Source: Acutalibacteraceae bacterium
Lineage (GTDB): Bacteria > Bacillota > Clostridia > Oscillospirales > Acutalibacteraceae
Direction of reading: 5' to 3'
Length of the DNA: 64,000 nucleotides
Assembly: GCA_045578425.1 (NCBI GenBank)
Contig: JAZNKF010000065.1
Span: forward strand, 10,105-74,104
Shown: positions 1-64,000 of the stretch, in pieces
How positions within the stretch are numbered: position 1 is the first letter of the stretch
Layout: each line of letters opens with the position of its first letter
Translations under genes and position numbers: made by a program
Notes under the pieces: generated by a model
The model's input: only the letters and a program-made list of their open reading frames with translations
What the model was told of the DNA's origin: nothing
The model's database searches: none

Positions 1-2199
1 CAAACCGCCAACGGCAACCAGTGCCGCCAAACCGACAATCGCTTGTAAAACTGTGAAAAGACGAACACCTTTTCGCACACAACAACAATGCGATATGGCT
101 TTGAGAATCCCGTTTACACCGCCAAAAGAAACGATACTCGCCGCTTCCCGTTCGCTAACACCGCTTGTTAGCGATTCATACGAACGACCTGCCGGTGCTC
201 CCAACAATTCCACATAAAAACCATCCAAATCAAAAACAGAAGCAACCAGTTGTTCGGTAACATTGGGGTCACACGTACGTATCAGCAAAGTAACGTGATT
301 TTTAGTAACATCCGTCAGCACACGTTTAACCGCTTCGTCTGCTATATAGCTCACCACAAACATAGCGGACAGTTCGCCGGCAATGGATAAATACACCAGT
401 TGTCTGCCGTTCTTGGCATAACGTTCCTCATAGTCTTTTGAAGGAATATAAATACCGTGATTGTCCAACAAGCGGCGGTTTCCAATCAAAACACGCCGTC
501 CGCTCACCCAACCGGACAAGCCCATATCTTGCTCATAAACCAACGTATCTACTTCATGCAGCATATCCACTTTGTTCAAAATCATGCGGCGGAAAACGTG
601 TGACAGCGGACCTCCGGCGCGAATTGACACAGAAGCGGCATCCAAAATTGCTTCGTCAATTCTCGTTCCGGAAAAGGTTTTAATACCATGCAACAACACA
701 CTGTTTTCCGGGAATAAATCTACGGCATCCACAGCCACTGCATGAACAGAGCCGTAATTACGCACAACATCATGCCCCATGACTGCCACTCCTTGTTTTT
801 GCAATTTGAGCGACACAGCAGAAATGGCAGTTTGCAGGAAGAAAAGCATAAGAACCGGCATAGAAACGCAAACCATCAAGCAAAACAAAGTAATGGCAAA
901 AATCCAAGACGGCAATCCGTTAACCAGTAAATAGATGACAGAAATGGTTGCTGCCAACGATAAAGAAAGCGGTAAATACCATTTCATCCACCCGCTGTTG
1001 GAAATAGAATCTTGCATATTCTTAAAAAAATCAGACACAAAATCAGTTTTTCGAGAATACGCAACATGCGGTACCCCCAGCGCTACCGCTGGGCGACCGA
1101 TTTCTTCCGCCAACAAAGCATCATCGATACATTTTGCCACCAACTTTTCGCCGCGGACGGTTGCTGCGGAAAAGTTACGACACGTTCTGTCATACGCCAA
1201 GCAACGGCAAAGTTGCAACAACACCAAAGAAAAACCGGAAAGTGCGGTCAGCAACGGTGACGTTTTATCGGCAACGCCGGAAGTGTTAAAGAACTGCAAC
1301 GCCGTATGCAACAAGGTTATCGAAGAAGCCAGTGCAATGCCGCTTTCCACTGAAACCTTTCGTGAAAACAATTTAACAAAACCACTTTTTAACAAAGGAA
1401 AATTGATAGCGCACAACGCTATGAACAAAATCGATTGAATCAGCAAATACGAAATCGGTTCCACCGTAACACCCGGCAAAGCCGATGAAACAACCGCCGA
1501 AACAAACAAAACAATTTCCGTTACAACCGCAAGCAACAACATAGAGAAAGAACGGCGACGTTTGTCTACCAGTTTTTTGCGAAAATCGGCAACTTGTTCA
1601 TAATCCGTAAACTCGTCGCATTCTGCGACCTCTTCAAAAGACGGTTGCTCTGCTTCCCCACCGGACTCTTCCTCGTCAGGAAACCCTTGACTGTCAGCTT
1701 CAGCCGCTTCTTTTTCGTGTTGCTCTCGACGTTGTGAAAAATCTTGAATTTTTTCTTGGCGCAAACGCAAAAGAGCCGCCGCCTCATCCTCGCCGGTCAC
1801 ATCAGCCGTCGACGGAGCGTCAAATCCATCCAACTGTAATTGCGTAATCGGCATAGAGTCTTGTTCGTCGCTCATTTTTGTATCGTCCATTTCAATGACT
1901 TTTGTATCGTGCGACACCGAAATTTCGCAAGTATCTTCGAGCGGCTCTTCGCTTGCTACTTTTATAATTTCCAATTCGGTTTTTGTTTCCCCCGAAAAAG
2001 GACTTTCAATCAAAAAGCGCGGTTCCTCTTTTGCTTCTTTACGCCGATGGAACAATCCGCCCCTTTTCTTTTTTACCGGTTCCTCTTCCGGTATTTCGAA
2101 TTCCGGTTCCACCGCCAACACCGAAGGAAATTCCGTCGTTGTTGTCTGCTCTTCGGAATTTTCCAATTCGTTGATATGGGCATCTTTTTTTTCTTTCAT
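1..2199 (-). CDS. P-type-ATPase-like integral membrane protein; 3' end runs off the window, so it is absent from the ORF track (no stop seen)
   Basis: Hand translation of the minus strand from ATG 2199 stays open to position 1. RBS AGGAGGGG lies 7 nt upstream and overlaps the rlmB stop. About 210 aa of acidic low-complexity N-terminus (MKEKKDAHINELENSEEQ...) precede TM helices and a P-type-ATPase-like cytoplasmic domain (QKQGVAVMGHDVVRNYGSVHAVAVDAVDLFPENSVLLHG...RRVLIGNRRLL). Confidence 0.6.
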   Translation of the reverse strand, partial: MKEKKDAHINELENSEEQTTTTEFPSVLAVEPEFEIPEEEPVKKKRGGLFHRRKEAKEEPRFLIESPFSGETKTELEIIKVASEEPLEDTCEISVSHDTKVIEMDDTKMSDEQDSMPITQLQLDGFDAPSTADVTGEDEAAALLRLRQEKIQDFSQRREQHEKEAAEADSQGFPDEEESGGEAEQPSFEEVAECDEFTDYEQVADFRKKLVDKRRRSFSMLLLAVVTEIVLFVSAVVSSALPGVTVEPISYLLIQSILFIALCAINFPLLKSGFVKLFSRKVSVESGIALASSITLLHTALQFFNTSGVADKTSPLLTALSGFSLVLLQLCRCLAYDRTCRNFSAATVRGEKLVAKCIDDALLAEEIGRPAVALGVPHVAYSRKTDFVSDFFKNMQDSISNSGWMKWYLPLSLSLAATISVIYLLVNGLPSWIFAITLFCLMVCVSMPVLMLFFLQTAISAVSLKLQKQGVAVMGHDVVRNYGSVHAVAVDAVDLFPENSVLLHGIKTFSGTRIDEAILDAASVSIRAGGPLSHVFRRMILNKVDMLHEVDTLVYEQDMGLSGWVSGRRVLIGNRRLLDNHGIYIPSKDYEERYAKNGRQLVYLSIAGELSAMFVVSYIADEAVKRVLTDVTKNHVTLLIRTCDPNVTEQLVASVFDLDGFYVELLGAPAGRSYESLTSGVSEREAASIVSFGGVNGILKAISHCCCVRKGVRLFTVLQAIVGLAALVAVGGL

Positions 2200-2212
2200 G
2201 ATTTCGCCCCTC

Positions 2213-2983
2213 CTATCTGCGAAGATCCAGCCGTTGCCGAACCACTTCATACATCATAATACCGCAGGCTACCGAAGCATTCAAAGAATTGATTTTGCCC
2301 TGCATCGGTAAAGAAATAATCCCGTCACATTGTTCTTTGACCAAACGACTCATACCGTGTCCTTCGGAGCCGACCACCAAAGCAATCGGACCGGACAGGT
2401 CGGTTTGACACCACGAGGTACCATCCATGTCCAAGCCATACACCCAAAGTCCGCGTTTTTTGAGTTGTTTTAAGGTGTCGGTAATGTTCGAGACACGCAC
2501 TACCGGCATATACTCCACCGCACCTGCCGATGTTTTGTAAACGGTAGAAGTCAGCCCTACTGCACGTCGTTTGGGAATAATGACACCGTGGCACCCCGCG
2601 GCCTCCGCGCTGCGGATAACGGCACCCAGGTTATGCGCATCTTCCAATTCATCACATACAATCACAAACGGTGGCTGACCTGACGCGGCTGCTTTTTCAA
2701 AAACGTCTTCCAAAGAAGCATATTCTTTACACGCCGCAAACGCTATCACACCTTGGTGATTATTGCCGCCCAAAGAATTAAGCTTGCGAATATCGGTTTC
2801 TTTGATAGGAATGCCGTTTTCGCGGCACAATGCGCAAATCACGCCCAAGCTGCCGCCGCGTTCACCCTTGGCGATCCAAACACTATCCAAACTGCGTCCG
2901 GAACGAAGAGCTTCCAGCACTGCGTTTCGACCAATGATACAATCTTCTGCCGAACGGCGTTCTACAGAAAGCGGTTGCTCCAT
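2213..2983 (-). CDS. rlmB: SpoU/TrmH-class 23S rRNA (guanosine-2'-O)-methyltransferase, RlmB-like
   Basis: 256-aa ORF. The N-terminal L30e-like region (GRNAVLEALRSG) and C-terminal SpoU motifs (LGAVIRSAEAAG, VVGSEGHGMS, IPMQGKINSLNASVA) are typical of RlmB. Confidence 0.85.
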   Translation of the reverse strand: MEQPLSVERRSAEDCIIGRNAVLEALRSGRSLDSVWIAKGERGGSLGVICALCRENGIPIKETDIRKLNSLGGNNHQGVIAFAACKEYASLEDVFEKAAASGQPPFVIVCDELEDAHNLGAVIRSAEAAGCHGVIIPKRRAVGLTSTVYKTSAGAVEYMPVVRVSNITDTLKQLKKRGLWVYGLDMDGTSWCQTDLSGPIALVVGSEGHGMSRLVKEQCDGIISLPMQGKINSLNASVACGIMMYEVVRQRLDLRR

Positions 2984-3149
2984 CGTTACAAAACCTCACA
3001 ATTTCCCAATATAGAGTTATTGTAACACATCTTTTTAAAAAAAGAAAGGGTTTGTTTTTATCTTAGTTAATATTTTTTAGAAACTGGACACAACCTTGTT
3101 TTTATGATACACTTTGATTGGTTTAAAAATCCGCAAAGGAGAGTTAATC

Positions 3150-3908
3150 ATGAATGTAGCCGTTATCACCGGTGCCTCGTCAGGACTGGGAATGGAATAT
3201 GCCAAACAAGTAGCTTTATTATCAGATGTAGAAGAAATTTGGCTGATTGCCCGTAGTACGGAAAAACTGGTTCAATTAGCCCATTCTTTACCGAACAAAA
3301 AGTGCCGCACGCTTACGTGGGATTTGCAAAGTGAAGAAAGTTTTGCGGAATATCGACGCTTGTTGGAAGAAGAAAAACCAATCGTTCGTTTGCTGATAAA
3401 CAATGCCGGTTTTGGCAAATTGGGAAACGTGTCCGAACTGAACCCCGTAGACCAAGCCGGTATGGTTGACCTAAATTGCCGTGCCCTTACTCTATTCACT
3501 GCACTGACTTTACCGTATATGGCGGCAGGAAGCGGAATTCTTAACGTTTCTTCGATTGCCTCCTTTGCGCCCACCCCGCGCATGACGGTTTATTCCGCCA
3601 CCAAAGCGTACGTTGCCGCTTTTTCCAAAGGATTACGCGAAGAATTACGCCCCCGCCGTATCAACGTGCTAACCGTGTGTCCGGGACCCATGGCAACACC
3701 GTTTTTGGAAACTGCCAAAATTATCGGTGCCGACTCCCCCGCTTTTGAAAACCTTCCGTACTGTCAACCAAAACAAGTTGCTGTTCGTTCTTTGCAGCGC
3801 TTGCTTCACAAAAAAGGGTGGTATACCAACCGTTTTATTTACAAGCTGTACCGTGTGTTAGCCAAATTATTGCCGCACAACCTTGTCATGAAATTCAGCA
3901 AAACCTAA
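3150..3908 (+). CDS. Short-chain dehydrogenase/reductase (classical SDR)
   Basis: ATG 3150 follows RBS AAAGGAGAG. Contains TGASSGLG cofactor motif, NNAG, and YSATKAY (YxxxK). The upstream TTG/ATG at 3114 is a less likely start. Confidence 0.85.
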   Translation: MNVAVITGASSGLGMEYAKQVALLSDVEEIWLIARSTEKLVQLAHSLPNKKCRTLTWDLQSEESFAEYRRLLEEEKPIVRLLINNAGFGKLGNVSELNPVDQAGMVDLNCRALTLFTALTLPYMAAGSGILNVSSIASFAPTPRMTVYSATKAYVAAFSKGLREELRPRRINVLTVCPGPMATPFLETAKIIGADSPAFENLPYCQPKQVAVRSLQRLLHKKGWYTNRFIYKLYRVLAKLLPHNLVMKFSKT

Positions 3909-3947
3909 AAAAAAGAACGCTGCGATTTTTCACAGCGTTCTTTTTTG
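3908..3947. terminator. Bidirectional intrinsic terminator between convergent genes
   Basis: Stem AAGAACGCTG (3913-3922) pairs with CAGCGTTCTT (3933-3942). An A-run lies upstream and a T-run downstream. Confidence 0.6.
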
Positions 3948-3988
3948 CCCTTCTGACCGACCGTTATCTAACGGGTTCCGAGGGCAGG

Positions 3989-4714
3989 TTATTTGTTTTG
4001 TGTGGTAACCGTCGGTATCGTCACCGTCTCCCCTTGCAACAATGTCAATGGGTCTAAATACTTTCCGTTTACTAAAATTTCCAAATGCATGTGCGAAGCA
4101 TCTTTGATTTCCGATGGGACAGCCGATACTTTACCAATAATGTCTCCGACCTTTACCGTATCCCCTACCTTGACTCCTTGTGCGGTCACACCGCAATAGC
4201 GTGAAATACGTTTGCTGCCGTGGTCAATTTCAACCACGTCACCCCACAGCGTATCTTTGGTGATGGTTTTTATTATTCCGTCTGCCACGGCTTTTACCGA
4301 CTGGTTTTCTTTCGCTTCAAAATCCACACCGTTATGGGTGCGCCATTCACCGAGTGTTTCGGAATATTGGTGCGTTTCACTGTAAGAACGCAACACCCGA
4401 TTTGAAACAGGCAACACAAACAAGTCTTTCGATTGTGTTGTTGTGGGTACCGTTGTCGGTACTGTAGTAACCGTAGTGCGGTCATCGGGAACGTTGGTGG
4501 CGGGAATCACCACTTGTTGTACCGCGGAGGTTGTGGTAACCACCGAACTACTTGTGGTACTTTGCGGGGCTTCGGGTATATCCTTTGGCAACGTTCCTAC
4601 AACCGTGGTTACAATCGCGCCGCAAACAGCTATCATACAGGCAGCTAATACCCAATAAAAAACTTTTGGACTTTTCTTTTCTTCCGTTTCCGGCTCAAAA
4701 TCTGGATAGTTCAT
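3989..4714 (-). CDS. Membrane-anchored M23/LytM family metallopeptidase
   Basis: ATG 4714 is preceded by AAGGAGG. One N-terminal TM helix and a Thr/Ser/Val-rich linker lead to a C-terminal LytM domain (HNGVDF...GDVVEIDHG...HMHLEI). The architecture resembles SpoIIQ-type proteins, but that is only inference. Confidence 0.8.
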   Translation of the reverse strand: MNYPDFEPETEEKKSPKVFYWVLAACMIAVCGAIVTTVVGTLPKDIPEAPQSTTSSSVVTTTSAVQQVVIPATNVPDDRTTVTTVPTTVPTTTQSKDLFVLPVSNRVLRSYSETHQYSETLGEWRTHNGVDFEAKENQSVKAVADGIIKTITKDTLWGDVVEIDHGSKRISRYCGVTAQGVKVGDTVKVGDIIGKVSAVPSEIKDASHMHLEILVNGKYLDPLTLLQGETVTIPTVTTQNK

Positions 4715-4865
4715 ATCAATTCCTCCTTGTTCGCTTATAGTTTTCACGCGAACCGGGAATTTATACAAAAAACAAAAGAAATCTCAAATAAAGACTTTAT
4801 TTGTTCATATTTTCATGATAGAATTTACGGTGATTTTTAAATTATGAAAGTTATGGAATGGTTAC

Positions 4866-5642
4866 ATGAATACTCACGGTTTTTCAAAAATATGTTTTAT
4901 CATCATACGCGGTCTTGTCAAGTTTTTTTATCCCAAAATAACCGTAGAGGGATTGGAAAACATCACGGAAGGACCGTGCATTTTAGTGGGAAACCACACG
5001 CAAATGAACGGCCCCATTTGCGGCGAACTGTATCTGCCCGCCAACAGTGTGACCTGGTGTTCCTGGCAAATGATGCATTTAAAACAAGTCCCTGCTTACG
5101 CATACTCGGATTTTTGGAGTAACAAGCCGCGCTATACACGCTGGTTTTACAAGCTTTTATCCTATCTCATTGCCCCGCTCTCCGTTTGCGTTTTCAATAA
5201 CGCCCGCACCATCCCCGTATATCACGACAGTCGATTACTAACCACTTTTCGGTTGACCGTTAACGCGCTGAAAAACGAAAAAACCGTGTTGATTTTTCCC
5301 GAACACTACCAACCTCACAATCATATTATTAACGATTTTCAAGATAAATTCATTGATATTGCCAAAACCTACCACAAACGCAGCGGAAAATCGGTCAAGT
5401 TTGTTCCGCTTTATATTGCTCCCACTCTCAAAAAAATGATTATTGGGAAACCGATAACCTTTGACCCTTCCGCTCTCATTCAAGAAGAGCGAAGACGTAT
5501 TTGCACTTATTTAATGGATGAAATCACCGCCATTGCAGAAAGTCTACCCTTACATACTGTCGTCCCTTATGCCAATCTTCCCAAGCGACTTTACAAAACC
5601 AACCGAATCACGGAGGTGTCACGTGAAAAAACCAACCGTTGA
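4866..5642 (+). CDS. Lysophospholipid/glycerolipid acyltransferase family protein (PlsC-like)
   Basis: 258-aa ORF with a GNHTQMNGP block in place of the NHxxxxD box and a VLIFPEH block (FPEG-type). The first motif is non-canonical, so the call is family level only. Confidence 0.6.
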   Translation: MNTHGFSKICFIIIRGLVKFFYPKITVEGLENITEGPCILVGNHTQMNGPICGELYLPANSVTWCSWQMMHLKQVPAYAYSDFWSNKPRYTRWFYKLLSYLIAPLSVCVFNNARTIPVYHDSRLLTTFRLTVNALKNEKTVLIFPEHYQPHNHIINDFQDKFIDIAKTYHKRSGKSVKFVPLYIAPTLKKMIIGKPITFDPSALIQEERRRICTYLMDEITAIAESLPLHTVVPYANLPKRLYKTNRITEVSREKTNR

Positions 5643-6303
5643 TTACCGACGTTTACGTCCCAATACCATCACTTCACCCGAATACAACCATTTACTGTGG
5701 CTACTTGGCTGGGTGGGATATTTTCTGTTATATTTCCTTACAGAAAATTTGATTCCCGCATCACGTTGTTTTGTCGTACACAGTCCACTTGATGAGCGCA
5801 TTCCTTTTTGCGAATGGTTTGTTATTCCGTATGTCGGTTGGTATTTGCTGATTGTGGTTTCTCTGCTATATTTTGCACTGTACAACCCGCAAAATTTTAA
5901 GAATTTGCAAAAATACATTATCATCACGCAAGCCATTGCCATGGTCTGTTACATTGTTTTTCCCACGCGACAAGACCTACGCCCCGTTGAATTCCCGCGC
6001 GTGAATCTACTGACAGATATTTTACAAGTCATCTATACGTTCGATACCAACACCGGCGTTTGTCCCTCCTTACATGTGGCGTACTCGTTAGGCATTGCTT
6101 CCACCTGGCTGCGTGAAAAATCTGCTTCCAAAACCGCTAAAACTTTTGTCGTTATTGCTGTTGCTTTGGTTTGTCTTTCGGTTGCGTTTGTCAAACAACA
6201 TTCTGTAGTAGATATCTATGCCGCCATACCCGTTTGTGCACTGGCTGAGTTTTTTGTATTCATACGCCCAAAACTTATCAAACGGCGCTCTTGCAAATCA
6301 TAA
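5623..6303 (+). CDS. PAP2-superfamily membrane protein (PAP2_3 / Aur1-Ipt1-like)
   Basis: GTG 5623 is preceded by GGAGG and overlaps the upstream gene by 20 nt. It is a multi-TM protein with PSLH and KQHSVVD motifs (the C2/C3 motifs of acid phosphatase/phosphotransferase PAP2). Confidence 0.7.
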   Translation: MKKPTVDYRRLRPNTITSPEYNHLLWLLGWVGYFLLYFLTENLIPASRCFVVHSPLDERIPFCEWFVIPYVGWYLLIVVSLLYFALYNPQNFKNLQKYIIITQAIAMVCYIVFPTRQDLRPVEFPRVNLLTDILQVIYTFDTNTGVCPSLHVAYSLGIASTWLREKSASKTAKTFVVIAVALVCLSVAFVKQHSVVDIYAAIPVCALAEFFVFIRPKLIKRRSCKS

Positions 6304-6307
6304 TAAA

Positions 6308-6345
6308 AAAGAAAAGCAGACCGATGTTTCGGTCTGCTTACTCTT
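6308..6345. terminator. Bidirectional intrinsic terminator
   Basis: Stem AAGCAGACCG (6314-6323) pairs with CGGTCTGCTT (6330-6339), flanked by A-rich and T-rich tracts, between convergent genes. Confidence 0.6.
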
Positions 6346-6369
6346 TAGTTCACCAAATTCTAAAAAGAA

Positions 6370-6648
6370 TCAGTTCTCGCCTCTCATGCTTGCAAAGCAT
6401 TCGCTGCAATACACAGGGCGGTCTTCACGGGGTTTGAAAGGCACTTTTGCTTCTTTACCGCAGTTAGCGCAAATCGCATCGTGCATTTCTCTTTCGGGTT
6501 TCGCTGCGTTCTTACGAGCGTCGCGGCAAGCTTTGCAGCGTTGCGGCTCATTCACAAAGCCTTTTTCCGCATAAAATTCTTGTTCACCGGCGGTGAACAC
6601 AAATTCTGCGCCGCATTCCTTGCAGACCAAAGTCTTGTCTTCGTACAT
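6370..6648 (-). CDS. Small double zinc-ribbon protein (zf-trcl-like plus CxxC-x17-CxxC type)
   Basis: 92 aa with four CxxC pairs (CKEC...CKAC; CANC...CSEC) and the FxFTAGEQEFYAEKGF..PQRCKACR signature of the probable zinc-ribbon family. Confidence 0.7.
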   Translation of the reverse strand: MYEDKTLVCKECGAEFVFTAGEQEFYAEKGFVNEPQRCKACRDARKNAAKPEREMHDAICANCGKEAKVPFKPREDRPVYCSECFASMRGEN

Positions 6649-6779
6649 TTGTTTTACCTCGCTTTAAGATATAATGATTATTTTGCCCTGCGACGGATTC
6701 GGACCGACACCTTTGAAAAACAACGCTCTGACTTAAGCTACCCGGGCATATCTGTAAACGGCAATGCCGTTTGCAACCT

Positions 6780-7361
6780 TTATTCAACCACCTTGCGCCG
6801 AACACGTTGCAAGGCATTGTCCACCGCTTTTTCGGTAATGGACAATTTGGCGGCAATCTCACGGTAAGAATAGGCACCAATGTGCAACATAAGCACTTGA
6901 TATTCCCGTTCTGTCAATTGCGCTTGCAACCGTTGCTGCAATAATTGCCACTCTTCGCGGCGAATCAGCACCGTTTCCGGCTCTTCTGCCGCCAGTTCGG
7001 GAAAAGAATCCATCCGTCCCTCTTCGTTTGGCAAAACCTCTTGGCGGTTATCACCACCCGACAAGCGGCGTACCACCGAAAGCATACGATTACGTATACA
7101 CACACCGGCATAGGTACGAAAGGAAGCACCGCCACCGCTATGGTATGTTTGCACCGCCGACAGCAGTCCAAGCAATCCCTCTTGTAGCAAATCTTCCGGT
7201 TCGGCGCCGTATTGGCGGTATTTTTGGGATAACTGTTGCAAAACCGGTGAAAAACGCGACACCAATTGCGAAAACGCTTCGTGATTATTTTCACGAGCGG
7301 CAAAAACAAGTTCGTCATCGGTCAAAGGGTTTGGACAAGTTTGTGCCGAAACATCATACAA
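6780..7361 (-). CDS. Sigma-70 family RNA polymerase sigma factor (group 3/4-like, two-domain)
   Basis: 193 aa. Region 2 (EDLLQEGLLGLLSAVQTY, FRTYAGVCIRNR) and a region 4 HTH (YSYREIAAKLSITEKAVDNALQRVRRK) are present. Confidence 0.85.
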   Translation of the reverse strand: MYDVSAQTCPNPLTDDELVFAARENNHEAFSQLVSRFSPVLQQLSQKYRQYGAEPEDLLQEGLLGLLSAVQTYHSGGGASFRTYAGVCIRNRMLSVVRRLSGGDNRQEVLPNEEGRMDSFPELAAEEPETVLIRREEWQLLQQRLQAQLTEREYQVLMLHIGAYSYREIAAKLSITEKAVDNALQRVRRKVVE

Positions 7362-7524
7362 CGCCTATCACCTCAACCGTTATAACAGCGCACAACTCGC
7401 AACTAGTGTACAGTATAGCGCAACCCTTTTGAAAAGTCAACAGTTTTTTTAAAAAAATTATTCAACTTGCAAAAAAAGCATCAAAAATTGTCAAAAAATT
7501 TCTATTTTTTGCATAATTTAGCGA

Positions 7525-7554
7525 CAAAAACAGCGGAGTGACATCCACTCCGCT
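7525..7554 (-). terminator. Intrinsic terminator downstream of the permease gene
   Basis: Stem CAGCGGAGTG (7531-7540) pairs with CACTCCGCTG (7545-7554). On the minus strand it is followed by a T-run (the A-run at 7526-7530 on plus). Confidence 0.6.
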
Positions 7555-7565
7555 GATCGTGATTT

Positions 7566-8669
7566 TTATAAAAACAGTTTTGCGGCAAGGGTCATAATGA
7601 CAAGGAATATCGTGTTTGCCGCTGTGAAAAGAGCAAGATATTTTTTGGTTTGTTCGGGATGTAGCAGTTTGAATTCATTAAATGTTATCAAGCTCGCCAG
7701 CGAAGCAATCAAGGTTCCCGTACCGCCAATGTTCACGCCAAGCAGCAAAGCAGCATAATCATTTGTAAATCGTGAAAGCAAAATCGCCGATGGTACATTA
7801 CTGATAAATTGACAGGACAGCACCGAAACGAGCAAGGTGTCTTTCTCCAACAAAGAGGAAATCAGATGGTTGACCGCATCCATTCTTGCCAAGTTGCCGG
7901 CAAATATGAAGAAAAAGAAAAACGTACCGAGCAAAGCATAGTCCACCATCAACAGAGAGTCACGGTCAACAAAGAAAAGGATGATAGGAATAACGATTAA
8001 CCCTGCCATAAAGGGTATCATTCTGAAAACAATCAGAATCGAAACCGCAAACAAAATGAGATAAAGGACGGTTTTTTTGGCATCCAGTTTTTCGCCAAAT
8101 TCCTCGTCAATGGTAAAGCGAATGGGTTTTACGGGGAAACACGCCAGTGCCAACAACGAAATTGCCAACAAAAAGGCGGGTAGCATAATTGCGCAAAACT
8201 CGCCTGTAGGAATGTGAAAAAAGGAATACAAATACAAGTTCTGTGGATTGCCAAACGGCGTGAGCATGCCGCCCAAATTGGCCGCTATGTTTTGCAACAC
8301 AAACAAATATGCCATGTATTTTTCTTGCTTTGTGACCGAGAGAGCAAAATATCCCAGCGGTAAAAAGGTGATGAGCGCCATGTCGTTGGCAATAATCATG
8401 GAACCGATAAAGGTAATGGTTATCAGCAATAAAAACAGTGCACGCATATTTCCTGCCATGGTCACCAGTTTGCGCGCCAAAATGGTAAAAAACTTGATGT
8501 TTCGCAGTGCGCAAACCACCGCCAATGTCAAGAACAAACACGAAAGGGTTTTCCAATCAAAATATCCCAAATATTCCGCATCGGGAGGTACCAAAAAACA
8601 CGTAACGACAGCCGCCAGTGCCGCGATGCAAAATACCACGTTTTTCTTTATAAACCGTAACGCTTTCAT
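7566..8669 (-). CDS. Anion permease of the ArsB/NhaD / citrate-transporter-like (IT) superfamily
   Basis: 367 aa with about 10-12 TM helices, and the MLTPFGNPQNLYLY and NIGGTGTLIASLA hairpin-like motifs typical of this superfamily. Substrate unknown. Confidence 0.7.
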   Translation of the reverse strand: MKALRFIKKNVVFCIAALAAVVTCFLVPPDAEYLGYFDWKTLSCLFLTLAVVCALRNIKFFTILARKLVTMAGNMRALFLLLITITFIGSMIIANDMALITFLPLGYFALSVTKQEKYMAYLFVLQNIAANLGGMLTPFGNPQNLYLYSFFHIPTGEFCAIMLPAFLLAISLLALACFPVKPIRFTIDEEFGEKLDAKKTVLYLILFAVSILIVFRMIPFMAGLIVIPIILFFVDRDSLLMVDYALLGTFFFFFIFAGNLARMDAVNHLISSLLEKDTLLVSVLSCQFISNVPSAILLSRFTNDYAALLLGVNIGGTGTLIASLASLITFNEFKLLHPEQTKKYLALFTAANTIFLVIMTLAAKLFL

Positions 8670-8887
8670 TGTATCACCGTTCTACATTCCAAAGTTTTTT
8701 AAAGACAAATCATTATAGTACAAAAGAAAAAGTGTGTCAACACAAACGCTTGGAATTAAATGTTCCAAAGTAGTAATGCCGTTTGATTTTTCATCTTTAC
8801 CTTGGAGATTGATTTTTTGGTTTTTTCTTGACTTTTTTCACAAACATGGTAGTATTACTCTAACAAAGAAATAAAGGAGACCGTGTA

Positions 8888-9694
8888 ATGAACTATGCAG
8901 CCGATTTTAGGAAATTTGCCCGTGATGCACTACGTAGCAATTGGCGGGTAGCAGTTTTGACAGGTTTTGTTGCTTCGTTAATAGGTGCAAACATTGCTAC
9001 CAACGGCGGGTGGAATTTTGATAATAGCGCTTCCTCTGACAATGTTCCGAAAAACCTTCAAGTTTCAGAGTTTTGGGAAGCCCTTTCCCCTATTCTTCTT
9101 ACCGTTTTTGCCACGATGACAATTTGGGCTGTTGTTACTCTTGTTATCGGTGGTGCCGGCAAACTGGGATATGCAAAATTCAATTTGAATGTAATCGACC
9201 GGAAACCTCTTTCTCTTTCCGATTTGTTCTCTCAATTTCATCGTTTAGGTACAGGCTTTTGCATGGATTTACTTATGAGTCTTTATACGATTCTTTGGTC
9301 GTTACTGTTTGTAATTCCCGGTATTGTTAAGTCATACAGTTATTCTATGACACCTTACATATTAGCCGAGCATCCTGAAATGACGGTAACCGAAGCAATT
9401 ACTCTGTCAAGACAAATTATGCACGGTAATAAGTGGCGGTTATTTTGTTTACAATTCAGCTTTATCGGTTGGGAACTTCTTTGTATCGTGCCACCATTAG
9501 TTTTGTTGCCTCTTTTTTCTATGGAAGGTTATAGCCCCATTGTTTGGCTGGTACTGCTTTTTACAACATTAATTGTTGGAAATTTGTTTTTAACTCCTTA
9601 CAGAGAAACTGCTCAGGCAGCTTTTTACCGCGATATTACGTACACAAACACTCCGCCTGCCAGCCCTGTAACGCCGAGTGATTACGAGTTTTAA
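8888..9694 (+). CDS. DUF975 family integral membrane protein
   Basis: 268 aa. The N-terminal FRKFARDALRSNWRVAVL signature and TM topology are typical of DUF975. RBS AAAGGAGA lies upstream. Confidence 0.7.
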   Translation: MNYAADFRKFARDALRSNWRVAVLTGFVASLIGANIATNGGWNFDNSASSDNVPKNLQVSEFWEALSPILLTVFATMTIWAVVTLVIGGAGKLGYAKFNLNVIDRKPLSLSDLFSQFHRLGTGFCMDLLMSLYTILWSLLFVIPGIVKSYSYSMTPYILAEHPEMTVTEAITLSRQIMHGNKWRLFCLQFSFIGWELLCIVPPLVLLPLFSMEGYSPIVWLVLLFTTLIVGNLFLTPYRETAQAAFYRDITYTNTPPASPVTPSDYEF

Positions 9695-9713
9695 TTAGTA
9701 ATATCCATGAAAT

Positions 9714-9766
9714 CAAAAAAAGGACAGCACGACGGTATGTGGCGAACCGTCGTGCTGTCCTTTTTG
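9714..9766. terminator. Bidirectional intrinsic terminator
   Basis: A 15-bp stem AGGACAGCACGACGG (9721-9735) pairs with CCGTCGTGCTGTCCT (9747-9761), with A7 upstream and T5 downstream, between convergent genes. Confidence 0.75.
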
Positions 9767-9768
9767 AA

Positions 9769-11640
9769 TCACTTGTTGGTTAATTTCAAAGTGCGGCAGG
9801 AGTTGTTTTTCAAATTTTCTATGTGTATACCGTTTTCAACGAGTTCTTTTCCGTCTTGCACTATCCCATCTATTTGATATTGTGCTTGTTCGTTTACAAC
9901 AGGATACAGAATCAAATCGCGGGCGTAGGTGGTGGTGGTAAAAAGATGCAGTACCACGTGTTTCAACTCGACATCGGCATATTGGATTGCCACGATGTCG
10001 TTGGTATCCACCAAGATACGTGCGGTAGCGTTCATATAGAAATCTCGCTCTTGTTTGTACTGCGCAATACGGGATTTCCAATACTCTTTATAGTGTTGCG
10101 GGAAAGCGGCAATATCGCAAGAAAAACCCAGAGGACCGGTGGTCAAGAAGTTTTCGGTGAAGGTGTCGTCCACTTTGACAATCTCTTCCCACGTGGCATC
10201 GTTACAACTAAACATAATCCCGGTTGTCTCGGCTTGCCCGAGTTTTGGAAATCCTTCGGCGTATTTTTGCACGTTCCACCGTTCAATCAAAGCGGGGGGC
10301 ATACGTTTGAAGGTATCTTTGATGATGCGCAAGCCGCCAAATGGGCCTTGGTTGTCGGAAAACCAAAAACTATCAAACATACTGCCTTGGTTTAAATCCA
10401 TGCGGAATCCGCCACCGGCACAGTTGGTAAAATACAAATCGGGAAAACGTTTTTGCAAAGTTTCCACAAATTGTCTTTGTCCTTTTAAGTACCGATAAAA
10501 TGCGTTGCCCGATGGGTCGAGCGTGATAGAATCATTAAAATCAAATTTTACCCAACCTATGTTGTATTTTTCGATTTGTTTGGAAAGAACATCTACCATG
10601 TACTGAACGGCTTCGGGGTTGGCGAAATCCAAAAACGCGTTATTAATGTAGTATTCGGGATGAGCCGTTACCGCCTTGCTTTTGGAATAGGCACGTTCCG
10701 GTTCAAACCACAGCCCGAACACCATGCCATGTTCACGCACACGGTTGGAAATTTCAATCAATCTGCCTTTGGGTCCGCCGACGGTGTTTTCTTCCCAATC
10801 GCCTACGGAACCCCACCAACCGTCACCGTCGCCAAACCAGCCCGCATCAATCATAAACGCTTCAAAACCAAGTTCAGCGGCAGTGTCCACTTGTTTGAGC
10901 AATGCGTCGATATCCAAATTATCAAAGCAGTACAACCACGAATTGTAGATTACCGGCATTTTTTTGCGCGGATACAACTTGTGATATACTTCGTGGAGTT
11001 TGTAGGCATCCAAGTCGGTTTTGCTTTTTGCGTCAAAGAAAAGGATGGTAGGTAAGTGGATACGCTCCCCCACCGCAGCAGAAAGGCGCATATTTTCGTT
11101 GTTAAAACCTGCTTCCACCACCACGATTTCTTTTTCGCTGACGGGGAATTTGCGCGCATTAATTTTCCAGTGCGCATTCGGCATCAAATGAAACACCGTG
11201 TTTTTGCCGGTGTAGCAGTTGTGCAGCGCCATCATGGGTGCGGCAGAATCACAACTGCGGATTCCTTGACCAGCGGCAGTAATCTGTGTGACCAGTTTCT
11301 GCCAAGCACCTTTGCTTTCGTGTTGCCAGCCGCTGTATTGCGTGTATACTTCGTAATCACTGCCATCCATGCAAAAACGGGAGCACAACCCATTGATTTC
11401 GATTGGCTTATCGGAAAGATTTTCCAGATAGTCATGGCGGATAACCACACCGTTCTCGTATTGAGTAAATTCCGCTACCAGCGCCACTTCGTTTTGTTCC
11501 AAACGGTAGGTAATTTTATTTTCTTCTTGCGTACGGACATAATCACTTGCCCCGTCAATGATACCAAAGCTACCGTGAGCAAACAAAAATCCCGATATAC
11601 CGCGAGTTCTTTTGAGGTCAACCAAGTTTTCTATTTTCAT
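9769..11640 (-). CDS. GH36-family alpha-galactosidase
   Basis: 623 aa with FEAFMIDAGWF, a nucleophile-region GWVKFDFND (KxD) and an acid/base-region CAGGGFRMD. Its ATG overlaps the upstream stop (ATGA). Confidence 0.85.
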   Translation of the reverse strand: MKIENLVDLKRTRGISGFLFAHGSFGIIDGASDYVRTQEENKITYRLEQNEVALVAEFTQYENGVVIRHDYLENLSDKPIEINGLCSRFCMDGSDYEVYTQYSGWQHESKGAWQKLVTQITAAGQGIRSCDSAAPMMALHNCYTGKNTVFHLMPNAHWKINARKFPVSEKEIVVVEAGFNNENMRLSAAVGERIHLPTILFFDAKSKTDLDAYKLHEVYHKLYPRKKMPVIYNSWLYCFDNLDIDALLKQVDTAAELGFEAFMIDAGWFGDGDGWWGSVGDWEENTVGGPKGRLIEISNRVREHGMVFGLWFEPERAYSKSKAVTAHPEYYINNAFLDFANPEAVQYMVDVLSKQIEKYNIGWVKFDFNDSITLDPSGNAFYRYLKGQRQFVETLQKRFPDLYFTNCAGGGFRMDLNQGSMFDSFWFSDNQGPFGGLRIIKDTFKRMPPALIERWNVQKYAEGFPKLGQAETTGIMFSCNDATWEEIVKVDDTFTENFLTTGPLGFSCDIAAFPQHYKEYWKSRIAQYKQERDFYMNATARILVDTNDIVAIQYADVELKHVVLHLFTTTTYARDLILYPVVNEQAQYQIDGIVQDGKELVENGIHIENLKNNSCRTLKLTNK

Positions 11641-12206
11641 AGCGTTTTCCCTCTTGACAGCGCCAAATACTCGGCGCGCCCGCTTTCGTAAAGATTGTTA
11701 CCGTTGGTATCTATCACCACGATAACGGGAAAATTTTCGACTTCTAATTTATAAATAGCCTCTGCGCCAAGGTCTTCATAGGCGACTACTTCGGCTTTTT
11801 TGACACATTGGCTCAGCAGTGCGCCACAACCGCCGATGGCACCAAAATATACGGCGCCATATTGCTTCATTGCCTCGACGACAGCAGGGCTACGCTTGCC
11901 CTTGCCTATCATGCCGAGTTGTCCTTTTGCAATCAGTGCGGGGCTGTATGCATCCATACGGTACGAGGTTGTCGGCCCTGCCGAACCAATGGCTTGCCCC
12001 GCTTTGGCGGGTGTAGGACCGACAAAATAAAAAATGCTGTCAGTAATATCAATTGGCAACGATTTGCCCGCCGCCAACAAGTCGCAAAGGCGTTTATGCG
12101 CGGCATCGCGCGCGGTATAGATAGTACCGGAAAGCAAGCAGCTATCCCCCGCTTTTAAACTACGGGCTTGTTCCCTACTCAAGGGGGTGCGAATGGCAAT
12201 CGGCAT
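11637..12206 (-). CDS. Fe-S hydro-lyase beta subunit (class I fumarate hydratase / L(+)-tartrate dehydratase beta type)
   Basis: The start MPIAIRTPL at 12206 overlaps the alpha-subunit stop (TAATG). GTIYTARDAAHKRL and GPTTSYRMD motifs are present. Confidence 0.85.
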   Translation of the reverse strand: MPIAIRTPLSREQARSLKAGDSCLLSGTIYTARDAAHKRLCDLLAAGKSLPIDITDSIFYFVGPTPAKAGQAIGSAGPTTSYRMDAYSPALIAKGQLGMIGKGKRSPAVVEAMKQYGAVYFGAIGGCGALLSQCVKKAEVVAYEDLGAEAIYKLEVENFPVIVVIDTNGNNLYESGRAEYLALSRGKTL

Positions 12207-13045
12207 TACAACACCTCCGTTTTGTGCCGTGTGACGTGGCAATTGATGTTCACTGCCACAGGCAAACCGGCAATATGGGTGGGATACTGTTCAATATTCA
12301 CGGCAAGTGCCGTGGTTTTACCCCCGAAACCTTGCGGTCCGATTCCAAGCGCGTTGATTTCTGCCAACAATTCTTGCTCGAGGTTGGCGTAAAACGGGTT
12401 TGCGTTCGGCTTATCAATAGGACGCAACAAGGCTTTTTTGGCAAGGTAGGCGGCTTTATCAAACGTACCACCGATGCCGACACCAACCACAACGGGCGGG
12501 CATGGATTGGGACCCGCTTGTTCCACCACGCGCTTGACAAAATTTTTCACACCTTGCAATCCGTCCGATGGACTGAGCATGGCAATTTGGCTCATGTTTT
12601 CGCTGCCAAAACCCTTGGGCGCTACGGTGATTTCGATATTCTCGCCGCCAACAAGTTCAACGTACAGCATGGCAGGAGTATTATCCTCGGTATTCACGCG
12701 GTCCAGCGGGTCTTTGACGACACTTTTGCGAAGAAAACCTTGCGTATAGCCTTGGCGGACACCTTCGTTGACTGCTTCGGCAATATCGCCGGTTACATGA
12801 ACGTCTTGTCCCACTTTCAAAAACACACAGGCGACACCTGTGTCTTGACAAATCGGTTGTTCGCACTTGTCGGCAATCTGATAATTTTCGACAAGGCGTT
12901 CCAATATTTCTTTTGCGGGCGGCCACGGTTCCGAGGTAGCACACTGCGCAATACGGTTTTTGATATCATCACCCAAATGGCAATTAGCTTCCATGCACAG
13001 TCTTTTCACCGTTGCGGTGATGAGTGCAGCATTAATCTCACGCAT
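12206..13045 (-). CDS. Fe-S hydro-lyase alpha subunit (class I fumarate hydratase / tartrate dehydratase alpha type)
   Basis: The start MREINAA at 13045 follows AAGGAGA. ICQDTGVACVFLKVGQD and GVGIGGTFD motifs are present. Longer upstream starts lack an RBS. Confidence 0.85.
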   Translation of the reverse strand: MREINAALITATVKRLCMEANCHLGDDIKNRIAQCATSEPWPPAKEILERLVENYQIADKCEQPICQDTGVACVFLKVGQDVHVTGDIAEAVNEGVRQGYTQGFLRKSVVKDPLDRVNTEDNTPAMLYVELVGGENIEITVAPKGFGSENMSQIAMLSPSDGLQGVKNFVKRVVEQAGPNPCPPVVVGVGIGGTFDKAAYLAKKALLRPIDKPNANPFYANLEQELLAEINALGIGPQGFGGKTTALAVNIEQYPTHIAGLPVAVNINCHVTRHKTEVL

Positions 13046-13117
13046 AGTTTCTCCTTGAATTTTTGATACGTCCATTATAGTACACCCCTTATATAAAAAG
13101 CAACCTTTTTTATAGCA

Positions 13118-13156
13118 CAAAAATAAGCCTCCCGCATGGCGGGAGGCTTATTTTTG
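13118..13156 (-). terminator. Intrinsic terminator downstream of the XRE regulator gene (hairpin usable in both directions)
   Basis: Stem AAGCCTCCCGC (13125-13135) pairs with GCGGGAGGCTT (13139-13149), flanked by A-runs and T-runs. Confidence 0.7.
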
Positions 13157-13173
13157 CGATTATCCGCTTAAAA

Positions 13174-13515
13174 TCATTTTAAGGAGTTGATATACACTTT
13201 CAGCAGTTGCAATGCCGTTTCTCGTTCGGAAGCACTGCAATGATTAATTTTTTCAAAAATTTCTTTATCCGTAACAAGGGAATTTTCTTCTTGCAACAAC
13301 ACGTCGTTAGGCGTAACCTGCAATGCTTTACATATTTTCAAAAACGTATTGATTCGCATAGCGGTATCCCCACGTTCAATATCGGCATAGGCACGGTCAG
13401 ATAAATCCGCCATTTCTGCCACTTGTGCTTGTGTCAACCCTTTTGTTTTCCTGAATGTATAGAGGCGATTCCCAACGACTTTCAAATCAAAAATCAGCAC
13501 TTCGGTTCCTCCCAT
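13174..13515 (-). CDS. XRE-family helix-turn-helix transcriptional regulator
   Basis: 113 aa. The N-terminal HTH_3 signature is GNRLYTFRKTKGLTQAQVAEMADLSDRAYADIERG. Confidence 0.8.
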   Translation of the reverse strand: MGGTEVLIFDLKVVGNRLYTFRKTKGLTQAQVAEMADLSDRAYADIERGDTAMRINTFLKICKALQVTPNDVLLQEENSLVTDKEIFEKINHCSASERETALQLLKVYINSLK

Positions 13516-13643
13516 CTTGTCTATATCCCCATTATAGCGGTCATATCACTTGACAAAAAGGAACTACGGTTATATAATTTAGGAAGTTTACTTCTTGTTT
13601 TATAACTGCTCACACCTTACACAGTAACGGAGGAATCATTTTA

Positions 13644-14435
13644 ATGGTTAACACCGACGAGAGAAAAACGCAAAATATAACCAAAGGCAAAGCGGTAAAA
13701 CCTAATTATTGGAAACGTTATGGGATATGGTTAACCGCAGTGGAAGTATTGACACTTTTCGCATTGTTATTTATCTTTTTTCGTGCCGATTATGACACAA
13801 AACTATTGGTGAAATTGGGGTTAAAAAACCCCGTCACACCACCCTCGGCAAATGCTCAAAAAGAAACCAATTGGACAGCCGTAGGTTGGAACAATTGTCT
13901 TGAAAAATTGGACTACGATGCCGATATTGTGTTTTTTGGAGATTCTATCACACGTAACAGCGATTTTCGCTCCTTTTTTCCTCACAAGAAAATTGTCAAC
14001 CTTGCCACACCGGGTGATTCGATATTGGATATTACCGAAAGAGTTGACGGCGTAGCCGCTGTTTCTCCGGAGCAGGTGTTTGTTTTGGGAGGCATCAACG
14101 GTTTGCGAGATTATAATGTTGCAATTCGTGTGCAGGAATACCGAGATTTATTAAAAAAGCTCCGCGATGCTGTACCGAATGCCACCATCTACGTACAAAG
14201 TGTTTTGCCCATTTCCACAGAAAAGCAAAAGGAAATATGCCGAAATCAAACCATTATTGCATTTAATGAGGAATTGGAAAAACTCTGTGACGGTCAAGAT
14301 ATCGTTTTTATTGATTTGTTTTCACTGTATCAAAAAGACGGTTCACTCGACCCCAAACACAGCAACGACGGCGTTCATCTTGTAAAAGAGAGTTACGATA
14401 TTTGGGCCAACACCGTTAAGGCGTATATAAAGTAA
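13644..14435 (+). CDS. SGNH/GDSL-family hydrolase with N-terminal membrane anchor
   Basis: 263 aa with a TM helix, block I IVFFGDSIT, block III GGINGL and block V NDGVHL. Confidence 0.8.
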   Translation: MVNTDERKTQNITKGKAVKPNYWKRYGIWLTAVEVLTLFALLFIFFRADYDTKLLVKLGLKNPVTPPSANAQKETNWTAVGWNNCLEKLDYDADIVFFGDSITRNSDFRSFFPHKKIVNLATPGDSILDITERVDGVAAVSPEQVFVLGGINGLRDYNVAIRVQEYRDLLKKLRDAVPNATIYVQSVLPISTEKQKEICRNQTIIAFNEELEKLCDGQDIVFIDLFSLYQKDGSLDPKHSNDGVHLVKESYDIWANTVKAYIK

Positions 14436-14467
14436 AAAAGCAGGCGAGAAATTCGCCTGCTTTTTTA
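14435..14467. terminator. Bidirectional intrinsic terminator
   Basis: Stem AGCAGGCGA (14439-14447) pairs with TCGCCTGCT (14453-14461), with A6 upstream and T6 downstream. Confidence 0.7.
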
Positions 14468-14476
14468 CTGCTTTTG

Positions 14477-15229
14477 TTACAACAACGTCACCTTATCACT
14501 AAATTTTGAAAAGCGGTGTGCGCAATTATCTTCGCTGATAAGATAATCTAAGCACCCCAGTTCGCACTGCTTAAAAGTCGCGTGCGTGTCGTACTTGGAA
14601 CTATCGCACAGCAGTACTTTCTTTTGTGCGGTTTTGAACATGGCGTTGCGCACAAACACCTCTTCTCGCGAACAATCGGTGAGGCAGCCTTCTTTGGAAA
14701 TGGATTTAACCGAAAAGAACATCCAATCTGCCACGATGTTTTCGAACGTAGTTTGTGCATCGTCCCCCACAAGGCAACTTCGGTTTTCTCCGCTTAAAAT
14801 ACCACCCGAAGAAATCACTTTGATGGTAGAACGGGAAAGCAGCATAACAATTTCGATATTATTGGTCACCACCGTAAGCGAACTGCGGCTAAGCAATTCG
14901 TTGGCAAGATAAAACGCACTGGAAGATTGATCCAAGAACACGACGTCACCATCTTGTATCAGCAACGCCGCTTTTTGGGCAATTGCTTTTTTGGCTTCGG
15001 CGTTGTTCCGCGTACGTTGATTAAACGTGACGATGTGCGAGTGGTTGACCGTTGACGAAGCACCGCCGTAACTACGTTTGACAAGGCCTCTTTCTTCGAG
15101 TGATTTTAAATCTCGGCGAATGCTGGATTCGCTGGCAAACAGCGAAGCACAAAGTTGTTTAACCGTAACAAAACCATTTGACGTTTTTAGTAAATGCATA
15201 ATTTCCTGTTCGCGTTCTTTACCAAGCAT
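14477..15229 (-). CDS. DeoR-family transcriptional regulator
   Basis: 250 aa. An N-terminal DeoR HTH (REQEIMHLLKTSNGFVTVKQLCASLFASESSIRRDLKSLEERGLV) is joined to a C-terminal sugar-phosphate sensor domain. Confidence 0.85.
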   Translation of the reverse strand: MLGKEREQEIMHLLKTSNGFVTVKQLCASLFASESSIRRDLKSLEERGLVKRSYGGASSTVNHSHIVTFNQRTRNNAEAKKAIAQKAALLIQDGDVVFLDQSSSAFYLANELLSRSSLTVVTNNIEIVMLLSRSTIKVISSGGILSGENRSCLVGDDAQTTFENIVADWMFFSVKSISKEGCLTDCSREEVFVRNAMFKTAQKKVLLCDSSKYDTHATFKQCELGCLDYLISEDNCAHRFSKFSDKVTLL

Positions 15230-15381
15230 AGTATCCCCTCTTTTTTGATTGTTTTTGACTGTTTTTCACGTTTTCTTGCTTTTCGTTCAACTTTTAGGCA
15301 ACTTTTTGGTTGATTGTTGATTTTTTCTGACGGATATAGTATAACTCTAACTAGATTGATTCGTAAAGGGGTTTTTAAAGA

Positions 15382-16650
15382 TTGGATATCAATAATTTGT
15401 TAAAAGGCGTCGATTGTTCGTGTGGGAAACGGCACGAGTGCCCGATTGATTACGTGTATATTGAGAAAAACGCCACGCTGCGTTTGCGGGAGATTTGTAA
15501 AGAGCAAGCGTGTGTTTTGTTGGTGGCTGATGAAAATACCTTTGCTGCAGCAGGCGAACAAACCATGGCAGCTTTGTCTGACAAAACTTTGGAGAAAGTG
15601 GTTTTCAGCGGAAAAGAAATTCTTGTTCCCAACGAGAATGCCATTAAAGCGGTGGAAGAAAAGTTAGAAGGTGCCGAAATGATAATCGGCATCGGTTCCG
15701 GTGTGATTCAAGATTTGTGCAAATACGTATCGTTTTATCACGCTATCCCCTATGTGATTGTTGCGACGGCACCGTCCATGGACGGGTATGCCTCGAACGG
15801 TGCCGCCATGATAACGGCGGGCATGAAAGTTACTTACCCTGCGGGGTTACCCAAAGCTATTTTAGCCGACACCGAAGTGCTTAAAAACGCACCGATGGAA
15901 ATGATCAAAGCCGGATACGGTGACGTTATCGGTAAGTTTTCAGCGCTTAACGACTGGAAATTAAGTTATCTGGTAAACGACGAGTATTTTTGTCAATATA
16001 TTTATGACCTGACGTTTGAACAAATAAAAACCACACTGCATCTTGCTGACGGTATTTTGAAACGAAGCGAAGAAAGTGTAAAGGCTTTGATGGAAGCGCT
16101 GGTGATTATTGGTATTTTGATGAGTTTTGCGGGTTCTTCGCGTCCTGCTTCCGGCAGCGAACATCATTTGTCGCACTTTTTTGAGATTACAGGGATTTTG
16201 ACAAACACCCCTTATTTTTCGCACGGAATTGACGTGGCGTATTCCACGGTTATTACCGCCGCTTTGCGTGAAAAATTGTTGGCATGTACTTTCCCCCAAA
16301 CGGTATATCGCCAAGAAAAACAAGAGTATGAGCAAGAAATAAAACGGGTTTATCTGTCCTCGGCAGAAGGGTGTATGGCATTGCAAAAAAAGATGGGGCG
16401 CTACCAAAACAGCACCGCCAGAATGTACCTTGACCGTGAGGAAGAAATCCGCAAAGTCTTGGCAGAAATGCCGACTGCCGACAAAATTAAAGGCATGTTG
16501 TCGTTGGTGGAACTGGATACACAAGATTTTTACGACTTGTACGGTAAAGAAAAAATCCGTGATGCCGTTTTGTATGCCAAAGATTTGAAAGACCGTTATA
16601 CGGTGCTTTGGATGTATTACGATTTGTTGGGAGATAAAACGGATGTATAA
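15382..16650 (+). CDS. sn-Glycerol-1-phosphate dehydrogenase-like (AraM/EgsA family, iron-dependent ADH superfamily)
   Basis: 422 aa with GIGSGVIQDLCK, APSMDGYAS and GSEHHLSHF metal-binding-type motifs. The TTG start at 15382 comes from the ORF track and is uncertain. Confidence 0.7.
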   Translation: MDINNLLKGVDCSCGKRHECPIDYVYIEKNATLRLREICKEQACVLLVADENTFAAAGEQTMAALSDKTLEKVVFSGKEILVPNENAIKAVEEKLEGAEMIIGIGSGVIQDLCKYVSFYHAIPYVIVATAPSMDGYASNGAAMITAGMKVTYPAGLPKAILADTEVLKNAPMEMIKAGYGDVIGKFSALNDWKLSYLVNDEYFCQYIYDLTFEQIKTTLHLADGILKRSEESVKALMEALVIIGILMSFAGSSRPASGSEHHLSHFFEITGILTNTPYFSHGIDVAYSTVITAALREKLLACTFPQTVYRQEKQEYEQEIKRVYLSSAEGCMALQKKMGRYQNSTARMYLDREEEIRKVLAEMPTADKIKGMLSLVELDTQDFYDLYGKEKIRDAVLYAKDLKDRYTVLWMYYDLLGDKTDV

Positions 16651-17353
16651 AGTAATTGCCATGGATTTGGACGGCACACTTACACAGCACCGAACACCGC
16701 TTTGTACCGAAAACCGAACCGCCCTTGAAAAACTTTCGAAAAAGTACAAACTTCTTATGGTGGGTGCCGGACAAGTAATGCGGATTTTTAATCAGTTGGA
16801 GGGTTTTCCCCTTGATATTATCGGCAACTACGGTATGCAATACGGCATTTATAATCCTCAAAAGCAAGGTATAGATATTGTTCGTGACACGATTTTACCC
16901 TGTGACAAGGACGCCGTCACGCAAATTATTAACCGTTTGCGAGAAAAATACGTTTTTACGAACTTTGTCGGAGAAACGGTGGAATTTCATCCATCCGGTT
17001 GCATCACCTTTCCCATTTTGGGAACGAAGGCCAAAATAGAAGACAAATTGGCGTTTGACCCTGACCGTGTGAAGCGACGCAAAATTTACACTGAGGTTGT
17101 GAACGCTTTTTCGGATTATCATGTATTTGTTGGGGGGTCTTCGTCGTTTGACCTGGCACCGAAACCGTTTAACAAATACCACGCTTTGGTTTGTTATTGC
17201 AAAGAAAACAACCTTTCCCATGATGAGATCGTGTATATCGGCGACGATTACGGTTTAGGCGGTAATGACGAGGCAGTTTTTAAATCGGATTTCCCGTGCA
17301 TTGCCATTGACAATTATTTGGATTTTCCGAAAAAAATTAAAGAATTATTGTAA
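16643..17353 (+). CDS. HAD-IIB family hydrolase (sugar-phosphate phosphatase/phosphomutase-like)
   Basis: 236 aa with motif I AMDLDGTLT and motif IV GDDYGLGGNDEAV. It overlaps the upstream stop by 8 nt. Confidence 0.8.
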   Translation: MYKVIAMDLDGTLTQHRTPLCTENRTALEKLSKKYKLLMVGAGQVMRIFNQLEGFPLDIIGNYGMQYGIYNPQKQGIDIVRDTILPCDKDAVTQIINRLREKYVFTNFVGETVEFHPSGCITFPILGTKAKIEDKLAFDPDRVKRRKIYTEVVNAFSDYHVFVGGSSSFDLAPKPFNKYHALVCYCKENNLSHDEIVYIGDDYGLGGNDEAVFKSDFPCIAIDNYLDFPKKIKELL

Positions 17354-17390
17354 CAAAAAAACGAGCCAACAATGTTGGCTCGTTTTTTTG
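17354..17390. terminator. Bidirectional intrinsic terminator
   Basis: Stem ACGAGCCAAC (17361-17370) pairs with GTTGGCTCGT (17374-17383), with A7 upstream and T7 downstream. Confidence 0.75.
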
Positions 17391-18170
17391 TTACTTGAGT
17401 CCGTTATAACTGATAGACAAGATATCGCCGACTTTAAAATCCTCATGAACGGAATACGTGACGCGAAGATTACCGTAGTTCTCCAACACCATTCTTACTT
17501 TTACCGATTCATCCGATTCCCAAAACGGATTTTTGATAAGAATTTCGGTATCGGTCATTTCCATATAGTGCGGAGTTTGACCGGCACCGCAACGATAATA
17601 CGTTTTGCCGTTATAAGTAACACCCTTTCTGCCGTTCGGATTAGGAAGTTCAAACATGGCTTGCAGTACTAAGGCATATTTCCCGTCGACCGCATCGTCA
17701 TAAAAACAAATGCCGCCGGCATAAATACTTTCGGGTCCATACGCTTTGTATTGGTTGGAAACGTATTCTTCACCCCACTTGATATTGGTTTTTGGGTTGA
17801 GGAAAACCGGCACAGGGTTAGCGGTTGTTGTCGTGGTGGTTGCTTTCGTAGTAGTGGTAGTTGTTGTAGTGGTTGTGGGGGCTGCCGTTGTTGTGGTTGT
17901 CCGCTTGGTACCGCCGCCCTGTTCGGTTGTGGGAATTTTGGTGGTTGTTGCAGTCGTTGTGGCGGTAGTGGTATTTGTCGTGGCAGTGATGTCAGCGGTA
18001 GTGGTCGCTTTCTCTGTGATGGTCGTGGTAGTTTGTGCATCTTGCGTTTCGGTTGTGGTTACTTGCGAAGTGGTGGTCTGGCTTTCTCCATTGTTTTGTG
18101 CATCCTCTTTGCAACCGCACAAAGAACACAAAAGCAGGGTAGCCAAAAGTAATGCTGACAGTTTTTTCAC
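17391..18170 (-). CDS. Secreted lipoprotein with long Thr-rich linker and uncharacterised C-terminal domain
   Basis: GTG 18170 is preceded by AAGGAGG. A lipobox LLLCSLCGC is followed by about 100 aa dominated by T/A/Q, then a globular ~150-aa domain of unknown family. Confidence 0.7.
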   Translation of the reverse strand: MKKLSALLLATLLLCSLCGCKEDAQNNGESQTTTSQVTTTETQDAQTTTTITEKATTTADITATTNTTTATTTATTTKIPTTEQGGGTKRTTTTTAAPTTTTTTTTTTKATTTTTTANPVPVFLNPKTNIKWGEEYVSNQYKAYGPESIYAGGICFYDDAVDGKYALVLQAMFELPNPNGRKGVTYNGKTYYRCGAGQTPHYMEMTDTEILIKNPFWESDESVKVRMVLENYGNLRVTYSVHEDFKVGDILSISYNGLK

Positions 18171-18209
18171 GGTTTCTTCCTCCTTTAAAATTAATTTTTG
18201 CAAAATTCT

Positions 18210-19013
18210 TTACGCATACGGGGTTTTGCGAAACTCGCGGGGGGACTTACCAAATTTCTTTTTGAAGCTTTTGGAAAAATAGCATTGGTCGGAAAAGCCA
18301 AGCTTTTCACTTATTGCCAAAATCGGCAATTTGGTTTTGGTGAGCAACTGCATTGCTTCTGCCATGACCGCTTCTTCGACATATTCTTTTACCGCAAAGG
18401 AAAGCTCTTTTTGAAAGTGTTTGGAAAGCGTACTTTTGGAAACGAACACGCTTTGCGCAATCCGCGTCACAGTAAGTTGTATGGATAAATTTTGTTTGAT
18501 ATATTGTAACGCGCGGAAAACACACGGCGAATAGTCGTCGCTGTGAACGTTGATGGAATAGGTGTCAATGAAGCGAAGTAACACTTCGTAAACGTGGTGA
18601 CGCAACGCCAATCCGCCAACCATATCCTCACCCGAAAGGTGGTTTTTCCAAAGTGAATATTGCTCGTTTTGTGATGGTAAGCAAAGAGGAACTTTTGCGC
18701 TGCGCAACAAGTCGGTTTCGTCAAAATCGGACAGCTTGATATGGAAAAACAAGTGTTCCATTTTTTCCACACATGCGTAGTCAAAAGTACAAGTTGCAGG
18801 AATCAGATACCAGTTGCCCGAAGTAAGAGAAAGTGTGCCCTCCGACGTGGTGACCGACGCCTGTCCGCTGACAACATAGTAAAGTCGTGTGTAGATAGGT
18901 GCATACACCGTGCCGTTCCACTCTTTATCCACCACAGCGTAGCCGCAGTTTAAAAGAGAAAGTTGTATACGATTAACATATTTCGGTAACGCGCTGCTGT
19001 ATACGTCCATCAT
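18210..19013 (-). CDS. AraC-family transcriptional regulator (cupin sensor plus dual HTH)
   Basis: The C-terminal AraC signature is IAQSVFVSKSTLSKHFQKELS...ISEKLGFSDQCYFSKSFKKKFGKSPREFR. ATG 19013 lies 7 nt after GGAGA; ATGs at 19019 and 19010 are alternatives. Confidence 0.85.
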   Translation of the reverse strand: MMDVYSSALPKYVNRIQLSLLNCGYAVVDKEWNGTVYAPIYTRLYYVVSGQASVTTSEGTLSLTSGNWYLIPATCTFDYACVEKMEHLFFHIKLSDFDETDLLRSAKVPLCLPSQNEQYSLWKNHLSGEDMVGGLALRHHVYEVLLRFIDTYSINVHSDDYSPCVFRALQYIKQNLSIQLTVTRIAQSVFVSKSTLSKHFQKELSFAVKEYVEEAVMAEAMQLLTKTKLPILAISEKLGFSDQCYFSKSFKKKFGKSPREFRKTPYA

Positions 19014-19137
19014 ACTCATTTCTCCATATTTTTTATTCAAAAACGCCTTGTTTTTATTTGCTCGTTTTATTATGATAATCATGTATGAGTGTATCATACT
19101 CCATATTGTCTAAATTTGCAAGTAAGGAGAGAAAAAA

Positions 19138-19950
19138 ATGCGATTACGTGACAAATTTTGGTTGTGGGGTCATCCGGAAGGATGCTACAACAATGCCTAT
19201 GGCAATGACAGAGCATCCCGCATGACACCGATGGAGGCGTGCTTGTATTTAGGTGTTCGCAACACCTTTATGGTGCCCGATGGTGAACACACCCATTTTC
19301 AGGTAAACCGCCGTCAGTATAACAAATCGTTTAAAACGTTGCGCAACGTTGGTTGGGAATTCGGCGGGGCGTGCCGTGATGCCAACGGCAAAGTCAGCGC
19401 GGTAGATGAGTTTTTGGAGGATGCCAAAGATTTCCCCAATATCACCTGTGCGGTGTTTGATGATTTTAAATCCACCAACAGTGAACAACTGTCGCTCGAA
19501 GATTTCAAAAAAATTCATCATCGTTTCCGCAATAACGAGGTAAGAGGTTTGGAAACCTGGATGGTGCTTTATACCATCAATTTTGGTGATGATGAAGAAG
19601 CAGATAAGAATCTGCTTTCGTACATGGAATGCTTTGACGGTATTATTTTGTGGTGTTGGGAAGAAAAAGACGTTCCCCTTATCCCTGAAAAATTTGCTTG
19701 GTTAAAAGAAAAACTCCCCAACATGCGTTACATGTTCGGTTGCTATTTATGGAACTTCGGCGAAAAGAAAGAAGCTACCGCAAAGGCTGTGAAATGGCAA
19801 TTGGATTGGTACCGCGAACGCATTATGAACGGCGAAGCCGAAGGGGTGGTTATGCACACCAACACCATGGCTGACTTGGATTTGGAATCCTACGATGCCG
19901 CCGTTGAATGGATGGAAGAACACGGCGACGAAGAGTTTCCGGAAAAATAA
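19138..19950 (+). CDS. Conserved protein of unknown function, tandem paralog 1
   Basis: 270 aa, RBS AAGGAGAG upstream. I recognise no family. It is collinear with the next gene and roughly four-fifths identical to it by eye. Confidence 0.75.
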   Translation: MRLRDKFWLWGHPEGCYNNAYGNDRASRMTPMEACLYLGVRNTFMVPDGEHTHFQVNRRQYNKSFKTLRNVGWEFGGACRDANGKVSAVDEFLEDAKDFPNITCAVFDDFKSTNSEQLSLEDFKKIHHRFRNNEVRGLETWMVLYTINFGDDEEADKNLLSYMECFDGIILWCWEEKDVPLIPEKFAWLKEKLPNMRYMFGCYLWNFGEKKEATAKAVKWQLDWYRERIMNGEAEGVVMHTNTMADLDLESYDAAVEWMEEHGDEEFPEK

Positions 19951-19972
19951 ATAGTTTTCAGGAGGAAAAATT

Positions 19973-20788
19973 ATGTTACTTCGTGACAATTTCTGGCTGT
20001 GGGGACATCCGGAAGGATGCTACAACGATCAATACGGCAACCATCAAGTTTCTCGTATGACACCGATGGAAGCGTGTTTATACTTGGGTGTTCGCAACAC
20101 CTTTATGGTGCCGATGGGCGAACGCAACCGCCACAAAATCAACCGCCGCCAATACAACAAATCTTTTAAAACCTTACGCCGCGTCGGTTGGGAATTCGGC
20201 GGCGCTTGCAAAGATGCCAACGGTGCTATCACCGCTGCCGATGCCTTTTTGGAAGATGCCAAAGATTTCCCGAACATTTCTTGCGTGGTTTTTGACGATT
20301 TTAAAGCCACCAACGGTGAAGAGTTGCCGATGGACGATTTTAAAAAGATTCACGACCGTTTCCGCCACAACGACGTTCGCGGTTTGGAAACCTGGATGGT
20401 GCTTTATACCATCAATTTTGGTGAAGACGAAGAAGCCGATAAAAAGTTAGTTTCGTACATGGAATGCTTTGACGGTATCATTTTGTGGTGCTGGGAAGAA
20501 AAAGACGTTCCCCTTATCCCCGAAAAATTCGCTTGGTTGCAAGAAAAATTGCCCGGCAAACGGTTTATGTTTGGTTGCTATTTGTGGAACTTCGGTGAAG
20601 AAAAAGAAGCTACCGGCAAAGCGGTAAAATGGCAGTTGGATTGGTACCGCGAACGCATGTATAACGGTGAAGCTGAAGGTGTTGTGTTGCACACGAACAC
20701 CATGGCCGACTTAGATTTGGAAGCTTACGATGCCGCCATCGAATGGATGGATGAACACGGCGACGAAGAGTTTCCCCCATTGAGGTGA
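19973..20788 (+). CDS. Conserved protein of unknown function, tandem paralog 2
   Basis: 271 aa, RBS CAGGAGG upstream. It shares blocks such as FWLWGHPEGCYN, SRMTPMEACLYLGVRNTFMVP, RGLETWMVLYTINFG and MECFDGIILWCWEEKDVPLIPEKFAWL with paralog 1. Confidence 0.75.
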   Translation: MLLRDNFWLWGHPEGCYNDQYGNHQVSRMTPMEACLYLGVRNTFMVPMGERNRHKINRRQYNKSFKTLRRVGWEFGGACKDANGAITAADAFLEDAKDFPNISCVVFDDFKATNGEELPMDDFKKIHDRFRHNDVRGLETWMVLYTINFGEDEEADKKLVSYMECFDGIILWCWEEKDVPLIPEKFAWLQEKLPGKRFMFGCYLWNFGEEKEATGKAVKWQLDWYRERMYNGEAEGVVLHTNTMADLDLEAYDAAIEWMDEHGDEEFPPLR

Positions 20789-20793
20789 GCATT

Positions 20794-21165
20794 ATGAGTG
20801 GAAAAAAACAATGGTACATTGTTGACGGTTATCGCCCATCACCGCAACCCGACCCAAACGCGGTTTACGAAGGTCACGAAAGCATTATGATTCTTAACAC
20901 CAATGCCAAAGATGCTCACGTGATGCTCAGCGTGTATTTTGAAGACCGTGAACCGGTGGAAAACATCCCTTACACCGTGCCGGCAAAACGCATTCGGTGT
21001 TTTAAATCCGACGACAAAGAAGTGCTTGGAGGTTTGGAATTGGGTGTCGGTGTTCAGTATTCCCTTTCTATCAAAAGTGATGTTGGTGTTGTGGTGCAAT
21101 ACGGACGTTTAGATGTGCAACAACCGAACATGGCTTATATGGCCTTGATGGCACAAAGTGAATAA
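20794..21165 (+). CDS. ASRT-family protein (sensory rhodopsin transducer-like beta-sandwich, PF07100-type)
   Basis: ATG 20794 follows GAGGTGA. The sequence (WYIVDGY...HESIMILNTNAKDAHVMLSVYFEDREPV..YTVPAKR...VVVQYGRLD) matches the pattern I recall for Anabaena ASRT and Thermotoga TM1070 homologs. Confidence 0.7.
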   Translation: MSGKKQWYIVDGYRPSPQPDPNAVYEGHESIMILNTNAKDAHVMLSVYFEDREPVENIPYTVPAKRIRCFKSDDKEVLGGLELGVGVQYSLSIKSDVGVVVQYGRLDVQQPNMAYMALMAQSE

Positions 21166-21178
21166 GGAGGAAATCTGT

Positions 21179-22222
21179 ATGAAGGTTCAAGGTGTTTGCG
21201 GCGAATTGAGCCGTGAAGATTTGGGGGTTGTTACCACCCACGAGCACGTGTTGTTGGACTTGACCGCGTTTTATCAAGAACTCCCTGTTCCGGGTATTGA
21301 AGACCCCGCTACGCAAAAAGTGGAAATGTGGAATCTTGGTATTCTCAGCCGTGACTGTTACGCTTTAAAAGACAATTTGTTGTTGGACGATGAAGACGTC
21401 GCCATTGATGAGTTGAACCGCTTTAAAGAAGCGGGCGGTGACACCGTGGTGGATGCTTCCTTGCCCGGCATTGGTCGCAATCCCAAAGCGTTGGCGCGCA
21501 TTGCCAAAGCAACAGGACTTAACATCATTATGGGAACCGGTTTTTACGTGGGGGAAACACACCCCGCCGAACTGGCGACCATGACCGACGAACAAGTCGG
21601 TGATTTGATGGTCAAAGAATTGGTGGAAGGTGTTGACGGCGTACGTGCCGGTTACATTGGGGAAATCGGCATCAGTGAAATCTTTGACGACAAAGAACGC
21701 AAAGTGCTACGCGCTGCTGCCATTGCTCAAAAGAAAACCGGTGTTGCTATTAATGTGCACATCAATCCGTGGACGGTCAATGGCTTGGAAGCAGCCGACA
21801 TTTTGCTTAATGCCGGTGTGGATCCCAGCCGTATTTGCATTAGCCACATTGACGTGGAAAATCGCGAAGAATACATCTTTGCCTTGCTTGAAAAAGGCGT
21901 GTATGTAGAGTTTGACAACTTTGGCAAAGAATACTATATCCGCCGCGAAGTGCGTAATTCCGGTTACGGTTTGTTTGTTCACGATACAGACCGTGTAAAA
22001 CTGCTCAAGAAGATGATTGATGACGGCTATTTGAAACAAATCCTGTTATCCTGCGATTTGTGTCTTAAAAACCTCATGCACAAGTACGGCGGTTGGGGGT
22101 ATGACCATCTGTTGACTAATGTCGTTCCCATGATGCAAGACGAAGGTATTACCGATGAGCAAATCAGCATTTTGTTAAAAGACAACGCCGCCGATTGGTT
22201 GTGCGGAAAAGAAAAGGAGTAA
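21179..22222 (+). CDS. Phosphotriesterase-family (PTER/Php, COG1735) amidohydrolase-fold hydrolase, likely a lactonase
   Basis: ATG 21179 follows AAGGAGG. It has the metal-binding TTHEHVLLD motif, GYIGEIG, the HINPW region and an SCDL-type end, typical of the PTE homology family. Confidence 0.85.
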   Translation: MKVQGVCGELSREDLGVVTTHEHVLLDLTAFYQELPVPGIEDPATQKVEMWNLGILSRDCYALKDNLLLDDEDVAIDELNRFKEAGGDTVVDASLPGIGRNPKALARIAKATGLNIIMGTGFYVGETHPAELATMTDEQVGDLMVKELVEGVDGVRAGYIGEIGISEIFDDKERKVLRAAAIAQKKTGVAINVHINPWTVNGLEAADILLNAGVDPSRICISHIDVENREEYIFALLEKGVYVEFDNFGKEYYIRREVRNSGYGLFVHDTDRVKLLKKMIDDGYLKQILLSCDLCLKNLMHKYGGWGYDHLLTNVVPMMQDEGITDEQISILLKDNAADWLCGKEKE

Positions 22223-22228
22223 TGAATT

Positions 22229-23416
22229 ATGATTAATCTGCCGAGCATTCCGCTGGAAGAATACAAAGAACGTGTGGTAAAAGTACAAGCCACCATGCAA
22301 AAAGAAGGTTACGACATTTTATTAGCTTACGGCAACGAAGCCGAACCGCAATTTGTGCGTTATTTTTCGAATTACTGGCCGTCGTTTGAAACTGCCGGCG
22401 TGTTGATTCCCGCACAAGGTGAACCGATTTTACTGATTGGGCCGGAAAGCTACACCTATGCCAGCGACCGTTCTAAAATTGATACCATTTGCCGCGTGAA
22501 AGCATTCCGTGAATCGTCCGAGCCGGAATATCCCGGCGAGAAACTGGACACTTTCAACACCGTTTTTGAAAAGGTGTTGGGTAACAAACCCATTAACCGT
22601 ATCGGCGTTGCCGGCTTGCCGCTGATGACCATTGGCGTTTATGAAGCGTTGGCCGATGCACTGAAAGTATACGGTGATATCAAAATTGAAAAAGCGGATT
22701 ACGTGGTAAACGACATTCGTATGCACAAAACCGAAAACGAACTCGCTTGCATGCGCGCTGCTGCCAAAATCACCGCCCAAACGTTTGATTACGTGTTAGA
22801 AAACATTCGCGTTGGCATGACCGAACAACAAGTTGTCGGTTTGGCGCTCGGCAAAATGCATGAGCTGGGTGCTGAACGTGAATCGTATCCGTTATGGGTG
22901 TTGACCGGCAAAGGCTCCAACCAAGCTATCAGCCGTCCGCGCAACAAAGTGATTGAAAAAGGTGACATGACCTTCTTGCAAATCGGCGCCCGTGTTGACG
23001 GGTATGCTTCCAGCATTGGTCGCCCTGTCGTGTTCGGCAAAGCCACCGAAGAGCAACGCAAGTTGATTGAAACCGGTTACAAAGCGCAAGAAGCTGTTAT
23101 TGCTATGCTCAAAGCCGGTGTCCCCGCTTGTGAGGTAGCCAAAGCACATATCAAAAACGTTACCGACATGGGTTACGGCGATTGGCTCTTGTACGGTCCG
23201 TGCCACGGCAACGGCACCATGGAAGGTGAAGCACCGTGGATTGAAACTTCGGCTGACTACCTGTTGGAAGAAAACATGACATTCTGCGTGGATATCTTCC
23301 TTGGTTCCAAAGAAAAGCAAATCGGTCTTCGCATGGAAGATGTGGTATGCGTCAAAAAAGACGGTGCCGAAAACCTTACCGATTACCCCAGAGAATTGTT
23401 TGAAATTCCGTGCTGA
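22229..23416 (+). CDS. M24-family metallopeptidase (Xaa-Pro aminopeptidase/creatinase-like)
   Basis: 395 aa. A creatinase-type N-domain is followed by the pita-bread fold (GDMTFLQIGARVDGYASSIGRP, HGNGTMEGEAPW, VDIFL...GLRMEDVV). Confidence 0.85.
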   Translation: MINLPSIPLEEYKERVVKVQATMQKEGYDILLAYGNEAEPQFVRYFSNYWPSFETAGVLIPAQGEPILLIGPESYTYASDRSKIDTICRVKAFRESSEPEYPGEKLDTFNTVFEKVLGNKPINRIGVAGLPLMTIGVYEALADALKVYGDIKIEKADYVVNDIRMHKTENELACMRAAAKITAQTFDYVLENIRVGMTEQQVVGLALGKMHELGAERESYPLWVLTGKGSNQAISRPRNKVIEKGDMTFLQIGARVDGYASSIGRPVVFGKATEEQRKLIETGYKAQEAVIAMLKAGVPACEVAKAHIKNVTDMGYGDWLLYGPCHGNGTMEGEAPWIETSADYLLEENMTFCVDIFLGSKEKQIGLRMEDVVCVKKDGAENLTDYPRELFEIPC

Positions 23417-23422
23417 TTTTTT

Positions 23423-23464
23423 AAAAACGTGTGGTAACAAAACTTGTTACCACACGTTTTTTGT
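23423..23464 (+). terminator. Intrinsic terminator closing the AraC-linked operon
   Basis: Stem ACGTGTGGTAACAA (23427-23440) pairs with TTGTTACCACACGT (23445-23458) and is followed by T6. Confidence 0.8.
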
Positions 23465-23566
23465 GCAAGTCATATTACCTTATGGGTATTCGGACTTATT
23501 GCAACAAAATTGGATATCTTTCTAGAGTCTTTTTTACAGAAAACGTCAATAAAAGCTTTTTAATAC

Positions 23567-23595
23567 TTGAAAAATACTTTTATATGTGTTACGAT
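23567..23595 (+). promoter_or_regulatory. Candidate sigma-A-type promoter for the plus-strand glycan locus
   Basis: TTGAAA (23567-23572), a 17-nt spacer, then TACGAT (23590-23595) with an upstream TGT. No better match lies in the 260-nt leader. Confidence 0.4.
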
Positions 23596-23615
23596 GGTTA
23601 CAAAGCTGTAACAAC
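23596..23615. promoter_or_regulatory. Palindromic motif GTTACA-AAGC-TGTAAC; its 15-nt core TTACAAAGCTGTAAC recurs at 53039-53053
   Basis: An exact 15-mer is shared with the promoter region of the second glycan locus. Here it directly abuts the -10 element and covers the predicted transcription start. Confidence 0.5.
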
Positions 23616-23728
23616 TATAAATCTTCACTTGTGCCTCCTTTGTTTTCCAAGGGATACCCCATGTTTGTTATTGCTTGTCCCGTTTTTTCTGCTTCAACGG
23701 AATTATATAGAAAGTATGAGTACGGATT

Positions 23729-25165
23729 ATGATGAAAAACAAGGAAACATTAACCGGTGTCAAAAGCGTTATTCGCAGCGCAGAAGGTTTATTGGAACTT
23801 TTTTTACTTGCCCTAATTTATTATTTGGTATGCCGTCATGGATATGCCGATGCCTTATTTCCTTCTTATATCGGCATAGGCAAATATATCCTTACCGGGG
23901 TATACGGTCTGTTGACCGCTGTTTTATTTGCCTGCTTTGACGGCTTTAAATTTGGGCATTTGCGTGTGACCGAAGTTCTTCTTTCACAATGGATTGCTTT
24001 GGTTATTGTGAATTTTATCACGTATTGGCAATTATGCTTGGTGGCTAATGCGGTCATCAGTCCCCTGCCGTTGGTTATTGCTCTGCTTATCGGTGCTATT
24101 ATCTCACTTGTGTGCGTTGTAACCTATACTTCTTTTTATCATCGATTATATGCGCCGCGGAACATGGTTATGATATTTGGCAGAGATAAAGCCGTTACTT
24201 TGAAATTCAAGATGGAAACTCGCCCCGATAAATACCGTATTGTAAAATTGCTTTCGATTGACGAGGGGTTTGAAAAAATCTGCGAACAAATTGTCAAATA
24301 CGATGCGGTGGTTATTAACGATATTCCCGCCGACCTGCGCAACGACATTCTCAAATTTTGCTACAAGAATGAAATTCGCACCTATTTAACACCGAAAATC
24401 AGCGATATCGTGGTGCGCGGTGCCTTGAATATCAATTTGTTTGACACTCCTTTGCTGTTGGTGAGAGGAAAAGGGCTTTCCGCCACGCAACGCATTATCA
24501 AACGATTTATGGACTTGGTTATTTCATTATTATTAGTCATTATTACCTCTCCCGTTATGTTGTTGGTAGCCCTTGCTATCAAGTTGGAAGACGGCGGTCC
24601 TGTCTTTTACAAGCAAGCACGTATGTCTTTTGGCAACAAAGTCTTCAACATTTTGAAATTCCGCAGTATGATTGTGGACGCAGAAAAAGAGGGTCATTCC
24701 ATTCCCGCAACCGGTCACGACCCGCGCATTACCAAAGTGGGGCGCTTTACACGCGCCACACGTATTGATGAATTACCTCAGTTGCTCAATATTCTCAAAG
24801 GCGATATGAGTATTGTCGGTCCGCGTCCCGAACGTGTGGAACACATGCAAGAATACGGTGATAAAATTCCGGAATTTGTTTTTAGAACAAAAGTCAAGGG
24901 CGGTCTTACCGGTTACGCGCAAATTTATGGAAAATACAACACTTCCCCCTATGACAAGTTGCGTTTGGACATGATGTATATCGAGAATTATTCGTTGCTT
25001 TTAGATATTAAGCTCATTTTTATGACATTGCGCATCATGCTCACTAAGGAAAGTGTTGAAGGATTTGAAACTATTGAACAATTAGAACACTTGGCACTTG
25101 ATGCTGTCGAGCATCGTGCCGATACCGATGAAGATATCCCCGAGTTAGCAGATGCCATTAAATAA
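23729..25165 (+). CDS. Polyprenyl-phosphate glycosyl-1-phosphate transferase (WbaP/CpsE-type initiating sugar transferase)
   Basis: 478 aa. N-terminal TM helices, a central linker and a C-terminal bacterial sugar transferase domain (KRFMDLVISLLL..., FKFRSM, DELPQLLNILKGDMSIVGPRPE, GLTGYAQI). Confidence 0.9.
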   Translation: MMKNKETLTGVKSVIRSAEGLLELFLLALIYYLVCRHGYADALFPSYIGIGKYILTGVYGLLTAVLFACFDGFKFGHLRVTEVLLSQWIALVIVNFITYWQLCLVANAVISPLPLVIALLIGAIISLVCVVTYTSFYHRLYAPRNMVMIFGRDKAVTLKFKMETRPDKYRIVKLLSIDEGFEKICEQIVKYDAVVINDIPADLRNDILKFCYKNEIRTYLTPKISDIVVRGALNINLFDTPLLLVRGKGLSATQRIIKRFMDLVISLLLVIITSPVMLLVALAIKLEDGGPVFYKQARMSFGNKVFNILKFRSMIVDAEKEGHSIPATGHDPRITKVGRFTRATRIDELPQLLNILKGDMSIVGPRPERVEHMQEYGDKIPEFVFRTKVKGGLTGYAQIYGKYNTSPYDKLRLDMMYIENYSLLLDIKLIFMTLRIMLTKESVEGFETIEQLEHLALDAVEHRADTDEDIPELADAIK

Positions 25166-25186
25166 TCCGTGCAAATCACGTGAGAA

Positions 25187-26386
25187 ATGAGAAAAACTAT
25201 GAAAATACTTGTCATTTGTCAGCATTATTGGCCGGAACCGTTCGTTTTGGAAGATACTTGTGAAGAACTGGTTCGCCGCGGTCACACCGTTCATGTGGTA
25301 ACCGGTGTTCCCAATTATCCGATGGGTTATATTTACGAAGACTACAAAAAAGGGAAAAACCGAACACAAGAACGCGGCGGTGTGCGTATTACCAGAACAT
25401 TCACTATTGGACGGCGGCAAAACGTGCTGTTCCGTTTTCTTAATTACTTTAGTTTTGCGATTTCTTCCACACGGTATGTCCGCCGTTTGAAAGAAGAGTA
25501 CGATGTGGTATATACCAATCAGCTTTCTCCCATCATGATGGTAAATGCCGCTATGGTGTATGCAAAAAAATGGAAGAAAAAAGCGGTTTTGTATTGCATG
25601 GATTTGTGGCCGGCAAGCCTTGCTGCCGGTGGTATCAGCCAACGTTCTCCCATTTACAAAATTTTCAGTGCTGTTTCCGGTTGGTTGTATCGCAAGGCTG
25701 ACAGAATTTTGGTAACTTCCCGTATGTTTGAGGAATATTTTGAGCAAAAATTTAATATTGGCTCCGATATTGTGGAATACTTACCTCAATACGCCGATAA
25801 CCGCTTTGCTACGTTGCCCGAACAACCGTTGGACCAAACCGTTGATTTGATGTTTGCGGGGAATATCGGCACCGCACAAAGTATTCCCACCATCTTACAC
25901 GCCGCCAAATTGCTGGAAGACAACGAGCAACTGCGATGGCACATCATCGGCGACGGCTCGGAATTGGAAAATTCTAAAAAACTCGCCAAAGAGCTGGAGC
26001 TACAACATGTTATCTTTTACGGCCGTAAACCAATGGAAGAAATGCCGATGTATTATGCCAAGGCCGATGCCATGCTGCTGACATTGACGGCAGACCCTTT
26101 TATCTCCATGACATTACCCGGCAAAGCGCAAACGTATATGGCGGCGGGCAAACCCATTATTGCCGCCGGAAACGGTGAAATACACCGTGTGCTGTCGGAT
26201 GCCGGTTGCGGATTTTGCGGACCTGCCGAAGATGCTGAAGGCTTAGCAAATGCTGTCCGAGAATTTTTGGAACATCCCAACCGCGAGGAATTGGGCAAAA
26301 TTGCTCGAGAATATTATGAACAACATTTCACGCGCGATATGTTTATGGATTCTTTGGAACAAGAACTCAAAAATGCTTGTCAATGA
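25187..26386 (+). CDS. GT4-family glycosyltransferase, WbuB-like
   Basis: 399 aa. The N-terminal ILVICQHYWPE signature and C-terminal GT1/GT4 core (E..LP.K..TYMAAGKPIIA) match, and its position directly upstream of fnlABC mirrors L-FucNAc transferase genes. Confidence 0.75.
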   Translation: MRKTMKILVICQHYWPEPFVLEDTCEELVRRGHTVHVVTGVPNYPMGYIYEDYKKGKNRTQERGGVRITRTFTIGRRQNVLFRFLNYFSFAISSTRYVRRLKEEYDVVYTNQLSPIMMVNAAMVYAKKWKKKAVLYCMDLWPASLAAGGISQRSPIYKIFSAVSGWLYRKADRILVTSRMFEEYFEQKFNIGSDIVEYLPQYADNRFATLPEQPLDQTVDLMFAGNIGTAQSIPTILHAAKLLEDNEQLRWHIIGDGSELENSKKLAKELELQHVIFYGRKPMEEMPMYYAKADAMLLTLTADPFISMTLPGKAQTYMAAGKPIIAAGNGEIHRVLSDAGCGFCGPAEDAEGLANAVREFLEHPNREELGKIAREYYEQHFTRDMFMDSLEQELKNACQ

Positions 26387-26420
26387 TAAAATTTAGATAA
26401 ATCAAACGGAGGAATTTGCA

Positions 26421-27467
26421 ATGTCTCAATTTACCGGAAAAACCCTCATGATCACCGGTGGTACCGGTTCTTTTGGTAATGCTGTTCTCAATCGTTTTTT
26501 GAAAACCGATATCGGAGAGATTCGCGTATTTTCTCGCGATGAGAAAAAGCAAGACGATATGCGCCATGAGTTTCAATCAAAAATGCCGGAAGTGGCAGAA
26601 AAAATCAAGTTTTTTATCGGCGATGTTCGTGATTTGGCATCGGTGAAAAACGCCATGCACGGTGTGGATTATATTTTCCACGCCGCTGCTCTCAAACAAG
26701 TCCCTTCCTGCGAATTTTTCCCGATGGAAGCAGTCCGCACCAACGTTATCGGCACGGACAACGTTTTGACCGCCGCTATTGAAGCAGGCGTTCAAAATAT
26801 CGTGTGCCTTTCCACCGATAAAGCCGCTTATCCCATCAACGCCATGGGTATTTCCAAAGCGTTGGAAGAACGCGTTTCCGTGGCGAAATCGCGTACGGTT
26901 TCTCCCGAAAAAACCAAAATTTGTTGCACACGTTACGGTAACGTTATGTGCAGCCGCGGTTCGGTAATTCCGCTTTGGATTGACCAAATTCGCCGCGGTG
27001 AGGATATTACCATTACCGATCCTAATATGACTCGCTTTATTATGAGTTTGGAAGAAGCAGTTGACCTGGTTCTTTTTGCTTTTGAACACGGTGTTTCGGG
27101 TGATATTTTGGTGCAAAAAGCACCTGCGTGTACCATTGAAACACAAGCCAAAGCCGTGCTGGAATTGTTTGATAAAGAACACAAATGCGGTATTAAAATC
27201 ATTGGTATTCGTCACGGTGAAAAGAGTTATGAAACCTTGCTCACCAATGAAGAATGTGCCAATGCCGAAGATTTGGGTAATTTTTATCGTGTGCCTTGTG
27301 ATAAACGAAATTTAAATTACGATAAATATTTCAATCAAGGTGACAAAACACGCAATCCGTTATCAGAGTTTAATTCCAACAACACCGAACGCTTAAACGT
27401 GGAGCAAGTAAAAGAAAAATTATTAACTTTGCAATATATTCGCGACGAATTAGCGAAGGAGTTATAA
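26421..27467 (+). CDS. fnlA: UDP-N-acetylglucosamine 4,6-dehydratase/5-epimerase (FnlA/CapE/WbjB type)
   Basis: 348 aa. ITGGTGSFGN Rossmann motif, MGISKAL (the M-x3-K variant typical of CapE/FnlA), and strong overall family resemblance. Confidence 0.9.
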   Translation: MSQFTGKTLMITGGTGSFGNAVLNRFLKTDIGEIRVFSRDEKKQDDMRHEFQSKMPEVAEKIKFFIGDVRDLASVKNAMHGVDYIFHAAALKQVPSCEFFPMEAVRTNVIGTDNVLTAAIEAGVQNIVCLSTDKAAYPINAMGISKALEERVSVAKSRTVSPEKTKICCTRYGNVMCSRGSVIPLWIDQIRRGEDITITDPNMTRFIMSLEEAVDLVLFAFEHGVSGDILVQKAPACTIETQAKAVLELFDKEHKCGIKIIGIRHGEKSYETLLTNEECANAEDLGNFYRVPCDKRNLNYDKYFNQGDKTRNPLSEFNSNNTERLNVEQVKEKLLTLQYIRDELAKEL

Positions 27468-27468
27468 T

Positions 27469-28668
27469 ATGAATATTCTCGTCACGGGTGCCGCCGGTTT
27501 TGTGGGAAAAAACTTGGCAGAAGCCTTACGTTGTATCAAAGACGGTAAAGACCGCACACATCCGGCGATTACCGTAGAAGAACTGTATCTGTATGATATT
27601 GATTCTCCTGCCAGCGTATTGGAAGAAGGCTGCCAAAAAGCAGATTTTGTTTTCAATTTAGCCGGCGTTAACCGTCCGCAAAGCCAAGAGGAATTTATGC
27701 AAGGTAATTTTGGCTTTGCTTCTACGTTATTGGACACGTTAAAAAAGCACAATAACACCTGCCCCGTTATGCTTTCCTCCTCAATTCAAGCCACTTTGGT
27801 CGGTCGTTATGCCGACGGGGAATACGGGAAGAGCAAAAAGGCCGGCGAGGACTTGTTTTTTGCCTACGGCGAAGAAACGGGTGCTAAAGTCTTGGTTTAC
27901 CGTTTCCCTAATTTGTTTGGGAAGTGGTGTCGCCCAAATTACAATTCCGCAGTAGCCACTTTTTGTCATAACATAGCGAACGATTTGCCCATTACGGTCA
28001 ATGACCCCAGTGTACAGCTGGAATTGTTGTACATTGACGATTTGATTGATGAGATGCTGTGTGCCTTAGAAGGTGTAGAGCATCGTTGCGAGTTTGATGG
28101 TGTGAATACCGTGCTGACGAAAGACGGGAAATATTGTGCCGCACCGATTACACATCATGTCACCTTGGGAGAAATCGTCGATTTGCTGTACCGTTTTGCA
28201 GAACAACCGCAAACGTTGGTAATGCCCCCTATTCCCGAAGGAAGCTTTGCCAAGAAATTATATGCCACGTATCTTTCGTACTTACCCAAGGAAAAGGTGT
28301 CTTTTCCGTTGAAAATGAACGTGGATGCTCGCGGCAGCTTTACCGAATTACTCAAAACGGAAAGTTGCGGTCAATTCAGTGTAAATATCTCCAAGCCCGG
28401 CATTACCAAGGGGCAACATTGGCATCATACCAAATGGGAATTTTTTATTGTTGTTTCCGGTCATGGTTTGATTCAATTGCGGAAAATAGGTTCCGACGAA
28501 GTGTTGAATTATGAAGTTTCCGGCGAAAAAATCGAAGCCGTTCATATGCTCCCCGGTTACACGCACAACATTATTAACCTCAGCGACACCGAAGACATGG
28601 TAACGCTGATGTGGGCGAACGAGCTCTTTTCCCCCAATAAACCCGACACTTTTTTTGAACAAGTGTAA
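27469..28668 (+). CDS. fnlB: CapF/FnlB/WbjC-type reductase-epimerase (SDR N-domain plus cupin C-domain)
   Basis: 399 aa. An N-terminal VTGAAGFVGKN SDR domain is joined to a C-terminal cupin (DARGSFTELLK...ISKPGITKGQHWHHTK). Its start overlaps/abuts the fnlA stop. Confidence 0.85.
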   Translation: MNILVTGAAGFVGKNLAEALRCIKDGKDRTHPAITVEELYLYDIDSPASVLEEGCQKADFVFNLAGVNRPQSQEEFMQGNFGFASTLLDTLKKHNNTCPVMLSSSIQATLVGRYADGEYGKSKKAGEDLFFAYGEETGAKVLVYRFPNLFGKWCRPNYNSAVATFCHNIANDLPITVNDPSVQLELLYIDDLIDEMLCALEGVEHRCEFDGVNTVLTKDGKYCAAPITHHVTLGEIVDLLYRFAEQPQTLVMPPIPEGSFAKKLYATYLSYLPKEKVSFPLKMNVDARGSFTELLKTESCGQFSVNISKPGITKGQHWHHTKWEFFIVVSGHGLIQLRKIGSDEVLNYEVSGEKIEAVHMLPGYTHNIINLSDTEDMVTLMWANELFSPNKPDTFFEQV

Positions 28669-28750
28669 GACAGTTTCTGCCACCGCTTTTTTGTGGCGGA
28701 TTTTTGTCTATTACATGGCAATTTTTAACTTCTGACGAGGTGGTAAAACG

Positions 28751-29935
28751 ATGGATATTAAATTGGATTATTCGGACGTTTCTTTCCAAAACAACGGTAA
28801 ATTAAAATTGTTGATTATTGTCGGCACACGACCGGAAATTATTCGTTTGGCAGCCGTTATCAACAAATGCCGTCAATATTTTGATTGTGTTTTGGCACAT
28901 ACCGGCCAAAACTACGACTACAATTTGAACGGTATTTTCTTCCGTGATTTGGGACTTGCCGACCCGGAAGTGTATATGGATGCGGTGGGCGATGATTTGG
29001 GGGCAACCGTCGGTAATATTATTAACTGCTCTTACAAACTGATGGCGCAAATCAAACCCGACGCTCTGTTAATTTTGGGTGACACGAACTCTTGCCTTTC
29101 TGCTATTCCTGCCAAGCGGTTGCATATTCCGATTTTCCATATGGAAGCCGGCAACCGTTGCAAGGACGAATGTTTACCGGAAGAAACCAACCGCCGCATC
29201 GTTGACATTATTTCGGACGTTAACTTGGCCTATTCCGAACATGCACGCAAATATTTGCACGAATGCGGTCTACCCAAAGAACGCGTGTACGTTACCGGCT
29301 CTCCCATGGCGGAAGTGTTGCGTAACAATTTGGCAGCGATTGAGGCTTCTGATGTGCACAAACGCCTGGGATTGGAAAAAGGAAAATATATTTTACTTTC
29401 TGCTCATCGCGAAGAAAATATTGATACCGAAAAGAATTTCCTTTCGTTATTTACTGCCATTAACAAAATGGCTGAAAAATATGATATGCCGATTTTGTAT
29501 TCTTGCCATCCGCGTTCCCGTAATCGTTTGGAAAAAAGCGGTTTTGTGCTTGATAAACGCGTGATTCAAAATGAGCCGCTTGGTTTCCACGATTACAACT
29601 GCTTGCAAATGAATGCGTTTTGTTGTGTTTCCGACTCGGGTACCTTGCCGGAAGAAAGCAGTTTCTTTACTTCGGTCGGTCATCCCTTCCCCGCTGTGTG
29701 TATTCGCACCTCGACGGAACGTCCCGAAGCGCTTGACAAAGCCGACTTTATCTTGGCCGGTATTGACGAAAAAAGTTTGTTGCAAGCAGTGGATACGGCT
29801 GTACAAATGAATCTGGACGGAAATCACGGTATCCCCGTGCCGGATTATGTGGAAGAAAACGTTTCCACCAAAGTTGTTAAGCTTATTCAATCGTATACCG
29901 GTGTGGTTAATAAAATGGTTTGGAGAAAAGGTTGA
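28751..29935 (+). CDS. fnlC: Non-hydrolysing UDP-N-acetylglucosamine-type 2-epimerase (FnlC/CapG/WbjD type)
   Basis: 394 aa with IVGTRPEIIRL, HTGQNYD, GDTNS, HMEAGNR and DSGTLPEES motifs of the WecB/MnaA epimerase family. Confidence 0.9.
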   Translation: MDIKLDYSDVSFQNNGKLKLLIIVGTRPEIIRLAAVINKCRQYFDCVLAHTGQNYDYNLNGIFFRDLGLADPEVYMDAVGDDLGATVGNIINCSYKLMAQIKPDALLILGDTNSCLSAIPAKRLHIPIFHMEAGNRCKDECLPEETNRRIVDIISDVNLAYSEHARKYLHECGLPKERVYVTGSPMAEVLRNNLAAIEASDVHKRLGLEKGKYILLSAHREENIDTEKNFLSLFTAINKMAEKYDMPILYSCHPRSRNRLEKSGFVLDKRVIQNEPLGFHDYNCLQMNAFCCVSDSGTLPEESSFFTSVGHPFPAVCIRTSTERPEALDKADFILAGIDEKSLLQAVDTAVQMNLDGNHGIPVPDYVEENVSTKVVKLIQSYTGVVNKMVWRKG

Positions 29936-29961
29936 CATTCTTTCGACCTTGCAAAGAAACG

Positions 29962-30978
29962 ATGAAAACATTAAATTATAACAATAACACGTTGGATGTT
30001 TTTCGTATTATTGCCACTATTCAGGTCTTTTTTGGGCATGTAATTACACACTTTAAGTTACCCGAATGGCATGAGCCTGTATACTTTGTACGCGGTGTGC
30101 CGATTTTGTTTGCACTTTGCGGTTTTTTGGCTGCAAAATCGCTGGACGGAAAACCTCCTGTCAGGGAATATTTCAAGCAACGTGCTATTCGCATACTCCC
30201 CGCTTTTTGGGCATGTATCCTTATCAACACCGTAATAATTGCGGTGTTGTATGCAACTGTACCAACGGTAAAGCAAGGTGTTATTTATCTCTTTACCCAA
30301 TTTGCCGGCTTGAATTTTTACACCGGCGATTGGTTGCGCGAATACGGTGTAGGCACTCCCAATGGCGTCTTATGGACCATTTCCGTGCAAATTCAATTTT
30401 ATATCATTGCTCCGCTTCTTAAAAAAATTCTTGCCAAACGAAATCTTTTGTTTGGTGGTATAACGGTTTTGGTTTTGGCGGCTGTCAGTATTTTGTGCAA
30501 CCGTTTGGAACCGTATTTGCCGGTGCTGGTATTCAAGCTAATTAACGTTACCGTGTTACCCTATGCTTACTTTTTGGTGTTCGGCATGGTCGTTTGGGAA
30601 CACCGTGATACGATTATCCCCGCCTTGACTCGGTTTAAATGGTTTTTTGCCATTGCGTACGTCGTGTGGAAGTTTGCAGAAATCCACCTTTCTTTTCCCC
30701 ATGTCTTAGATGGTTATTTGTATAACACCATTACGGCATTACTGTTGGCTTGTGTCTTGTTTGGTTTTTCCTTTATGCGTAAATGGCGAGCACCGATTGA
30801 TTTAACGTATGGTTTTTATTTATACCACATGGTCATTATCAATGTTGTGGTAGAATTGGGGTATACGTCTGCCAATTGGTTGCTTATATTGATTATTGCT
30901 ATTGCAACCACCCTTTGTGCATGGTTATCACAAATTTTGGTGGAGAAACCTTGCGTAAAATGGCTTAAAAAGAGGTAA
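29962..30978 (+). CDS. Acyltransferase-3 family membrane O-acyltransferase
   Basis: About 10 TM helices. The N-terminal DVFRIIATIQVFFGH (catalytic His region) is typical of OafA/Acyl_transf_3. The alternative TTG start at 29920 overlaps fnlC. Confidence 0.8.
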   Translation: MKTLNYNNNTLDVFRIIATIQVFFGHVITHFKLPEWHEPVYFVRGVPILFALCGFLAAKSLDGKPPVREYFKQRAIRILPAFWACILINTVIIAVLYATVPTVKQGVIYLFTQFAGLNFYTGDWLREYGVGTPNGVLWTISVQIQFYIIAPLLKKILAKRNLLFGGITVLVLAAVSILCNRLEPYLPVLVFKLINVTVLPYAYFLVFGMVVWEHRDTIIPALTRFKWFFAIAYVVWKFAEIHLSFPHVLDGYLYNTITALLLACVLFGFSFMRKWRAPIDLTYGFYLYHMVIINVVVELGYTSANWLLILIIAIATTLCAWLSQILVEKPCVKWLKKR

Positions 30979-30983
30979 AAATT

Positions 30984-32153
30984 ATGGATGATTTAAAACG
31001 ATACAGCAAGAAACTGATACTCCGTGCATTGCTTTCGCCGTTTCGCTTGTTCCCTGTTCGACAAAATCGTGTTTTTTTAATTAACGATTTGGCGTATAAT
31101 TATTCCGATAGTCCCAAATTCGTGTGCGAATATTTGCAGCAACACTATGAGGGCAAATTGGACTTGGTTTTCGGCGGTCGTCCTCCGCAAACGGACGGTG
31201 TGACCACCGGTGTGAAGTTTGTCAAGCGCAATTCATTGCAATATTTTTATAATGCGATGACTGCCAAAGTATTGCTGACAAACAGCGGTGGTTTTTCCTA
31301 CCTGCCGCTTCGCAAAAAACAATACGTTATCAACACCTGGCACGGTGGCGGTGCTTATAAAAAATGTGGTCGGCATATGTATGAGGATACCAAGTTTTTC
31401 AGAAAAGATTTGCATCTGTCGTCTGACCAAACCAACGTGTTTTTGTCCACTTGTACCCGTTTTTCCGATGTGGTTTCGGATTCTATGTTGGTGCCGCGCG
31501 ATATTTTTTGGCAAATCGGATTGCCCCGCAACGATATTTTAGCTCACGGTGATGAAGCGGTTCGCGCCAAGGTACGACAAACTATCGGTTTGGCGGAAAA
31601 TGAAAAACTGATTCTTTTTGCCCCTACCTATCGCAAACCCGATGATAATTATTTCAAAAATTCCATTGCTATCTCCTACGGCGTGGATGTGGAACGCGTT
31701 TGCCGCGCCATGTCCGAACGTTTCGGAGGAAAATGGCGGTTTGGATTCCGTTTTCATCCGTGTGTTACCAACCGCGATGAACTTCCCGCCGGTGATTGTT
31801 TGGATTTATCCGATTATCCCGATATGCAAGAACTGCTGTGCACGGCAGATGCCATGATCAACGATTTTTCTTCTTCTATGTGGGATTTTATGTTAACCGG
31901 TCGTCCCAGTTTCTTGTTTGCCGTGGACTTAGAGCATTACGTTGCCACCACGGAGGTTTACACACCTGTTTCTGAGTGGCCGTTCCCGCAAGCCGTCAAC
32001 AACGACGAGTTAGAACGTAACATATTGGAATTTAACGAGGAAGATTATCGCGCGGCCTGCGACCGTCATTACCGCGACCTTGGCGGCAGTGAATCGGGCA
32101 TGGCGACAAAACTTGTTTGCGAACGCATTGCCGAGCAATGTAACCTTGCTTAA
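30984..32153 (+). CDS. CDP-glycerol/alditol-phosphate glycerophosphotransferase family protein (TagB/TagF/TarL-like)
   Basis: 389 aa with INTWHGGGAYKK and ILFAPTYR motifs and the C-terminal MINDFSS block typical of Glyphos_transf (PF04464). Confidence 0.8.
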   Translation: MDDLKRYSKKLILRALLSPFRLFPVRQNRVFLINDLAYNYSDSPKFVCEYLQQHYEGKLDLVFGGRPPQTDGVTTGVKFVKRNSLQYFYNAMTAKVLLTNSGGFSYLPLRKKQYVINTWHGGGAYKKCGRHMYEDTKFFRKDLHLSSDQTNVFLSTCTRFSDVVSDSMLVPRDIFWQIGLPRNDILAHGDEAVRAKVRQTIGLAENEKLILFAPTYRKPDDNYFKNSIAISYGVDVERVCRAMSERFGGKWRFGFRFHPCVTNRDELPAGDCLDLSDYPDMQELLCTADAMINDFSSSMWDFMLTGRPSFLFAVDLEHYVATTEVYTPVSEWPFPQAVNNDELERNILEFNEEDYRAACDRHYRDLGGSESGMATKLVCERIAEQCNLA

Positions 32154-32185
32154 ATTATAACGACGTATAATAGGGGGATGTTTTT

Positions 32186-32914
32186 ATGAATATTGCGGTT
32201 GTTTTTGCGGGCGGTGTCGGTTCGAGAATGCACAGTAAAGACCGTCCAAAACAGTTTTTGGAGTTATACAATAAACCCATTATTATTCATACCTTGGATA
32301 TTTTTGAACAAAGCCCCGATATCGATGCCGTGGTAGTGGCTTGTGTCAAAGAATGGCTCCCCTACATGGAAGAACTCTTGTATCGTTTTCGCATTGAGAA
32401 AGTGCGCAAAGTCGTTCCCGGCGGAGAAAGCGGACAACTTTCGATTTATAACGGTTTGTGTGCCGCCAAAGAAGTGGCCGGTGACGAACCTTCGGTTGTT
32501 TTGATTCACGACGGTGTCCGCCCACTCATCAACGGTAAAGTGATTGCCGACAACATTCGGTCGGTAAAAGAACACGGTTCTGCCATTACCACTGCTGTGG
32601 TAAAGGAAACCATTTTGGTTGTTAGTGAAGATAATTCGATTGATTATGTGCCGAACCGTTCCAAATCCCGCATTGCCAAAGCTCCGCAAAGTTTTTGGTT
32701 GCACGATATTATGGCGGCACACCAACAAGCTTTGCAAGACGGCATCACCGATTTTATCGATTCTTGCACCATGATGCAGCATTACGGCAAGCCCTTGTAT
32801 TTGGTGGACGGTCCGTATGAAAACATAAAAATTACCACACCGGATGATTTTTATACGATGCGCGCCATGTTGGAAGCTAAAGAAAACGCGCAGATTTATG
32901 GTTTTGATGCGTAA
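32186..32914 (+). CDS. IspD/TarI-family cytidylyltransferase (alditol/ketose-5-phosphate cytidylyltransferase)
   Basis: 242 aa with AVVFAGGVGSRM, KQFLEL and VLIHDGVRP, the standard IspD-family blocks. Confidence 0.85.
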   Translation: MNIAVVFAGGVGSRMHSKDRPKQFLELYNKPIIIHTLDIFEQSPDIDAVVVACVKEWLPYMEELLYRFRIEKVRKVVPGGESGQLSIYNGLCAAKEVAGDEPSVVLIHDGVRPLINGKVIADNIRSVKEHGSAITTAVVKETILVVSEDNSIDYVPNRSKSRIAKAPQSFWLHDIMAAHQQALQDGITDFIDSCTMMQHYGKPLYLVDGPYENIKITTPDDFYTMRAMLEAKENAQIYGFDA

Positions 32915-32930
32915 TTAGGAGAAAGTATAT

Positions 32931-34001
32931 ATGATGTGCGAAAGCCCGTTAGACTCGTTTTTACAAGAAGATTTGGACTATGTGGCATCTCATTGTACGC
33001 CGCTGGAACAGTTGAAAAACTGTTCCGTTTTGGTCACAGGTGCTACCGGTTTAGTCGGCTCATTATTGGTAAAAACCTTGGCTTGCTACAACCGCAAGAA
33101 ACAAAGTAATATTACGGTATATTTGTTTGTACGAAACTTGGAAAAAGCAAAAACCATTTTTGGGGAATTGCTTGACCGTGAGGGTGTTCACGTGGTGGTT
33201 GGCGATATTACCGACACCAGCGAGTTGCCTCGTGTGGATTATATTTTCCATTGTGCCAGCGTTACCGCTTCCAAAACCATGATAACACAACCGGTGGAAA
33301 CCATTGCCACCGCCATAGACGGTACCAAAAACATTTTGGAATACGCCAAAAACAGCGGTGTTCGTTCACTTTTATATCTTTCGTCGATGGAAATGTATGG
33401 GTCGTTTGAGGATTGTCAAACACCCATCACCGAGGACATGTCCGGCTATGTTAATCCGTTGCTCACGCGCAGTAATTATCCGCTGAGCAAACGATTATGC
33501 GAAAATTTATGTATTGCCTATTCGGTGGAATACGGGTTAGATATCAAGATTGCTCGGTTGGCGCAAACTTTTGGTGCCGGTGTTCTCCCCGGTGAAAACC
33601 GCGTGTTTGCGCAATTTGCGCGCAGTGCCATGAACGGTACGGATATTGTGTTGCATACCAAAGGATTATCCGAAGGAAATTATTGCTATACGGCGGATGT
33701 TATTGACGGCTTGTTCCGCATTTTGCTGTCTGGTGAAAATGGTGGGGCGTATAACGTAGTAAATGAAAAAACGCATACTACCATTGCCGATATGGCACAC
33801 ATGGTTGCTAAAAAACTTGCTCAAAAACCGATTGCCGTAGTTTTTGATATTCCCGAAACAAATTTGCACGGCTATGCGCAAGATACCAAAATGCGTTTAT
33901 CTTCTGCCAAATTGCGCTCCTTGGGTTGGGAACCGAAAGTAGATTTAGAAGAAGCTTACCGCCGTTTGATGGGAAGTATGCACTTACAAAACATGAAATG
34001 A
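32931..34001 (+). CDS. Extended SDR, NAD-dependent epimerase/dehydratase/reductase family
   Basis: 356 aa with VTGATGLVGS Rossmann motif and YPLSK (YxxxK). It is paired with the cytidylyltransferase gene. Confidence 0.8.
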   Translation: MMCESPLDSFLQEDLDYVASHCTPLEQLKNCSVLVTGATGLVGSLLVKTLACYNRKKQSNITVYLFVRNLEKAKTIFGELLDREGVHVVVGDITDTSELPRVDYIFHCASVTASKTMITQPVETIATAIDGTKNILEYAKNSGVRSLLYLSSMEMYGSFEDCQTPITEDMSGYVNPLLTRSNYPLSKRLCENLCIAYSVEYGLDIKIARLAQTFGAGVLPGENRVFAQFARSAMNGTDIVLHTKGLSEGNYCYTADVIDGLFRILLSGENGGAYNVVNEKTHTTIADMAHMVAKKLAQKPIAVVFDIPETNLHGYAQDTKMRLSSAKLRSLGWEPKVDLEEAYRRLMGSMHLQNMK

Positions 34002-34033
34002 GTTCGTGTGTCGATACTTTGTGAGGTGACAAA

Positions 34034-35548
34034 ATGATTCGATTTTTCAAAAAATACAGTTTGTTTTTCTTTATCTTCTTTATTTCGATTTGGGTGTCTT
34101 TGGCCTCTACGTCGCTTAACGAGCAATTTCGTTTTTCGACTCTTGCCAATCAAGTTTTCACCTTTTTACTCTACCTCCCTTTCTTTTTGGTGATTCTTTG
34201 GAAAGTTGTTTCCGACTGTTTCTCTTTTCACCTCACTAAATTCAACGTACTGTACTATGCTTTCGGCGTATATTACGTTGCTTTAAGTGTTTACCGCCTC
34301 CTATCCGGCGGAGAATTTAAGGAAGGTATTTACTATGCCGTTGTGTTGTTTGGGGCGTTTTCGCTATACGCGCTTATAACCGACAAAAAATTAAATCTTT
34401 CTAATGAGGATTTATCCGATAACTTATTGGCCATTTTAACCTATATTGTATTATATAAAGTTGCTGTTACGTTTATGGAAGAAAATGTTTTCGGCAATCC
34501 GCCGATTAACAATTTATACAGCACCAGTATGCTAGCTTTGTTGTTACCGTTTATGGTAAGCGGTCTGCAAGAAAAAAAGGGTTGGAAAACAAAATTAAAC
34601 GGCGTGTTATGTTGTTTATCGCTGGTTTTGATTTTAACTTGCAGTTCTCGGGCGGTAGTGTTACTTTCCGCCGCAGTAATGATTGGTTTGCTGCTCGCGT
34701 TTATCACAAACGTAACGGTTATTAAATGGGCAGCGGTCTCTTTTGCATCTTCTTTGGTTTTAGTATCTATTTTAGCGGGTTTAAACGTTGGTAAAGTGCG
34801 TTATTCTTTGTATCGCGAGTTCAATATCTCGTTTGCCGTTTCGGACAAAGATACCCCTACCACCCCACCGTCCGGAGCAACAACTACTACCAATCAACAA
34901 ATGCCAACCTCAACCACACCTTCTGTTCCGACACAACCGACACCTACGCAACCAACACCGACAACTCCAAACAATCAACAAATGCCAACCTCAACCACAC
35001 CTTCTGTTCCGACACAACCAACACCGACGACCCCAAACAATCAACTTGCTACCGATACGCAAGAACAAATCAATCGCAGCGATGCGATGCGTGCCGATTT
35101 ATTAAAGCAAGGCATTGAGGAAGTTAAGAAGAACTTTCTCTTTGGTACCGGTGATTTGTATTACACCTACGACATGGGTTGGAAAACCATGGAGCAAACG
35201 GCTCATAACTTTTTGGTCGAATGTTTAGTTTGCTTTGGCTTAATCGGTACATTAATGATTTTAGCGTCGTTGTTATCTATACTCATTGACTTTGGTTTCT
35301 TTTCCAAAAAAGGCATTAAAAATTACAAGCAATGGACGTTTATCTTACTCGTCTGCTTTTATTATTTTGCATTTGGTATGGCACAACCGTCCGTCTTTAA
35401 TACGTTGGTATGCCCCACCTTTGTGATGGTTATCACGTATCACGGAAGACTGCTGTGCCCCGGTAAATCCGATGCATTGACAAAGACGTTTTGTTTGTTG
35501 AAATTAAAAAGAGGAACTGCTCATGTCACTGACCAACAACCGAAATAA
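34034..35548 (+). CDS. O-antigen ligase/polymerase family (Wzy_C domain) membrane protein with a Pro/Thr-rich repeat insertion
   Basis: 504 aa, multi-TM. A CSSRAVVLL block and a later FGTGDL...TAHNFLVECLVCFGLIG block are typical of the Wzy_C family. A PT-rich insert lies between them. Confidence 0.7.
   Translation: MIRFFKKYSLFFFIFFISIWVSLASTSLNEQFRFSTLANQVFTFLLYLPFFLVILWKVVSDCFSFHLTKFNVLYYAFGVYYVALSVYRLLSGGEFKEGIYYAVVLFGAFSLYALITDKKLNLSNEDLSDNLLAILTYIVLYKVAVTFMEENVFGNPPINNLYSTSMLALLLPFMVSGLQEKKGWKTKLNGVLCCLSLVLILTCSSRAVVLLSAAVMIGLLLAFITNVTVIKWAAVSFASSLVLVSILAGLNVGKVRYSLYREFNISFAVSDKDTPTTPPSGATTTTNQQMPTSTTPSVPTQPTPTQPTPTTPNNQQMPTSTTPSVPTQPTPTTPNNQLATDTQEQINRSDAMRADLLKQGIEEVKKNFLFGTGDLYYTYDMGWKTMEQTAHNFLVECLVCFGLIGTLMILASLLSILIDFGFFSKKGIKNYKQWTFILLVCFYYFAFGMAQPSVFNTLVCPTFVMVITYHGRLLCPGKSDALTKTFCLLKLKRGTAHVTDQQPK
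34891..35052 (+). repeat. In-frame tandem repeat, 81-nt period (27 codons), about 2 copies
   Basis: A 48-nt segment CAATCAACAAATGCCAACCTCAACCACACCTTCTGTTCCGACACAACC is perfectly repeated at 34891-34938 and 34972-35019. The flanks are similar but diverged. Confidence 0.9.
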
Positions 35549-37046
35549 ATATAGCATGCTCAATGCCTTATCGGCCGTTTCACTCACGTTAGTGAACGGC
35601 CTATTTGGCTTTGTTGTCACTCTGCTGATTTTACAGCATTACGGTTCGGATTTTAACGGGCTCAATTCCACCGCCAATCAAGTCGTCCACGTTTTAATGA
35701 TTGTGGAAGGCGGCTTTACAACAGCTTCAAACGTAGCCTTATTTGCACCGTATGTCAAAGGCGATTACACGCTTGTCAACGGTATTTTGGCGGCGACACA
35801 AAAGAAATTCCGCCGTATCGGCACCTTATTTTTTATCGTCGGTACGGTTGTTTCCTTTGGATATGCCTTGCTGGCAAACAGTGCCTTGGAGCGCGAATTC
35901 ATTTTCACAGTTATCATGATGACCATGATTCCCCCGGCATTCAACCTGTTCTATGCCAGCACCTACCGTGTGTTGTTACAAGCACAGCAAAAAGAATATA
36001 TTGTTAGCTTTACCACCACTGTCACCATCGGTTTGGGACATATTGCTAACATTATCATGATTACCAATGGCGGACCGATGTGGATGGTGCGTGTTAACAC
36101 CATGACATTTTCGCTGCTGAGTTATTTGATTATTGCCGGCTATACCAAAAAGAAAAACAAATTTATCGATTTCAAAATCCCGCCGCAACCGGAATTGATA
36201 AAAGGTACCGGCGATGTAATGGCGCAACGCGTCACCAGCGTTATTTTTGACTCGGCTCCTTTGATTTTCCTTTCCATCTCTCCTGCCGGCGGAACGGTTT
36301 TAGCCAGTGTGTACGCGGTATACAACAATGTGTTTATCATCCTCAAAAATCTGTTGCGCAGTTTGATTGATGCACCTCGCCTTGGTTTTGGTGAGATGCT
36401 GACACACCGCAAACGCGAAGATGTCTGGCCGGCTTATTCACAATATGAGTATTTGATTTTTACCGCTGTTTTTGTAGTACTTACTACCGCTTGTGCCGTC
36501 ATCCTACCTTTTATTAAAATTTATACCAACGGCATCAACGATGCCAATTATGTGGATATTGCCATTGCGGTTTTAATGGTTTCCTGCTCTGTGTTGGAAT
36601 TGTTACATATTCCGAGTTTTCATCTTATCAACATGGCAGGGCATTTCCGTATCAGCCGTAACATTCAAATTATTTCTTGCATTGTTTTGTTGGTGTCGCT
36701 AGGCATCGGCGGCACGCTTTGGGGACTGTACGGCATGCTAGCCTCGGTTTTGTTGGTCGGTCTTTTGCTTTGCGTGCTGGAAATGGGTTACGTTCACGTT
36801 TACTTTTTCAAGGGCAAATTAAGGCACTTGCTTCGTCTGTTATTACCATTGGTTATTGTGGGAGTTGCTATTTGTTGGGTAGAACTTTCGTTGGTTCTCC
36901 CCATCGACAATTACTTTACTTTCGTTTTGTTCGGTGCGCTTTTTGTGTGCATCAACGGTGCCGTAGCACTGTTCACCGGCTTTGTGTTCAACCGCCGCGA
37001 ATTAACAGCTTTACTTAAACGCGGATTGGCACTTATCAAGCGATAA
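35523..37046 (+). CDS. MOP-superfamily polysaccharide flippase (Wzx-like)
   Basis: 507 aa with about 12-14 TM helices, positioned at the end of the glycan locus, RBS AGAGGA upstream. Assigned from topology and context; sequence motifs are weak. Confidence 0.7.
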   Translation: MSLTNNRNKYSMLNALSAVSLTLVNGLFGFVVTLLILQHYGSDFNGLNSTANQVVHVLMIVEGGFTTASNVALFAPYVKGDYTLVNGILAATQKKFRRIGTLFFIVGTVVSFGYALLANSALEREFIFTVIMMTMIPPAFNLFYASTYRVLLQAQQKEYIVSFTTTVTIGLGHIANIIMITNGGPMWMVRVNTMTFSLLSYLIIAGYTKKKNKFIDFKIPPQPELIKGTGDVMAQRVTSVIFDSAPLIFLSISPAGGTVLASVYAVYNNVFIILKNLLRSLIDAPRLGFGEMLTHRKREDVWPAYSQYEYLIFTAVFVVLTTACAVILPFIKIYTNGINDANYVDIAIAVLMVSCSVLELLHIPSFHLINMAGHFRISRNIQIISCIVLLVSLGIGGTLWGLYGMLASVLLVGLLLCVLEMGYVHVYFFKGKLRHLLRLLLPLVIVGVAICWVELSLVLPIDNYFTFVLFGALFVCINGAVALFTGFVFNRRELTALLKRGLALIKR

Positions 37047-37102
37047 AAAAACAGCATAACGCCCGTATTACTTGTAATAGTAATACGGGCGTTATGTTAT
37101 TT
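37044..37102. terminator. Bidirectional intrinsic terminator shared by the two convergent glycan loci
   Basis: An 18/19-bp stem GCATAACGCCCGTATTACT (37054-37072) pairs with AGTAATACGGGCGTTATG (37079-37096), with A8 upstream and T6 downstream. Confidence 0.85.
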
Positions 37103-38203
37103 TTTAAGGCCCAATATAATATCGCAAATAGTGTCCACGTCCGAAAGAGGCAGATCGGCATACAGTGGCAATGTTAATACTTGATGGCTGATACGCAATG
37201 CAACAGGCGTTTCATTTGAGTCGTATTGACCGCTAAAACAATCAAAAGCGTTGGTCAGCGGATAAAAATATTTGCGAGCACCAATACCGTTTTGCGCCAG
37301 TGCCTCCATAACTTCATTACGGTCGACACCAAACACCGCTTTATCAAATATCACAGGGAAATACGAATAGTTTGGTTGAACATCTCTTTGGACGGGATTT
37401 AATTGTAAACCGTTCACACCAGCGAGCCGTTCATAATAGCGGTCAACAACGGTTTTGCGTTTGGCGATTTCCTCGTCAATGTGGCGTAAATTGCACAGTC
37501 CCATAGCAGCGCAAAATTCGTTCATTTTCGCATTGGCACCCACGCCATCCACAATCTCCGGACCGCGAATACCAAAGTTTTTAAGGCCGTACAACTCTCT
37601 GCCAAAAGCTTCGTCGTGGTAGCACACAGCGCCGCCCTCGATGGAATTGAATACTTTGGTGGCATGGAAACTAAAACACGAAACGTCACCAAAATCACCG
37701 ATGCCTCTGCCTTTATATTTTACACCAAAGGTATGCGCCGCATCGTAAATGACTTTCAGGTTATATTTTTGGGCAATGCGTTCAATTTCTTCGACATTAC
37801 AAATGTTACCGTATACGTGGACGGGTACGATGGCCGACGTTTTTTCCGTAATTAAGGATTCCAATTTATTAACGTCCATGGTAAAATCCACGGGATTAAT
37901 ATCGCAAAACACTGGCTTTAGACCATTACGTACAATCGCATGAGTGGTGGAAGCAAACGTAAACGGGGTAGTAATGACTTCCCCACTCAGATGCAACGCT
38001 TGCATGGAAAGTTCCAATGCCATGTGACCATTGGTGAGTAAATCCACCGCATCTACGGCTAAATAGTCCGCCAGTTGCGTTTGCAATGCTTTGTGCTTTG
38101 GTCCCATATTGGTCAGCCAATGGCTGTCCCAAATATCCTTTATTTCTTCACAGTATTCTTCAAACGAAGGCATGGAAGAACGGGTCACTAAAATGCGATT
38201 CAT
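37097..38203 (-). CDS. DegT/DnrJ/EryC1/StrS-family PLP-dependent sugar aminotransferase
   Basis: ATG 38203 follows GAGGTG. The FHATKVFNSIEGG (Schiff-base Lys region), DAAH and overall family pattern are present. Confidence 0.9.
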   Translation of the reverse strand: MNRILVTRSSMPSFEEYCEEIKDIWDSHWLTNMGPKHKALQTQLADYLAVDAVDLLTNGHMALELSMQALHLSGEVITTPFTFASTTHAIVRNGLKPVFCDINPVDFTMDVNKLESLITEKTSAIVPVHVYGNICNVEEIERIAQKYNLKVIYDAAHTFGVKYKGRGIGDFGDVSCFSFHATKVFNSIEGGAVCYHDEAFGRELYGLKNFGIRGPEIVDGVGANAKMNEFCAAMGLCNLRHIDEEIAKRKTVVDRYYERLAGVNGLQLNPVQRDVQPNYSYFPVIFDKAVFGVDRNEVMEALAQNGIGARKYFYPLTNAFDCFSGQYDSNETPVALRISHQVLTLPLYADLPLSDVDTICDIILGLKK

Positions 38204-38214
38204 ACCGCTACACC

Positions 38215-38496
38215 TCAATTCGATTGCCGATTTTCGTCATTAATCGTTAAGCTTTTTTGCTTTTTCAAGTACATGGTAAGGAGGCCTAAGCAGACAACAA
38301 TATTACCACCGTAAATTAAAACACCAAAAATTTTCTTTTGAATAAACACGCAAATAGCCGTTGCGGTTTCCCCGCCAATGACAAAAGCGACCAGAAAACC
38401 CAAAAACGTTAATCCGCCTGCAAACAAGCAAAAGAAGATTCCGTAACTGTATATTTTTGTGAGTACCGCAATAAGTTTTTTCAAAAAGGCAGTCAT
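38215..38496 (-). CDS. Small hydrophobic protein (2-3 TM helices), unknown function
   Basis: ATG 38496 follows AAGGAG. It is 93 aa and sits tightly between the DctM-like and DegT genes. I recognise no family. Confidence 0.5.
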   Translation of the reverse strand: MTAFLKKLIAVLTKIYSYGIFFCLFAGGLTFLGFLVAFVIGGETATAICVFIQKKIFGVLIYGGNIVVCLGLLTMYLKKQKSLTINDENRQSN

Positions 38497-38512
38497 ATCG
38501 TTCGCTCCTTTC

Positions 38513-39871
38513 TCACAGGCCAAGAATGGGCAGTACTTCAAGCAACATGAGCACTTCCAGGATATATTGCGCGGCTACCCACCACAAATCGTTGATGACC
38601 GTTTTCTTAAAATCCGATTCCGCAATACTCATGCCCGCATACATACCAAGCGCCAACGGCGGTGTGATACCGCACATGACACCGCAAATGCAGGGAAGCA
38701 TAGCGGCAATATACAGCGGATTGGAACCCACCGCGGCAAACGCCGCAATGAATACCGGACCAAAAATAACGACTTGCGATGAACCGGGAACCACCATCCC
38801 TAAAAAGCACGTAATCAACGGGACAACAAAGGCTAATCCCACGCGGGAAAGATTCATTTGGCTCAAAAATACCGAAAGGCCGGTGGTAACGTCGATATCG
38901 GCAAATAATTCGCCAATCATGTAGCCAAACAAGCAGGCGGCAATCGGCCCGACCAAGGATTTCATCTTGTTGCCAAACACATCCGCTAACTTGGCAAGGG
39001 TGAATTCTTTTTTGTTTTCGGCAATGAGCAAGGCATAAATCGTCGCAATACCGGCAATGAAAAACAACAAACATTTGGAAAAAGCCGAAGCCCCTGCCGT
39101 TCCCAGACGCTGCGCAATAAAATCCGACGCTACGCTATCAAACACAAACGGAACCAAGATAATAACGGGTAAAAGCAGCCCTTTCCAGCCGTTTTTGAAC
39201 GTTTCTTTGAGCGAGGGGATATCTTCCTTTGCCATGGGCTTGACATGATAATATTTGCAGAATGCCCACACCATCAAGATGCGCTGTGCAATAAAATACA
39301 GCGAGATACCCCACAACACTACCCAGAATTGTCCTGATGTCACCTGGGCGTCGGGATACAGCGCCATAAAGGCACCGAGTGCTCCCACAATATTGGAACT
39401 CGGCGGAATCATGTTACCAAGATAACTGGAAGTGCTTTCGACATTGGCTGCCAAATGCGACGGAAAACCCACTTTTTTCATAGCGGGAATGGTAATCACA
39501 CCGGTTGCCATGACATTGCCGGGACCCGAACCCGAAAGGGCGCCCATGAACGATGAAGTAATCACCGCCACGTAACCGGCACCACCCGTGACACGACCTA
39601 AACATGACAGGATTAAATACACGCACGAATCGATTACCTTGGTGTGTGTCAGCAATTGGCTCATTGCCACAAAAGCAATCATGGAATACAACAAGCCTGT
39701 GGAAAGAGCGCCGTCTATGTATTGCCAAATATTTTCCCACGTACCGGTAATCGCTACCAAAATCAGAAACGACAAAAACAGTGCTTCATACACGGGACGT
39801 TTGAGCAGTACAAACCACAGTAAAATAAACGCTAATAAAAAGATAAGATACAACAGTGCAGAAGGTATCAT
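38513..39871 (-). CDS. TRAP-transporter large-permease-like protein (DctM family)
   Basis: 452 aa, RBS AAGGAG. It has GALSGSGPGNVMATGVITIPAMKKVGFP, GNMIPPSSNIV and GITPPLALGMY, which resemble conserved DctM blocks. No DctP or DctQ gene lies in the window. Confidence 0.7.
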   Translation of the reverse strand: MIPSALLYLIFLLAFILLWFVLLKRPVYEALFLSFLILVAITGTWENIWQYIDGALSTGLLYSMIAFVAMSQLLTHTKVIDSCVYLILSCLGRVTGGAGYVAVITSSFMGALSGSGPGNVMATGVITIPAMKKVGFPSHLAANVESTSSYLGNMIPPSSNIVGALGAFMALYPDAQVTSGQFWVVLWGISLYFIAQRILMVWAFCKYYHVKPMAKEDIPSLKETFKNGWKGLLLPVIILVPFVFDSVASDFIAQRLGTAGASAFSKCLLFFIAGIATIYALLIAENKKEFTLAKLADVFGNKMKSLVGPIAACLFGYMIGELFADIDVTTGLSVFLSQMNLSRVGLAFVVPLITCFLGMVVPGSSQVVIFGPVFIAAFAAVGSNPLYIAAMLPCICGVMCGITPPLALGMYAGMSIAESDFKKTVINDLWWVAAQYILEVLMLLEVLPILGL

Positions 39872-39874
39872 TTT

Positions 39875-41104
39875 TTACTCCTTAATATCAGGCAACAAAT
39901 CGTGCCGCATAATATCCGTCCCGTTAACGTCTAGTACTTTCACGGCGGCGGTGGCAGTTTTGTGTTTTTGCTGTAATTCCCCGATGGAATCTGCCCCAAT
40001 CGTAAATCCGCAAACACGGTCACCGCTACTTTGAATACCCGTCATCTGTGCACCTTGCCATTTGAATAAATAATAGTCCACAATGACACCGTTTCTTTTA
40101 AGTTCTTCAAAACCAACAAGTTTATCAAACACACCATTTTGGCAATAGACAAACTCGTTACTGATATACCGGTATTTCCCGCCAAGATCCCCGACATGAG
40201 GTATCTGCCCCAACGTCAAATCGACAACTCCTTGAATGACATCAAAACCACTGGCATTTTGAATCATCAAATATTTCACACCGCCGCCGGTACGCGCACT
40301 GAATTCCAACACGAATATATGCCCGTTACGGTAAATGGCTTGTATCAACATGGGGGCATTTTTAATACCGAAAGCATCCGCAATTTTTTGCGCGACTTCG
40401 CCTATTTCTTCTTGTACGATTGTTGCTTCTTTGGCGGGGTAATTGCCGCGGAATATCACAAATTTATCGGCATCGGCAATTTTTTCACTGTTCGATACGC
40501 ACAGCACGTGCGCTTTGCCCTCTTCTACCCATACATCAATGGAAAGTTCGGGACCCTCAATGAACTCTTCTGCCACAGCGGTACCGGTACGACTAAATTC
40601 CAGTGCATCGGCAAGTGCCGCTTTGAATTCGGCCATGTTGGTCACTTTGCGGACACCTTTGGAGCTGTTACAATCCGCCGGTTTAACAATTAAAGGAAAG
40701 GACAAGTTGGGGAGCGTGTACGGTTCGTTTTTGTGAATGGTCACATGCTTTGCTGTGGGAATGCCGTTTGCTAAAAAGACATCTTTCATGTATTTTTTGT
40801 TGGTGACGTTGCGTGCCGTTTCGTAATCCACGTAACACGGCAACCTCAGATTTTCCGAAACCTTGGCAACCGTCAGCAACGCTTGGTCAGTACACGCGGT
40901 AATCAAAAAGTCAACCGCTTCCGATTGCGCGATTTCTTGTATTTTTTCGACATCTAACGTGGAAACTTGAAAAAATTTATCGGCATACGGTTTTGCCACC
41001 GGCTCGGCATAGTAATCTGCCAATAATGTATAAATACCGCGGCGTTTTAATTCACCAATTAACGCGATTTGTGCATATCCGCCGGCAAGTACCAAAGCTT
41101 TCAT
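39875..41104 (-). CDS. ATP-grasp domain ligase (carboxylate-amine ligase-like), copy A
   Basis: ATG 41104 starts MKALVLAGG. It shows PLIVKPADCNSSKGV, EEFIEGPELSID and LEFSARTGGG, the ATP-grasp fold signatures. Confidence 0.8.
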   Translation of the reverse strand: MKALVLAGGYAQIALIGELKRRGIYTLLADYYAEPVAKPYADKFFQVSTLDVEKIQEIAQSEAVDFLITACTDQALLTVAKVSENLRLPCYVDYETARNVTNKKYMKDVFLANGIPTAKHVTIHKNEPYTLPNLSFPLIVKPADCNSSKGVRKVTNMAEFKAALADALEFSRTGTAVAEEFIEGPELSIDVWVEEGKAHVLCVSNSEKIADADKFVIFRGNYPAKEATIVQEEIGEVAQKIADAFGIKNAPMLIQAIYRNGHIFVLEFSARTGGGVKYLMIQNASGFDVIQGVVDLTLGQIPHVGDLGGKYRYISNEFVYCQNGVFDKLVGFEELKRNGVIVDYYLFKWQGAQMTGIQSSGDRVCGFTIGADSIGELQQKHKTATAAVKVLDVNGTDIMRHDLLPDIKE

Positions 41105-41109
41105 GTTTT

Positions 41110-42120
41110 TCACCCTTTTTTTGTCGTTAAAATCAATTCCTTGTAAGCGCGAACACCGCTTTTGGCCGTCAACCATTCAGGCAACACCTCTTGACCGCTT
41201 ACCCAATTCACCAGTGCCCGCGGGAGATTGCACCCTGCCACGTGGCTGAACGGATACCCTCCACCGAATCGAGCGTTCATTTCCAAAACATACGGTCTTC
41301 CGTCTACCAAAAAGAAATCGCAATCCATGTTGCCGATATGCTTGGTCAGTTTCCCAAGCCGCTCTGCTTCGGCAAACAAGGCTGGTTCTTCTACCGTTTC
41401 ACCGATATCGGTCTCACCTGCACGCATGGCTAATTTCTTTTTCACAATAGCGTTGCAAAACCGACCTTCCAAATCGTTGATAATATCGATACCGTATTCC
41501 TGCCCTGTCAACATTTCCTGGAAAATAATTTTTTCTTCCACCGTATCCGACTCATACCTAAGATACGTTCTGCGGACAGCTCGTGTATTGCGCGTATAGT
41601 AATATAACAGCGCCATTTCATCTTCTGCCACCGACATGGCTAAGGAACCGCAGCCGAAGCGCGGTTTAACAATGACAGGATAATGAATTTCACCGGATTC
41701 CAACGCCAACATAGCAGATTGCAAAGTCAAATACGTTTTGGGAACACCAAAGCCGTTTTCTTTCAAAAACTCGTATGTTTTCCATTTGTCGTTGCATATT
41801 TCCAGCAAATTTGCATCAGATACGACAACACGTGTGCCAATGGCTTCAAAGCGGTCCTTGTTTTTTGCCAACACCGGTAAATCAATATCAAACAGCGATA
41901 CAATCATATCAATAGCTTGTTCTTTACAGTAGTTAAGTAAAAACGGAATATATTCATCACTGTAAATAAGCGGGGAAATCACACTGCGGTCAGCATATTG
42001 AAACGCTACCGTTAAATCATCGGAATTGCAAACATGTACTTCTCCGTCGGGTACTACGGCTTGTTTAAAATATTGTACCATGTAAGCCCGTCTGCCAACC
42101 GAAGTCAATAAAACGTTCAT
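41110..42120 (-). CDS. ATP-grasp domain ligase (carbamoyl-phosphate-synthase-L-like ATP-binding domain), copy B
   Basis: 336 aa with PVIVKPRFGCGS, FQEMLTGQEYGIDII and VLEMNARFGGGYPFSH. Confidence 0.8.
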   Translation of the reverse strand: MNVLLTSVGRRAYMVQYFKQAVVPDGEVHVCNSDDLTVAFQYADRSVISPLIYSDEYIPFLLNYCKEQAIDMIVSLFDIDLPVLAKNKDRFEAIGTRVVVSDANLLEICNDKWKTYEFLKENGFGVPKTYLTLQSAMLALESGEIHYPVIVKPRFGCGSLAMSVAEDEMALLYYYTRNTRAVRRTYLRYESDTVEEKIIFQEMLTGQEYGIDIINDLEGRFCNAIVKKKLAMRAGETDIGETVEEPALFAEAERLGKLTKHIGNMDCDFFLVDGRPYVLEMNARFGGGYPFSHVAGCNLPRALVNWVSGQEVLPEWLTAKSGVRAYKELILTTKKG

Positions 42121-42123
42121 ACC

Positions 42124-42591
42124 CTACTCCTTTTCAAAATAGCACACCAAATGCGTGTTCTGCGGACGGGGTTCGTTCGGCAACAAGAATGGCTTAAAAC
42201 CCAAACCGTGATACAGGCGTATTGCAGTCGCATTGGAATTTGTGGTATATAGATGCACCCCGTCAAGGCCTTTGGCACGACTGATACCCAAAAACTCTTT
42301 GACCAAATAACGAGCATGGCCTTTCCCCTGCGCTGCAGGCAACGTTGCCACCACCGAAATATATCCCAACCGATTATCGGTGTTTTCGGTATATCCCGCA
42401 ACCATCGCTACTATCGTGTCGCCTTCAAACTTCGCGCATATAGTTGCTTTTTCATTGAGTTTTTGAGCAAAAGAAAACAATTCTTGTTTTTGAGATAAAG
42501 GAACCTCAAACAGTGTATCCACGGCAGTGAGAAAGGTAAAAATTTGTGATACAGATGGTTTAGTCATGAATAATCGTTCCCTTTTGGTCAT
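42124..42591 (-). CDS. GNAT-family N-acetyltransferase
   Basis: 155 aa with the acetyl-CoA-binding region YISVVATLPAAQGKGHARYLVKEF. The alternative start at 42567 (ATGACTAA overlap with the flippase stop) is at least as likely. Confidence 0.8.
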   Translation of the reverse strand: MTKRERLFMTKPSVSQIFTFLTAVDTLFEVPLSQKQELFSFAQKLNEKATICAKFEGDTIVAMVAGYTENTDNRLGYISVVATLPAAQGKGHARYLVKEFLGISRAKGLDGVHLYTTNSNATAIRLYHGLGFKPFLLPNEPRPQNTHLVCYFEKE

Positions 42592-44023
42592 TATCGGCTT
42601 TTTTAAAAATTGCCAGTAACACTAACAGTCCCTTGGGGCGGAAAATCAGCGATAATGTAAGATATACCACAATTCCACTGACAATTTGTAACAACACCGT
42701 AACAAGCGGCGGCAGTGCTATGCGAGCAATTAACCAGACGGCACCCAGCATAACTGTCGAAAACAAAATGGCCGGAAAAATATCTTTGATTTGTTCGGTG
42801 TAGGAATAATCGATCAGTTTTTTGTTGGGGTAAGCATTGACAAAACAACTAATCAAGGTGCTCACCGCGCCGCTCAGCGCAATCGCAATCGGCGAGTCAA
42901 AAAACAGAACGGCAGCGATAAGCAATAACAACCCATACGATTTTTTTATCAGTTCCAACTTGAGAAACAAGTCGCTGCGCCCCATCGCGTTGATGGCTTG
43001 TAAATTACAAGTATGTACCGGCATAAACAAAAGCGTGAAACAGTAAATTTGCAAATACGGTACACACGGTAACCATTTTTCGGTCAACAACACTTTTACC
43101 AACGGTTCGGCAATACCGGCTAGTCCAAACAACACAGGAAAAACCACGTAAGCGCTCACCGCGATAGACGTTTGCATCAAAGTTTTTACTTGTGTTTTGT
43201 CATCTTGTTTGGCGGACATAGCGGGCAACATGACACTTTGTACGGCACCATTGATGCCGTTAATAACAAATTGTGGAAATTGTTTGCCGCGGTTATAAAA
43301 TCCCAGTGTATCGGCCTGATATTTTTTGCCGATTACCAAACTGCGAATGTCTTGATACAAGGTATCCAACAAACCGGAAACGAGCAGTTTCCAGCCATAG
43401 GTAAAGAGTACTTTTACCCTCTCAATATTACACACCAAACGCGGGCGCCAGTCCACCACTTTGAACATAACCAAGCAGGCAATCAACACGTTGAGTACGT
43501 TTTGTACCACCAAAGCCCACACACCGGCGTTTTGGTAAGCCAACGCAATACCCACCACACCGGAAATCACAATACCAAAAGTATTGCTAAAAAACACTTT
43601 GCGAAAATCAAGCTCACGGCTGACCTTGGCCAGTTGAACGGAATTAAAACTACCCGGAAACAACACCAACATCAACACGCGAAACGGCCAGACGATTTCC
43701 GGCATTTTATAGAAAGTAGCAATCGCCGGTGCTGCAAAAAACAAACCGCCGTACACTAACGCAGAAACTCCCATCGTCACCCAAAAAACCGAGGAATAAT
43801 CCTCTTCGGTGACCTCTTTGTTTTGCATTAGCGAGGTATTGAAACCCGACTGAATAAATACGTTTGCCAGATTAACGAAAATCAGCATCATTGCCAAAGC
43901 ACCGTAATGCTCCGGTATCATAATCCGTGCTAAAATCAGTTGCAGAACAAACTGTATTCCTTGAACACCGAAACGCTCCAGCAACTTCCATAGCATACCA
44001 CCTGCAACCGTATTCTGTTTCAT
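42560..44023 (-). CDS. MOP-superfamily oligosaccharide flippase (Wzx)
   Basis: The start MKQNTVAGGMLWKLLERFGVQGIQFVLQLILARI at 44023 overlaps the upstream stop (ATGA). This is a typical Polysacc_synt N-terminus with about 14 TM helices. Confidence 0.8.
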   Translation of the reverse strand: MKQNTVAGGMLWKLLERFGVQGIQFVLQLILARIMIPEHYGALAMMLIFVNLANVFIQSGFNTSLMQNKEVTEEDYSSVFWVTMGVSALVYGGLFFAAPAIATFYKMPEIVWPFRVLMLVLFPGSFNSVQLAKVSRELDFRKVFFSNTFGIVISGVVGIALAYQNAGVWALVVQNVLNVLIACLVMFKVVDWRPRLVCNIERVKVLFTYGWKLLVSGLLDTLYQDIRSLVIGKKYQADTLGFYNRGKQFPQFVINGINGAVQSVMLPAMSAKQDDKTQVKTLMQTSIAVSAYVVFPVLFGLAGIAEPLVKVLLTEKWLPCVPYLQIYCFTLLFMPVHTCNLQAINAMGRSDLFLKLELIKKSYGLLLLIAAVLFFDSPIAIALSGAVSTLISCFVNAYPNKKLIDYSYTEQIKDIFPAILFSTVMLGAVWLIARIALPPLVTVLLQIVSGIVVYLTLSLIFRPKGLLVLLAIFKKADNDQKGTIIHD

Positions 44024-44976
44024 GCACTCACCCACAATTCTTTGTGCAACACATGATGGCGTAAAAAATATTCGAAATACAAACAAATAGTGGCACATTT
44101 TTTCGGGATGTGGGACAGATAGCCCCTAAAATCACGCCACGTTAACTGCCGTTGTTTGACACCTTGCACCAAGGAACGAAAATACAACAACTGCGCATAT
44201 TTAATCGCTGTTTTATTGGTCTGCCGCAAGGCGTATTGCAACAGTTCAAAATACCAGTGCTCATCTTTGGTAAAAGAATACCGCGACGTCGCGCTGAAAC
44301 TGCTGCCATGTGTGGTAATGTGTCGATATGCGCTCATAACTTCCTGCATACAAAACACTTTGCCGTGTGTTGCCAATGCAAAATATAATAAGCGGTCACC
44401 CGGTGAAAGCCGACGTTCAAACAGCGAGGTGTCCATATACGGCTCGTTCATATAATTACGGCACATAACGGTGGTAAGTTGCCCCGGCATTTGTTCGCTG
44501 ACAAAATGACGCAAGGTGTATTCCTCATCCTTACATTCGGGATATTGTTCCCCGTTAGGCAGAGAATCCTCCCCCACCACCACGCAATTATGCGCTACGG
44601 CCAAATATTCGGGATGCGTTTCCAAAAACGTGATTTGTTTTTCGAGCTTGTTTTCATCTGTCCAAAAATCATCGCCTTCTAAGGCAATGATATATTTACC
44701 GCGGCACCGTCTTTTCAAATCCAAAGCGTTAGACACTTCACTGCCGTGCATATTTTTTTCGCGGTAAAACATGGTGAATTTGCCCGGAAAACGCGCTTCA
44801 TACTCCTGCAAAATCGCGCGTGTACCATCGGTGGAAACGTCTTCTCCTACCAAGACTTCATAGGAATACTGCGTTTTTTGCATGAGTACGCTATCCAGCG
44901 CGCGGGCAATATAGTTTTCGTGATTATAGGTAGGAATATAAATGCTAAGCATCGGTTGATTCATACGGCTCACCAT
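44020..44976 (-). CDS. GT2-family glycosyltransferase
   Basis: LSIYIPTYNHENYIARALDSVLMQ and the GEDVSTDGT / EGDDFW (DxD) motifs are present. Confidence 0.85.
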   Translation of the reverse strand: MVSRMNQPMLSIYIPTYNHENYIARALDSVLMQKTQYSYEVLVGEDVSTDGTRAILQEYEARFPGKFTMFYREKNMHGSEVSNALDLKRRCRGKYIIALEGDDFWTDENKLEKQITFLETHPEYLAVAHNCVVVGEDSLPNGEQYPECKDEEYTLRHFVSEQMPGQLTTVMCRNYMNEPYMDTSLFERRLSPGDRLLYFALATHGKVFCMQEVMSAYRHITTHGSSFSATSRYSFTKDEHWYFELLQYALRQTNKTAIKYAQLLYFRSLVQGVKQRQLTWRDFRGYLSHIPKKCATICLYFEYFLRHHVLHKELWVSA

Positions 44977-45545
44977 TTTTGGTCCTTTTCACTGAGATTC
45001 AGCGGTGTACCGTCGGCAAGCGTGTATCCTGCGGCGCTTGCTGTACCGCGATATTCGCCCACTACTTCCGGCCAAACGATACCGATTTTTGGGTCGTTCC
45101 ACGCCAATCCGCCCTCGTCGCCGGGATGGTAAAAATCGGTTACTTTGTAACAAAATTCTGCGGTATCACTCAGGACCAAAAAGCCATGGGCAAAACCCTC
45201 GGAAATGTAAAACTGTTTTTTGTTTTCCTCGGTTAATTCCACGCCAAACCATTGCCCATAAGTGGGGCTACCGTCACGAATATCCACTGCCACGTCGAAC
45301 ACGCGACCTTTGATAACCCGCACTAATTTTCCTTGCGCGTATTGTTTTTGAAAATGCAATCCTCGCAACACGCCCTTGACCGACATGCTCTGGTTATCTT
45401 GAACAAACACCATGTTAAGACCGGCTTCAGCCATATCTTTTTGGTTGTAGGTTTCGACAAAATAGCCGCGGCTATCCCCGTGGACAGTCGGTTCAATAAC
45501 GTATAACCCCTCTATCGGGCAAGGGGTGACTTTAATTTGCCCCAT
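44970..45545 (-). CDS. rfbC: dTDP-4-dehydrorhamnose 3,5-epimerase
   Basis: 191 aa with GDSRGYFVETY, RGLHFQ and AHGFLVLSD, the canonical RmlC blocks. Confidence 0.9.
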   Translation of the reverse strand: MGQIKVTPCPIEGLYVIEPTVHGDSRGYFVETYNQKDMAEAGLNMVFVQDNQSMSVKGVLRGLHFQKQYAQGKLVRVIKGRVFDVAVDIRDGSPTYGQWFGVELTEENKKQFYISEGFAHGFLVLSDTAEFCYKVTDFYHPGDEGGLAWNDPKIGIVWPEVVGEYRGTASAAGYTLADGTPLNLSEKDQKW

Positions 45546-46437
45546 CGTTTTCTAACTCCTTCAAATAGCGTGTCAGCGCGTCTTGCCACGTCGGCAACGG
45601 CCGGAAACCCGCTTTTTGTAACTTACACTTCTCTAAACGACTGTTAAACGGTCGCGCCGCTTTACTAAGCCCATATTCCGCGGTGGTCACCGGTACAACG
45701 CTGGTACTGTACCCCGCTTGACGAAAAATCTCGCAAGCAAAATCGTACCAACTGATATACCCGCCTTCGTTGGTGGCGTGGTAGAAACCATATTTTTCAG
45801 TTTCAATCATATCTACCAACAATCGCGCAAGGTCAAACGTGTACGTCGGTGTGCCGATTTGGTCGTTTACTACCCGTACCGTATCGTATTTCTTGCCGAC
45901 TTTGAGCATGGTTTTGATAAAGTTGTTTCCGTTTTTACCAAACACCCACGCGATACGTACTACAAAAAACTTATCCAGTGTAGTTTGCACCGCGCGTTCA
46001 CCGTCAAGCTTGGTTTGACCGTAGACATTCAGCGGTGCAAAGTCGCGGCAATCCGGTTCCCACGGTGTCTCCCCTTGTCCATCAAACACATAGTCGGTAG
46101 AAATATACATCATTTTGCAATCTACCAGTTTGCAAGCGGTGGCAAGGTACTGTGTACCAAGCGCGTTTACCGCTTTGACGGTATCGCGGTTTCCTTCGTC
46201 TTCGGCAGCATCCACCGCTGTCCAAGCCGCGCAATGAATGACCGCATCGGGTTTTGCTTCGGTAATCACCGACAAAACCGCAGTTTTATCGGTGATATCT
46301 AGTGGAATGTAGGGCCATTCGGTATGCGAACAGGACAAAGCAATATCCGAGCCGATACATTCGTGCCCACGTTTATGAAGTTCGTTCATAACATCGTAGC
46401 CTAACTGACCGCCGACACCGGTGACAAAAACTTTCAT
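45532..46437 (-). CDS. rfbD: dTDP-4-dehydrorhamnose reductase
   Basis: 301 aa with VTGVGGQLG, STDYVFDG and YGQTKLDGE, the canonical RmlD blocks. Confidence 0.9.
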   Translation of the reverse strand: MKVFVTGVGGQLGYDVMNELHKRGHECIGSDIALSCSHTEWPYIPLDITDKTAVLSVITEAKPDAVIHCAAWTAVDAAEDEGNRDTVKAVNALGTQYLATACKLVDCKMMYISTDYVFDGQGETPWEPDCRDFAPLNVYGQTKLDGERAVQTTLDKFFVVRIAWVFGKNGNNFIKTMLKVGKKYDTVRVVNDQIGTPTYTFDLARLLVDMIETEKYGFYHATNEGGYISWYDFACEIFRQAGYSTSVVPVTTAEYGLSKAARPFNSRLEKCKLQKAGFRPLPTWQDALTRYLKELENDGAN

Positions 46438-46446
46438 GGATAACTC

Positions 46447-47466
46447 CTATCGATTCGCGTACATTTTTTCGTAGTAGTGTTGATATTCACCGGAAATGAT
46501 GGTTTCCCACCATTCTTTATTATCCAAATACCACTGAATGGTTTTTTGAATACCGTCGGCAAATTTGGTTTCGGGCAGCCAACCCAATTCCGTATGAATT
46601 TTGGTGGGGTCAATGGCGTAACGCATATCGTGACCTTTACGGTCGGTAACGTAGGTAATCAAGCTTTCGGGTTTACCGAGCGCTTTACATATCATTTTGA
46701 CGATGTCAATATTTTTCATTTCGTTATGGCCGCCAATGTTATACACTTCACCCTCGCGACCGTTATGCAAGATTAAATCAATCGCTTTGCAATGGTCTTC
46801 CACGTACAACCAATCGCGAACGTTGAGGCCGTTGCCGTACACCGGTAACGGTTTGTCATTAAGAGCATTGGCAATCATCAGCGGAATGAGTTTTTCAGGA
46901 AAATGGTACGGACCGTAGTTGTTAGAACAGCGGGAAATCGTCACCGGCAAACCAAAGGTGCGGTGATACGCTTGTACCAACAAGTCGGCACCTGCTTTGG
47001 ACGAAGAATACGGCGAACTGGTATGAATCGGCGTTTCTTCCGTAAAGAACAAGTCGGGACGGTCAAGCGGTAAATCGCCGTACACTTCGTCGGTGGAAAC
47101 TTGGTGATATCGTTTGATACCGTATTTCCGACAAGCATCCATCAAGACTTGGGTACCCAAAATATTGGTTTGCAAAAACACTTCCGGGTTTTCGATAGAA
47201 CGGTCCACGTGACTTTCGGCGGCAAAGTTTACCACCATGTCGGGGCGTTCTTCTTCAAACAGTTGATATACCCCTGCGCGGTCGCAGATATCCAGTTTGA
47301 CAAAACGGAAGTTGGGATTGTCCATCACGGGAGCTAATGTGCTCAAATTCCCCGCGTAGGTAAGCTTGTCCAAGCAAATGATGCGATAATCGGGATATTT
47401 TTTAAGCATATGGAACACAAAATTCGAACCGATAAATCCCGCACCGCCGGTGACAATGATGGTCAT
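46447..47466 (-). CDS. rfbB: dTDP-glucose 4,6-dehydratase
   Basis: 339 aa with VTGGAGFIGSNF, STDEVYGD and YSSSKAGADLL, the canonical RmlB blocks. Confidence 0.95.
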   Translation of the reverse strand: MTIIVTGGAGFIGSNFVFHMLKKYPDYRIICLDKLTYAGNLSTLAPVMDNPNFRFVKLDICDRAGVYQLFEEERPDMVVNFAAESHVDRSIENPEVFLQTNILGTQVLMDACRKYGIKRYHQVSTDEVYGDLPLDRPDLFFTEETPIHTSSPYSSSKAGADLLVQAYHRTFGLPVTISRCSNNYGPYHFPEKLIPLMIANALNDKPLPVYGNGLNVRDWLYVEDHCKAIDLILHNGREGEVYNIGGHNEMKNIDIVKMICKALGKPESLITYVTDRKGHDMRYAIDPTKIHTELGWLPETKFADGIQKTIQWYLDNKEWWETIISGEYQHYYEKMYANR

Positions 47467-47478
47467 AGGTTTTCCTCC

Positions 47479-48363
47479 TTAATACCGCAACTTATCATGC
47501 GCTACTTGCCGCAAATGGTCACCGTACGAGGATTTTCCGTACGCTTCGGCGGCTTTAAGTAATTGTTCTTTGGTAATCCAGCCTTTGATATATGCAATTT
47601 CTTCGGGGGCAGAAATTTGCACCGATTGGCGGCTTTGATTCATTTCCACAAATTGCGCCGCTTCCAGCAAACTTTTGAACGTGCCGGTATCCAGCCAAGC
47701 AAAGCCTCGGCCCAGCAATTCCACTGCCAAAGTACCTTCGTTTAAGTACATTTCATTCAGGGTGGTGATTTCCAATTCGCCGCGCGCCGACGGTTTGACT
47801 TGCTGAGCTTTTTGTGCTACACCGGCAGGGTAAAAATACAAGCCGGTCACAGCGTAATGGGATTTGGGCTGGGCGGGTTTTTCTTCAATCGAAATGGCTT
47901 TGCCGTTTTCGTCAAACTCTACCACACCAAAACGTTCGGGGTCCGAAACATGGTAGCCGAACACCGTTGCCGTTCCGTTTTGAGCATTTTGGTTGGCATT
48001 TGCCAAAATTTTGCTAAAACCGTTACCGTAAAAGATATTATCCCCTAGCACCATCGCACACGCATCATCACCGATGAACTCTTTGCCGATAATGAAGGCT
48101 TGTGCCAACCCGTCGGGAGAGGGTTGTACAGCATAGCTCAAATTCACTCCATAGCGGGAACCATCACCCAACAATTCCTTAAAACGAGGAGTATCGGAAG
48201 GAGTGGAAATGATTAAAATATCCCGAATACCTGCCAGCATCAACGTAGACATGGGATAATAAATCATGGGTTTATCGTACACAGGAAGCAGTTGTTTGCT
48301 GGTCACTAAGGTTAAGGGATACAACCGCGTACCGGACCCACCGGCTAAAATAATACCTTTCAT
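47479..48363 (-). CDS. rfbA: Glucose-1-phosphate thymidylyltransferase
   Basis: ATG 48363 follows [40 protein letters not shown] and LGDNIFYG are the canonical RmlA blocks. Confidence 0.95.
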
Positions 48364-48385
48364 TGTAGTACTCCTTTTTATAGAA

Positions 48386-49834
48386 TTAGACATCCTTTAT
48401 CGTACGAGGTGAACAGGAGACATACGCGGCAACCGCCAACAAAAACGCTACGCCCCATATCATCCAATGTGTAAAATTGCTCATCCAAGAAGCAAAGAAA
48501 CAAAGCACAACAGGTACCATAGTATTACACAAAATAAACAAGACAAAAATATTTTTGCTTTTGTCATAGAAGCCTTGAATGAATCCAAATATTAACGCCC
48601 ACAGCAGCGTACACAACATAACACCCCAAATTCCGAAATCATAAAAGAAATCGCCGATTAAATTAACGGTGTTAAAGTGGGGGCGAATGAAATAGTTGGG
48701 AGCTTCGCTAACCATTTGTTCGATGCGGTCACTCCTTACGATCACGTTAAAGGGAGCAAACTGCCTTGCACCGTAGGTATAGGTCGTGTTGTTTTGCACG
48801 GCTTCGTTAAAATTGTCATGACTGACGGTTAAGTAACTGTAAAGAAAAGCTGCTTTGGGAGACAATGAAAACGTGTTGTTCCCCGTATTCCCGCCACCGT
48901 TATTTCCGTCGGTAGGGTCGGAAGGATCCGTATCACCCGAATGATTGGGCAACTGAATTTGCGACGGTTGGAAGAAGGTGTTGAGCTGTTCGTTGGTGTA
49001 GTTGCGAAGTTCAGAAGCCAGCATATAACCGCTACCGATTACGGCAATGCAAAGAAGCAGTACCCACAGCCGTTTGCCGTGGAGATAATATACACACACT
49101 GATAACCCCAACGCTGCTACCACAAAGACACCACGGGATACCGCCAGAATGGGGAAAGCAAATATCAGATAAAAAATACATAAGCCCAAAATCACTTTTT
49201 TGAAAAGGCTTAGCGGTTGAGTAGCAATGCAATAGTAACACAAAGGCGCTACAGCCACTGCGGCTACGGCAAATACGTGTAGTTTGGTGTAAAATACAAC
49301 ATAGGCATTAAAGATATTGGAAAAAGCAGGAACAAAGCCCTTGATGGCGATGTTGGCAACAAAGCAAGCCAAGCCAACGAGAGTCGCAATCACACAAATG
49401 CCAAACAGACGGTTGGGGTGCTTTTTCAAATGGATTCTGCCTATTTTCAGCTTTTTGGCAACAGCAACAGCCTTGTCGCTGAAGGAAGGCGCCAGTTTCA
49501 ACCCCACTGTAACGCCTACTTGCAAGCACAGGTAAGTTGCTGACAACACAACCCACGTTTTATTAAGCCAAACTTCTTGATATTCAGCCAACCGCATAGA
49601 TGCCAAGCCAATGGTACCGAGCCATACGCCGGAAAAAACCGCTCGGAAATCCAGCCAGTTTCTATCAGACACAAAAAACACTTGCAGAAAATAAATGCCA
49701 ATTGCAGATAAAGCCAAAAGAAAAGCAAGCAAAAAATTATGTTCGGCTCCCAAAAATATGCCACTGAACAGAGCCATCGTACCGGTAAGCGCAGTTGCTA
49801 ACAGCCAAATAAGAGATCGCTTTCCTTGTGTCAT
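48386..49834 (-). CDS. Oligosaccharide repeat-unit polymerase-like membrane protein (Wzy-like)
   Basis: 482 aa with about 12 TM helices and a large external loop carrying a D/G/N/T low-complexity tract ([20 protein letters not shown]). Called from topology and glycan-locus context only. Confidence 0.55.
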
Positions 49835-50787
49835 AGGGTTTCTCCTTTACGTTTTCCGAAAATTGCCAACCAAATATCGCACAGCAGGGATGTTTTACAA
49901 AGATATTCGCCGGCATCGTTTTTATAAAGCCTAAGAACTTTCTTGAGGCTTTTACTGCGCAAAGCATCATCCCGTTGTTTAAGCAGCACCAACCGCTCCC
50001 TAATCTGCTGTCTGCTCTCTTCGCGCAAAAGCAGTTTTGAGTCCAAGATATCTTTCCACAACCGTTCGGAAACCGCAATTTCTTTCAGCTTTTTGGACAA
50101 ATTCAGCAATTTAGCAATCCGATGTTCTTCCCGAGCAGTGTTGTTTTCGTGACGGCGATGATAGGCCCCTACATACTGATATTCGTAAAAACGTCCACCA
50201 TCAGCGGCACAATGGGACAGTACTCGGTCGTGAGCGATTGTCAAATTCTTTGTTATCGGGTACAGAGTTTGCAAGTAAGTCGTTCGAACACACATCAGCA
50301 TGCCCAACCAGTAAAAACCGCGGAGCAGCTCTCGATGGCTCACAGACCGAATCTCGAAAGTTTCTTTTTTCTTACGGGCTAAAAGACTGTGCATTACACG
50401 GTCTTCCCCATCAATAATCTCAAATTTGCAGCAAAGTAAATCGATGTGAGGATTTTGTTCCATAACAGCAGTCATTTTTTCAATTTTATCCTGCTTCCAG
50501 ATGTCATCCTGGTCACACAAAAAAATCAAATCTGCCTGACATAAGGACATAGCCTTAAAGAAATTTTTGGCATAGCCCAAATTGTTTTCGTTAACTACCA
50601 AAGTCCATTTATCTGTCAGATTGTGTTTTTTGATATACTCTCTGACCACAGCAACGGTATTGTCGGTGGAGCCGTCATCACACAGCACCACCTGATTTGG
50701 CACTGTGGTCTGGTTACGGATAGACTCCAACTGTTTATGTAAAAAACGCTCACCGTTATATAACGCTATCGCAACTGCCGTTGTCAT
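49831..50787 (-). CDS. GT2-family glycosyltransferase
   Basis: VAIALYNGERFLHKQLESIRNQT, CDDGSTDNT and LCDQDDIW (DxD) are present. The gene overlaps its neighbour by 4 nt. Confidence 0.85.
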   Translation of the reverse strand: MTTAVAIALYNGERFLHKQLESIRNQTTVPNQVVLCDDGSTDNTVAVVREYIKKHNLTDKWTLVVNENNLGYAKNFFKAMSLCQADLIFLCDQDDIWKQDKIEKMTAVMEQNPHIDLLCCKFEIIDGEDRVMHSLLARKKKETFEIRSVSHRELLRGFYWLGMLMCVRTTYLQTLYPITKNLTIAHDRVLSHCAADGGRFYEYQYVGAYHRRHENNTAREEHRIAKLLNLSKKLKEIAVSERLWKDILDSKLLLREESRQQIRERLVLLKQRDDALRSKSLKKVLRLYKNDAGEYLCKTSLLCDIWLAIFGKRKGETL

Positions 50788-50816
50788 AAAATGGACCTCC
50801 CGAAGGCTATGGTAGA

Positions 50817-51788
50817 TTATTTTGTGGTCATTCGTACGATGTGATAAAACAGACGCTTAGAAACAATGTATATATAGGCGGCCAACTTTTGGAGTTTTTG
50901 CAAATTTCCAAACTGTGCCTTTTCTTTTCCCAGCGGTACCATCCGACACAGTTTTTCAAACTGTTTATAGGGCATCTGAACCGCCGCTTTGCGCAGAGTG
51001 GCCAGATAATACCGTGCACGTCCCATAGTCAGGAACACCCGAGAGCCCTCGTTATCGAGGGAACGGACAGTTTCTTCCATTCGATGAAACCCGTCCAAGG
51101 CAATCTGATATTTTTCTATCTTGGGTGTGTGCATTAACGAACCGGGGCGTTGGTAATATAGGTACAAACCCGCATCCAGCACAACGGTATGTTCTGCGTG
51201 CAGCAACACCTGCGTAATAAAAGGCACGTCCTCCAAATAAGTACACTGTTCATCAAACCAAAGACCCGTCTTAGTCAACCAGTCTCGATTCAAAATCAAA
51301 GCCCATGCACCAAACCACTTAGTGTAGTATTCTCGGATGATTTTTTCCCGTGGCAACATTCGGCAACCGTAATCCGCTCCTGAAACTGCGCGAACATCCG
51401 CTTGCGATTTCACAAGTTGATAATTGCAAACCGCTACGTTACCGTTATTTTCCGTAACAGCGCGATAGAGGAATTCCAAATAATGGTTGTCCAACCCATC
51501 ATCACTGTCCATAAACACAATCCAAGGAGAACGAGAACTGCGAATACCGGTGTTTCGAGCGCCAGGTAAACCCTTGTTATCCTGGTGAACCACGGTGTAA
51601 GCAAAACTTACACCGTGCAGTTTTTCGGTAAGGAGTGGATAGGTCTCATCTGTGGAACCATCATCCACGAACACCGCACAAAAGTCTCGAAAAGTCTGCG
51701 CTTCCAGCGTTTGCAACAAACTGTCAATATACTGTTTGCTGTTATACATAGGAATTACAACGTCAATCAGCGTTTCCGTTTGTACCAT
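50817..51788 (-). CDS. GT2-family glycosyltransferase
   Basis: VVIPMYNSKQYIDSLLQTLEAQT, VDDGSTDET and FMDSDD (DxD) are present. Confidence 0.85.
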   Translation of the reverse strand: MVQTETLIDVVIPMYNSKQYIDSLLQTLEAQTFRDFCAVFVDDGSTDETYPLLTEKLHGVSFAYTVVHQDNKGLPGARNTGIRSSRSPWIVFMDSDDGLDNHYLEFLYRAVTENNGNVAVCNYQLVKSQADVRAVSGADYGCRMLPREKIIREYYTKWFGAWALILNRDWLTKTGLWFDEQCTYLEDVPFITQVLLHAEHTVVLDAGLYLYYQRPGSLMHTPKIEKYQIALDGFHRMEETVRSLDNEGSRVFLTMGRARYYLATLRKAAVQMPYKQFEKLCRMVPLGKEKAQFGNLQKLQKLAAYIYIVSKRLFYHIVRMTTK

Positions 51789-52914
51789 CTCCTAACACAT
51801 CGCTTAACGTTTGGCGGAAGACTTTTTCTGTAAAGCAATTTTCGAACATTTCTTGCGCGTTATAACGCATGGCCGTGTTTTCCTGCGGGGTTTGCGATAC
51901 CACCGCTTGGGCAATTTGCGGTAAGGCATCGCGGTGGACATTAATACCGCAATTCCATTGCTCCACCAAATCCCACGTATCCACCTCAATGGTGTTTAAA
52001 ATGGGAAGACCGCCTGCAAAATAATCCATGGATTTCATGGTAAGACCGACACATACCGAGTCTTTCATAATGTTCAGACCAAAATGGCATTTATCAAAAA
52101 TTGCTTGTTTTTTGGCGGCATCGTAAATAGTTCCGTAATATTTCACCAACGCACCGGTGGCTTGTACCGCCCCCACAAACGCATCTTTGCTTTCGCCGCC
52201 CCCGATAATATGTAGGGTGACAGGACGTAAACGCTGTATGTGCCCAATCAGTTCGGCAATGGTGGGAATATCAATGATATTATTAATGGCACCCAAATAG
52301 CACAAATGCAACCGTTCGGTTTGCGTGACCGAAACCGGCGTAGTAACCGTGACATGCGGGCGGCACAAATGTAACACCTTGGTTGTTTCTTCTTTAACGA
52401 AAGGCAACAGTTTTTTGCGAAACAGGTTGCACTCCGTAAACACAAAATCCGCCACAGGCAACCCCAAATTGCGAAACCGTGCCCACACCTTGAACGGCCA
52501 TTTTAACAACTGCTTTGCGCGGTTGTTGGGAAAACATTCCGGCCACATATCAAAAATATCAAAAACCAATTTGACATTCGGGTTTTCTTTTTTGTACTTG
52601 GCAGCTTCCCTGCACAAGCTGTTAGGCGGTACTTCCACATACAATAAATCGGGTTGAATACGGCGAACTTCATCCATAACATTTTTTGCAAATTTCATGT
52701 GCGATACAATGCGCGAAAGCGAAATGTTTTTCGCATACGGTTTGGTAGGGATTTGTGTGCAATGCGGTAAATCCACACGGAATTTCTTTTTAGCCGTGTG
52801 GTTAAAATCCGAAGTTATGTAAACGCAATCATATCCGTGGTCACGCAAAAACGTTTCCACCGGCAAAATTCGTTCTTCATAATGATGAGTGCAACTGATA
52901 CAAACCGCTTTCAT
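51763..52914 (-). CDS. Glycosyltransferase-like protein (GT-B/GT4-like), first gene of the minus-strand glycan locus
   Basis: ATG 52914 (MKAVCISCTHHYEER) has GAGG upstream. The C-terminal half resembles a GT-B nucleotide-sugar domain (LHIIGGGE..., GLTMKSMDYFAGGLPILN). The family call is weak. Confidence 0.55.
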   Translation of the reverse strand: MKAVCISCTHHYEERILPVETFLRDHGYDCVYITSDFNHTAKKKFRVDLPHCTQIPTKPYAKNISLSRIVSHMKFAKNVMDEVRRIQPDLLYVEVPPNSLCREAAKYKKENPNVKLVFDIFDMWPECFPNNRAKQLLKWPFKVWARFRNLGLPVADFVFTECNLFRKKLLPFVKEETTKVLHLCRPHVTVTTPVSVTQTERLHLCYLGAINNIIDIPTIAELIGHIQRLRPVTLHIIGGGESKDAFVGAVQATGALVKYYGTIYDAAKKQAIFDKCHFGLNIMKDSVCVGLTMKSMDYFAGGLPILNTIEVDTWDLVEQWNCGINVHRDALPQIAQAVVSQTPQENTAMRYNAQEMFENCFTEKVFRQTLSDVLGDGTNGNAD

Positions 52915-53004
52915 ATCGTGAAAAACCTCGCTTTTTGCACATTTCCCCAAAAAGTATTCTAACAACATTCCGTTTCCAAAACTACCCAATTATACATTCG
53001 GTTT

Positions 53005-53033
53005 ATTATAGCATATTACAACATGTTTTGCAA
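53005..53033 (-). promoter_or_regulatory. Candidate sigma-A-type promoter for the minus-strand glycan locus
   Basis: Read on the minus strand: TTGCAA (53033-53028), a 17-nt spacer, then TATAAT (53010-53005). Confidence 0.55.
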
Positions 53034-53038
53034 TTTAA

Positions 53039-53053
53039 TTACAAAGCTGTAAC
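53039..53053. promoter_or_regulatory. Second copy of the palindromic 15-mer TTACAAAGCTGTAAC
   Basis: An exact match to 23598-23612. It lies immediately upstream of the -35 element of the minus-strand locus promoter, at about -41 to -55. Confidence 0.5.
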
Positions 53054-53113
53054 CTACTCAGCCATAACATATTTGTTGCGTAAAAAACATAGGAAATAAG
53101 CAGAGGTGTAAAC

Positions 53114-54511
53114 ATGAAAAAACTACTTCACATAATTGAAAGTATCAATTCTACCGTGATTTGGGGTATTCCCATGGTAACGCTCCTACTCGGCGTCGGT
53201 ATGATTTTGTTGTTCGTCACCAAAGGCGCTTTGTTTCGGCATTTCGGTATTGTCGTGCGATACACGGTACGTACGTTGTTTCGAAAACACTCCTCCGTTG
53301 ATGGCAGTATCACACCGTTTCAAGCGGTATGTACCGCCCTTGCTGCCACCGTCGGCACGGGAAATATTGTAGGAGTTGCGTTGGCAATTACAACGGGAGG
53401 ACCGGGTGCTTTGTTTTGGATGTGGGTTTCCGCCTTGGCGGGAATGGTTATTAAATACGGTGAAGTCACCTTGTCGGTCGCCTACCGCACCAAAAACCTC
53501 CAAGGAGAAATGGTGGGAGGTCCGATGTATTACATTGAAAACGGTTGCGGCATCAAATGGTTAGCCGTCTTGTTTGCCCTTTTCGGCACCATTGCTTCCT
53601 TCGGTATCGGATCCGGTGTGCAGGCACACGCTTTGGCAAACAGTATGCAAACCGCCTTTTTTGTTCCGCTGTGGCTATCCGGTGCAGCGGTAGCATTATT
53701 GGCGGGATTGGTACTTGTCGGCGGTGTTTGTCGCATCGCCCATGCCACAGAGGTTTTGGTACCGATTATGTCTTTGTTATACATGGTGGGAGCTTTTATC
53801 GTGTTGATGGTAAACGCTGCCGGCATTCCGCGGGCCTTTGCTCAAATTTTCCATGCCGCGTTTACCAATACCGCTGCCACCGGCGGTTTTATGGGTGCCA
53901 CGGTTGCTCAGGCTTGTCGTGTGGGTATTTCACGCGGCGTTTTCACGCACGAGGCAGGTATGGGCTCTGCGCCCATTGCTCACGCCCCCGCTTGTACCGA
54001 CCATCCGGCACGTCAGGGATTATGGGGTGCTTTTGAAGTGTTTTTTGACAGCATTGTCATGTGTACCGTCACCGGACTGGTCATCCTCACATCCGGTTTA
54101 TGGTCTACCGCTCCCGCCATACCCGCCACCGCCATGTGCTCTGAAGCTTTTGAAAACGCCTTTTCGGGCGGACGCTATATCGTTTCTATCGGCTTGGTGT
54201 TGTTTGCGTTTGCTACCATTATTGCCTGGTATTATTACGGTGAAAAATGTGTGGAATACCTTTTCCCCAAACGAAAAATAGTAATTACCATATACCGCGT
54301 TTTGTATGTTGGCACAACCTTTGCGGCTTGTCTTTTTCGCTTGGATACCGTTTGGGCTTTTACCGATTTCTTTAACGGGTTAATGGCATTGCCTAACTTG
54401 CTGGCACTGCTTATTTTATCACCGGTTATCCGACGATTGAGTCATAATTTTTTCAAAAGCCCACATTGCCTGCGCGCAAAAGATGAGGATTTTAGCCGCT
54501 TATTGCGATAA
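53114..54511 (+). CDS. Alanine/glycine:cation symporter (AGCS family)
   Basis: 465 aa with ITPFQAVCTALAATVGTGNIVGVALAI, YYIENG and GVFTHEAGMGSAPIAHA, the canonical AGCS blocks. Confidence 0.9.
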   Translation: MKKLLHIIESINSTVIWGIPMVTLLLGVGMILLFVTKGALFRHFGIVVRYTVRTLFRKHSSVDGSITPFQAVCTALAATVGTGNIVGVALAITTGGPGALFWMWVSALAGMVIKYGEVTLSVAYRTKNLQGEMVGGPMYYIENGCGIKWLAVLFALFGTIASFGIGSGVQAHALANSMQTAFFVPLWLSGAAVALLAGLVLVGGVCRIAHATEVLVPIMSLLYMVGAFIVLMVNAAGIPRAFAQIFHAAFTNTAATGGFMGATVAQACRVGISRGVFTHEAGMGSAPIAHAPACTDHPARQGLWGAFEVFFDSIVMCTVTGLVILTSGLWSTAPAIPATAMCSEAFENAFSGGRYIVSIGLVLFAFATIIAWYYYGEKCVEYLFPKRKIVITIYRVLYVGTTFAACLFRLDTVWAFTDFFNGLMALPNLLALLILSPVIRRLSHNFFKSPHCLRAKDEDFSRLLR

Positions 54512-54520
54512 AAGGCATAT

Positions 54521-54549
54521 TTGACAGCCCTAAAACAGAGTGATATAAT
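54521..54549 (+). promoter_or_regulatory. Consensus sigma-A promoter
   Basis: TTGACA (54521-54526), an exact 17-nt spacer, then TATAAT (54544-54549), 32 nt upstream of the next start codon. Confidence 0.65.
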
Positions 54550-54580
54550 GAAATCACCAAAATGATGAGGGGTGTTTTTT

Positions 54581-55759
54581 ATGTGGTCTTTAATTTTAAC
54601 CATTTTTTCGGCAGTGATATTGCTGCTATCCTTGCTGTTCTGCGTTTGGTTCAGCTATCGCCGCGGTGTGTTTAACACCGCGTTGCGGTTTGGATGCTTT
54701 TTATTGGGTGGTATTATTTCGTTTGTACTCGTTAAGTTACTTTCGCCGGTCATTGTTTCCTCCGTGTTGCCGTTGCTGACCGAAAACATCGGAGAAGAAG
54801 CCAATCAAATTCTGAGTTTACCCACACTGCAAACATTGCTTATCCGTTTGGCGGCAGGAGTGGTATCGCCTTTGTTGTTTGCGATTGTGTTCTTCTTGGT
54901 GGAAAAGCTCACGTTCTTTATTTACATACCGCTTAAGAAAAAATTTGCTAACCACGAAAAACTGCACGGTATGCCGCACGACAAGTTATACGGTGCATTA
55001 TTGGGTGTGGTGTTAGCGATAGCAACCACCATTGCGTGGGTCATGCCTATCAGCGGATATACCTACTTTGCAGGCAGCACGATTGCCTCTGTCAGTAAAA
55101 TCGAACTGGTAGAACTTCCTGACGATGCGGTGCAACTGGCAGAGGAGTTTGCCAACTCCCCCATCGCCAAAGTTGACCATGTATTTACCGGGTGGTTGTT
55201 CCAATCGTTGTCTGCCGATTTGGGGAAAGCCGCCGATACGGTAGCCACCCTTGCCGAGGTTGCCGATTCCTTTACCACAGATTTGTCCGAAGGTGAAATC
55301 CCCCTTGATGCCATTACCGAGGTGCTTACCTCCAAAGAAACAGCCACCTTTACCATTGGTCTGATTCGTGATTTGTTGCCAACGGTAGTTCCCACCGAAA
55401 ACGCCGTTGCCTCTAATTTGGTTAGCGCAATCACCAAAGGTTTGGATGATTTGTTGGCGGCGCAGAAAAAACTTTCCGACGAAGAATTCCAAAAGGAAAT
55501 GCAATCGTTGACCGAAATGGCAACCTTGTTGCAAGACCCGAGCAAGGCTTCTGTGGTTACCGCTGTAGAAACCATTTTAAAATCGAAATACATTTCCACA
55601 GCCATTACCGAGCAAAGCGATGCCATTTTGCAAGAATTGAAAGGTGAATCCATCACGCTTTCCAAATCCGAAGAACAGCAGTTAAAATCTCTGCTGGAAC
55701 AATATACCGAAAATCCCGAACTAAAAAACTTCGCGGAGCAATTATTCGGTCTTAAATAA
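54581..55759 (+). CDS. CvpA-like membrane protein with long acidic helical C-terminal domain
   Basis: ATG 54581 lies 8 nt after GAGGGG. The N-terminal four TM helices resemble CvpA family proteins, and the C-terminal ~230 aa are soluble and Ala/Glu/Leu/Thr-rich. Confidence 0.5.
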   Translation: MWSLILTIFSAVILLLSLLFCVWFSYRRGVFNTALRFGCFLLGGIISFVLVKLLSPVIVSSVLPLLTENIGEEANQILSLPTLQTLLIRLAAGVVSPLLFAIVFFLVEKLTFFIYIPLKKKFANHEKLHGMPHDKLYGALLGVVLAIATTIAWVMPISGYTYFAGSTIASVSKIELVELPDDAVQLAEEFANSPIAKVDHVFTGWLFQSLSADLGKAADTVATLAEVADSFTTDLSEGEIPLDAITEVLTSKETATFTIGLIRDLLPTVVPTENAVASNLVSAITKGLDDLLAAQKKLSDEEFQKEMQSLTEMATLLQDPSKASVVTAVETILKSKYISTAITEQSDAILQELKGESITLSKSEEQQLKSLLEQYTENPELKNFAEQLFGLK

Positions 55760-55769
55760 AAAACAACTG

Positions 55770-55813
55770 TAAAAAGCGGTGTTCAGCGCTACGCGCTGAA
55801 CACCGCTTTTTTG
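55770..55813. terminator. Bidirectional intrinsic terminator
   Basis: A 16-bp stem AAGCGGTGTTCAGCGC (55774-55789) pairs with GCGCTGAACACCGCTT (55793-55808), with A5 upstream and T6 downstream. Confidence 0.8.
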
Positions 55814-55814
55814 C

Positions 55815-56177
55815 TTATCTATCTGCCCACGTAATAAAATCGTAACTTTTGAGGATATTCAAAAACTGCGCCAAACGTTCATAAAGCGGCTCTGTTGCCT
55901 CGCCCATTTGGGCTTTTAGTTGTTCACCAATGGCAAACACCGTTTTCTCACCATCAATGAGTGGCCACACCACACTGCCCATATTATCCAAATGGACGTA
56001 ACTGATAGGCGGTTTTTTGAACAATTTTTGCGCTATGCGATTAAACAATCCCGTGTTTTTGACGAGCAAAGTAATCATACCATCTTCTTCCTGTTGCCAC
56101 TCCAAATCCGAAGCACGGCACGGCACACGGTCGAGCAAATTTGCGGGTTGTTGCTTTTTCTTATTCATCGGCAACAT
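55815..56177 (-). CDS. PqqD-family (RRE-like) small protein
   Basis: 120 aa. The pattern HLDNMGSVVWPLIDGEKTVFAIGEQLKAQMGE...PLYERLAQFLNILKSYDFI fits the PqqD/RRE winged-helix signature. It overlaps the OPT stop by 17 nt. Confidence 0.6.
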   Translation of the reverse strand: MLPMNKKKQQPANLLDRVPCRASDLEWQQEEDGMITLLVKNTGLFNRIAQKLFKKPPISYVHLDNMGSVVWPLIDGEKTVFAIGEQLKAQMGEATEPLYERLAQFLNILKSYDFITWADR

Positions 56178-58062
56178 CTACTTTGTTGGATTTTGCCCAC
56201 AAGCTAAATTTGAGAAACACCAAAATCAGCACACCAAACAATACCAACCCGCCAATATTGGAGACCGAAACGGGAATACCAAACCGCTCGGCAAGATTAA
56301 TAGTCTTATCAATACCAAAGATGGCAAACAACGCCAACAAGATACCTACCAATCCTTCGCCCGCAATCATACCCGAACTGAACAAAATTCCATCGTTAAT
56401 AATTTTACCTTTGCGTTGTTCATCGGTTTTCAGTTTATCAAAGGCGAGTCGCACAAGACCGCCGACCATGATACAAGCATTCAGTTGCACCGGCAAATAC
56501 AAACCAATGGCAAACGGCAATACAGGAACACGCAACAACTCTGCGACAACCGCAATGCACGCACCCGATAAAATCAGTGCCCACGGCAAGTTCCCGTCCA
56601 TAACGCCTTCGATAATCATTTTCATCATGCTCGCTTGTGGCGCTTCCAAACCGTTTCCGCCAAAGCCCCACGCGGCATCCAACAAATACAACGTACCGCC
56701 AATGGCCAAGCCGGAAGAGATAACACCAAAAATTTCGCCAATTTGTTGTTTGACAGGGGTAGCACCGAGCAAATATCCGGTTTTTAAATCTTGCGAGGTA
56801 TCACCCGCAATCGCCGTGACAATACACACAATCGAGGCAATGGCAATCGCGCTGGACATACCGCGCGGGCCAACCATACCGGTAGCACGTAACAAAACAG
56901 TGGCAACCAACACCGTAGCAATCGTCATGCCGGAAACCGGGTTGTTACTGCTACCGACCAAACCAACCATTCGCGAGGAAACGGTGGCAAAGAAAAAGCC
57001 AAAAACCACAATAATAATGGCGCCAATGAGGTTGACGGGAATAATATCTACCAACCAAATCACCAAAGTTAAAACAACGACCCCCAAAATAACAAACAAG
57101 AAGTTCATGTCTTTTTCGGTGCGTTTACCGGATACTGCCGCTTTGCCCGACAGTCCTTTAATGGAATCACTGAACGTTTTGACAATCAACGGCAACGATT
57201 TAATCAAACTAATAAAACCGCCGGCAACCAACGCACCTGCGCCAATGTACTTGACGTAATCCCCCCAAATACCGTACGCGCCGCCGGCAGCATACGCTTC
57301 GCTCACCGCGTCACCGCCGAAAAACACAATCAGCGGAATGAGTACGAGCCAGCTCATCACACCGCCGCTGAACATCACCGACGAAATTTTGGGGCCACAA
57401 ATATATCCCACACTCATTACTGCAGGATAAATTTGCGTACCAATGGTACCGGCAAAACCTCTGAAAGTAAGGGAAATCTCGCCCGCAACGGCTTTGAGAC
57501 CATCAATAATAAATTTGAACAACGCAGCAAAGCCCATACCGGCAAACACTTTAGAAGCACTGCTGCCGCCCTTTTCACCTGCCAAGATGACTTCGGCACA
57601 AGCCGTACCTTCGGGATACGGTAAGATACCGTGTTCTTTGACAATAAGAGCGTTACGTAACGGCACCATAAAGAAAATTCCCAGCATACCGCCAATCAAG
57701 GCAATCAATGTAATTTCCACAATGCCGGGCTTGTCCACTACGCCTTCCGATGCCCAAATGAACAGTGCCGGCAACGTAAAGATGGCACCCGCCGCCAACG
57801 ATTCACCCGAGGAGCCGATAGTCTGTACCATGTTGGTTTCCAACACCGAGTTTTTACGCATAATCATTTTGATAACACCCATCGCTATAACCGCCGACGG
57901 AATGGATGCCGAAACCGTCATACCGACTTTCAGACCTAAATACGCGTTAGCAGCACCAAAAATAACCGCCAACAGCATACCCACGATTACAGAAGTAACC
58001 GTCAGTTCCGGCGTGATTTTATCCGCCGGAATATACGGTTTAAACGTGTTTTGCTTTTCCAT
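56161..58062 (-). CDS. OPT-family oligopeptide transporter
   Basis: 633 aa. The N-terminus PELTVTSVIVGMLLAVIFGAANAYLGLKVGMTVSASIPSAV and about 16 TM helices are characteristic of the bacterial OPT family. Confidence 0.9.
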   Translation of the reverse strand: MEKQNTFKPYIPADKITPELTVTSVIVGMLLAVIFGAANAYLGLKVGMTVSASIPSAVIAMGVIKMIMRKNSVLETNMVQTIGSSGESLAAGAIFTLPALFIWASEGVVDKPGIVEITLIALIGGMLGIFFMVPLRNALIVKEHGILPYPEGTACAEVILAGEKGGSSASKVFAGMGFAALFKFIIDGLKAVAGEISLTFRGFAGTIGTQIYPAVMSVGYICGPKISSVMFSGGVMSWLVLIPLIVFFGGDAVSEAYAAGGAYGIWGDYVKYIGAGALVAGGFISLIKSLPLIVKTFSDSIKGLSGKAAVSGKRTEKDMNFLFVILGVVVLTLVIWLVDIIPVNLIGAIIIVVFGFFFATVSSRMVGLVGSSNNPVSGMTIATVLVATVLLRATGMVGPRGMSSAIAIASIVCIVTAIAGDTSQDLKTGYLLGATPVKQQIGEIFGVISSGLAIGGTLYLLDAAWGFGGNGLEAPQASMMKMIIEGVMDGNLPWALILSGACIAVVAELLRVPVLPFAIGLYLPVQLNACIMVGGLVRLAFDKLKTDEQRKGKIINDGILFSSGMIAGEGLVGILLALFAIFGIDKTINLAERFGIPVSVSNIGGLVLFGVLILVFLKFSLWAKSNKVDVADE

Positions 58063-58125
58063 GAAAATAAACCTTCCTATTCGTTAAGTTTTTAACAGTA
58101 TATCATGTTTAGCAAAAGAAAGCAA

Positions 58126-59556
58126 CTATTCCTTTGCCAGCTGTTCTAACATACATAATAGCAAGGCACATACTTTTTCGGTCGAAGAAATACTCAACCG
58201 CTCATTTGTAGTGTGTGCGTCCAGAATCGTGGGACCAATAGCAATACAATCCACCCCGTTTATTGCCGAGGAGAATACTGCACATTCTAATCCCGCATGG
58301 ATAGCTTCCACCTTTGGAACGCTTTCAAACAAATGGGTATACGTCTTAATATATAATGCTTGCAATTCGCTGTTTTGTCGGTATTCCCAAGGCGGGTATT
58401 GTCCTCCCACGTTGACCGCCGCGTTCATTTTGGAGAAGAAACAAAGCAGCGTTTTTTCCAGTGCACGCAGTGCCGACACTTTGTTGGAACGCAACGCAAA
58501 TTGGAAATGTACGGTGCTTTCTTTCGTTTGGAGAATCCCTAAATTCAACGAGGTTTGCACCAGCCCTGCTATTTCGGCACTCATTTCCATAATTCCATTC
58601 GGCACACAGGTCAAAATATAGAGCAAGTCTTCTTTTTCTTGCGGTGAAAGCACCGCATATTCCCCTGTACCAAGCATGGTAAAAGAATAGCAAAAATTCG
58701 ATTCGCGATAACCTATCTCCGCTTGAATAACGGACAGGCTGTGCTCCAATGCCGTTTGCAACGCTACCGCATTTTGCGTAACCAACTGCGCTGTTGCGGT
58801 ATGAGGAATCGCGTTGGCTTTATCCCCGCTATCCACCGAAAGGATTTCAAATTCCACCGTTTGCGCTACGTCGTTTAGTAAGCGGCCAAGCAGTTTTGCA
58901 GCATTGACACGGTGTTTATCAATTTCCACACCCGAGTGGCCACCTTTGAGCCCACTGACAATAAGCGAAATACCTTCACCCTGCTTTGTGATTCGCATAA
59001 GCGGTAAGGTTGCCGCAACATCCGAGCCACCCGCACACGAAACCGTGACGGTATCGTCCTCTTCAGAATCCAAATTGATAAGCCTTTTCCCCGAGAGTAA
59101 CGAGGTATCCAGCACCATGGCGCCCAGCATTCCCACCTCTTCATCGGTGGTGAAAACCGCTTCAATCGGCGGATGCGGCAAATCGTTTTGTTCCAAAAAG
59201 GAAAGCACCATCGCCACCGCAATGCCGTTATCCGCGCCAAGGGTCGTGCCATCGGCACGTAAAAAATCACCGTCACGCCGTACGGCGATACCTTCTTTCA
59301 AAAAGTCAATATCACGGTCAGGGGCTTTTTGGCATACCATATCCAAATGTCCTTGCAAAATAACCGGTTTGGTATTTTGACATCCCTTTGAACCCTCTTT
59401 GTAAATAATGACGTTATCTGCTTCATCATGGTGGTAACGTAACCCATTCTTTTTGGCAAACTGCACACAATACTGTGCTATTTGTGCACAGTTCCCCGAG
59501 CCATGCGGTATGCGGCAGATTTCTTCAAAAATTTCCAAAACACGATTGATTCTCAT
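58126..59556 (-). CDS. pepD: Aminoacyl-histidine dipeptidase (PepD, M20C)
   Basis: 476 aa with FEEICRIPHGSGN, LQGHLDMV, LGADNGIAVA and TTDEEVGMLGA, the canonical PepD blocks. Confidence 0.9.
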   Translation of the reverse strand: MRINRVLEIFEEICRIPHGSGNCAQIAQYCVQFAKKNGLRYHHDEADNVIIYKEGSKGCQNTKPVILQGHLDMVCQKAPDRDIDFLKEGIAVRRDGDFLRADGTTLGADNGIAVAMVLSFLEQNDLPHPPIEAVFTTDEEVGMLGAMVLDTSLLSGKRLINLDSEEDDTVTVSCAGGSDVAATLPLMRITKQGEGISLIVSGLKGGHSGVEIDKHRVNAAKLLGRLLNDVAQTVEFEILSVDSGDKANAIPHTATAQLVTQNAVALQTALEHSLSVIQAEIGYRESNFCYSFTMLGTGEYAVLSPQEKEDLLYILTCVPNGIMEMSAEIAGLVQTSLNLGILQTKESTVHFQFALRSNKVSALRALEKTLLCFFSKMNAAVNVGGQYPPWEYRQNSELQALYIKTYTHLFESVPKVEAIHAGLECAVFSSAINGVDCIAIGPTILDAHTTNERLSISSTEKVCALLLCMLEQLAKE

Positions 59557-59623
59557 GCTTGTCCCTCCGCTGATAAGTTGATTATCATTTTAACATAAAA
59601 ACCAAAGTAACGCAATAACAGAC

Positions 59624-59653
59624 TTGCCATATCATCACAAAGAGTGGTATACT
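59624..59653 (+). promoter_or_regulatory. Candidate extended -10 promoter
   Basis: TTGCCA (59624-59629), an 18-nt spacer, then TGgTATACT (59645-59653). Confidence 0.5.
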
Positions 59654-59672
59654 GCTTCTCGGAGATGATAGT

Positions 59673-60605
59673 GTGTTTTACTTGTGGATATTATTGGGCA
59701 TTATTGTAGTGATATTAGCGATAACATATCTTTGTTTTCGGTTGACATTTTATGTTTCGCCACGCCAAAAACGCGAAGCAAAAGACCTTCCCCAAGGTGA
59801 AATATATGAACCGTTTCGACAACAAATCGAAAACTGGGCAAAGCAAAGCGATGAGATGCCGCACACGGAATTTTCTATCACCTCCTTTGACGGATTACAT
59901 CTGTACGGCAAGTATTACGAATATCAAAAAGGCGCACCCATTGAGCTTATGTTCCACGGTTACCGCGGCACGGCGCGCCGCGATTTATCGGGCGGCGTAC
60001 AACGTTGTTTCAAACTCGGCCGCAACGCCTTGATTGTTGACCAGCGTGGCAGTGGAAAAAGTGGCGGCAACGTCATCACCTTTGGTATTCGTGAGCACCA
60101 AGATTGCCTGCGTTGGGTGGATTTTGTGGTGAATCATTTTGGTGACGATGTAAAGATTATCCTAACCGGTATTTCCATGGGCGCCTCCACCGTGTTGATG
60201 GCGGCAGGAAAGCCGTTACCCAAAAACGTCATCGGTGTGTTGGCAGATTGTGGATATACCAGTCCCCGAGATATTATCAAAAAAGTTATCAAACAAATCG
60301 GCTTACCCCCTGCCCTGTGCTATTGTTTTGTAAAACTTGGTGCGCGGATATTTGGTGGTTTTAATTTGGAAGAAACCTCACCCATTCAAGCGCTCAAGAA
60401 CTGCGCTGTTCCCGTCATATTCTTCCACGGCAAAGTCGACGATTTTGTACCGTGCGAAATGAGCCAAAAAAATTACGACGCCTGTTCTTGCAAAAAGAAA
60501 CTCGTAACCGTTGAAGGCGCCGGTCACGGTCTTTGCTATCCCGTTGACCCCGAAACCTATTTGGCGGCTCTTACAGAGTTTTTTGAAGAAGAAACGGTTT
60601 GTTAA
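59673..60605 (+). CDS. Alpha/beta-fold hydrolase with N-terminal membrane anchor
   Basis: GTG 59673 lies 7 nt after GGAGA. It has the GISMGAS nucleophile elbow, and late D and H residues (FFHGKVDDFV, GAGHG). Confidence 0.85.
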   Translation: MFYLWILLGIIVVILAITYLCFRLTFYVSPRQKREAKDLPQGEIYEPFRQQIENWAKQSDEMPHTEFSITSFDGLHLYGKYYEYQKGAPIELMFHGYRGTARRDLSGGVQRCFKLGRNALIVDQRGSGKSGGNVITFGIREHQDCLRWVDFVVNHFGDDVKIILTGISMGASTVLMAAGKPLPKNVIGVLADCGYTSPRDIIKKVIKQIGLPPALCYCFVKLGARIFGGFNLEETSPIQALKNCAVPVIFFHGKVDDFVPCEMSQKNYDACSCKKKLVTVEGAGHGLCYPVDPETYLAALTEFFEEETVC

Positions 60606-60650
60606 AAAATAAGAAAGCACCTATCGTTTAAATGACGGTAGGTGCTTTCT
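60606..60650 (-). terminator. Intrinsic terminator (best for the minus-strand lipoprotein gene; the hairpin also follows the plus-strand hydrolase gene)
   Basis: A 16-bp stem at 60612-60627 / 60635-60650 (one G-T pair). A clean T-run follows only on the minus strand. Confidence 0.6.
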
Positions 60651-60669
60651 TCATAAATGAAGCATCATC

Positions 60670-61482
60670 TTATTGTGCTACTTCTAACAATTTTTTGCTT
60701 ACTCTTGCTTGCACATCAATATAATAGGCAAGTTCAGCAGCATTCATATCGTTATTATCCCATTTTTCAAAATCTGAAACTACTTTTGAATAATTACTCA
60801 TATATTCTGCGTATTCACCAAGAAGACTTAAATCCCCCGGATTGGAACGATATTTTTTCATAAAAGCGACATACTCATCCATAAATTTTTCATAACTATC
60901 CATAGCTTTTTTAAAGTCCAAGTCCAATCCATTTTCGCTTTTGGTTGTCGTTGTAGTTTCGTTTAAGATTGTCGCCGTTTTAGTAGTCGTTGTTGTTTTA
61001 GTTGTTGTGGTAGTAGAAGAAGTTGTTTTCTCCTCCTCTGTTATATCGTTTTCCGTTTTGTCTTCCTTAGGAATTTCTTGGCTATTGGATGTTTTTTTGA
61101 AATATAGTTTATCACCATAGTAATCAAAACAAAGTTTGCCATCAACAACGGTACACTTTTCACCGTCGATCATAATATTTTCGTCTGCTTTCAGCCAATT
61201 TACCAAATCTCCATAGCCGTCTTCGTAAAGATACGCTTTTCCGCCATCTTTTAAAATAATACAATAGTCACTTAAATCTTCGTATTCTACAGTATTCCAC
61301 TCTTCAACAGAAAATTTTGATCCCTCACACTCAATAAAATCCACTTTCCATGTGCCTGATAAATCATCCGTTACGAGAGTGGTAGTTGCAGATGAAGGTG
61401 ACAGTTCTCCCCCTTCTTTACCACAAGCTGTCAACAATAACGCTGACATAATTATAGAGCATAATAGCATTATTCTTTTCAT
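60670..61482 (-). CDS. Lipoprotein with central Thr-rich linker, unknown function
   Basis: 270 aa. The lipobox LLTAC is followed by an N-terminal globular domain, a TTTTTKTTTTTKT linker and a C-terminal helical domain. Confidence 0.7.
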   Translation of the reverse strand: MKRIMLLCSIIMSALLLTACGKEGGELSPSSATTTLVTDDLSGTWKVDFIECEGSKFSVEEWNTVEYEDLSDYCIILKDGGKAYLYEDGYGDLVNWLKADENIMIDGEKCTVVDGKLCFDYYGDKLYFKKTSNSQEIPKEDKTENDITEEEKTTSSTTTTTKTTTTTKTATILNETTTTTKSENGLDLDFKKAMDSYEKFMDEYVAFMKKYRSNPGDLSLLGEYAEYMSNYSKVVSDFEKWDNNDMNAAELAYYIDVQARVSKKLLEVAQ

Positions 61483-61563
61483 AAAATCTCCTCCTTCTAT
61501 GTTATGGATTATAACATATATTTATAACATTTGTCAAGGCATAATATTGGTGAGGTGATTTAT

Positions 61564-61752
61564 GTGGAAGAAAAACTCATCATCAATAAAAAGTCTCTAA
61601 AAGGCGAAGACGGATATAAAACTTTTTCTATTCGTATTAAAGACGAAACGGTTGCTAATTTAGACAAGTTATCCATCCAAACGAATCGTTCGCGCAATGA
61701 ATTGATAAACATTCTACTCGATTTTGCCATTAAGAACAGCGAAGTAAAGTAA
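61564..61752 (+). CDS. Ribbon-helix-helix (CopG/Arc-like) small DNA-binding protein
   Basis: GTG 61564 follows GGTGAGGTG. TFSIRIKDETVANLDKLSIQTNRSRNELINILLDFAI fits the beta-alpha-alpha RHH pattern. No partner toxin ORF follows. Confidence 0.55.
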   Translation: MEEKLIINKKSLKGEDGYKTFSIRIKDETVANLDKLSIQTNRSRNELINILLDFAIKNSEVK

Positions 61753-61797
61753 AAAACCGCATCTGCCGCCCATTGGGGACGGCAGCTGCGGTTTTTA
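61749..61797. terminator. Bidirectional intrinsic terminator
   Basis: Stem AACCGCATCTGCCG (61755-61768) pairs with CGGCAGCTGCGGTT (61780-61793) with one mismatch, A6 upstream and T5 downstream. Confidence 0.7.
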
Positions 61798-62460
61798 CCA
61801 AACATACGGAATTAAACGATATTTCACATTTTGCATATATTCTTCATATCCTGCCAGTTCCTTTTTCAAAAACACCTCTTCTTCTTTGATGCGCTTAGCA
61901 ATAATAAACGGGTAAAAGAGAAAAATCACAAACGCGTACAGAGAACCCAAAATAAGCGGCATTGATAAAAATAACAGCAGCGTTGCGCTGTACATGGGAT
62001 GCCGCACCACACGGTATAGACCTGTATCAATCACTTTTTGGTTTTCTTGTACCGCAATGGTACGGCTCAAATACGTGTTTTCCCGCAACACTTCGGCATA
62101 CAAAAAATATGCAAACAAAAACAATACGGCAGCAACCACAACAACCGCTTTGGGCAAGGTGTACCAAGAAAAACGGTGTCCCAATCCCGCCACAACAAAC
62201 CCTGCCACAAACATAAGCCCGCTCAATTTGACAACCAATTGTTGTTCCTTTTGTTTTTCTTTGGCATCCAATCGTTTTTGAAGTAACTGTGGATTTTTAA
62301 GCAGCATGATAAGTCCTGCCGCAAACATTGGCACAAACAAAATTGCCATCAACAACCAACCGTTAAAAAACAAAAGTGTGCCCGCAGGCAAAAACAGTAA
62401 CGCACCGACCAAAATAACACCTAATAAAAACTTGGTAATTGCTTGTACAAATAATTTCAT
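61795..62460 (-). CDS. Isoprenylcysteine carboxyl methyltransferase (ICMT)/phospholipid methyltransferase family membrane protein
   Basis: 221 aa with 5-6 TM helices and the LIDTGLYRVVRHPMYSATLLLFLSMPLILGS signature. Confidence 0.85.
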   Translation of the reverse strand: MKLFVQAITKFLLGVILVGALLFLPAGTLLFFNGWLLMAILFVPMFAAGLIMLLKNPQLLQKRLDAKEKQKEQQLVVKLSGLMFVAGFVVAGLGHRFSWYTLPKAVVVVAAVLFLFAYFLYAEVLRENTYLSRTIAVQENQKVIDTGLYRVVRHPMYSATLLLFLSMPLILGSLYAFVIFLFYPFIIAKRIKEEEVFLKKELAGYEEYMQNVKYRLIPYVW

Positions 62461-62489
62461 GGTTACTGCTGTGCCCCCTTTGCTTTGAA

Positions 62490-62816
62490 TTACAAAAGTT
62501 CTTTTAATTCATCAAGAAACGCTTCTTCGCCCCAGGTATTCATCTTAAAGAAAAGGGCTTGACTTCCCCCTGTGGCAATGGCAGACAACCGAATAGGGTC
62601 GTTCCCGTTTTGAAAAAGAACCACGCTTAAACTTACACGATTTCCACCTGTATAGCTGTATCGTTCAAACACACGAACACTGCAACGGGCATCACCGTTT
62701 ATGAAATCGCTTGATTCCTCAAGAGATGCAGAAAAGCTTCCCCCTACAATGCCTTCTTCTATTTTGCTAATCCATTGATTAAAATCGCCATTTAACGTTC
62801 GTTCTAATTTTGCCAT
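62490..62816 (-). CDS. Small conserved hypothetical protein (resembles what I recall as DUF6054)
   Basis: 108 aa, soluble. The family recollection is not verified. Confidence 0.55.
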   Translation of the reverse strand: MAKLERTLNGDFNQWISKIEEGIVGGSFSASLEESSDFINGDARCSVRVFERYSYTGGNRVSLSVVLFQNGNDPIRLSAIATGGSQALFFKMNTWGEEAFLDELKELL

Positions 62817-62874
62817 TATATTTTTATTCCTTTCTTAATCAACACTTGAATAATATTCGATTTCTATAAATTTT

Positions 62875-62903
62875 ATTGTATCATATATAGTTTCAACAAT
62901 CAA
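62875..62903 (-). promoter_or_regulatory. Candidate promoter for the 108-aa gene
   Basis: Read on the minus strand: TTGATT (62903-62898), a 17-nt spacer, then TACAAT (62880-62875). Confidence 0.5.
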
Positions 62904-62924
62904 TTTTTATCTTTGAATTTGGAA

Positions 62925-62948
62925 CAAAAAAGCAAGGCGATGCCTTGC
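62925..62948 (-). terminator. Short hairpin with T-run on the minus strand (possible insulator terminator)
   Basis: Stem GCAAGGC (62932-62938) pairs with GCCTTGC (62942-62948), and the A7 on plus gives T7 after the stem on minus. The stem is only 7 bp and overlaps a plus-strand -35 candidate. Confidence 0.35.
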
Positions 62949-63191
62949 GAAATAACTATTCATTATTTACTATTATAGGAAAAAAAGTAGTTCGGTTACG
63001 CAAGAGTCCAATGTCGAAACCCTGGACAGTACGCCCGAAGCGGGACTTGCTTCTCCCGAAACTACTAACAGTAAAGTATCACAAGAAAAACCTATTGTCA
63101 ATACTTACAGTCACGCTCTGTTTTTTGAAAGGGTTGTACAAATTTTATGCCTTTTGATTTTTGACCTATGTGTTCGAACCCCTACATATTT

Positions 63192-63362
63192 AGTGATATT
63201 GTGCCTACGGCACAGTGATATTTTCGCGTTGCGAAAGTGATATTGAAACCTACGGTTTCAGTGATATTATATTCGCCATAAAACTGGGCGAATATAATAT
63301 CACTCGGCTTTAGCCGAATATCACTGCAAAGCAATATAACTCGCCATAAGGCAAATATAACT
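63192..63362. repeat. Symmetric nested array: AGTGATATT x4 direct, then its reverse complement x4, with a mini-hairpin in each spacer
   Basis: Direct copies start at 63192, 63214, 63236 and 63260. AATATCACT starts at 63296 and 63317, and AATATAACT (1 mismatch) at 63333 and 63354. Spacer hairpins lie at 63201-63213, 63223-63235, 63245-63259, 63305-63316 and 63343-63352. A central perfect 18-bp stem pairs 63260-63277 with 63287-63304. Confidence 0.9.
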
Positions 63363-63363
63363 G

Positions 63364-63396
63364 AAAAAGCACTTGCTATTGCAAGTGCTTTTTTCT
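63364..63396. terminator. Bidirectional intrinsic terminator
   Basis: Stem AGCACTTGC (63368-63376) pairs with GCAAGTGCT (63381-63389), with A5 upstream and T6 downstream. Confidence 0.7.
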
Positions 63397-63460
63397 TGGC
63401 TGTTCCGAACTATTTAGATGCCACTTTGTTCTTTAAAAAATCAATACGAAAAATTACAAT

Positions 63461-64000
63461 TTATATTTCCTTCCAATCCGTGCGTTTAATCAGTTGCTCT
63501 GTAATTAACGAATTAATTTGTTTATTGAATTCATCCTTGTCAACTTCTGTTCCATCTATTTCATAATATGGACACGGTTCTGTACTGTCTGAATAAATCA
63601 ATTCATCTCGTGCAAATAGGTTAGAAATATTCTCCGTTTCACCATTTGACTTATAACGGAAAAGCTTATAGCTTCGCGTGCCTGAATAATCATATTGCCG
63701 TACCATTATTCCATTACAAAGCGGATAATCACGACAACTTCCTTCCACAGAATCGCTGTTCCAACAGAGCATCTGTTCGCCGTCAAAATGAAATACACCA
63801 TTATAACCACACGGGTTATCTTGCAATTGAACAAGCAGTTCTACCGCGCCATCTCCATCCAAATCCAAATAGGTGTATTCATACTCTAATACAGTATCTT
63901 GAAAGTCAGGAATGTACCACTTTTCCTCCCATCCATCAGACAAGAATGTTTTATCTCCTGACAAGAAAGTGGAATAAGCTTCTATAACAGAATCATTTAG
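63461..64000 (-). CDS. Hypothetical protein, 5' end beyond the window
   Basis: The reading frame stays open upstream of the track's TTG (63964) to position 64000 (LNDSVIEAYSTF...). It contains a DLDGDGAVELLV Ca-binding/FG-GAP-like motif. I recognise no family. Confidence 0.55.
   Translation of the reverse strand, partial: LNDSVIEAYSTFLSGDKTFLSDGWEEKWYIPDFQDTVLEYEYTYLDLDGDGAVELLVQLQDNPCGYNGVFHFDGEQMLCWNSDSVEGSCRDYPLCNGIMVRQYDYSGTRSYKLFRYKSNGETENISNLFARDELIYSDSTEPCPYYEIDGTEVDKDEFNKQINSLITEQLIKRTDWKEI

Follow-up and report, generated by a model that had tools for sequence, protein, structure and literature searches.

In the lic operons, the gene for the choline permease LicB shares a transcript with those for the enzymes that link this exogenous building block to a surface glycan. 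A scavenged carboxylate can likewise feed a surface glycan, as in H. influenzae, where TRAP-mediated uptake of sialic acid supplies the LOS (PMC5812351). Where characterised, TRAP systems strictly need a Q subunit (DctQ) and a binding protein P (DctP) in addition to the large DctM-type subunit (PMC9971032; PMC5812351). In PpSiaQM of P. profundum, the SGSG hairpin and the twin-proline motifs of the large subunit form the Na1 and Na2 sites (PMC9971032). Two other groups with an elevator-type fold, DASS (VcINDY, NaDC) and AbgT (YdaH, MtrF), are independent of a binding protein; they are homodimers without an accessory subunit. As for attachment, the L-amino-acid ligases (BL00235, PDB 3vot; RizA, 4wd3; BacD) and PylC share the ATP-grasp fold and form amide bonds via an acyl phosphate. 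Amide-linked N-acetyl amino acids are found on O-antigen amino sugars of E. coli O121 (N-acetylglycine), O114 (N-acetyl-L-serine) and O63 (N-acetyl-D-allo-threonine) (PMC7685785).

Here we analyse a 64-kb stretch of an Acutalibacteraceae genome (the window), in which a minus-strand glycan locus ends with six genes identified from their open reading frames (ORFs) and Pfam and NCBIfam matches. They encode, in order, a GNAT acetyltransferase, a PylC-like ATP-grasp ligase, an ATP-grasp ligase resembling L-amino-acid ligases (LAL-like), a DctM-family permease, a 93 amino acid membrane protein and a DegT-type aminotransferase. The gaps between them are 3, 5, 3, 16 and 11 nt, in agreement with a sequence-only reading of the same DNA that had described six packed genes with gaps of 3–20 nt. 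A strong bidirectional intrinsic terminator (37053–37098; 20-bp stem with T-runs on each strand) closes the operon and separates two convergent glycan loci. Finding a permease in a surface-glycan operon had been called unusual. It is indeed uncommon, but it has precedents in the sialic-acid TRAP system and the lic choline permease mentioned above. Like LicB, the permease would be an importer for an exogenous building block encoded with the attachment enzymes; it differs in transporter family and substrate, and the predicted attachment is an ATP-grasp amide ligation rather than phosphocholine transfer.

The permease (38513–39871, minus strand, 452 amino acids) matches Pfam PF06808 (DctM) with 160 bits (cutoff 23.8) over profile positions 3–409 of 413, and the profile comparison that the sequence-only reading had proposed thus places it among the DctM-family secondary permeases. 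Profile matches to the TRAP M subunits in the PDB show that the SGSG hairpin and both twin-proline motifs are kept, as in SiaPQM and the isethionate transporter IseQM; judged from these motifs, the transport core is intact. Foldseek returns TRAP QM structures as the top matches of the permease model, which is itself of low confidence (pLDDT 61.5), with DASS and AbgT proteins at ranks 8–35. We detected no sequence similarity to the latter two groups, Pfam giving DctM only, and the permease has a small partner, unlike these homodimers. The permease also departs from the described TRAP proteins. It scores under the NCBIfam cutoffs of both TIGR00786 and TIGR02123. The latter profile (TRAP_fused, the fused QM protein of TAXI-TRAP systems) is its best NCBIfam match, at 138 bits against a cutoff of 320.65, over profile positions 171–530 of 615; the match starts past the Q-like part, leaving the N-terminal Q-like third unmatched, and no TAXI protein is encoded nearby. 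In the comparison with PpSiaM, the scaffold stretch containing the Q/P-contact residue E237 and loop L7-8 is unaligned, and D50 aligns to Ser. Homologues form more than 3,400 clusters and are found in 486 species genomes, mostly in Oscillospirales gut MAGs; they are typically about 452 amino acids long (430–467 among the 120 clusters listed). By its sequence relationships, then, the permease is a member of a large distinct family and not a stray TRAP fragment.

Directly downstream lies the gene for the 93 amino acid protein (38215–38496, minus strand), which has an ATG start and its own ribosome-binding site (AAAGGAG, 8 nt upstream). The product is a hydrophobic membrane protein with two hydrophobic segments and K-rich ends, a putative small transporter subunit. 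Its family comprises 151 clusters at 50% identity, and no fusion to the permease was found among the 150 of these that were listed. Of 84 loci, 83 have the small gene 0–19 nt downstream of the permease gene, and the sole exception lies at a contig end. Even divergent paralogous pairs (44–46% and 28–31% identity, in L005 and L010) retain the order of permease and small gene. The two genes are therefore a fixed, obligate pair. The suggestion that the small protein is a Q-like partner found no support at the level of descent: no homology to DctQ was detectable, leaving a functional analogy at best.

We scanned all window ORFs of at least 150 amino acids that are not nested within a longer ORF against Pfam. 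None matched DctP (PF03480), DctQ (PF04290) or a TAXI binding protein, as the sequence-only reading had reported for DctP and DctQ in the 64 kb. Eight of the ORFs scanned have no Pfam match of any kind. Neither DctP nor DctQ occurs in four fully Pfam-labelled related contexts (L001, L004, L085, L086), and both are missing from the most frequent families in the neighbourhood of the permease at 78 loci. The permease could still be part of a canonical tripartite TRAP transporter, with DctQ and DctP or a TAXI protein encoded elsewhere in the genome and the 93 amino acid protein unrelated to transport. Its place in Pfam DctM and the strict need for Q and P in characterised systems would fit, and the sequence examined comprised the 64-kb window and some 20 kb for each related locus. 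We nevertheless regard such an arrangement as highly improbable in view of the near-invariant coupling to the small gene, the absence of DctP and DctQ from the four labelled contexts and the most frequent neighbour families, the scores under the curated TRAP cutoffs and the divergence in the stretch that contacts Q and P. The designation “orphan TRAP permease” says too little: the permease belongs to a distinct two-gene family whose members mostly lie beside a LysR gene and not in a glycan operon, whereas the window gene lies in a glycan operon and tripartite TRAP genes in catabolic or uptake operons.

Upstream of the pair, the profile searches on the two ATP-grasp proteins assigned one to each of two types. 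The PylC-like protein (41110–42120, minus strand, 336 amino acids; also labelled “carbamoyl-phosphate-synthase-like”) matches PF21360 (84 bits), PF02655 (66 bits) and NCBIfam NF009404 (365.6 bits, cutoff 316). Its best solved relative is the uncharacterised protein 2pn1 (E-value 5e-50), and orthologues with 60–70% identity adjoin the permease in L012 and L013. The LAL-like protein (39875–41104, minus strand, 409 amino acids) matches PF13535, PF07478 and PF02655 above cutoff, while LAL_C2 stays below it (25.0 against 29.4). Its longest ORF spans 39875–41176, but translation very likely begins at the ATG at 41104, since a ribosome-binding site lies there and homologues of 408–415 amino acids fit a product of 409; the DegT gene, too, starts downstream of its longest-ORF start. 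The nearest solved sequence relatives of the LAL-like ligase are the L-amino-acid ligases 3vot, 4wd3 and BacD, at a distance (E-value 2e-20 at best, for 3vot). About 18 of 81 loci have a homologue with at least 49% identity no more than 10 kb from the permease. Where ligases adjoin a permease pair, their number varies from one to three, and in a glycan operon of L005 two permease pairs come after two ligases; this variation weakens the earlier idea that two ligases build a dipeptide. The GNAT N-acetyltransferase (42124–42591, minus strand, 155 amino acids; PF00583, 55 bits), homologues of which stand at this point of the cassette in L011 and L012, has a weak NCBIfam match to a WecD-type dTDP-4-amino-sugar acyltransferase (E-value 4e-4).

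The remaining genes indicate what the acceptor might be. The last gene of the operon (37097–38203, minus strand, 368 amino acids; PF01041, 322 bits) encodes a DegT/DesI-like sugar 4-aminotransferase: its top NCBIfam match is DesI (TIGR04427, 303 bits against a cutoff of 650) and its best PDB relative is DesI itself (2po3, E-value 7e-59). In L011, L012, L013 and L078 an orthologue comes after the small gene. On the other side of the six genes, all on the minus strand, lie a Wzx-type flippase (42560–44098; PF13440, 311 bits), a GT2 glycosyltransferase (44020–44976; PF00535, 82 bits) and RmlC, RmlD, RmlB and RmlA (44970–48393; PF00908, PF04321, PF16363 and PF00483). In the upstream part of the locus (48386–52989), Pfam matches indicate a Wzy-like polymerase and three more glycosyltransferases, two of type GT2 and one weakly GT1-like; the O_anti_polymase and Glyco_trans_1_4 matches are under cutoff. 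RmlA and RmlB supply dTDP-4-keto-6-deoxyglucose, presumably the substrate of the DegT enzyme. Both accompany DegT and the pair in L001, L006, L008, L011, L012 and L013, in all of which a Wzx orthologue lies upstream of the cassette. An amino sugar as acceptor, one of two proposed earlier, fits this gene content. The other, a uronate, is unlikely because the Pfam results for the window ORFs include no match to a UDP-sugar dehydrogenase. The genomic context points to a nucleotide-sugar amine, and not a free amino acid, as the nucleophile of the ligases. The Pfam results show no initiating phosphoglycosyl transferase in this glycan locus, and the lack of one of its own counts against the reading we favour below.

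How general is this arrangement? The sequence-only reading had proposed a search for the cassette in other genomes, and it recurs: the permease pair lies between ligase and DegT genes in L011, L012, L013, L078 and L067 as in the window, and the first three keep the full order of ligase(s), permease, small gene, DegT, RmlA and RmlB. Within 2 kb of the permease the density of ATP-grasp genes is 0.89 per 10 kb, against 0.10–0.12 at 6–10 kb, roughly an eightfold difference, and DegT and RmlAB are linked to the pair far above a distance-matched background. Of 81 loci, 24 have an ATP-grasp gene within 2.5 kb of the pair and 32 have one within 10 kb; the other 49 have none at that range. A LysR gene is the immediate upstream neighbour in 62 of 78 loci. 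Taken together, the last two counts suggest that the primary role of the family may be ordinary nutrient uptake. The window pair itself might then be a general importer of organic or amino acids for catabolism, located in or near variable glycan regions but with no role in the glycan, and with ligases using intracellular substrates only. Most of the main permease clade, which has no ligase nearby, would fit such a role, and certain neighbours point to it and away from the glycan: two PrpD genes, an aminotransferase and a 2-oxoacid oxidoreductase in L010, and an Asp/Glu racemase in L085. The surroundings in L086 contain nothing related. For the window we consider this unlikely. The pair is set between ligase and DegT at six loci and with gaps of only 3–16 nt in the window, ATP-grasp genes cluster close to it, and the embedding is repeated in different gene orders and several clades (at least three of them include cassettes that lack LysR and are embedded in an operon). 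Moreover, the loss of LysR tracks the embedding, with an adjacent ligase in 11 of about 17 LysR-less loci.

Transport in the opposite direction deserves consideration, since the nearest solved relatives of the LAL-like ligase form dipeptides. The ligase and the pair might make and secrete a dipeptide-like metabolite of the bacilysin type, or remove a toxic intermediate, the glycan genes being mere neighbours. Often a LAL ligase, LysR and the pair sit together at the edge of a glycan locus and not inside it (L001, L006, L008, L058, L059, L084), and the AbgT-family relatives of the fold found by Foldseek include efflux pumps. Export is nonetheless quite improbable in our estimate: the nearest relatives in sequence and structure are TRAP importers whose Na+-site motifs are kept (PMC9971032), DegT, RmlA and RmlB travel with the pair, and we saw no self-resistance or peptide-maturation genes in the cassettes.

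We favour a reading in which the permease pair imports an acid by itself and the ligases attach this acid to the 4-amino sugar of a surface polysaccharide, and give it a probability of about 0.5. That the pair recurs beside amide-forming ligases in many genomes suggests that it probably imports an acid destined for a cell-surface sugar. The permease and the 93 amino acid protein would form a physical complex, a two-subunit, ion-coupled secondary transporter of the TRAP DctM lineage working without DctQ or a binding protein, and would bring in an organic acid, possibly an amino or hydroxy acid. That a cell has no obvious need to take up an acyl donor from outside counts against this. RmlA, RmlB and the DesI-like aminotransferase would make a dTDP-4-amino-4,6-dideoxyhexose. 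Both ATP-grasp ligases would convert a carboxylate into an acyl phosphate and amide-link the acid to the 4-amino group of this sugar, and the GNAT protein may acetylate the free amine that remains after ligation. The product would enter a Wzx/Wzy-dependent, rhamnose-containing surface polysaccharide. The combination of GNAT, ligase, DegT and RmlAB would predict a 4-amino-6-deoxyhexose that bears an (amino)acyl group with an acetyl cap; this predicted product resembles the substituted sugars of E. coli O121, O114 and O63. Alternatively, as its weak WecD-like match hints, the GNAT protein could place the acetyl group on the amino sugar itself; the ligases would then lack an obvious acceptor, which would count against the reading we favour. 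If that reading is true, the pair would represent a TRAP-lineage two-gene importer dedicated to supplying a surface-glycan decoration.

The transporter genes lie in a compact run of six minus-strand genes at the end of an operon. A GNAT acetyltransferase (42124-42591; PF00583, 55.3 bits against a cutoff of 20.7) is followed by two ATP-grasp ligases, one PylC-like (41110-42120; NCBIfam NF009404, 365.6 bits against a cutoff of 316) and one resembling L-amino-acid ligases, here called LAL-like (39875-41104; 409 amino acids from a likely start ATG at 41104). Next come a DctM-family permease (38513-39871; PF06808, 160.3 bits against a cutoff of 23.8), a hydrophobic protein of 93 amino acids (38215-38496), and a DegT aminotransferase (37097-38203; PF01041, 322 bits). 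This is the layout that an earlier sequence-only reading had placed here, and it is borne out by ORF, Pfam, and NCBIfam analysis with two start codons slightly corrected. That reading put the intergenic gaps at 3-20 nt; they measure 3, 5, 3, 16, and 11 nt, and ribosome-binding sites are recognisable before the LAL-like, small, and DegT genes. Upstream on the same strand, Pfam identifies Wzx, GT2, RmlC, RmlD, RmlB, RmlA, a Wzy-like gene, and three more glycosyltransferases; no initiating transferase was found within this minus-strand glycan locus itself. A bidirectional terminator with a 20-bp stem (37053-37098) closes the operon and divides it from a second, convergent glycan locus.

The second locus (23729-37046, plus strand) contains a Bac_transf initiating transferase, a GT4, and an Acyl_transf_3 gene. 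It also carries FnlA/FnlB/FnlC-like genes (a Polysacc_synt_2 gene, an epimerase with Polysacc_synt_C, and a UDP-GlcNAc 2-epimerase), a TarL-like glycerol/ribitol-phosphate transferase, an IspD-like cytidylyltransferase, an SDR, a Wzy_C protein, and a 507 amino acid multi-TM protein without a Pfam match. It is directly preceded (21158-23416, plus strand) by genes for a phosphotriesterase-family protein (PF02126) and an M24 peptidase/prolidase. On the other side, the first gene of the minus-strand glycan locus and a gene for a Na+:alanine symporter (53114-54511, plus strand) are transcribed away from each other, and shortly beyond the symporter come an OPT oligopeptide transporter and an M20 peptidase (56161-58062 and 58126-59556, both minus strand). 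Other carboxylate-handling genes in the window, not adjoining the six-gene module, are a CitMHS-family transporter (7566-8669, minus strand) and a two-subunit class I fumarase (11637-13120, minus strand). Several ORFs of 250-395 amino acids have no Pfam match at E ≤ 1e-4 (54572-55759, 4866-6303, 17391-18203, and 19138-20788).

The permease is a DctM homologue over its whole length, since the PF06808 match spans profile positions 3-409 of 413. It scores below the curated cutoffs of both TIGR00786 (dctM; 108.5 bits, cutoff 268.45) and TIGR02123 (fused TRAP permease; 137.9 bits, cutoff 320.65). The fused model is matched only from profile position 171, past its Q-like part, and the matches of the permease family profile to fused QM chains in the PDB likewise begin after the Q domain. 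Only TRAP membrane components were retrieved in that PDB search, including PpSiaM, IseQM, and HiSiaQM. Two blocks align well: the first hairpin (SGSGPGNVMATG) with the twin-proline break MIPPSSN, and the second hairpin with the twin-proline break GITPPLALG. The motifs SGSGPGNVMATG, MIPPSSN, and GITPPLALG align with the Na+-site motifs of PpSiaM and IseQM (the hairpin SGS and the twin prolines where TM5 and TM11 break). In PpSiaQM, these hairpin and twin-proline elements build two Na+ sites (PMC9971032). Their conservation suggests that the transport domain is functional and probably ion-coupled. Permease residues 162-272 or so are unaligned in the profile alignment, which is weak there; this segment takes in the Q- and P-contacting E237 and loop 7-8 of PpSiaM, and PpSiaM D50 pairs with permease Ser57 in the same weak alignment. 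Because the alignment is weak, divergence at the Q- and P-contact positions is only suggestive. An AlphaFold2 model of the permease from a 13-sequence alignment was of low confidence (pLDDT 61.5, pTM 0.64), with the hairpins modelled worst, and served coarse fold matching alone. In a Foldseek search with it, TRAP QM structures ranked first, followed by AbgT and DASS elevator transporters.

The family is large. There are more than 3,400 clusters of permease homologues, and the 120 listed are 430-467 amino acids long, mostly 452. A motif scan of a single genome for each species turned up relatives in 486 species; the best 80 of these are nearly all MAGs of Oscillospirales and other Clostridia from guts and rumens.

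The gene for the 93 amino acid protein is an obligate companion of the permease gene. In 83 of 84 permease-bearing loci, the permease gene is followed after 0-19 nt, usually 12 nt, by one for a homologue of this protein, and the only locus without it ends with the contig at that point. The same gene order is kept in the divergent paralogue pairs of loci L005 and L010. In the protein, lysine-rich ends flank two long hydrophobic segments, and its family comprises 151 clusters at 50% identity. No fusion of permease and small protein was found among the 150 clusters listed; an unusually long match, cluster P0250, proved to be a repetitive, unrelated protein.

The small protein had been proposed as a possible minimal Q-like partner; no homology to DctQ was found. 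The protein and 79 homologues gave no match to DctQ (PF04290) at E ≤ 1, no SiaQ chain was matched by their profile in the PDB, and there are two hydrophobic segments as opposed to the four TM helices of DctQ. Similarity to TctB, seen in two of 80 members at E of about 0.015, was treated as chance. Some relatives are much longer (251-336 amino acids; clusters P0155, P0166, and P0239, and loci L088:215-970 and L089:4167-4949), their genes still lying 12-14 nt after that of a DctM-like permease. The extra length is a hydrophilic insertion of about 150 amino acids, predicted to be all-beta, precisely in the loop between the two helices. Confinement of the insertion to this single loop fits a predicted two-TM hairpin with both termini inside the cell and the loop outside. 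AlphaFold2 modelling and Foldseek gave no significant structural match for the inserted domain (best E 0.07), which may serve outside the cell as a receptor-like module.

What defines a TRAP transporter is that it cannot do without a Q subunit and a binding protein. The pair is like such transporters in its large subunit, a DctM homologue with Na+-site motifs, and differs in having neither Q nor P nearby and a permease below the curated NCBIfam cutoffs. We scanned with Pfam all window ORFs of at least 150 amino acids that do not lie inside a longer ORF and found no match to DctP, DctQ, or a TAXI binding protein, in line with the sequence-only reading, which had noted the lack of DctP and DctQ in the window. 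DctP, DctQ, and TAXI binding proteins are also absent from the four fully Pfam-labelled contexts of ±10 kb (L001, L004, L085, and L086), and the neighbour families seen most often around 78 loci include no DctP or TAXI binding protein. We consider it very improbable that the permease is part of a canonical TRAP system whose P and Q genes lie far away. The pair is best described, on sequence grounds, as a bipartite DctM-like transporter that would work like a TRAP-derived elevator importer.

What surrounds the pair in other genomes? A LysR regulator is the immediate upstream neighbour in 62 of the 78 loci, mostly divergently transcribed, and ATP-grasp ligases are the commonest functional neighbours after LysR. 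Using an HMM built on the ligases and binning by distance from the permease gene, we found ATP-grasp densities per 10 kb of 0.89 (0-2 kb), 0.34 (2-4 kb), 0.22 (4-6 kb), 0.10 (6-8 kb), and 0.12 (8-10 kb). Of 81 distinct loci, 32 have an ATP-grasp gene no more than 10 kb from the permease, and in 24 the distance is at most 2.5 kb. Homologues of the window's LAL-like ligase (at least 49% identity) stand beside the pair in about 18 loci, either directly upstream, upstream across LysR, or downstream. The sequence-only reading had called for a search for the same cassette elsewhere, and L011, L012, and L013 do carry similar arrangements (Wzx, optionally GNAT, one or more ligases, permease, small gene, DegT, RmlA, RmlB), parts of which also occur in L078 and L067. 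A variant order occurs in L001, L006, and L008: Wzx, LAL, DegT, RmlA, RmlB, LAL, LysR, permease, small gene. The permease travels with the small gene, and the pair is linked to the ligases.

Two loci have further features. In L005 (188-6665), two ATP-grasp genes are followed by two tandem pairs of permease and small gene, which looks like one importer per ligase. The two permeases are 46% and 83% identical to that of the window, and the glycan-operon companions are a GT4, an NTP_transf_5 gene, and a UDP-GlcNAc 2-epimerase. L067, a 4.8-kb contig from a MAG labelled Treponemataceae, carries a PylC-like ligase, a LAL ligase, a permease 65% identical to the window's, and a small gene; its presence in a spirochaete bin is due either to horizontal transfer or to faulty binning.

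Stand-alone LysR contexts account for most of the family, as would be expected if the pair were an ordinary LysR-controlled nutrient importer that merely adjoins glycan genes here. Two loci also look catabolic. In the Lachnospiraceae MAG locus L010 (4169-14517), which has no glycan genes, a permease 75% identical to the window's belongs to an operon with the order LysR, permease, small gene, PrpD, PrpD, second permease, second small gene, class I/II aminotransferase, and IOR-like 2-oxoacid oxidoreductase; this gene set hints at a di- or tricarboxylate or an amino acid as substrate. In L085, a stand-alone LysR-permease-small gene locus, an Asp/Glu-racemase-family gene (11794-12627) lies directly downstream of the small gene. 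Across loci, the neighbour signals for substrate are inconsistent (PrpD-family, Asp/Glu racemase, MFS, HAD, GFO_IDH_MocA, NamZ), and the last four seem to reflect synteny inherited within Acutalibacteraceae. For the window, however, an ordinary nutrient importer is unlikely: the pair is tightly embedded in the operon, ATP-grasp genes are enriched with proximity, and the embedding recurs across clades. When the permeases are clustered, operon embedding without LysR is seen in at least three clades, and in the window's own clade seven of eight members have a ligase within 2.5 kb.

The enzymes of the operon point to possible chemistry. ATP-grasp enzymes form amides via an acyl phosphate. The LAL-like ligase matches ATP-grasp_4 above cutoff (58.5 bits) and LAL_C2 below it (25.0 bits, cutoff 29.4), and its best PDB relatives are L-amino-acid ligases. 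The nearest solved relative of the PylC-like ligase is an uncharacterised PylC-like protein, and its family, NF009404 ("carbamoyl phosphate synthase-like"), carries no assigned reaction. For DegT, the best NCBIfam model is TIGR04427 (DesI), at 303 bits against a cutoff of 650, and the nearest PDB relative is DesI 2po3 (E 7e-59), a match from which product stereochemistry is not readable. RmlA and RmlB together make dTDP-4-keto-6-deoxyglucose.

It is tempting to join these elements into one pathway. RmlA and RmlB, going by their established function and Pfam matches, would supply dTDP-4-keto-6-deoxyglucose, which the DegT enzyme would convert to a dTDP-4-amino-4,6-dideoxyhexose. A carboxylate brought in by the pair would be joined to the amino group of this sugar by the ATP-grasp ligases, perhaps through two reactions, and a free amine would be capped by the GNAT enzyme. 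What the pair carries and in which direction, what accepts the acid, and the sequence in which the enzymes act are all inferred here, and we put the probability of the whole at roughly 0.5. A uronate, which the sequence-only reading had allowed as an acceptor, is unlikely and was set aside, since the window scans gave no UDP-sugar dehydrogenase match. Export or secretion of a metabolite by the pair together with the LAL ligase seems a distinctly poor prospect: the relatives are importers, and DegT and RmlAB genes travel with the pair, neither of which suits this reading.

Products of the kind proposed here, N-acetyl-aminoacyl amino sugars, are known from E. coli O antigens (PMC7685785), and sialic acid offers a case in which a scavenged acid is taken up by a TRAP transporter for display on surface glycans (PMC5812351). 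Our literature searches (orphan or SBP-independent DctM; DctM or TRAP with ATP-grasp in polysaccharide or capsule; ATP-grasp with viosamine) found no description of this permease family or of its association with ATP-grasp ligases in glycan loci. We tentatively suggest, at somewhat short of even odds, that the pair represents an undescribed bipartite branch of TRAP/DctM transporters without DctQ and binding protein, in which the small subunit would act as scaffold and the beta domain of some relatives perhaps as a built-in receptor. Gut Oscillospirales would repeatedly have plugged this importer into glycan operons beside ATP-grasp ligases, decorating their surface polysaccharides with acids from the gut lumen. 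If true, this would be a "scavenge-and-display" system, linking the chemistry of surface antigens to the metabolites on hand. A large DctM-like family in which a two-helix partner of 93 amino acids replaces Q and binding protein would also revise our view of the evolution and minimal architecture of elevator transporters. One operon with two membrane genes and two ligases provides a testable handle. The recurrence of the pair beside amide-forming ligases and a 4-amino-sugar pathway suggests that uncultured, abundant gut Clostridia may build their surface glycans partly from imported acids, in which case the chemistry of their capsule or cell-wall antigens would depend on diet or on the metabolites of other microbes.

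Follow-up and report, generated by a model that had tools for sequence, protein, structure and literature searches.

What is a ladder of short repeats, symmetrical about its centre and with a small hairpin in its spacers, doing in a gap between the genes of a gut bacterium? The locus was met in a stretch of 64,000 nt from the genome of an Acutalibacteraceae bacterium, referred to in its whole length as the window. The 9-mer AGTGATATT occurs exactly on the plus strand at 63192, 63214, 63236 and 63260, and is followed by its reverse complement, of which two copies are exact (63296 and 63317) and two, AATATAACT, differ at one position (63333 and 63354). A sequence-only reading had drawn attention to these copies and was right about them. 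It was also right about the perfect 18-nt inverted repeat at the centre of the ladder (63260-63277 / 63287-63304) and about the mini-hairpins, for the spacers are self-complementary; in the last of them (63342-63353) a single position is mismatched as C.A on the plus strand and pairs as a U.G wobble on the minus strand. The gap is gene-free as claimed, 62817-63460 being without a convincing ORF. The terminator at the end of the unit is a 13-bp hairpin (63364-63376 / 63381-63393) with an A-run on one side and a T-run on the other, and is therefore terminator-like on both strands.

The repeat ladder is far above chance expectation. With at most one mismatch allowed, the 9-mer is found 31 times in the window against 13.4 +/- 3.7 in shuffled sequence (0 of 100 shuffles reach 31), and eight of the 31 matches are packed into 171 nt. 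Folding of the two strands gave z-scores of -11.5 and -10.5 relative to shuffles. Three readings had been offered: (a) the 3' domain of a rod-like ncRNA, (b) an iteron or centromere array for an RHH protein encoded nearby and (c) the relic end of a mobile element. A CRISPR array had been set aside from the start, and this holds: such an array needs repeats of at least 23 nt, unique, non-palindromic spacers and cas genes, whereas here linkers of 7-9 nt alternate with self-complementary spacers and neighbour clustering gave no cas-like neighbour.

A two-armed copy of the Gut-1 RNA motif

A scan of the window against Rfam returned a single match, the Gut-1 RNA motif (RF01706), at 63292-63363 on the minus strand with 52.9 bits; the gathering score of the family is 50 bits. 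With a relaxed threshold, the plus strand of the left half of the ladder (63191-63272) is a match to this model as well, with 49.2 bits, just under the gathering score. As the two halves match Gut-1 on opposite strands, the ladder is made of two inverted Gut-1-like arrays standing back to back. The motif goes back to Weinberg et al. (2010; PMC2864571), who drew it from 43 sequences of human-gut metagenomes, rated it as certainly RNA and not cis-regulatory, and proposed no function. We found no later work on it in the searchable literature, which holds no context, strand evidence or function for a motif that has been an orphan since 2010. Besides its score, the window element shares with the published motif at least three short hairpins joined by GUGA(A/U)AU linkers, covariation in those hairpins and occurrence in gut bacteria. 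The locus is thus a new genomic member of a known, functionally orphan family and not a new class.

It is also a complete two-armed copy of the element. The curated model covers one arm, arm A, alone, whereas the window element also has an outer hairpin (P0), a long-range helix (P1) and an inverted second arm (arm B), so that the described element is roughly tripled. In the published seed alignment (PMC2864571) the inverted arm is already visible in the printed flanks; pairing of the arms is therefore a trait of the family, one that was never described. Weinberg et al. (2010; PMC2864571) likewise do not describe P0, P1, the better conservation of arm B or a placement after tRNA and rRNA operons, and their sequences came from metagenomes only, whereas the genomes in which we place the element are assembled ones, from abundant gut Clostridia. 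The novelty lies in the description of the complete two-armed plan, of P1, of unequal arms, of a tie to tRNA and rRNA operon ends and of contradictory signals about the strand. The parts of the window copy, in minus-strand order, are as follows.

63461-63964 (-): upstream co-directional ORF of 167 aa, with no Pfam match; its 3' end faces P0.
63396-63415 (-): putative relic of a tRNA 3' end, AAUAGUUCGGAACAGCCAAG, directly upstream of P0.
63364-63399 (-): P0, the conserved outer hairpin, 13 bp and GC-rich (stems as above, loop 63377-63380), next to where the upstream co-directional gene ends; all aligned relatives have a hairpin there, variable in sequence.
63292-63363 (-): arm A, the canonical Gut-1 motif (RF01706, 52.9 bits). 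Linkers a1 63354-63362 and a2 63333-63341 are AGUUAUAUU; a3 63317-63325 and a4 63296-63304 are AGUGAUAUU. Hairpins H1 63342-63353, H2 63326-63332, H3 63305-63316.
63347-63360 (-): distal strand of P1, UUAUAUUUGCC, complementary to 63267-63280 (86%); overlaps a1 and H1.
63260-63304: centre, the perfect 18-bp stem with a 9-nt loop (63278-63286).
63243-63270 (+): putative promoter-like site, a consensus match only: TTGAAA (63243-63248), 16 nt, TG-n-TATTAT (63265-70), directed through arm A to P0.
63192-63268 (-): arm B, four near-invariant AAUAUCACU linkers (b1 63260-63268, b2 63236-63244, b3 63214-63222, b4 63192-63200) and hairpins hb1 63245-63259, hb2 63223-63235 and hb3 63201-63213.

Read on the plus strand, arm B is a second, inverted Gut-1-like array (49.2 bits). 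P0 combines a GC-rich hairpin with a U-run on both strands, the usual mark of an intrinsic terminator, and is predicted to terminate transcription. The segment before it is probably the relic of a tRNA 3' end because in two relatives, L014 and L069, an intact tRNA ending ...CCAAG stands directly before a near-identical P0; ARAGORN finds no tRNA in the window. At the centre, a second TATATTCGCC stands in place of the hairpin H4 of relatives. These have a composite helix of a4 plus a 5'-terminal TNTATTCGCC against GGCGAATANA plus the first AUAUCAC, and with H4 replaced this helix is here a simple hairpin. The perfect 18-bp inner stem belongs to this window alone among the loci examined, and seems to be a natural rearrangement that keeps the composite helix of a4:b1 and P1. 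No record was found for the flanking DUF6054 protein, hence no near-identical strain for comparison.

Architecture and covariation in the family

A pattern scan with one genome per species gave at least 120 loci, mostly in gut and rumen Clostridia: Oscillospiraceae, Acutalibacteraceae, Ruminococcus, Christensenellaceae and some Lachnospiraceae. In 60 clusters, copies of GTGATAT are followed by copies of ATATCAC; the opposite order never occurs among the loci listed. A profile built from 28 seeds oriented 64 complete two-armed elements among these loci, scoring 150-200 bits on one strand against 20-40 on the other, and this clear orientation means that the two arms are not equivalent. The array therefore recurs in relatives, a point on which its interest had been said to depend, and the genuine homologues among the loci listed come nearly all from MAGs of gut Clostridia, be the gut human, ruminant or other. 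We saw between one and a few copies in a genome. Against the Gut-1 model, arm A of relatives scored 51.7-63 bits.

The elements follow a common plan which, in the sense of the window's minus strand, runs P0, a1, arm A, centre, arm B. P0 is a GC-rich hairpin of 10-16 bp and variable sequence, and a1 is (C)AGUUNUAUU. Arm A holds H1 (CGCC...GGCG), the mini-hairpin H2, H3 and H4, with GUKNUAU linkers between them; the centre is AGUUUUAU followed by GGCGAAUANA; and arm B has its four AAUAUCACU linkers with three hairpins of varying sequence between. The repeats are spaced 22/22/24 bp in arm B of the window and 22-26 bp across the family. The arm B linkers are ATATCAC in 41, 43, 44 and 36 of 45 elements. 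Those of arm A degenerate towards P0 (GTGATAT in 25, 31, 16 and 0 of the 45) and drift towards more U, as GUUAUAU and GUUUUAU, and the a4 variant GUGGUAU is present in 13 of the 45. In another subfamily both arms have switched together, to RUGAAAU/AUUUCAY. The linkers are constant across distant lineages while the hairpins change, and even copies on one contig differ in hairpin sequence (L049, L066). Relatives with a single arm occur as well; two of these, L026 and L090, lie between a stop codon and a terminator in the minus-strand sense.

Covariation was tested on an alignment of 45 sequences with 500 shuffles. The hairpins and P1 are 97.1% paired, against 76.8% when partners are shuffled. 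Double-change cells number 251, as compared with 67 in shuffles, and the covariation score is 0.498, as compared with 0.127; none of the 500 shuffles reaches either value. In controls with one partner slid by 1-3 columns pairing drops to 35-48%, and the hairpin halves are 87-96% Watson-Crick compared with 55-69% when partners are exchanged. Compensatory changes had been proposed as a check on the spacer hairpins, and in these 45 relatives they are strong. P1, in which UNUAUUCGCC at a1 pairs with the central GGCGAAUANA, is 99.8% paired in the 45 relatives, one column pair being AU in 18, CG in 13 and UA in 12. In other subfamilies the whole helix has changed, to AAATAAATCC/GGATTTATTT in L094, GATATGAACC/GGTTCATATC in L112 and AAATTCGTTCC/GGAACGAATTT in L066, and L052 also covaries over the whole of P1.

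The same cannot be said of the arm-to-arm pairing. The ladder had been read as concentric rungs joining copies 4/5, 3/6, 2/7 and 1/8. The complementarity is real, at 96.8% for the inner two rungs and 88% and 74% for the outer two, with a central mismatch in each of rungs 2/7 and 1/8 of the window. Within the GUGAUAU subfamily, however, there is no rung-specific covariation (88.9% paired against 88.8% shuffled), and the compensatory changes once looked for in the rungs are missing there. The degeneracy of the outer rungs is conserved across the family and not compensated, and the outermost linker belongs to P1 and not to a rung. Loop-loop kissing between the arms was considered and rejected, loop complementarity being at chance level. 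Reading (a), the closest of the three, therefore survives in part. The locus is a member of a curated RNA family and its hairpins covary, but it is a whole element and not the 3' domain of a larger RNA, and its rungs lack covariation of their own.

Placement at gene 3' ends

The element is strongly linked to the 3' ends of genes, notably tRNA and rRNA operons. Taken in the orientation of the Rfam model, 44 of 52 loci have a co-directional ORF as nearest upstream neighbour, with its end as a rule 3-30 nt short of P0; on the downstream side 33 neighbours are co-directional and 19 convergent. Of 54 loci, 19 have a tRNA gene directed at P0, the isotypes being many, and at L044 the element ends an rRNA operon in the order 23S, two tRNAs, 5S, tRNA-Asn, P0, Gut-1. 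A placement after tRNA-Thr/Tyr is common to distant lineages. Such positions, at the ends of highly expressed stable-RNA operons, suggest a role in the termination, processing or insulation of 3' ends or in titration. Terminators beyond arm B are equally frequent in both senses and so are uninformative on strand.

No protein gene travels with the element. All-against-all clustering of the ORFs within 3.5 kb of the 64 elements gave nothing recurrent other than a 23S_rRNA_IVP gene cluster, at 4 of 64 loci by clustering and at six by eye. The RHH gene that had been pointed out near the ladder is genuine (Pfam RHH_1, ORF 61531-61752), and a tblastn search with its protein over the 120 related loci listed matched only the window itself. 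The element had no match in a plasmid search.

Strand, molecule and possible function

The reading that we prefer, at a probability of roughly 0.4, is that the element would act as a structured RNA trailer from the minus strand, presenting its repeated heptamers as a docking platform for a sequence-specific partner. The RNA would be made as the trailer of the upstream gene, ancestrally perhaps a tRNA operon of which the window would keep the relic alone, by transcription that enters or passes the terminator-like P0. It would fold locally, each spacer forming a clamp hairpin, and the 5' segment UNUAUUCGCC would pair with the central GGCGAAUANA as P1. The inner arm A linker could stack onto P1 by pairing with the first arm B linker, a composite that in the window may have collapsed into the 18-bp stem. 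The heptamers, AUAUCAC in arm B and the degenerate GUKNUAU in arm A, would then be left as regularly spaced single-stranded sites between rigid hairpins, a multivalent platform for a candidate sequence-specific protein or RNA, with arm A as a built-in, partly complementary competitor. At the 3' ends of stable-RNA operons such a platform might serve termination, processing, insulation or the titration of a factor in step with transcription. Our analysis establishes the family membership, the architecture, the covariation, the placement in genomes and the lack of a linked protein; strand, transcript, ligand and role we infer. Should the heptamers recruit a factor, the ends of stable-RNA operons would prove to be under a regulator widespread in the gut microbiota.

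The case for a sequence-specific binder is made by the invariance of the linkers amid changing hairpins and by the joint switch of both arms to RUGAAAU/AUUUCAY. For the minus strand several signals speak together: the dependence on a co-directional upstream gene, the tRNA genes and the rRNA operon that lead up to P0, the placement of the single-arm relatives, and the wobble pairs, G.U against A.C being 8:1 in P1 and 21:12 in P0 in the minus-strand sense. In the U-run class of P0, the loops are GNRA or UNCG in 8 of 11 in that sense and in 0 of 11 in the opposite one, and the a4 variant GUGGUAU is wobble-compatible with AUAUCAC in that sense only. Several points stand against the trailer: P0 together with the U-rich a1 would be expected to stop much of the transcription that comes in; the rungs lack covariation of their own and the outer ones are systematically mismatched; and there is no minus-strand promoter. 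The likeness in possible action is to multi-site sponge RNAs such as CsrB/RsmZ and the 3'-ETS(leuZ) of E. coli, the latter a by-product of a tRNA operon transcript, in which a short single-stranded motif is repeated between hairpins. Gut-1 differs from these in having no GGA motifs and no homology, in carrying its motif in linkers and not in loops, and in its built-in complementary second arm. The heptamer also shows a partial likeness to DnaA boxes, CRP half-sites, box C, LytTR/VirR boxes, the 16S 3' tail and tRNA-His anticodon loops; these were dropped, as nothing in the context speaks for them. Repeats of a type III toxin-antitoxin system (ToxI-like) were rejected too, as the units differ in sequence and no downstream gene is conserved.

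Other signals do not agree with a simple RNA read from one strand. In the spacer hairpins G.U is no commoner than A.C (20 against 16 in ~1,660 pairs), and H2, at 9 nt, has no RNA fold on its own. The arm A loops are UUC, UAC or UUAC on the minus strand and C-GAA-G, C-GUA-G or GNRA on the plus strand. On the strand that reads ATATCAC, the triloops are C-GAA-G (60), C-GTA-G (25), C-AAA-G (22) and C-GCA-G (10), and the tetraloops are GNRA-like. Stable loop types thus occur on the plus strand only in arm A and on the minus strand in arm B, so one RNA strand cannot explain both arms; given this mirror symmetry, each arm looks as if optimised for the strand that leaves the centre 5'->3'. With a lax score 42 of 50 relatives have a promoter-like site at the centre of the plus strand, TTGAAA-16/17-TGnTATTNT, and 25 of 47 have it when at least four of six matches are required in both hexamers. 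No other promoter-like position recurs in either sense among the relatives examined, none for the minus-strand RNA included, and an external promoter that would feed arm B on the plus strand is seen at 3 of 51 loci, fewer than in the opposite direction. Because the loops, the scarce wobbles and this site fit poorly with a simple one-strand RNA, strand and function are put forward as proposals. If strand or type of molecule differs from the annotation, the curated family will need revision.

The likeliest alternative, though we consider it unlikely, is an arrangement of opposite-strand or divergent sRNA genes. Arm A would be transcribed on the plus strand from the central promoter-like site to P0 as an sRNA of ~120 nt in which hairpins with GNRA or GNA loops alternate with AAUAUCACU-like linkers, and P0 would serve as a bidirectional terminator. 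Arm B would be either the repeat-bearing region upstream of the promoter or a second RNA of the same design running outward on the minus strand. It would follow that Rfam annotates the wrong strand. The recurrence of that one promoter-like position, the T-run that P0 carries on the plus strand and the outward-optimised loops all suit this arrangement. The predicted start, however, lies inside the central strand of P1, so that the covarying helix could not form, and its eight G.U pairs would be A.C mismatches on the plus strand. Two of the -35 matches come free with the conserved 9-mer, which leaves the promoter signal only about 2-fold over expectation, and an outward promoter for arm B has no usable -35. 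Nor would such genes require the strict abutment to a co-directional upstream gene, and in the single-arm L026 the terminator is on the wrong side.

Somewhat less likely again is a passive role, in which the element needs no dedicated binder and is a bidirectional multi-hairpin terminator or insulator, and a barrier to 3'-exonucleases, for strong transcription units. Its constant position at gene 3' ends and enrichment after tRNA and rRNA operons are what one would expect, and P0 is terminator-like, a terminator scan giving 6 sites against 1.1 expected. Transcription that comes in from either side would meet a U-containing AGUGAUAUU after every hairpin, and the arm A linkers drift to more U. 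A U-tract does not, however, need an invariant GUGAUAU/AUAUCAC across lineages or a joint switch of heptamers; stems are short, and the tracts begin with AG; a convergent gene faces arm B at only 19 of 52 loci; and P1 is unexplained. REP/BIME elements and tandem terminators of stable RNAs are similar in being intergenic, placed after genes, built of inverted hairpin arrays and terminator-like in both directions. REP hairpins are conserved in sequence within a genome, run to hundreds of copies and go with a RAYT transposase, whereas Gut-1 has variable hairpins between conserved linkers and was seen in no more than a few copies, sometimes one, per genome.

The outward polarity of the loops could also be taken at face value. 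The element would then be a dyad-symmetric device in which each arm acts on its outward 5'->3' strand, either as two divergent sRNAs with AAUAUCACU and hairpin units, which would again put Rfam on the wrong strand, or as arrays of exceptionally stable d(C-GNA-G) mini-hairpins in single-stranded DNA where tRNA and rRNA operons end. We think this improbable, a shade more so than the passive role; if true, a chromosomal element of a new kind would go with the stable-RNA operons of gut Clostridia.

An array of sites in duplex DNA, be it an operator, roadblock, iteron or centromere, is a poorer prospect still, and includes reading (b) with its RHH protein. Direct repeats about two helical turns apart, the invariant linkers of arm B, as expected of binding sites, and the -35 of the downstream gene adjoining the last heptamer at ~10 loci are in its favour. 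TATCACT moreover fits WATCACW, the heptad to which omega, an RHH protein of inc18 plasmids, binds. With the RHH arrays of ParR/parC and omega the element shares short direct repeats, helical periodicity and two inverted sets. Omega heptads are contiguous, and RHH arrays adjoin their rep or par genes on plasmids, whereas Gut-1 has no linked gene or replicon and its spacers are selected for pairing. A duplex-DNA array gives no role to paired but varying spacers or to the long-range P1, and arm A is degenerate. Reading (b) finds no support on these grounds, with the RHH gene absent from the 120 related loci listed, no conserved neighbour protein, no plasmid match and a single genuine copy among 120 hits to viral contigs.

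Least probable of all is a single-stranded DNA element or mobile remnant, that is, arrays of stable d(C-GNA-G) mini-hairpins with a conserved linker serving as a priming, HUH-nuclease or recombination site, or else the joined ends of a miniature transposon or an att site. The triloops counted above lie on each arm's outward strand, H2 is GCGAAGC in most relatives, and G.U has no advantage over A.C. The arms are dyad-symmetric yet unequal, like the ends of Tn7 or Mu, and adjoin tRNA genes, and the linker resembles TG/ATATT, the core of the phiX174/pC194 nick site. Set against this, no transposase, Rep or integrase gene is linked and no recombinase is a neighbour; there is no target duplication; the copies in one genome (L049, L066) differ in hairpin sequence; and neither plasmids nor, with that one exception, viral contigs carry the element. 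Flanking repeats of tRNA fragments are not general: at 13 loci the 3' 40 nt of the adjacent tRNA matched the far flank no better than in cross-locus controls, and an integrative element or att site was rejected. The tRNA-Thr/Tyr synteny of distant lineages also speaks against a mobile origin, and with these results reading (c) is left without support. As to phase variation by an invertible segment, the arm A segment, which lies between the inverted P1 repeats, is flipped in 0 of 54 assembled copies, and a metagenome scan for the flipped segment gave chance matches only among those listed. Two unannotated faecal contigs labelled 'Bacteriophage sp.' do match the element.

Immediate surroundings of the element in the window

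The Gut-1 element is flanked on both sides by tRNA-like fragments. The one that adjoins P0, the GC-rich hairpin at the outer end of the element, looks from its sequence like the stump of the tRNA found before P0 in two related loci, L014 and L069, and the T-arm-like piece past arm B, the arm far from P0, is common to the window and L069. ARAGORN finds no tRNA genes in the whole window. A separate small RNA gene may possibly lie just past arm B (62925-63101, minus strand), to judge from a promoter-like site followed by an extended stem and a terminator. The fold of this region has a z-score of -3.4; it has no match in Rfam, and similarity to it is weak and confined to one related locus (L069). 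Among the matches listed, none of the four neighbouring protein genes adjoins the element elsewhere.

Features around the Gut-1 element in the window
63396-63415: tRNA-like fragment CTTGGCTGTTCCGAACTATT, adjoining P0
63168-63186: T-arm-like piece TGTGTTCGAACCCCTACA, past arm B
63101-63096, minus strand: promoter-like TTGACA of the candidate small RNA gene
63078-63073, minus strand: promoter-like TG-n-TACTTT of the candidate gene, 17 nt after TTGACA
about 62985-63065, minus strand: extended stem of the candidate gene
62948-62926, minus strand: terminator GCAAGGCATCGCCTTGC plus T6, after the stem
62490-62816: DUF6054 protein gene
61795-62460: ICMT/PEMT-family methyltransferase gene
61531-61752: RHH_1 protein gene
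60670-61482: DUF6591 lipoprotein-like protein gene

Operon ends, paired elements and tandem arrays

At the related locus L044 (2046-2853), the element stands at the end of an rRNA operon, the order being 23S 3' end, tRNA-Lys, tRNA-Glu, 5S, tRNA-Asn, P0 and Gut-1. Two two-armed elements lie 1.7 kb apart on one contig (L066 1650-1835 and 3498-3696; a second locus entry for this observation is L009, about 3830-4060). Their heptamers differ: one element has AUGAAAU/AUUUCAU, the other GUGAUAU/AUAUCAC, and both arms and the long-range helix P1 switch together between them. Single-arm arrays also occur as tandem duplicates with a unit of about 130-240 nt (L110 1894-2187 and the Weinberg seed BAAZ01000130).

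Sequences bordering the element in relatives

Genes for 23S rRNA intervening-sequence proteins (PF05635) stand right after arm B at six loci (L008, L010, L023, L104, L106 and L108), beginning 11-40 nt past the last heptamer, which in most of the six is directly abutted by the -35 of the gene. The protein is a four-helix bundle, also weakly bAvd-like. L104 and L108 have closely related elements and the PF05635 gene in common, with different upstream genes.

Elsewhere (L007, L018, L033, L048, L064 and L093), a palindrome, GCATTTGT-N4-ACAAATGC, recurs 60-120 nt past arm B and is preceded, downstream of the element, by a long AGAAAGAGAG...CTCTCTTTCT hairpin.

On the opposite side, non-tRNA loci (e.g. 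L104, L016, L007 and L120) have by eye a C-rich, CACCCTTT-like spacer 8-13 nt upstream of P0, between P0 and the A-run that follows the upstream stop codon; it bears a loose likeness, again by eye, to the 16S anti-Shine-Dalgarno tail.
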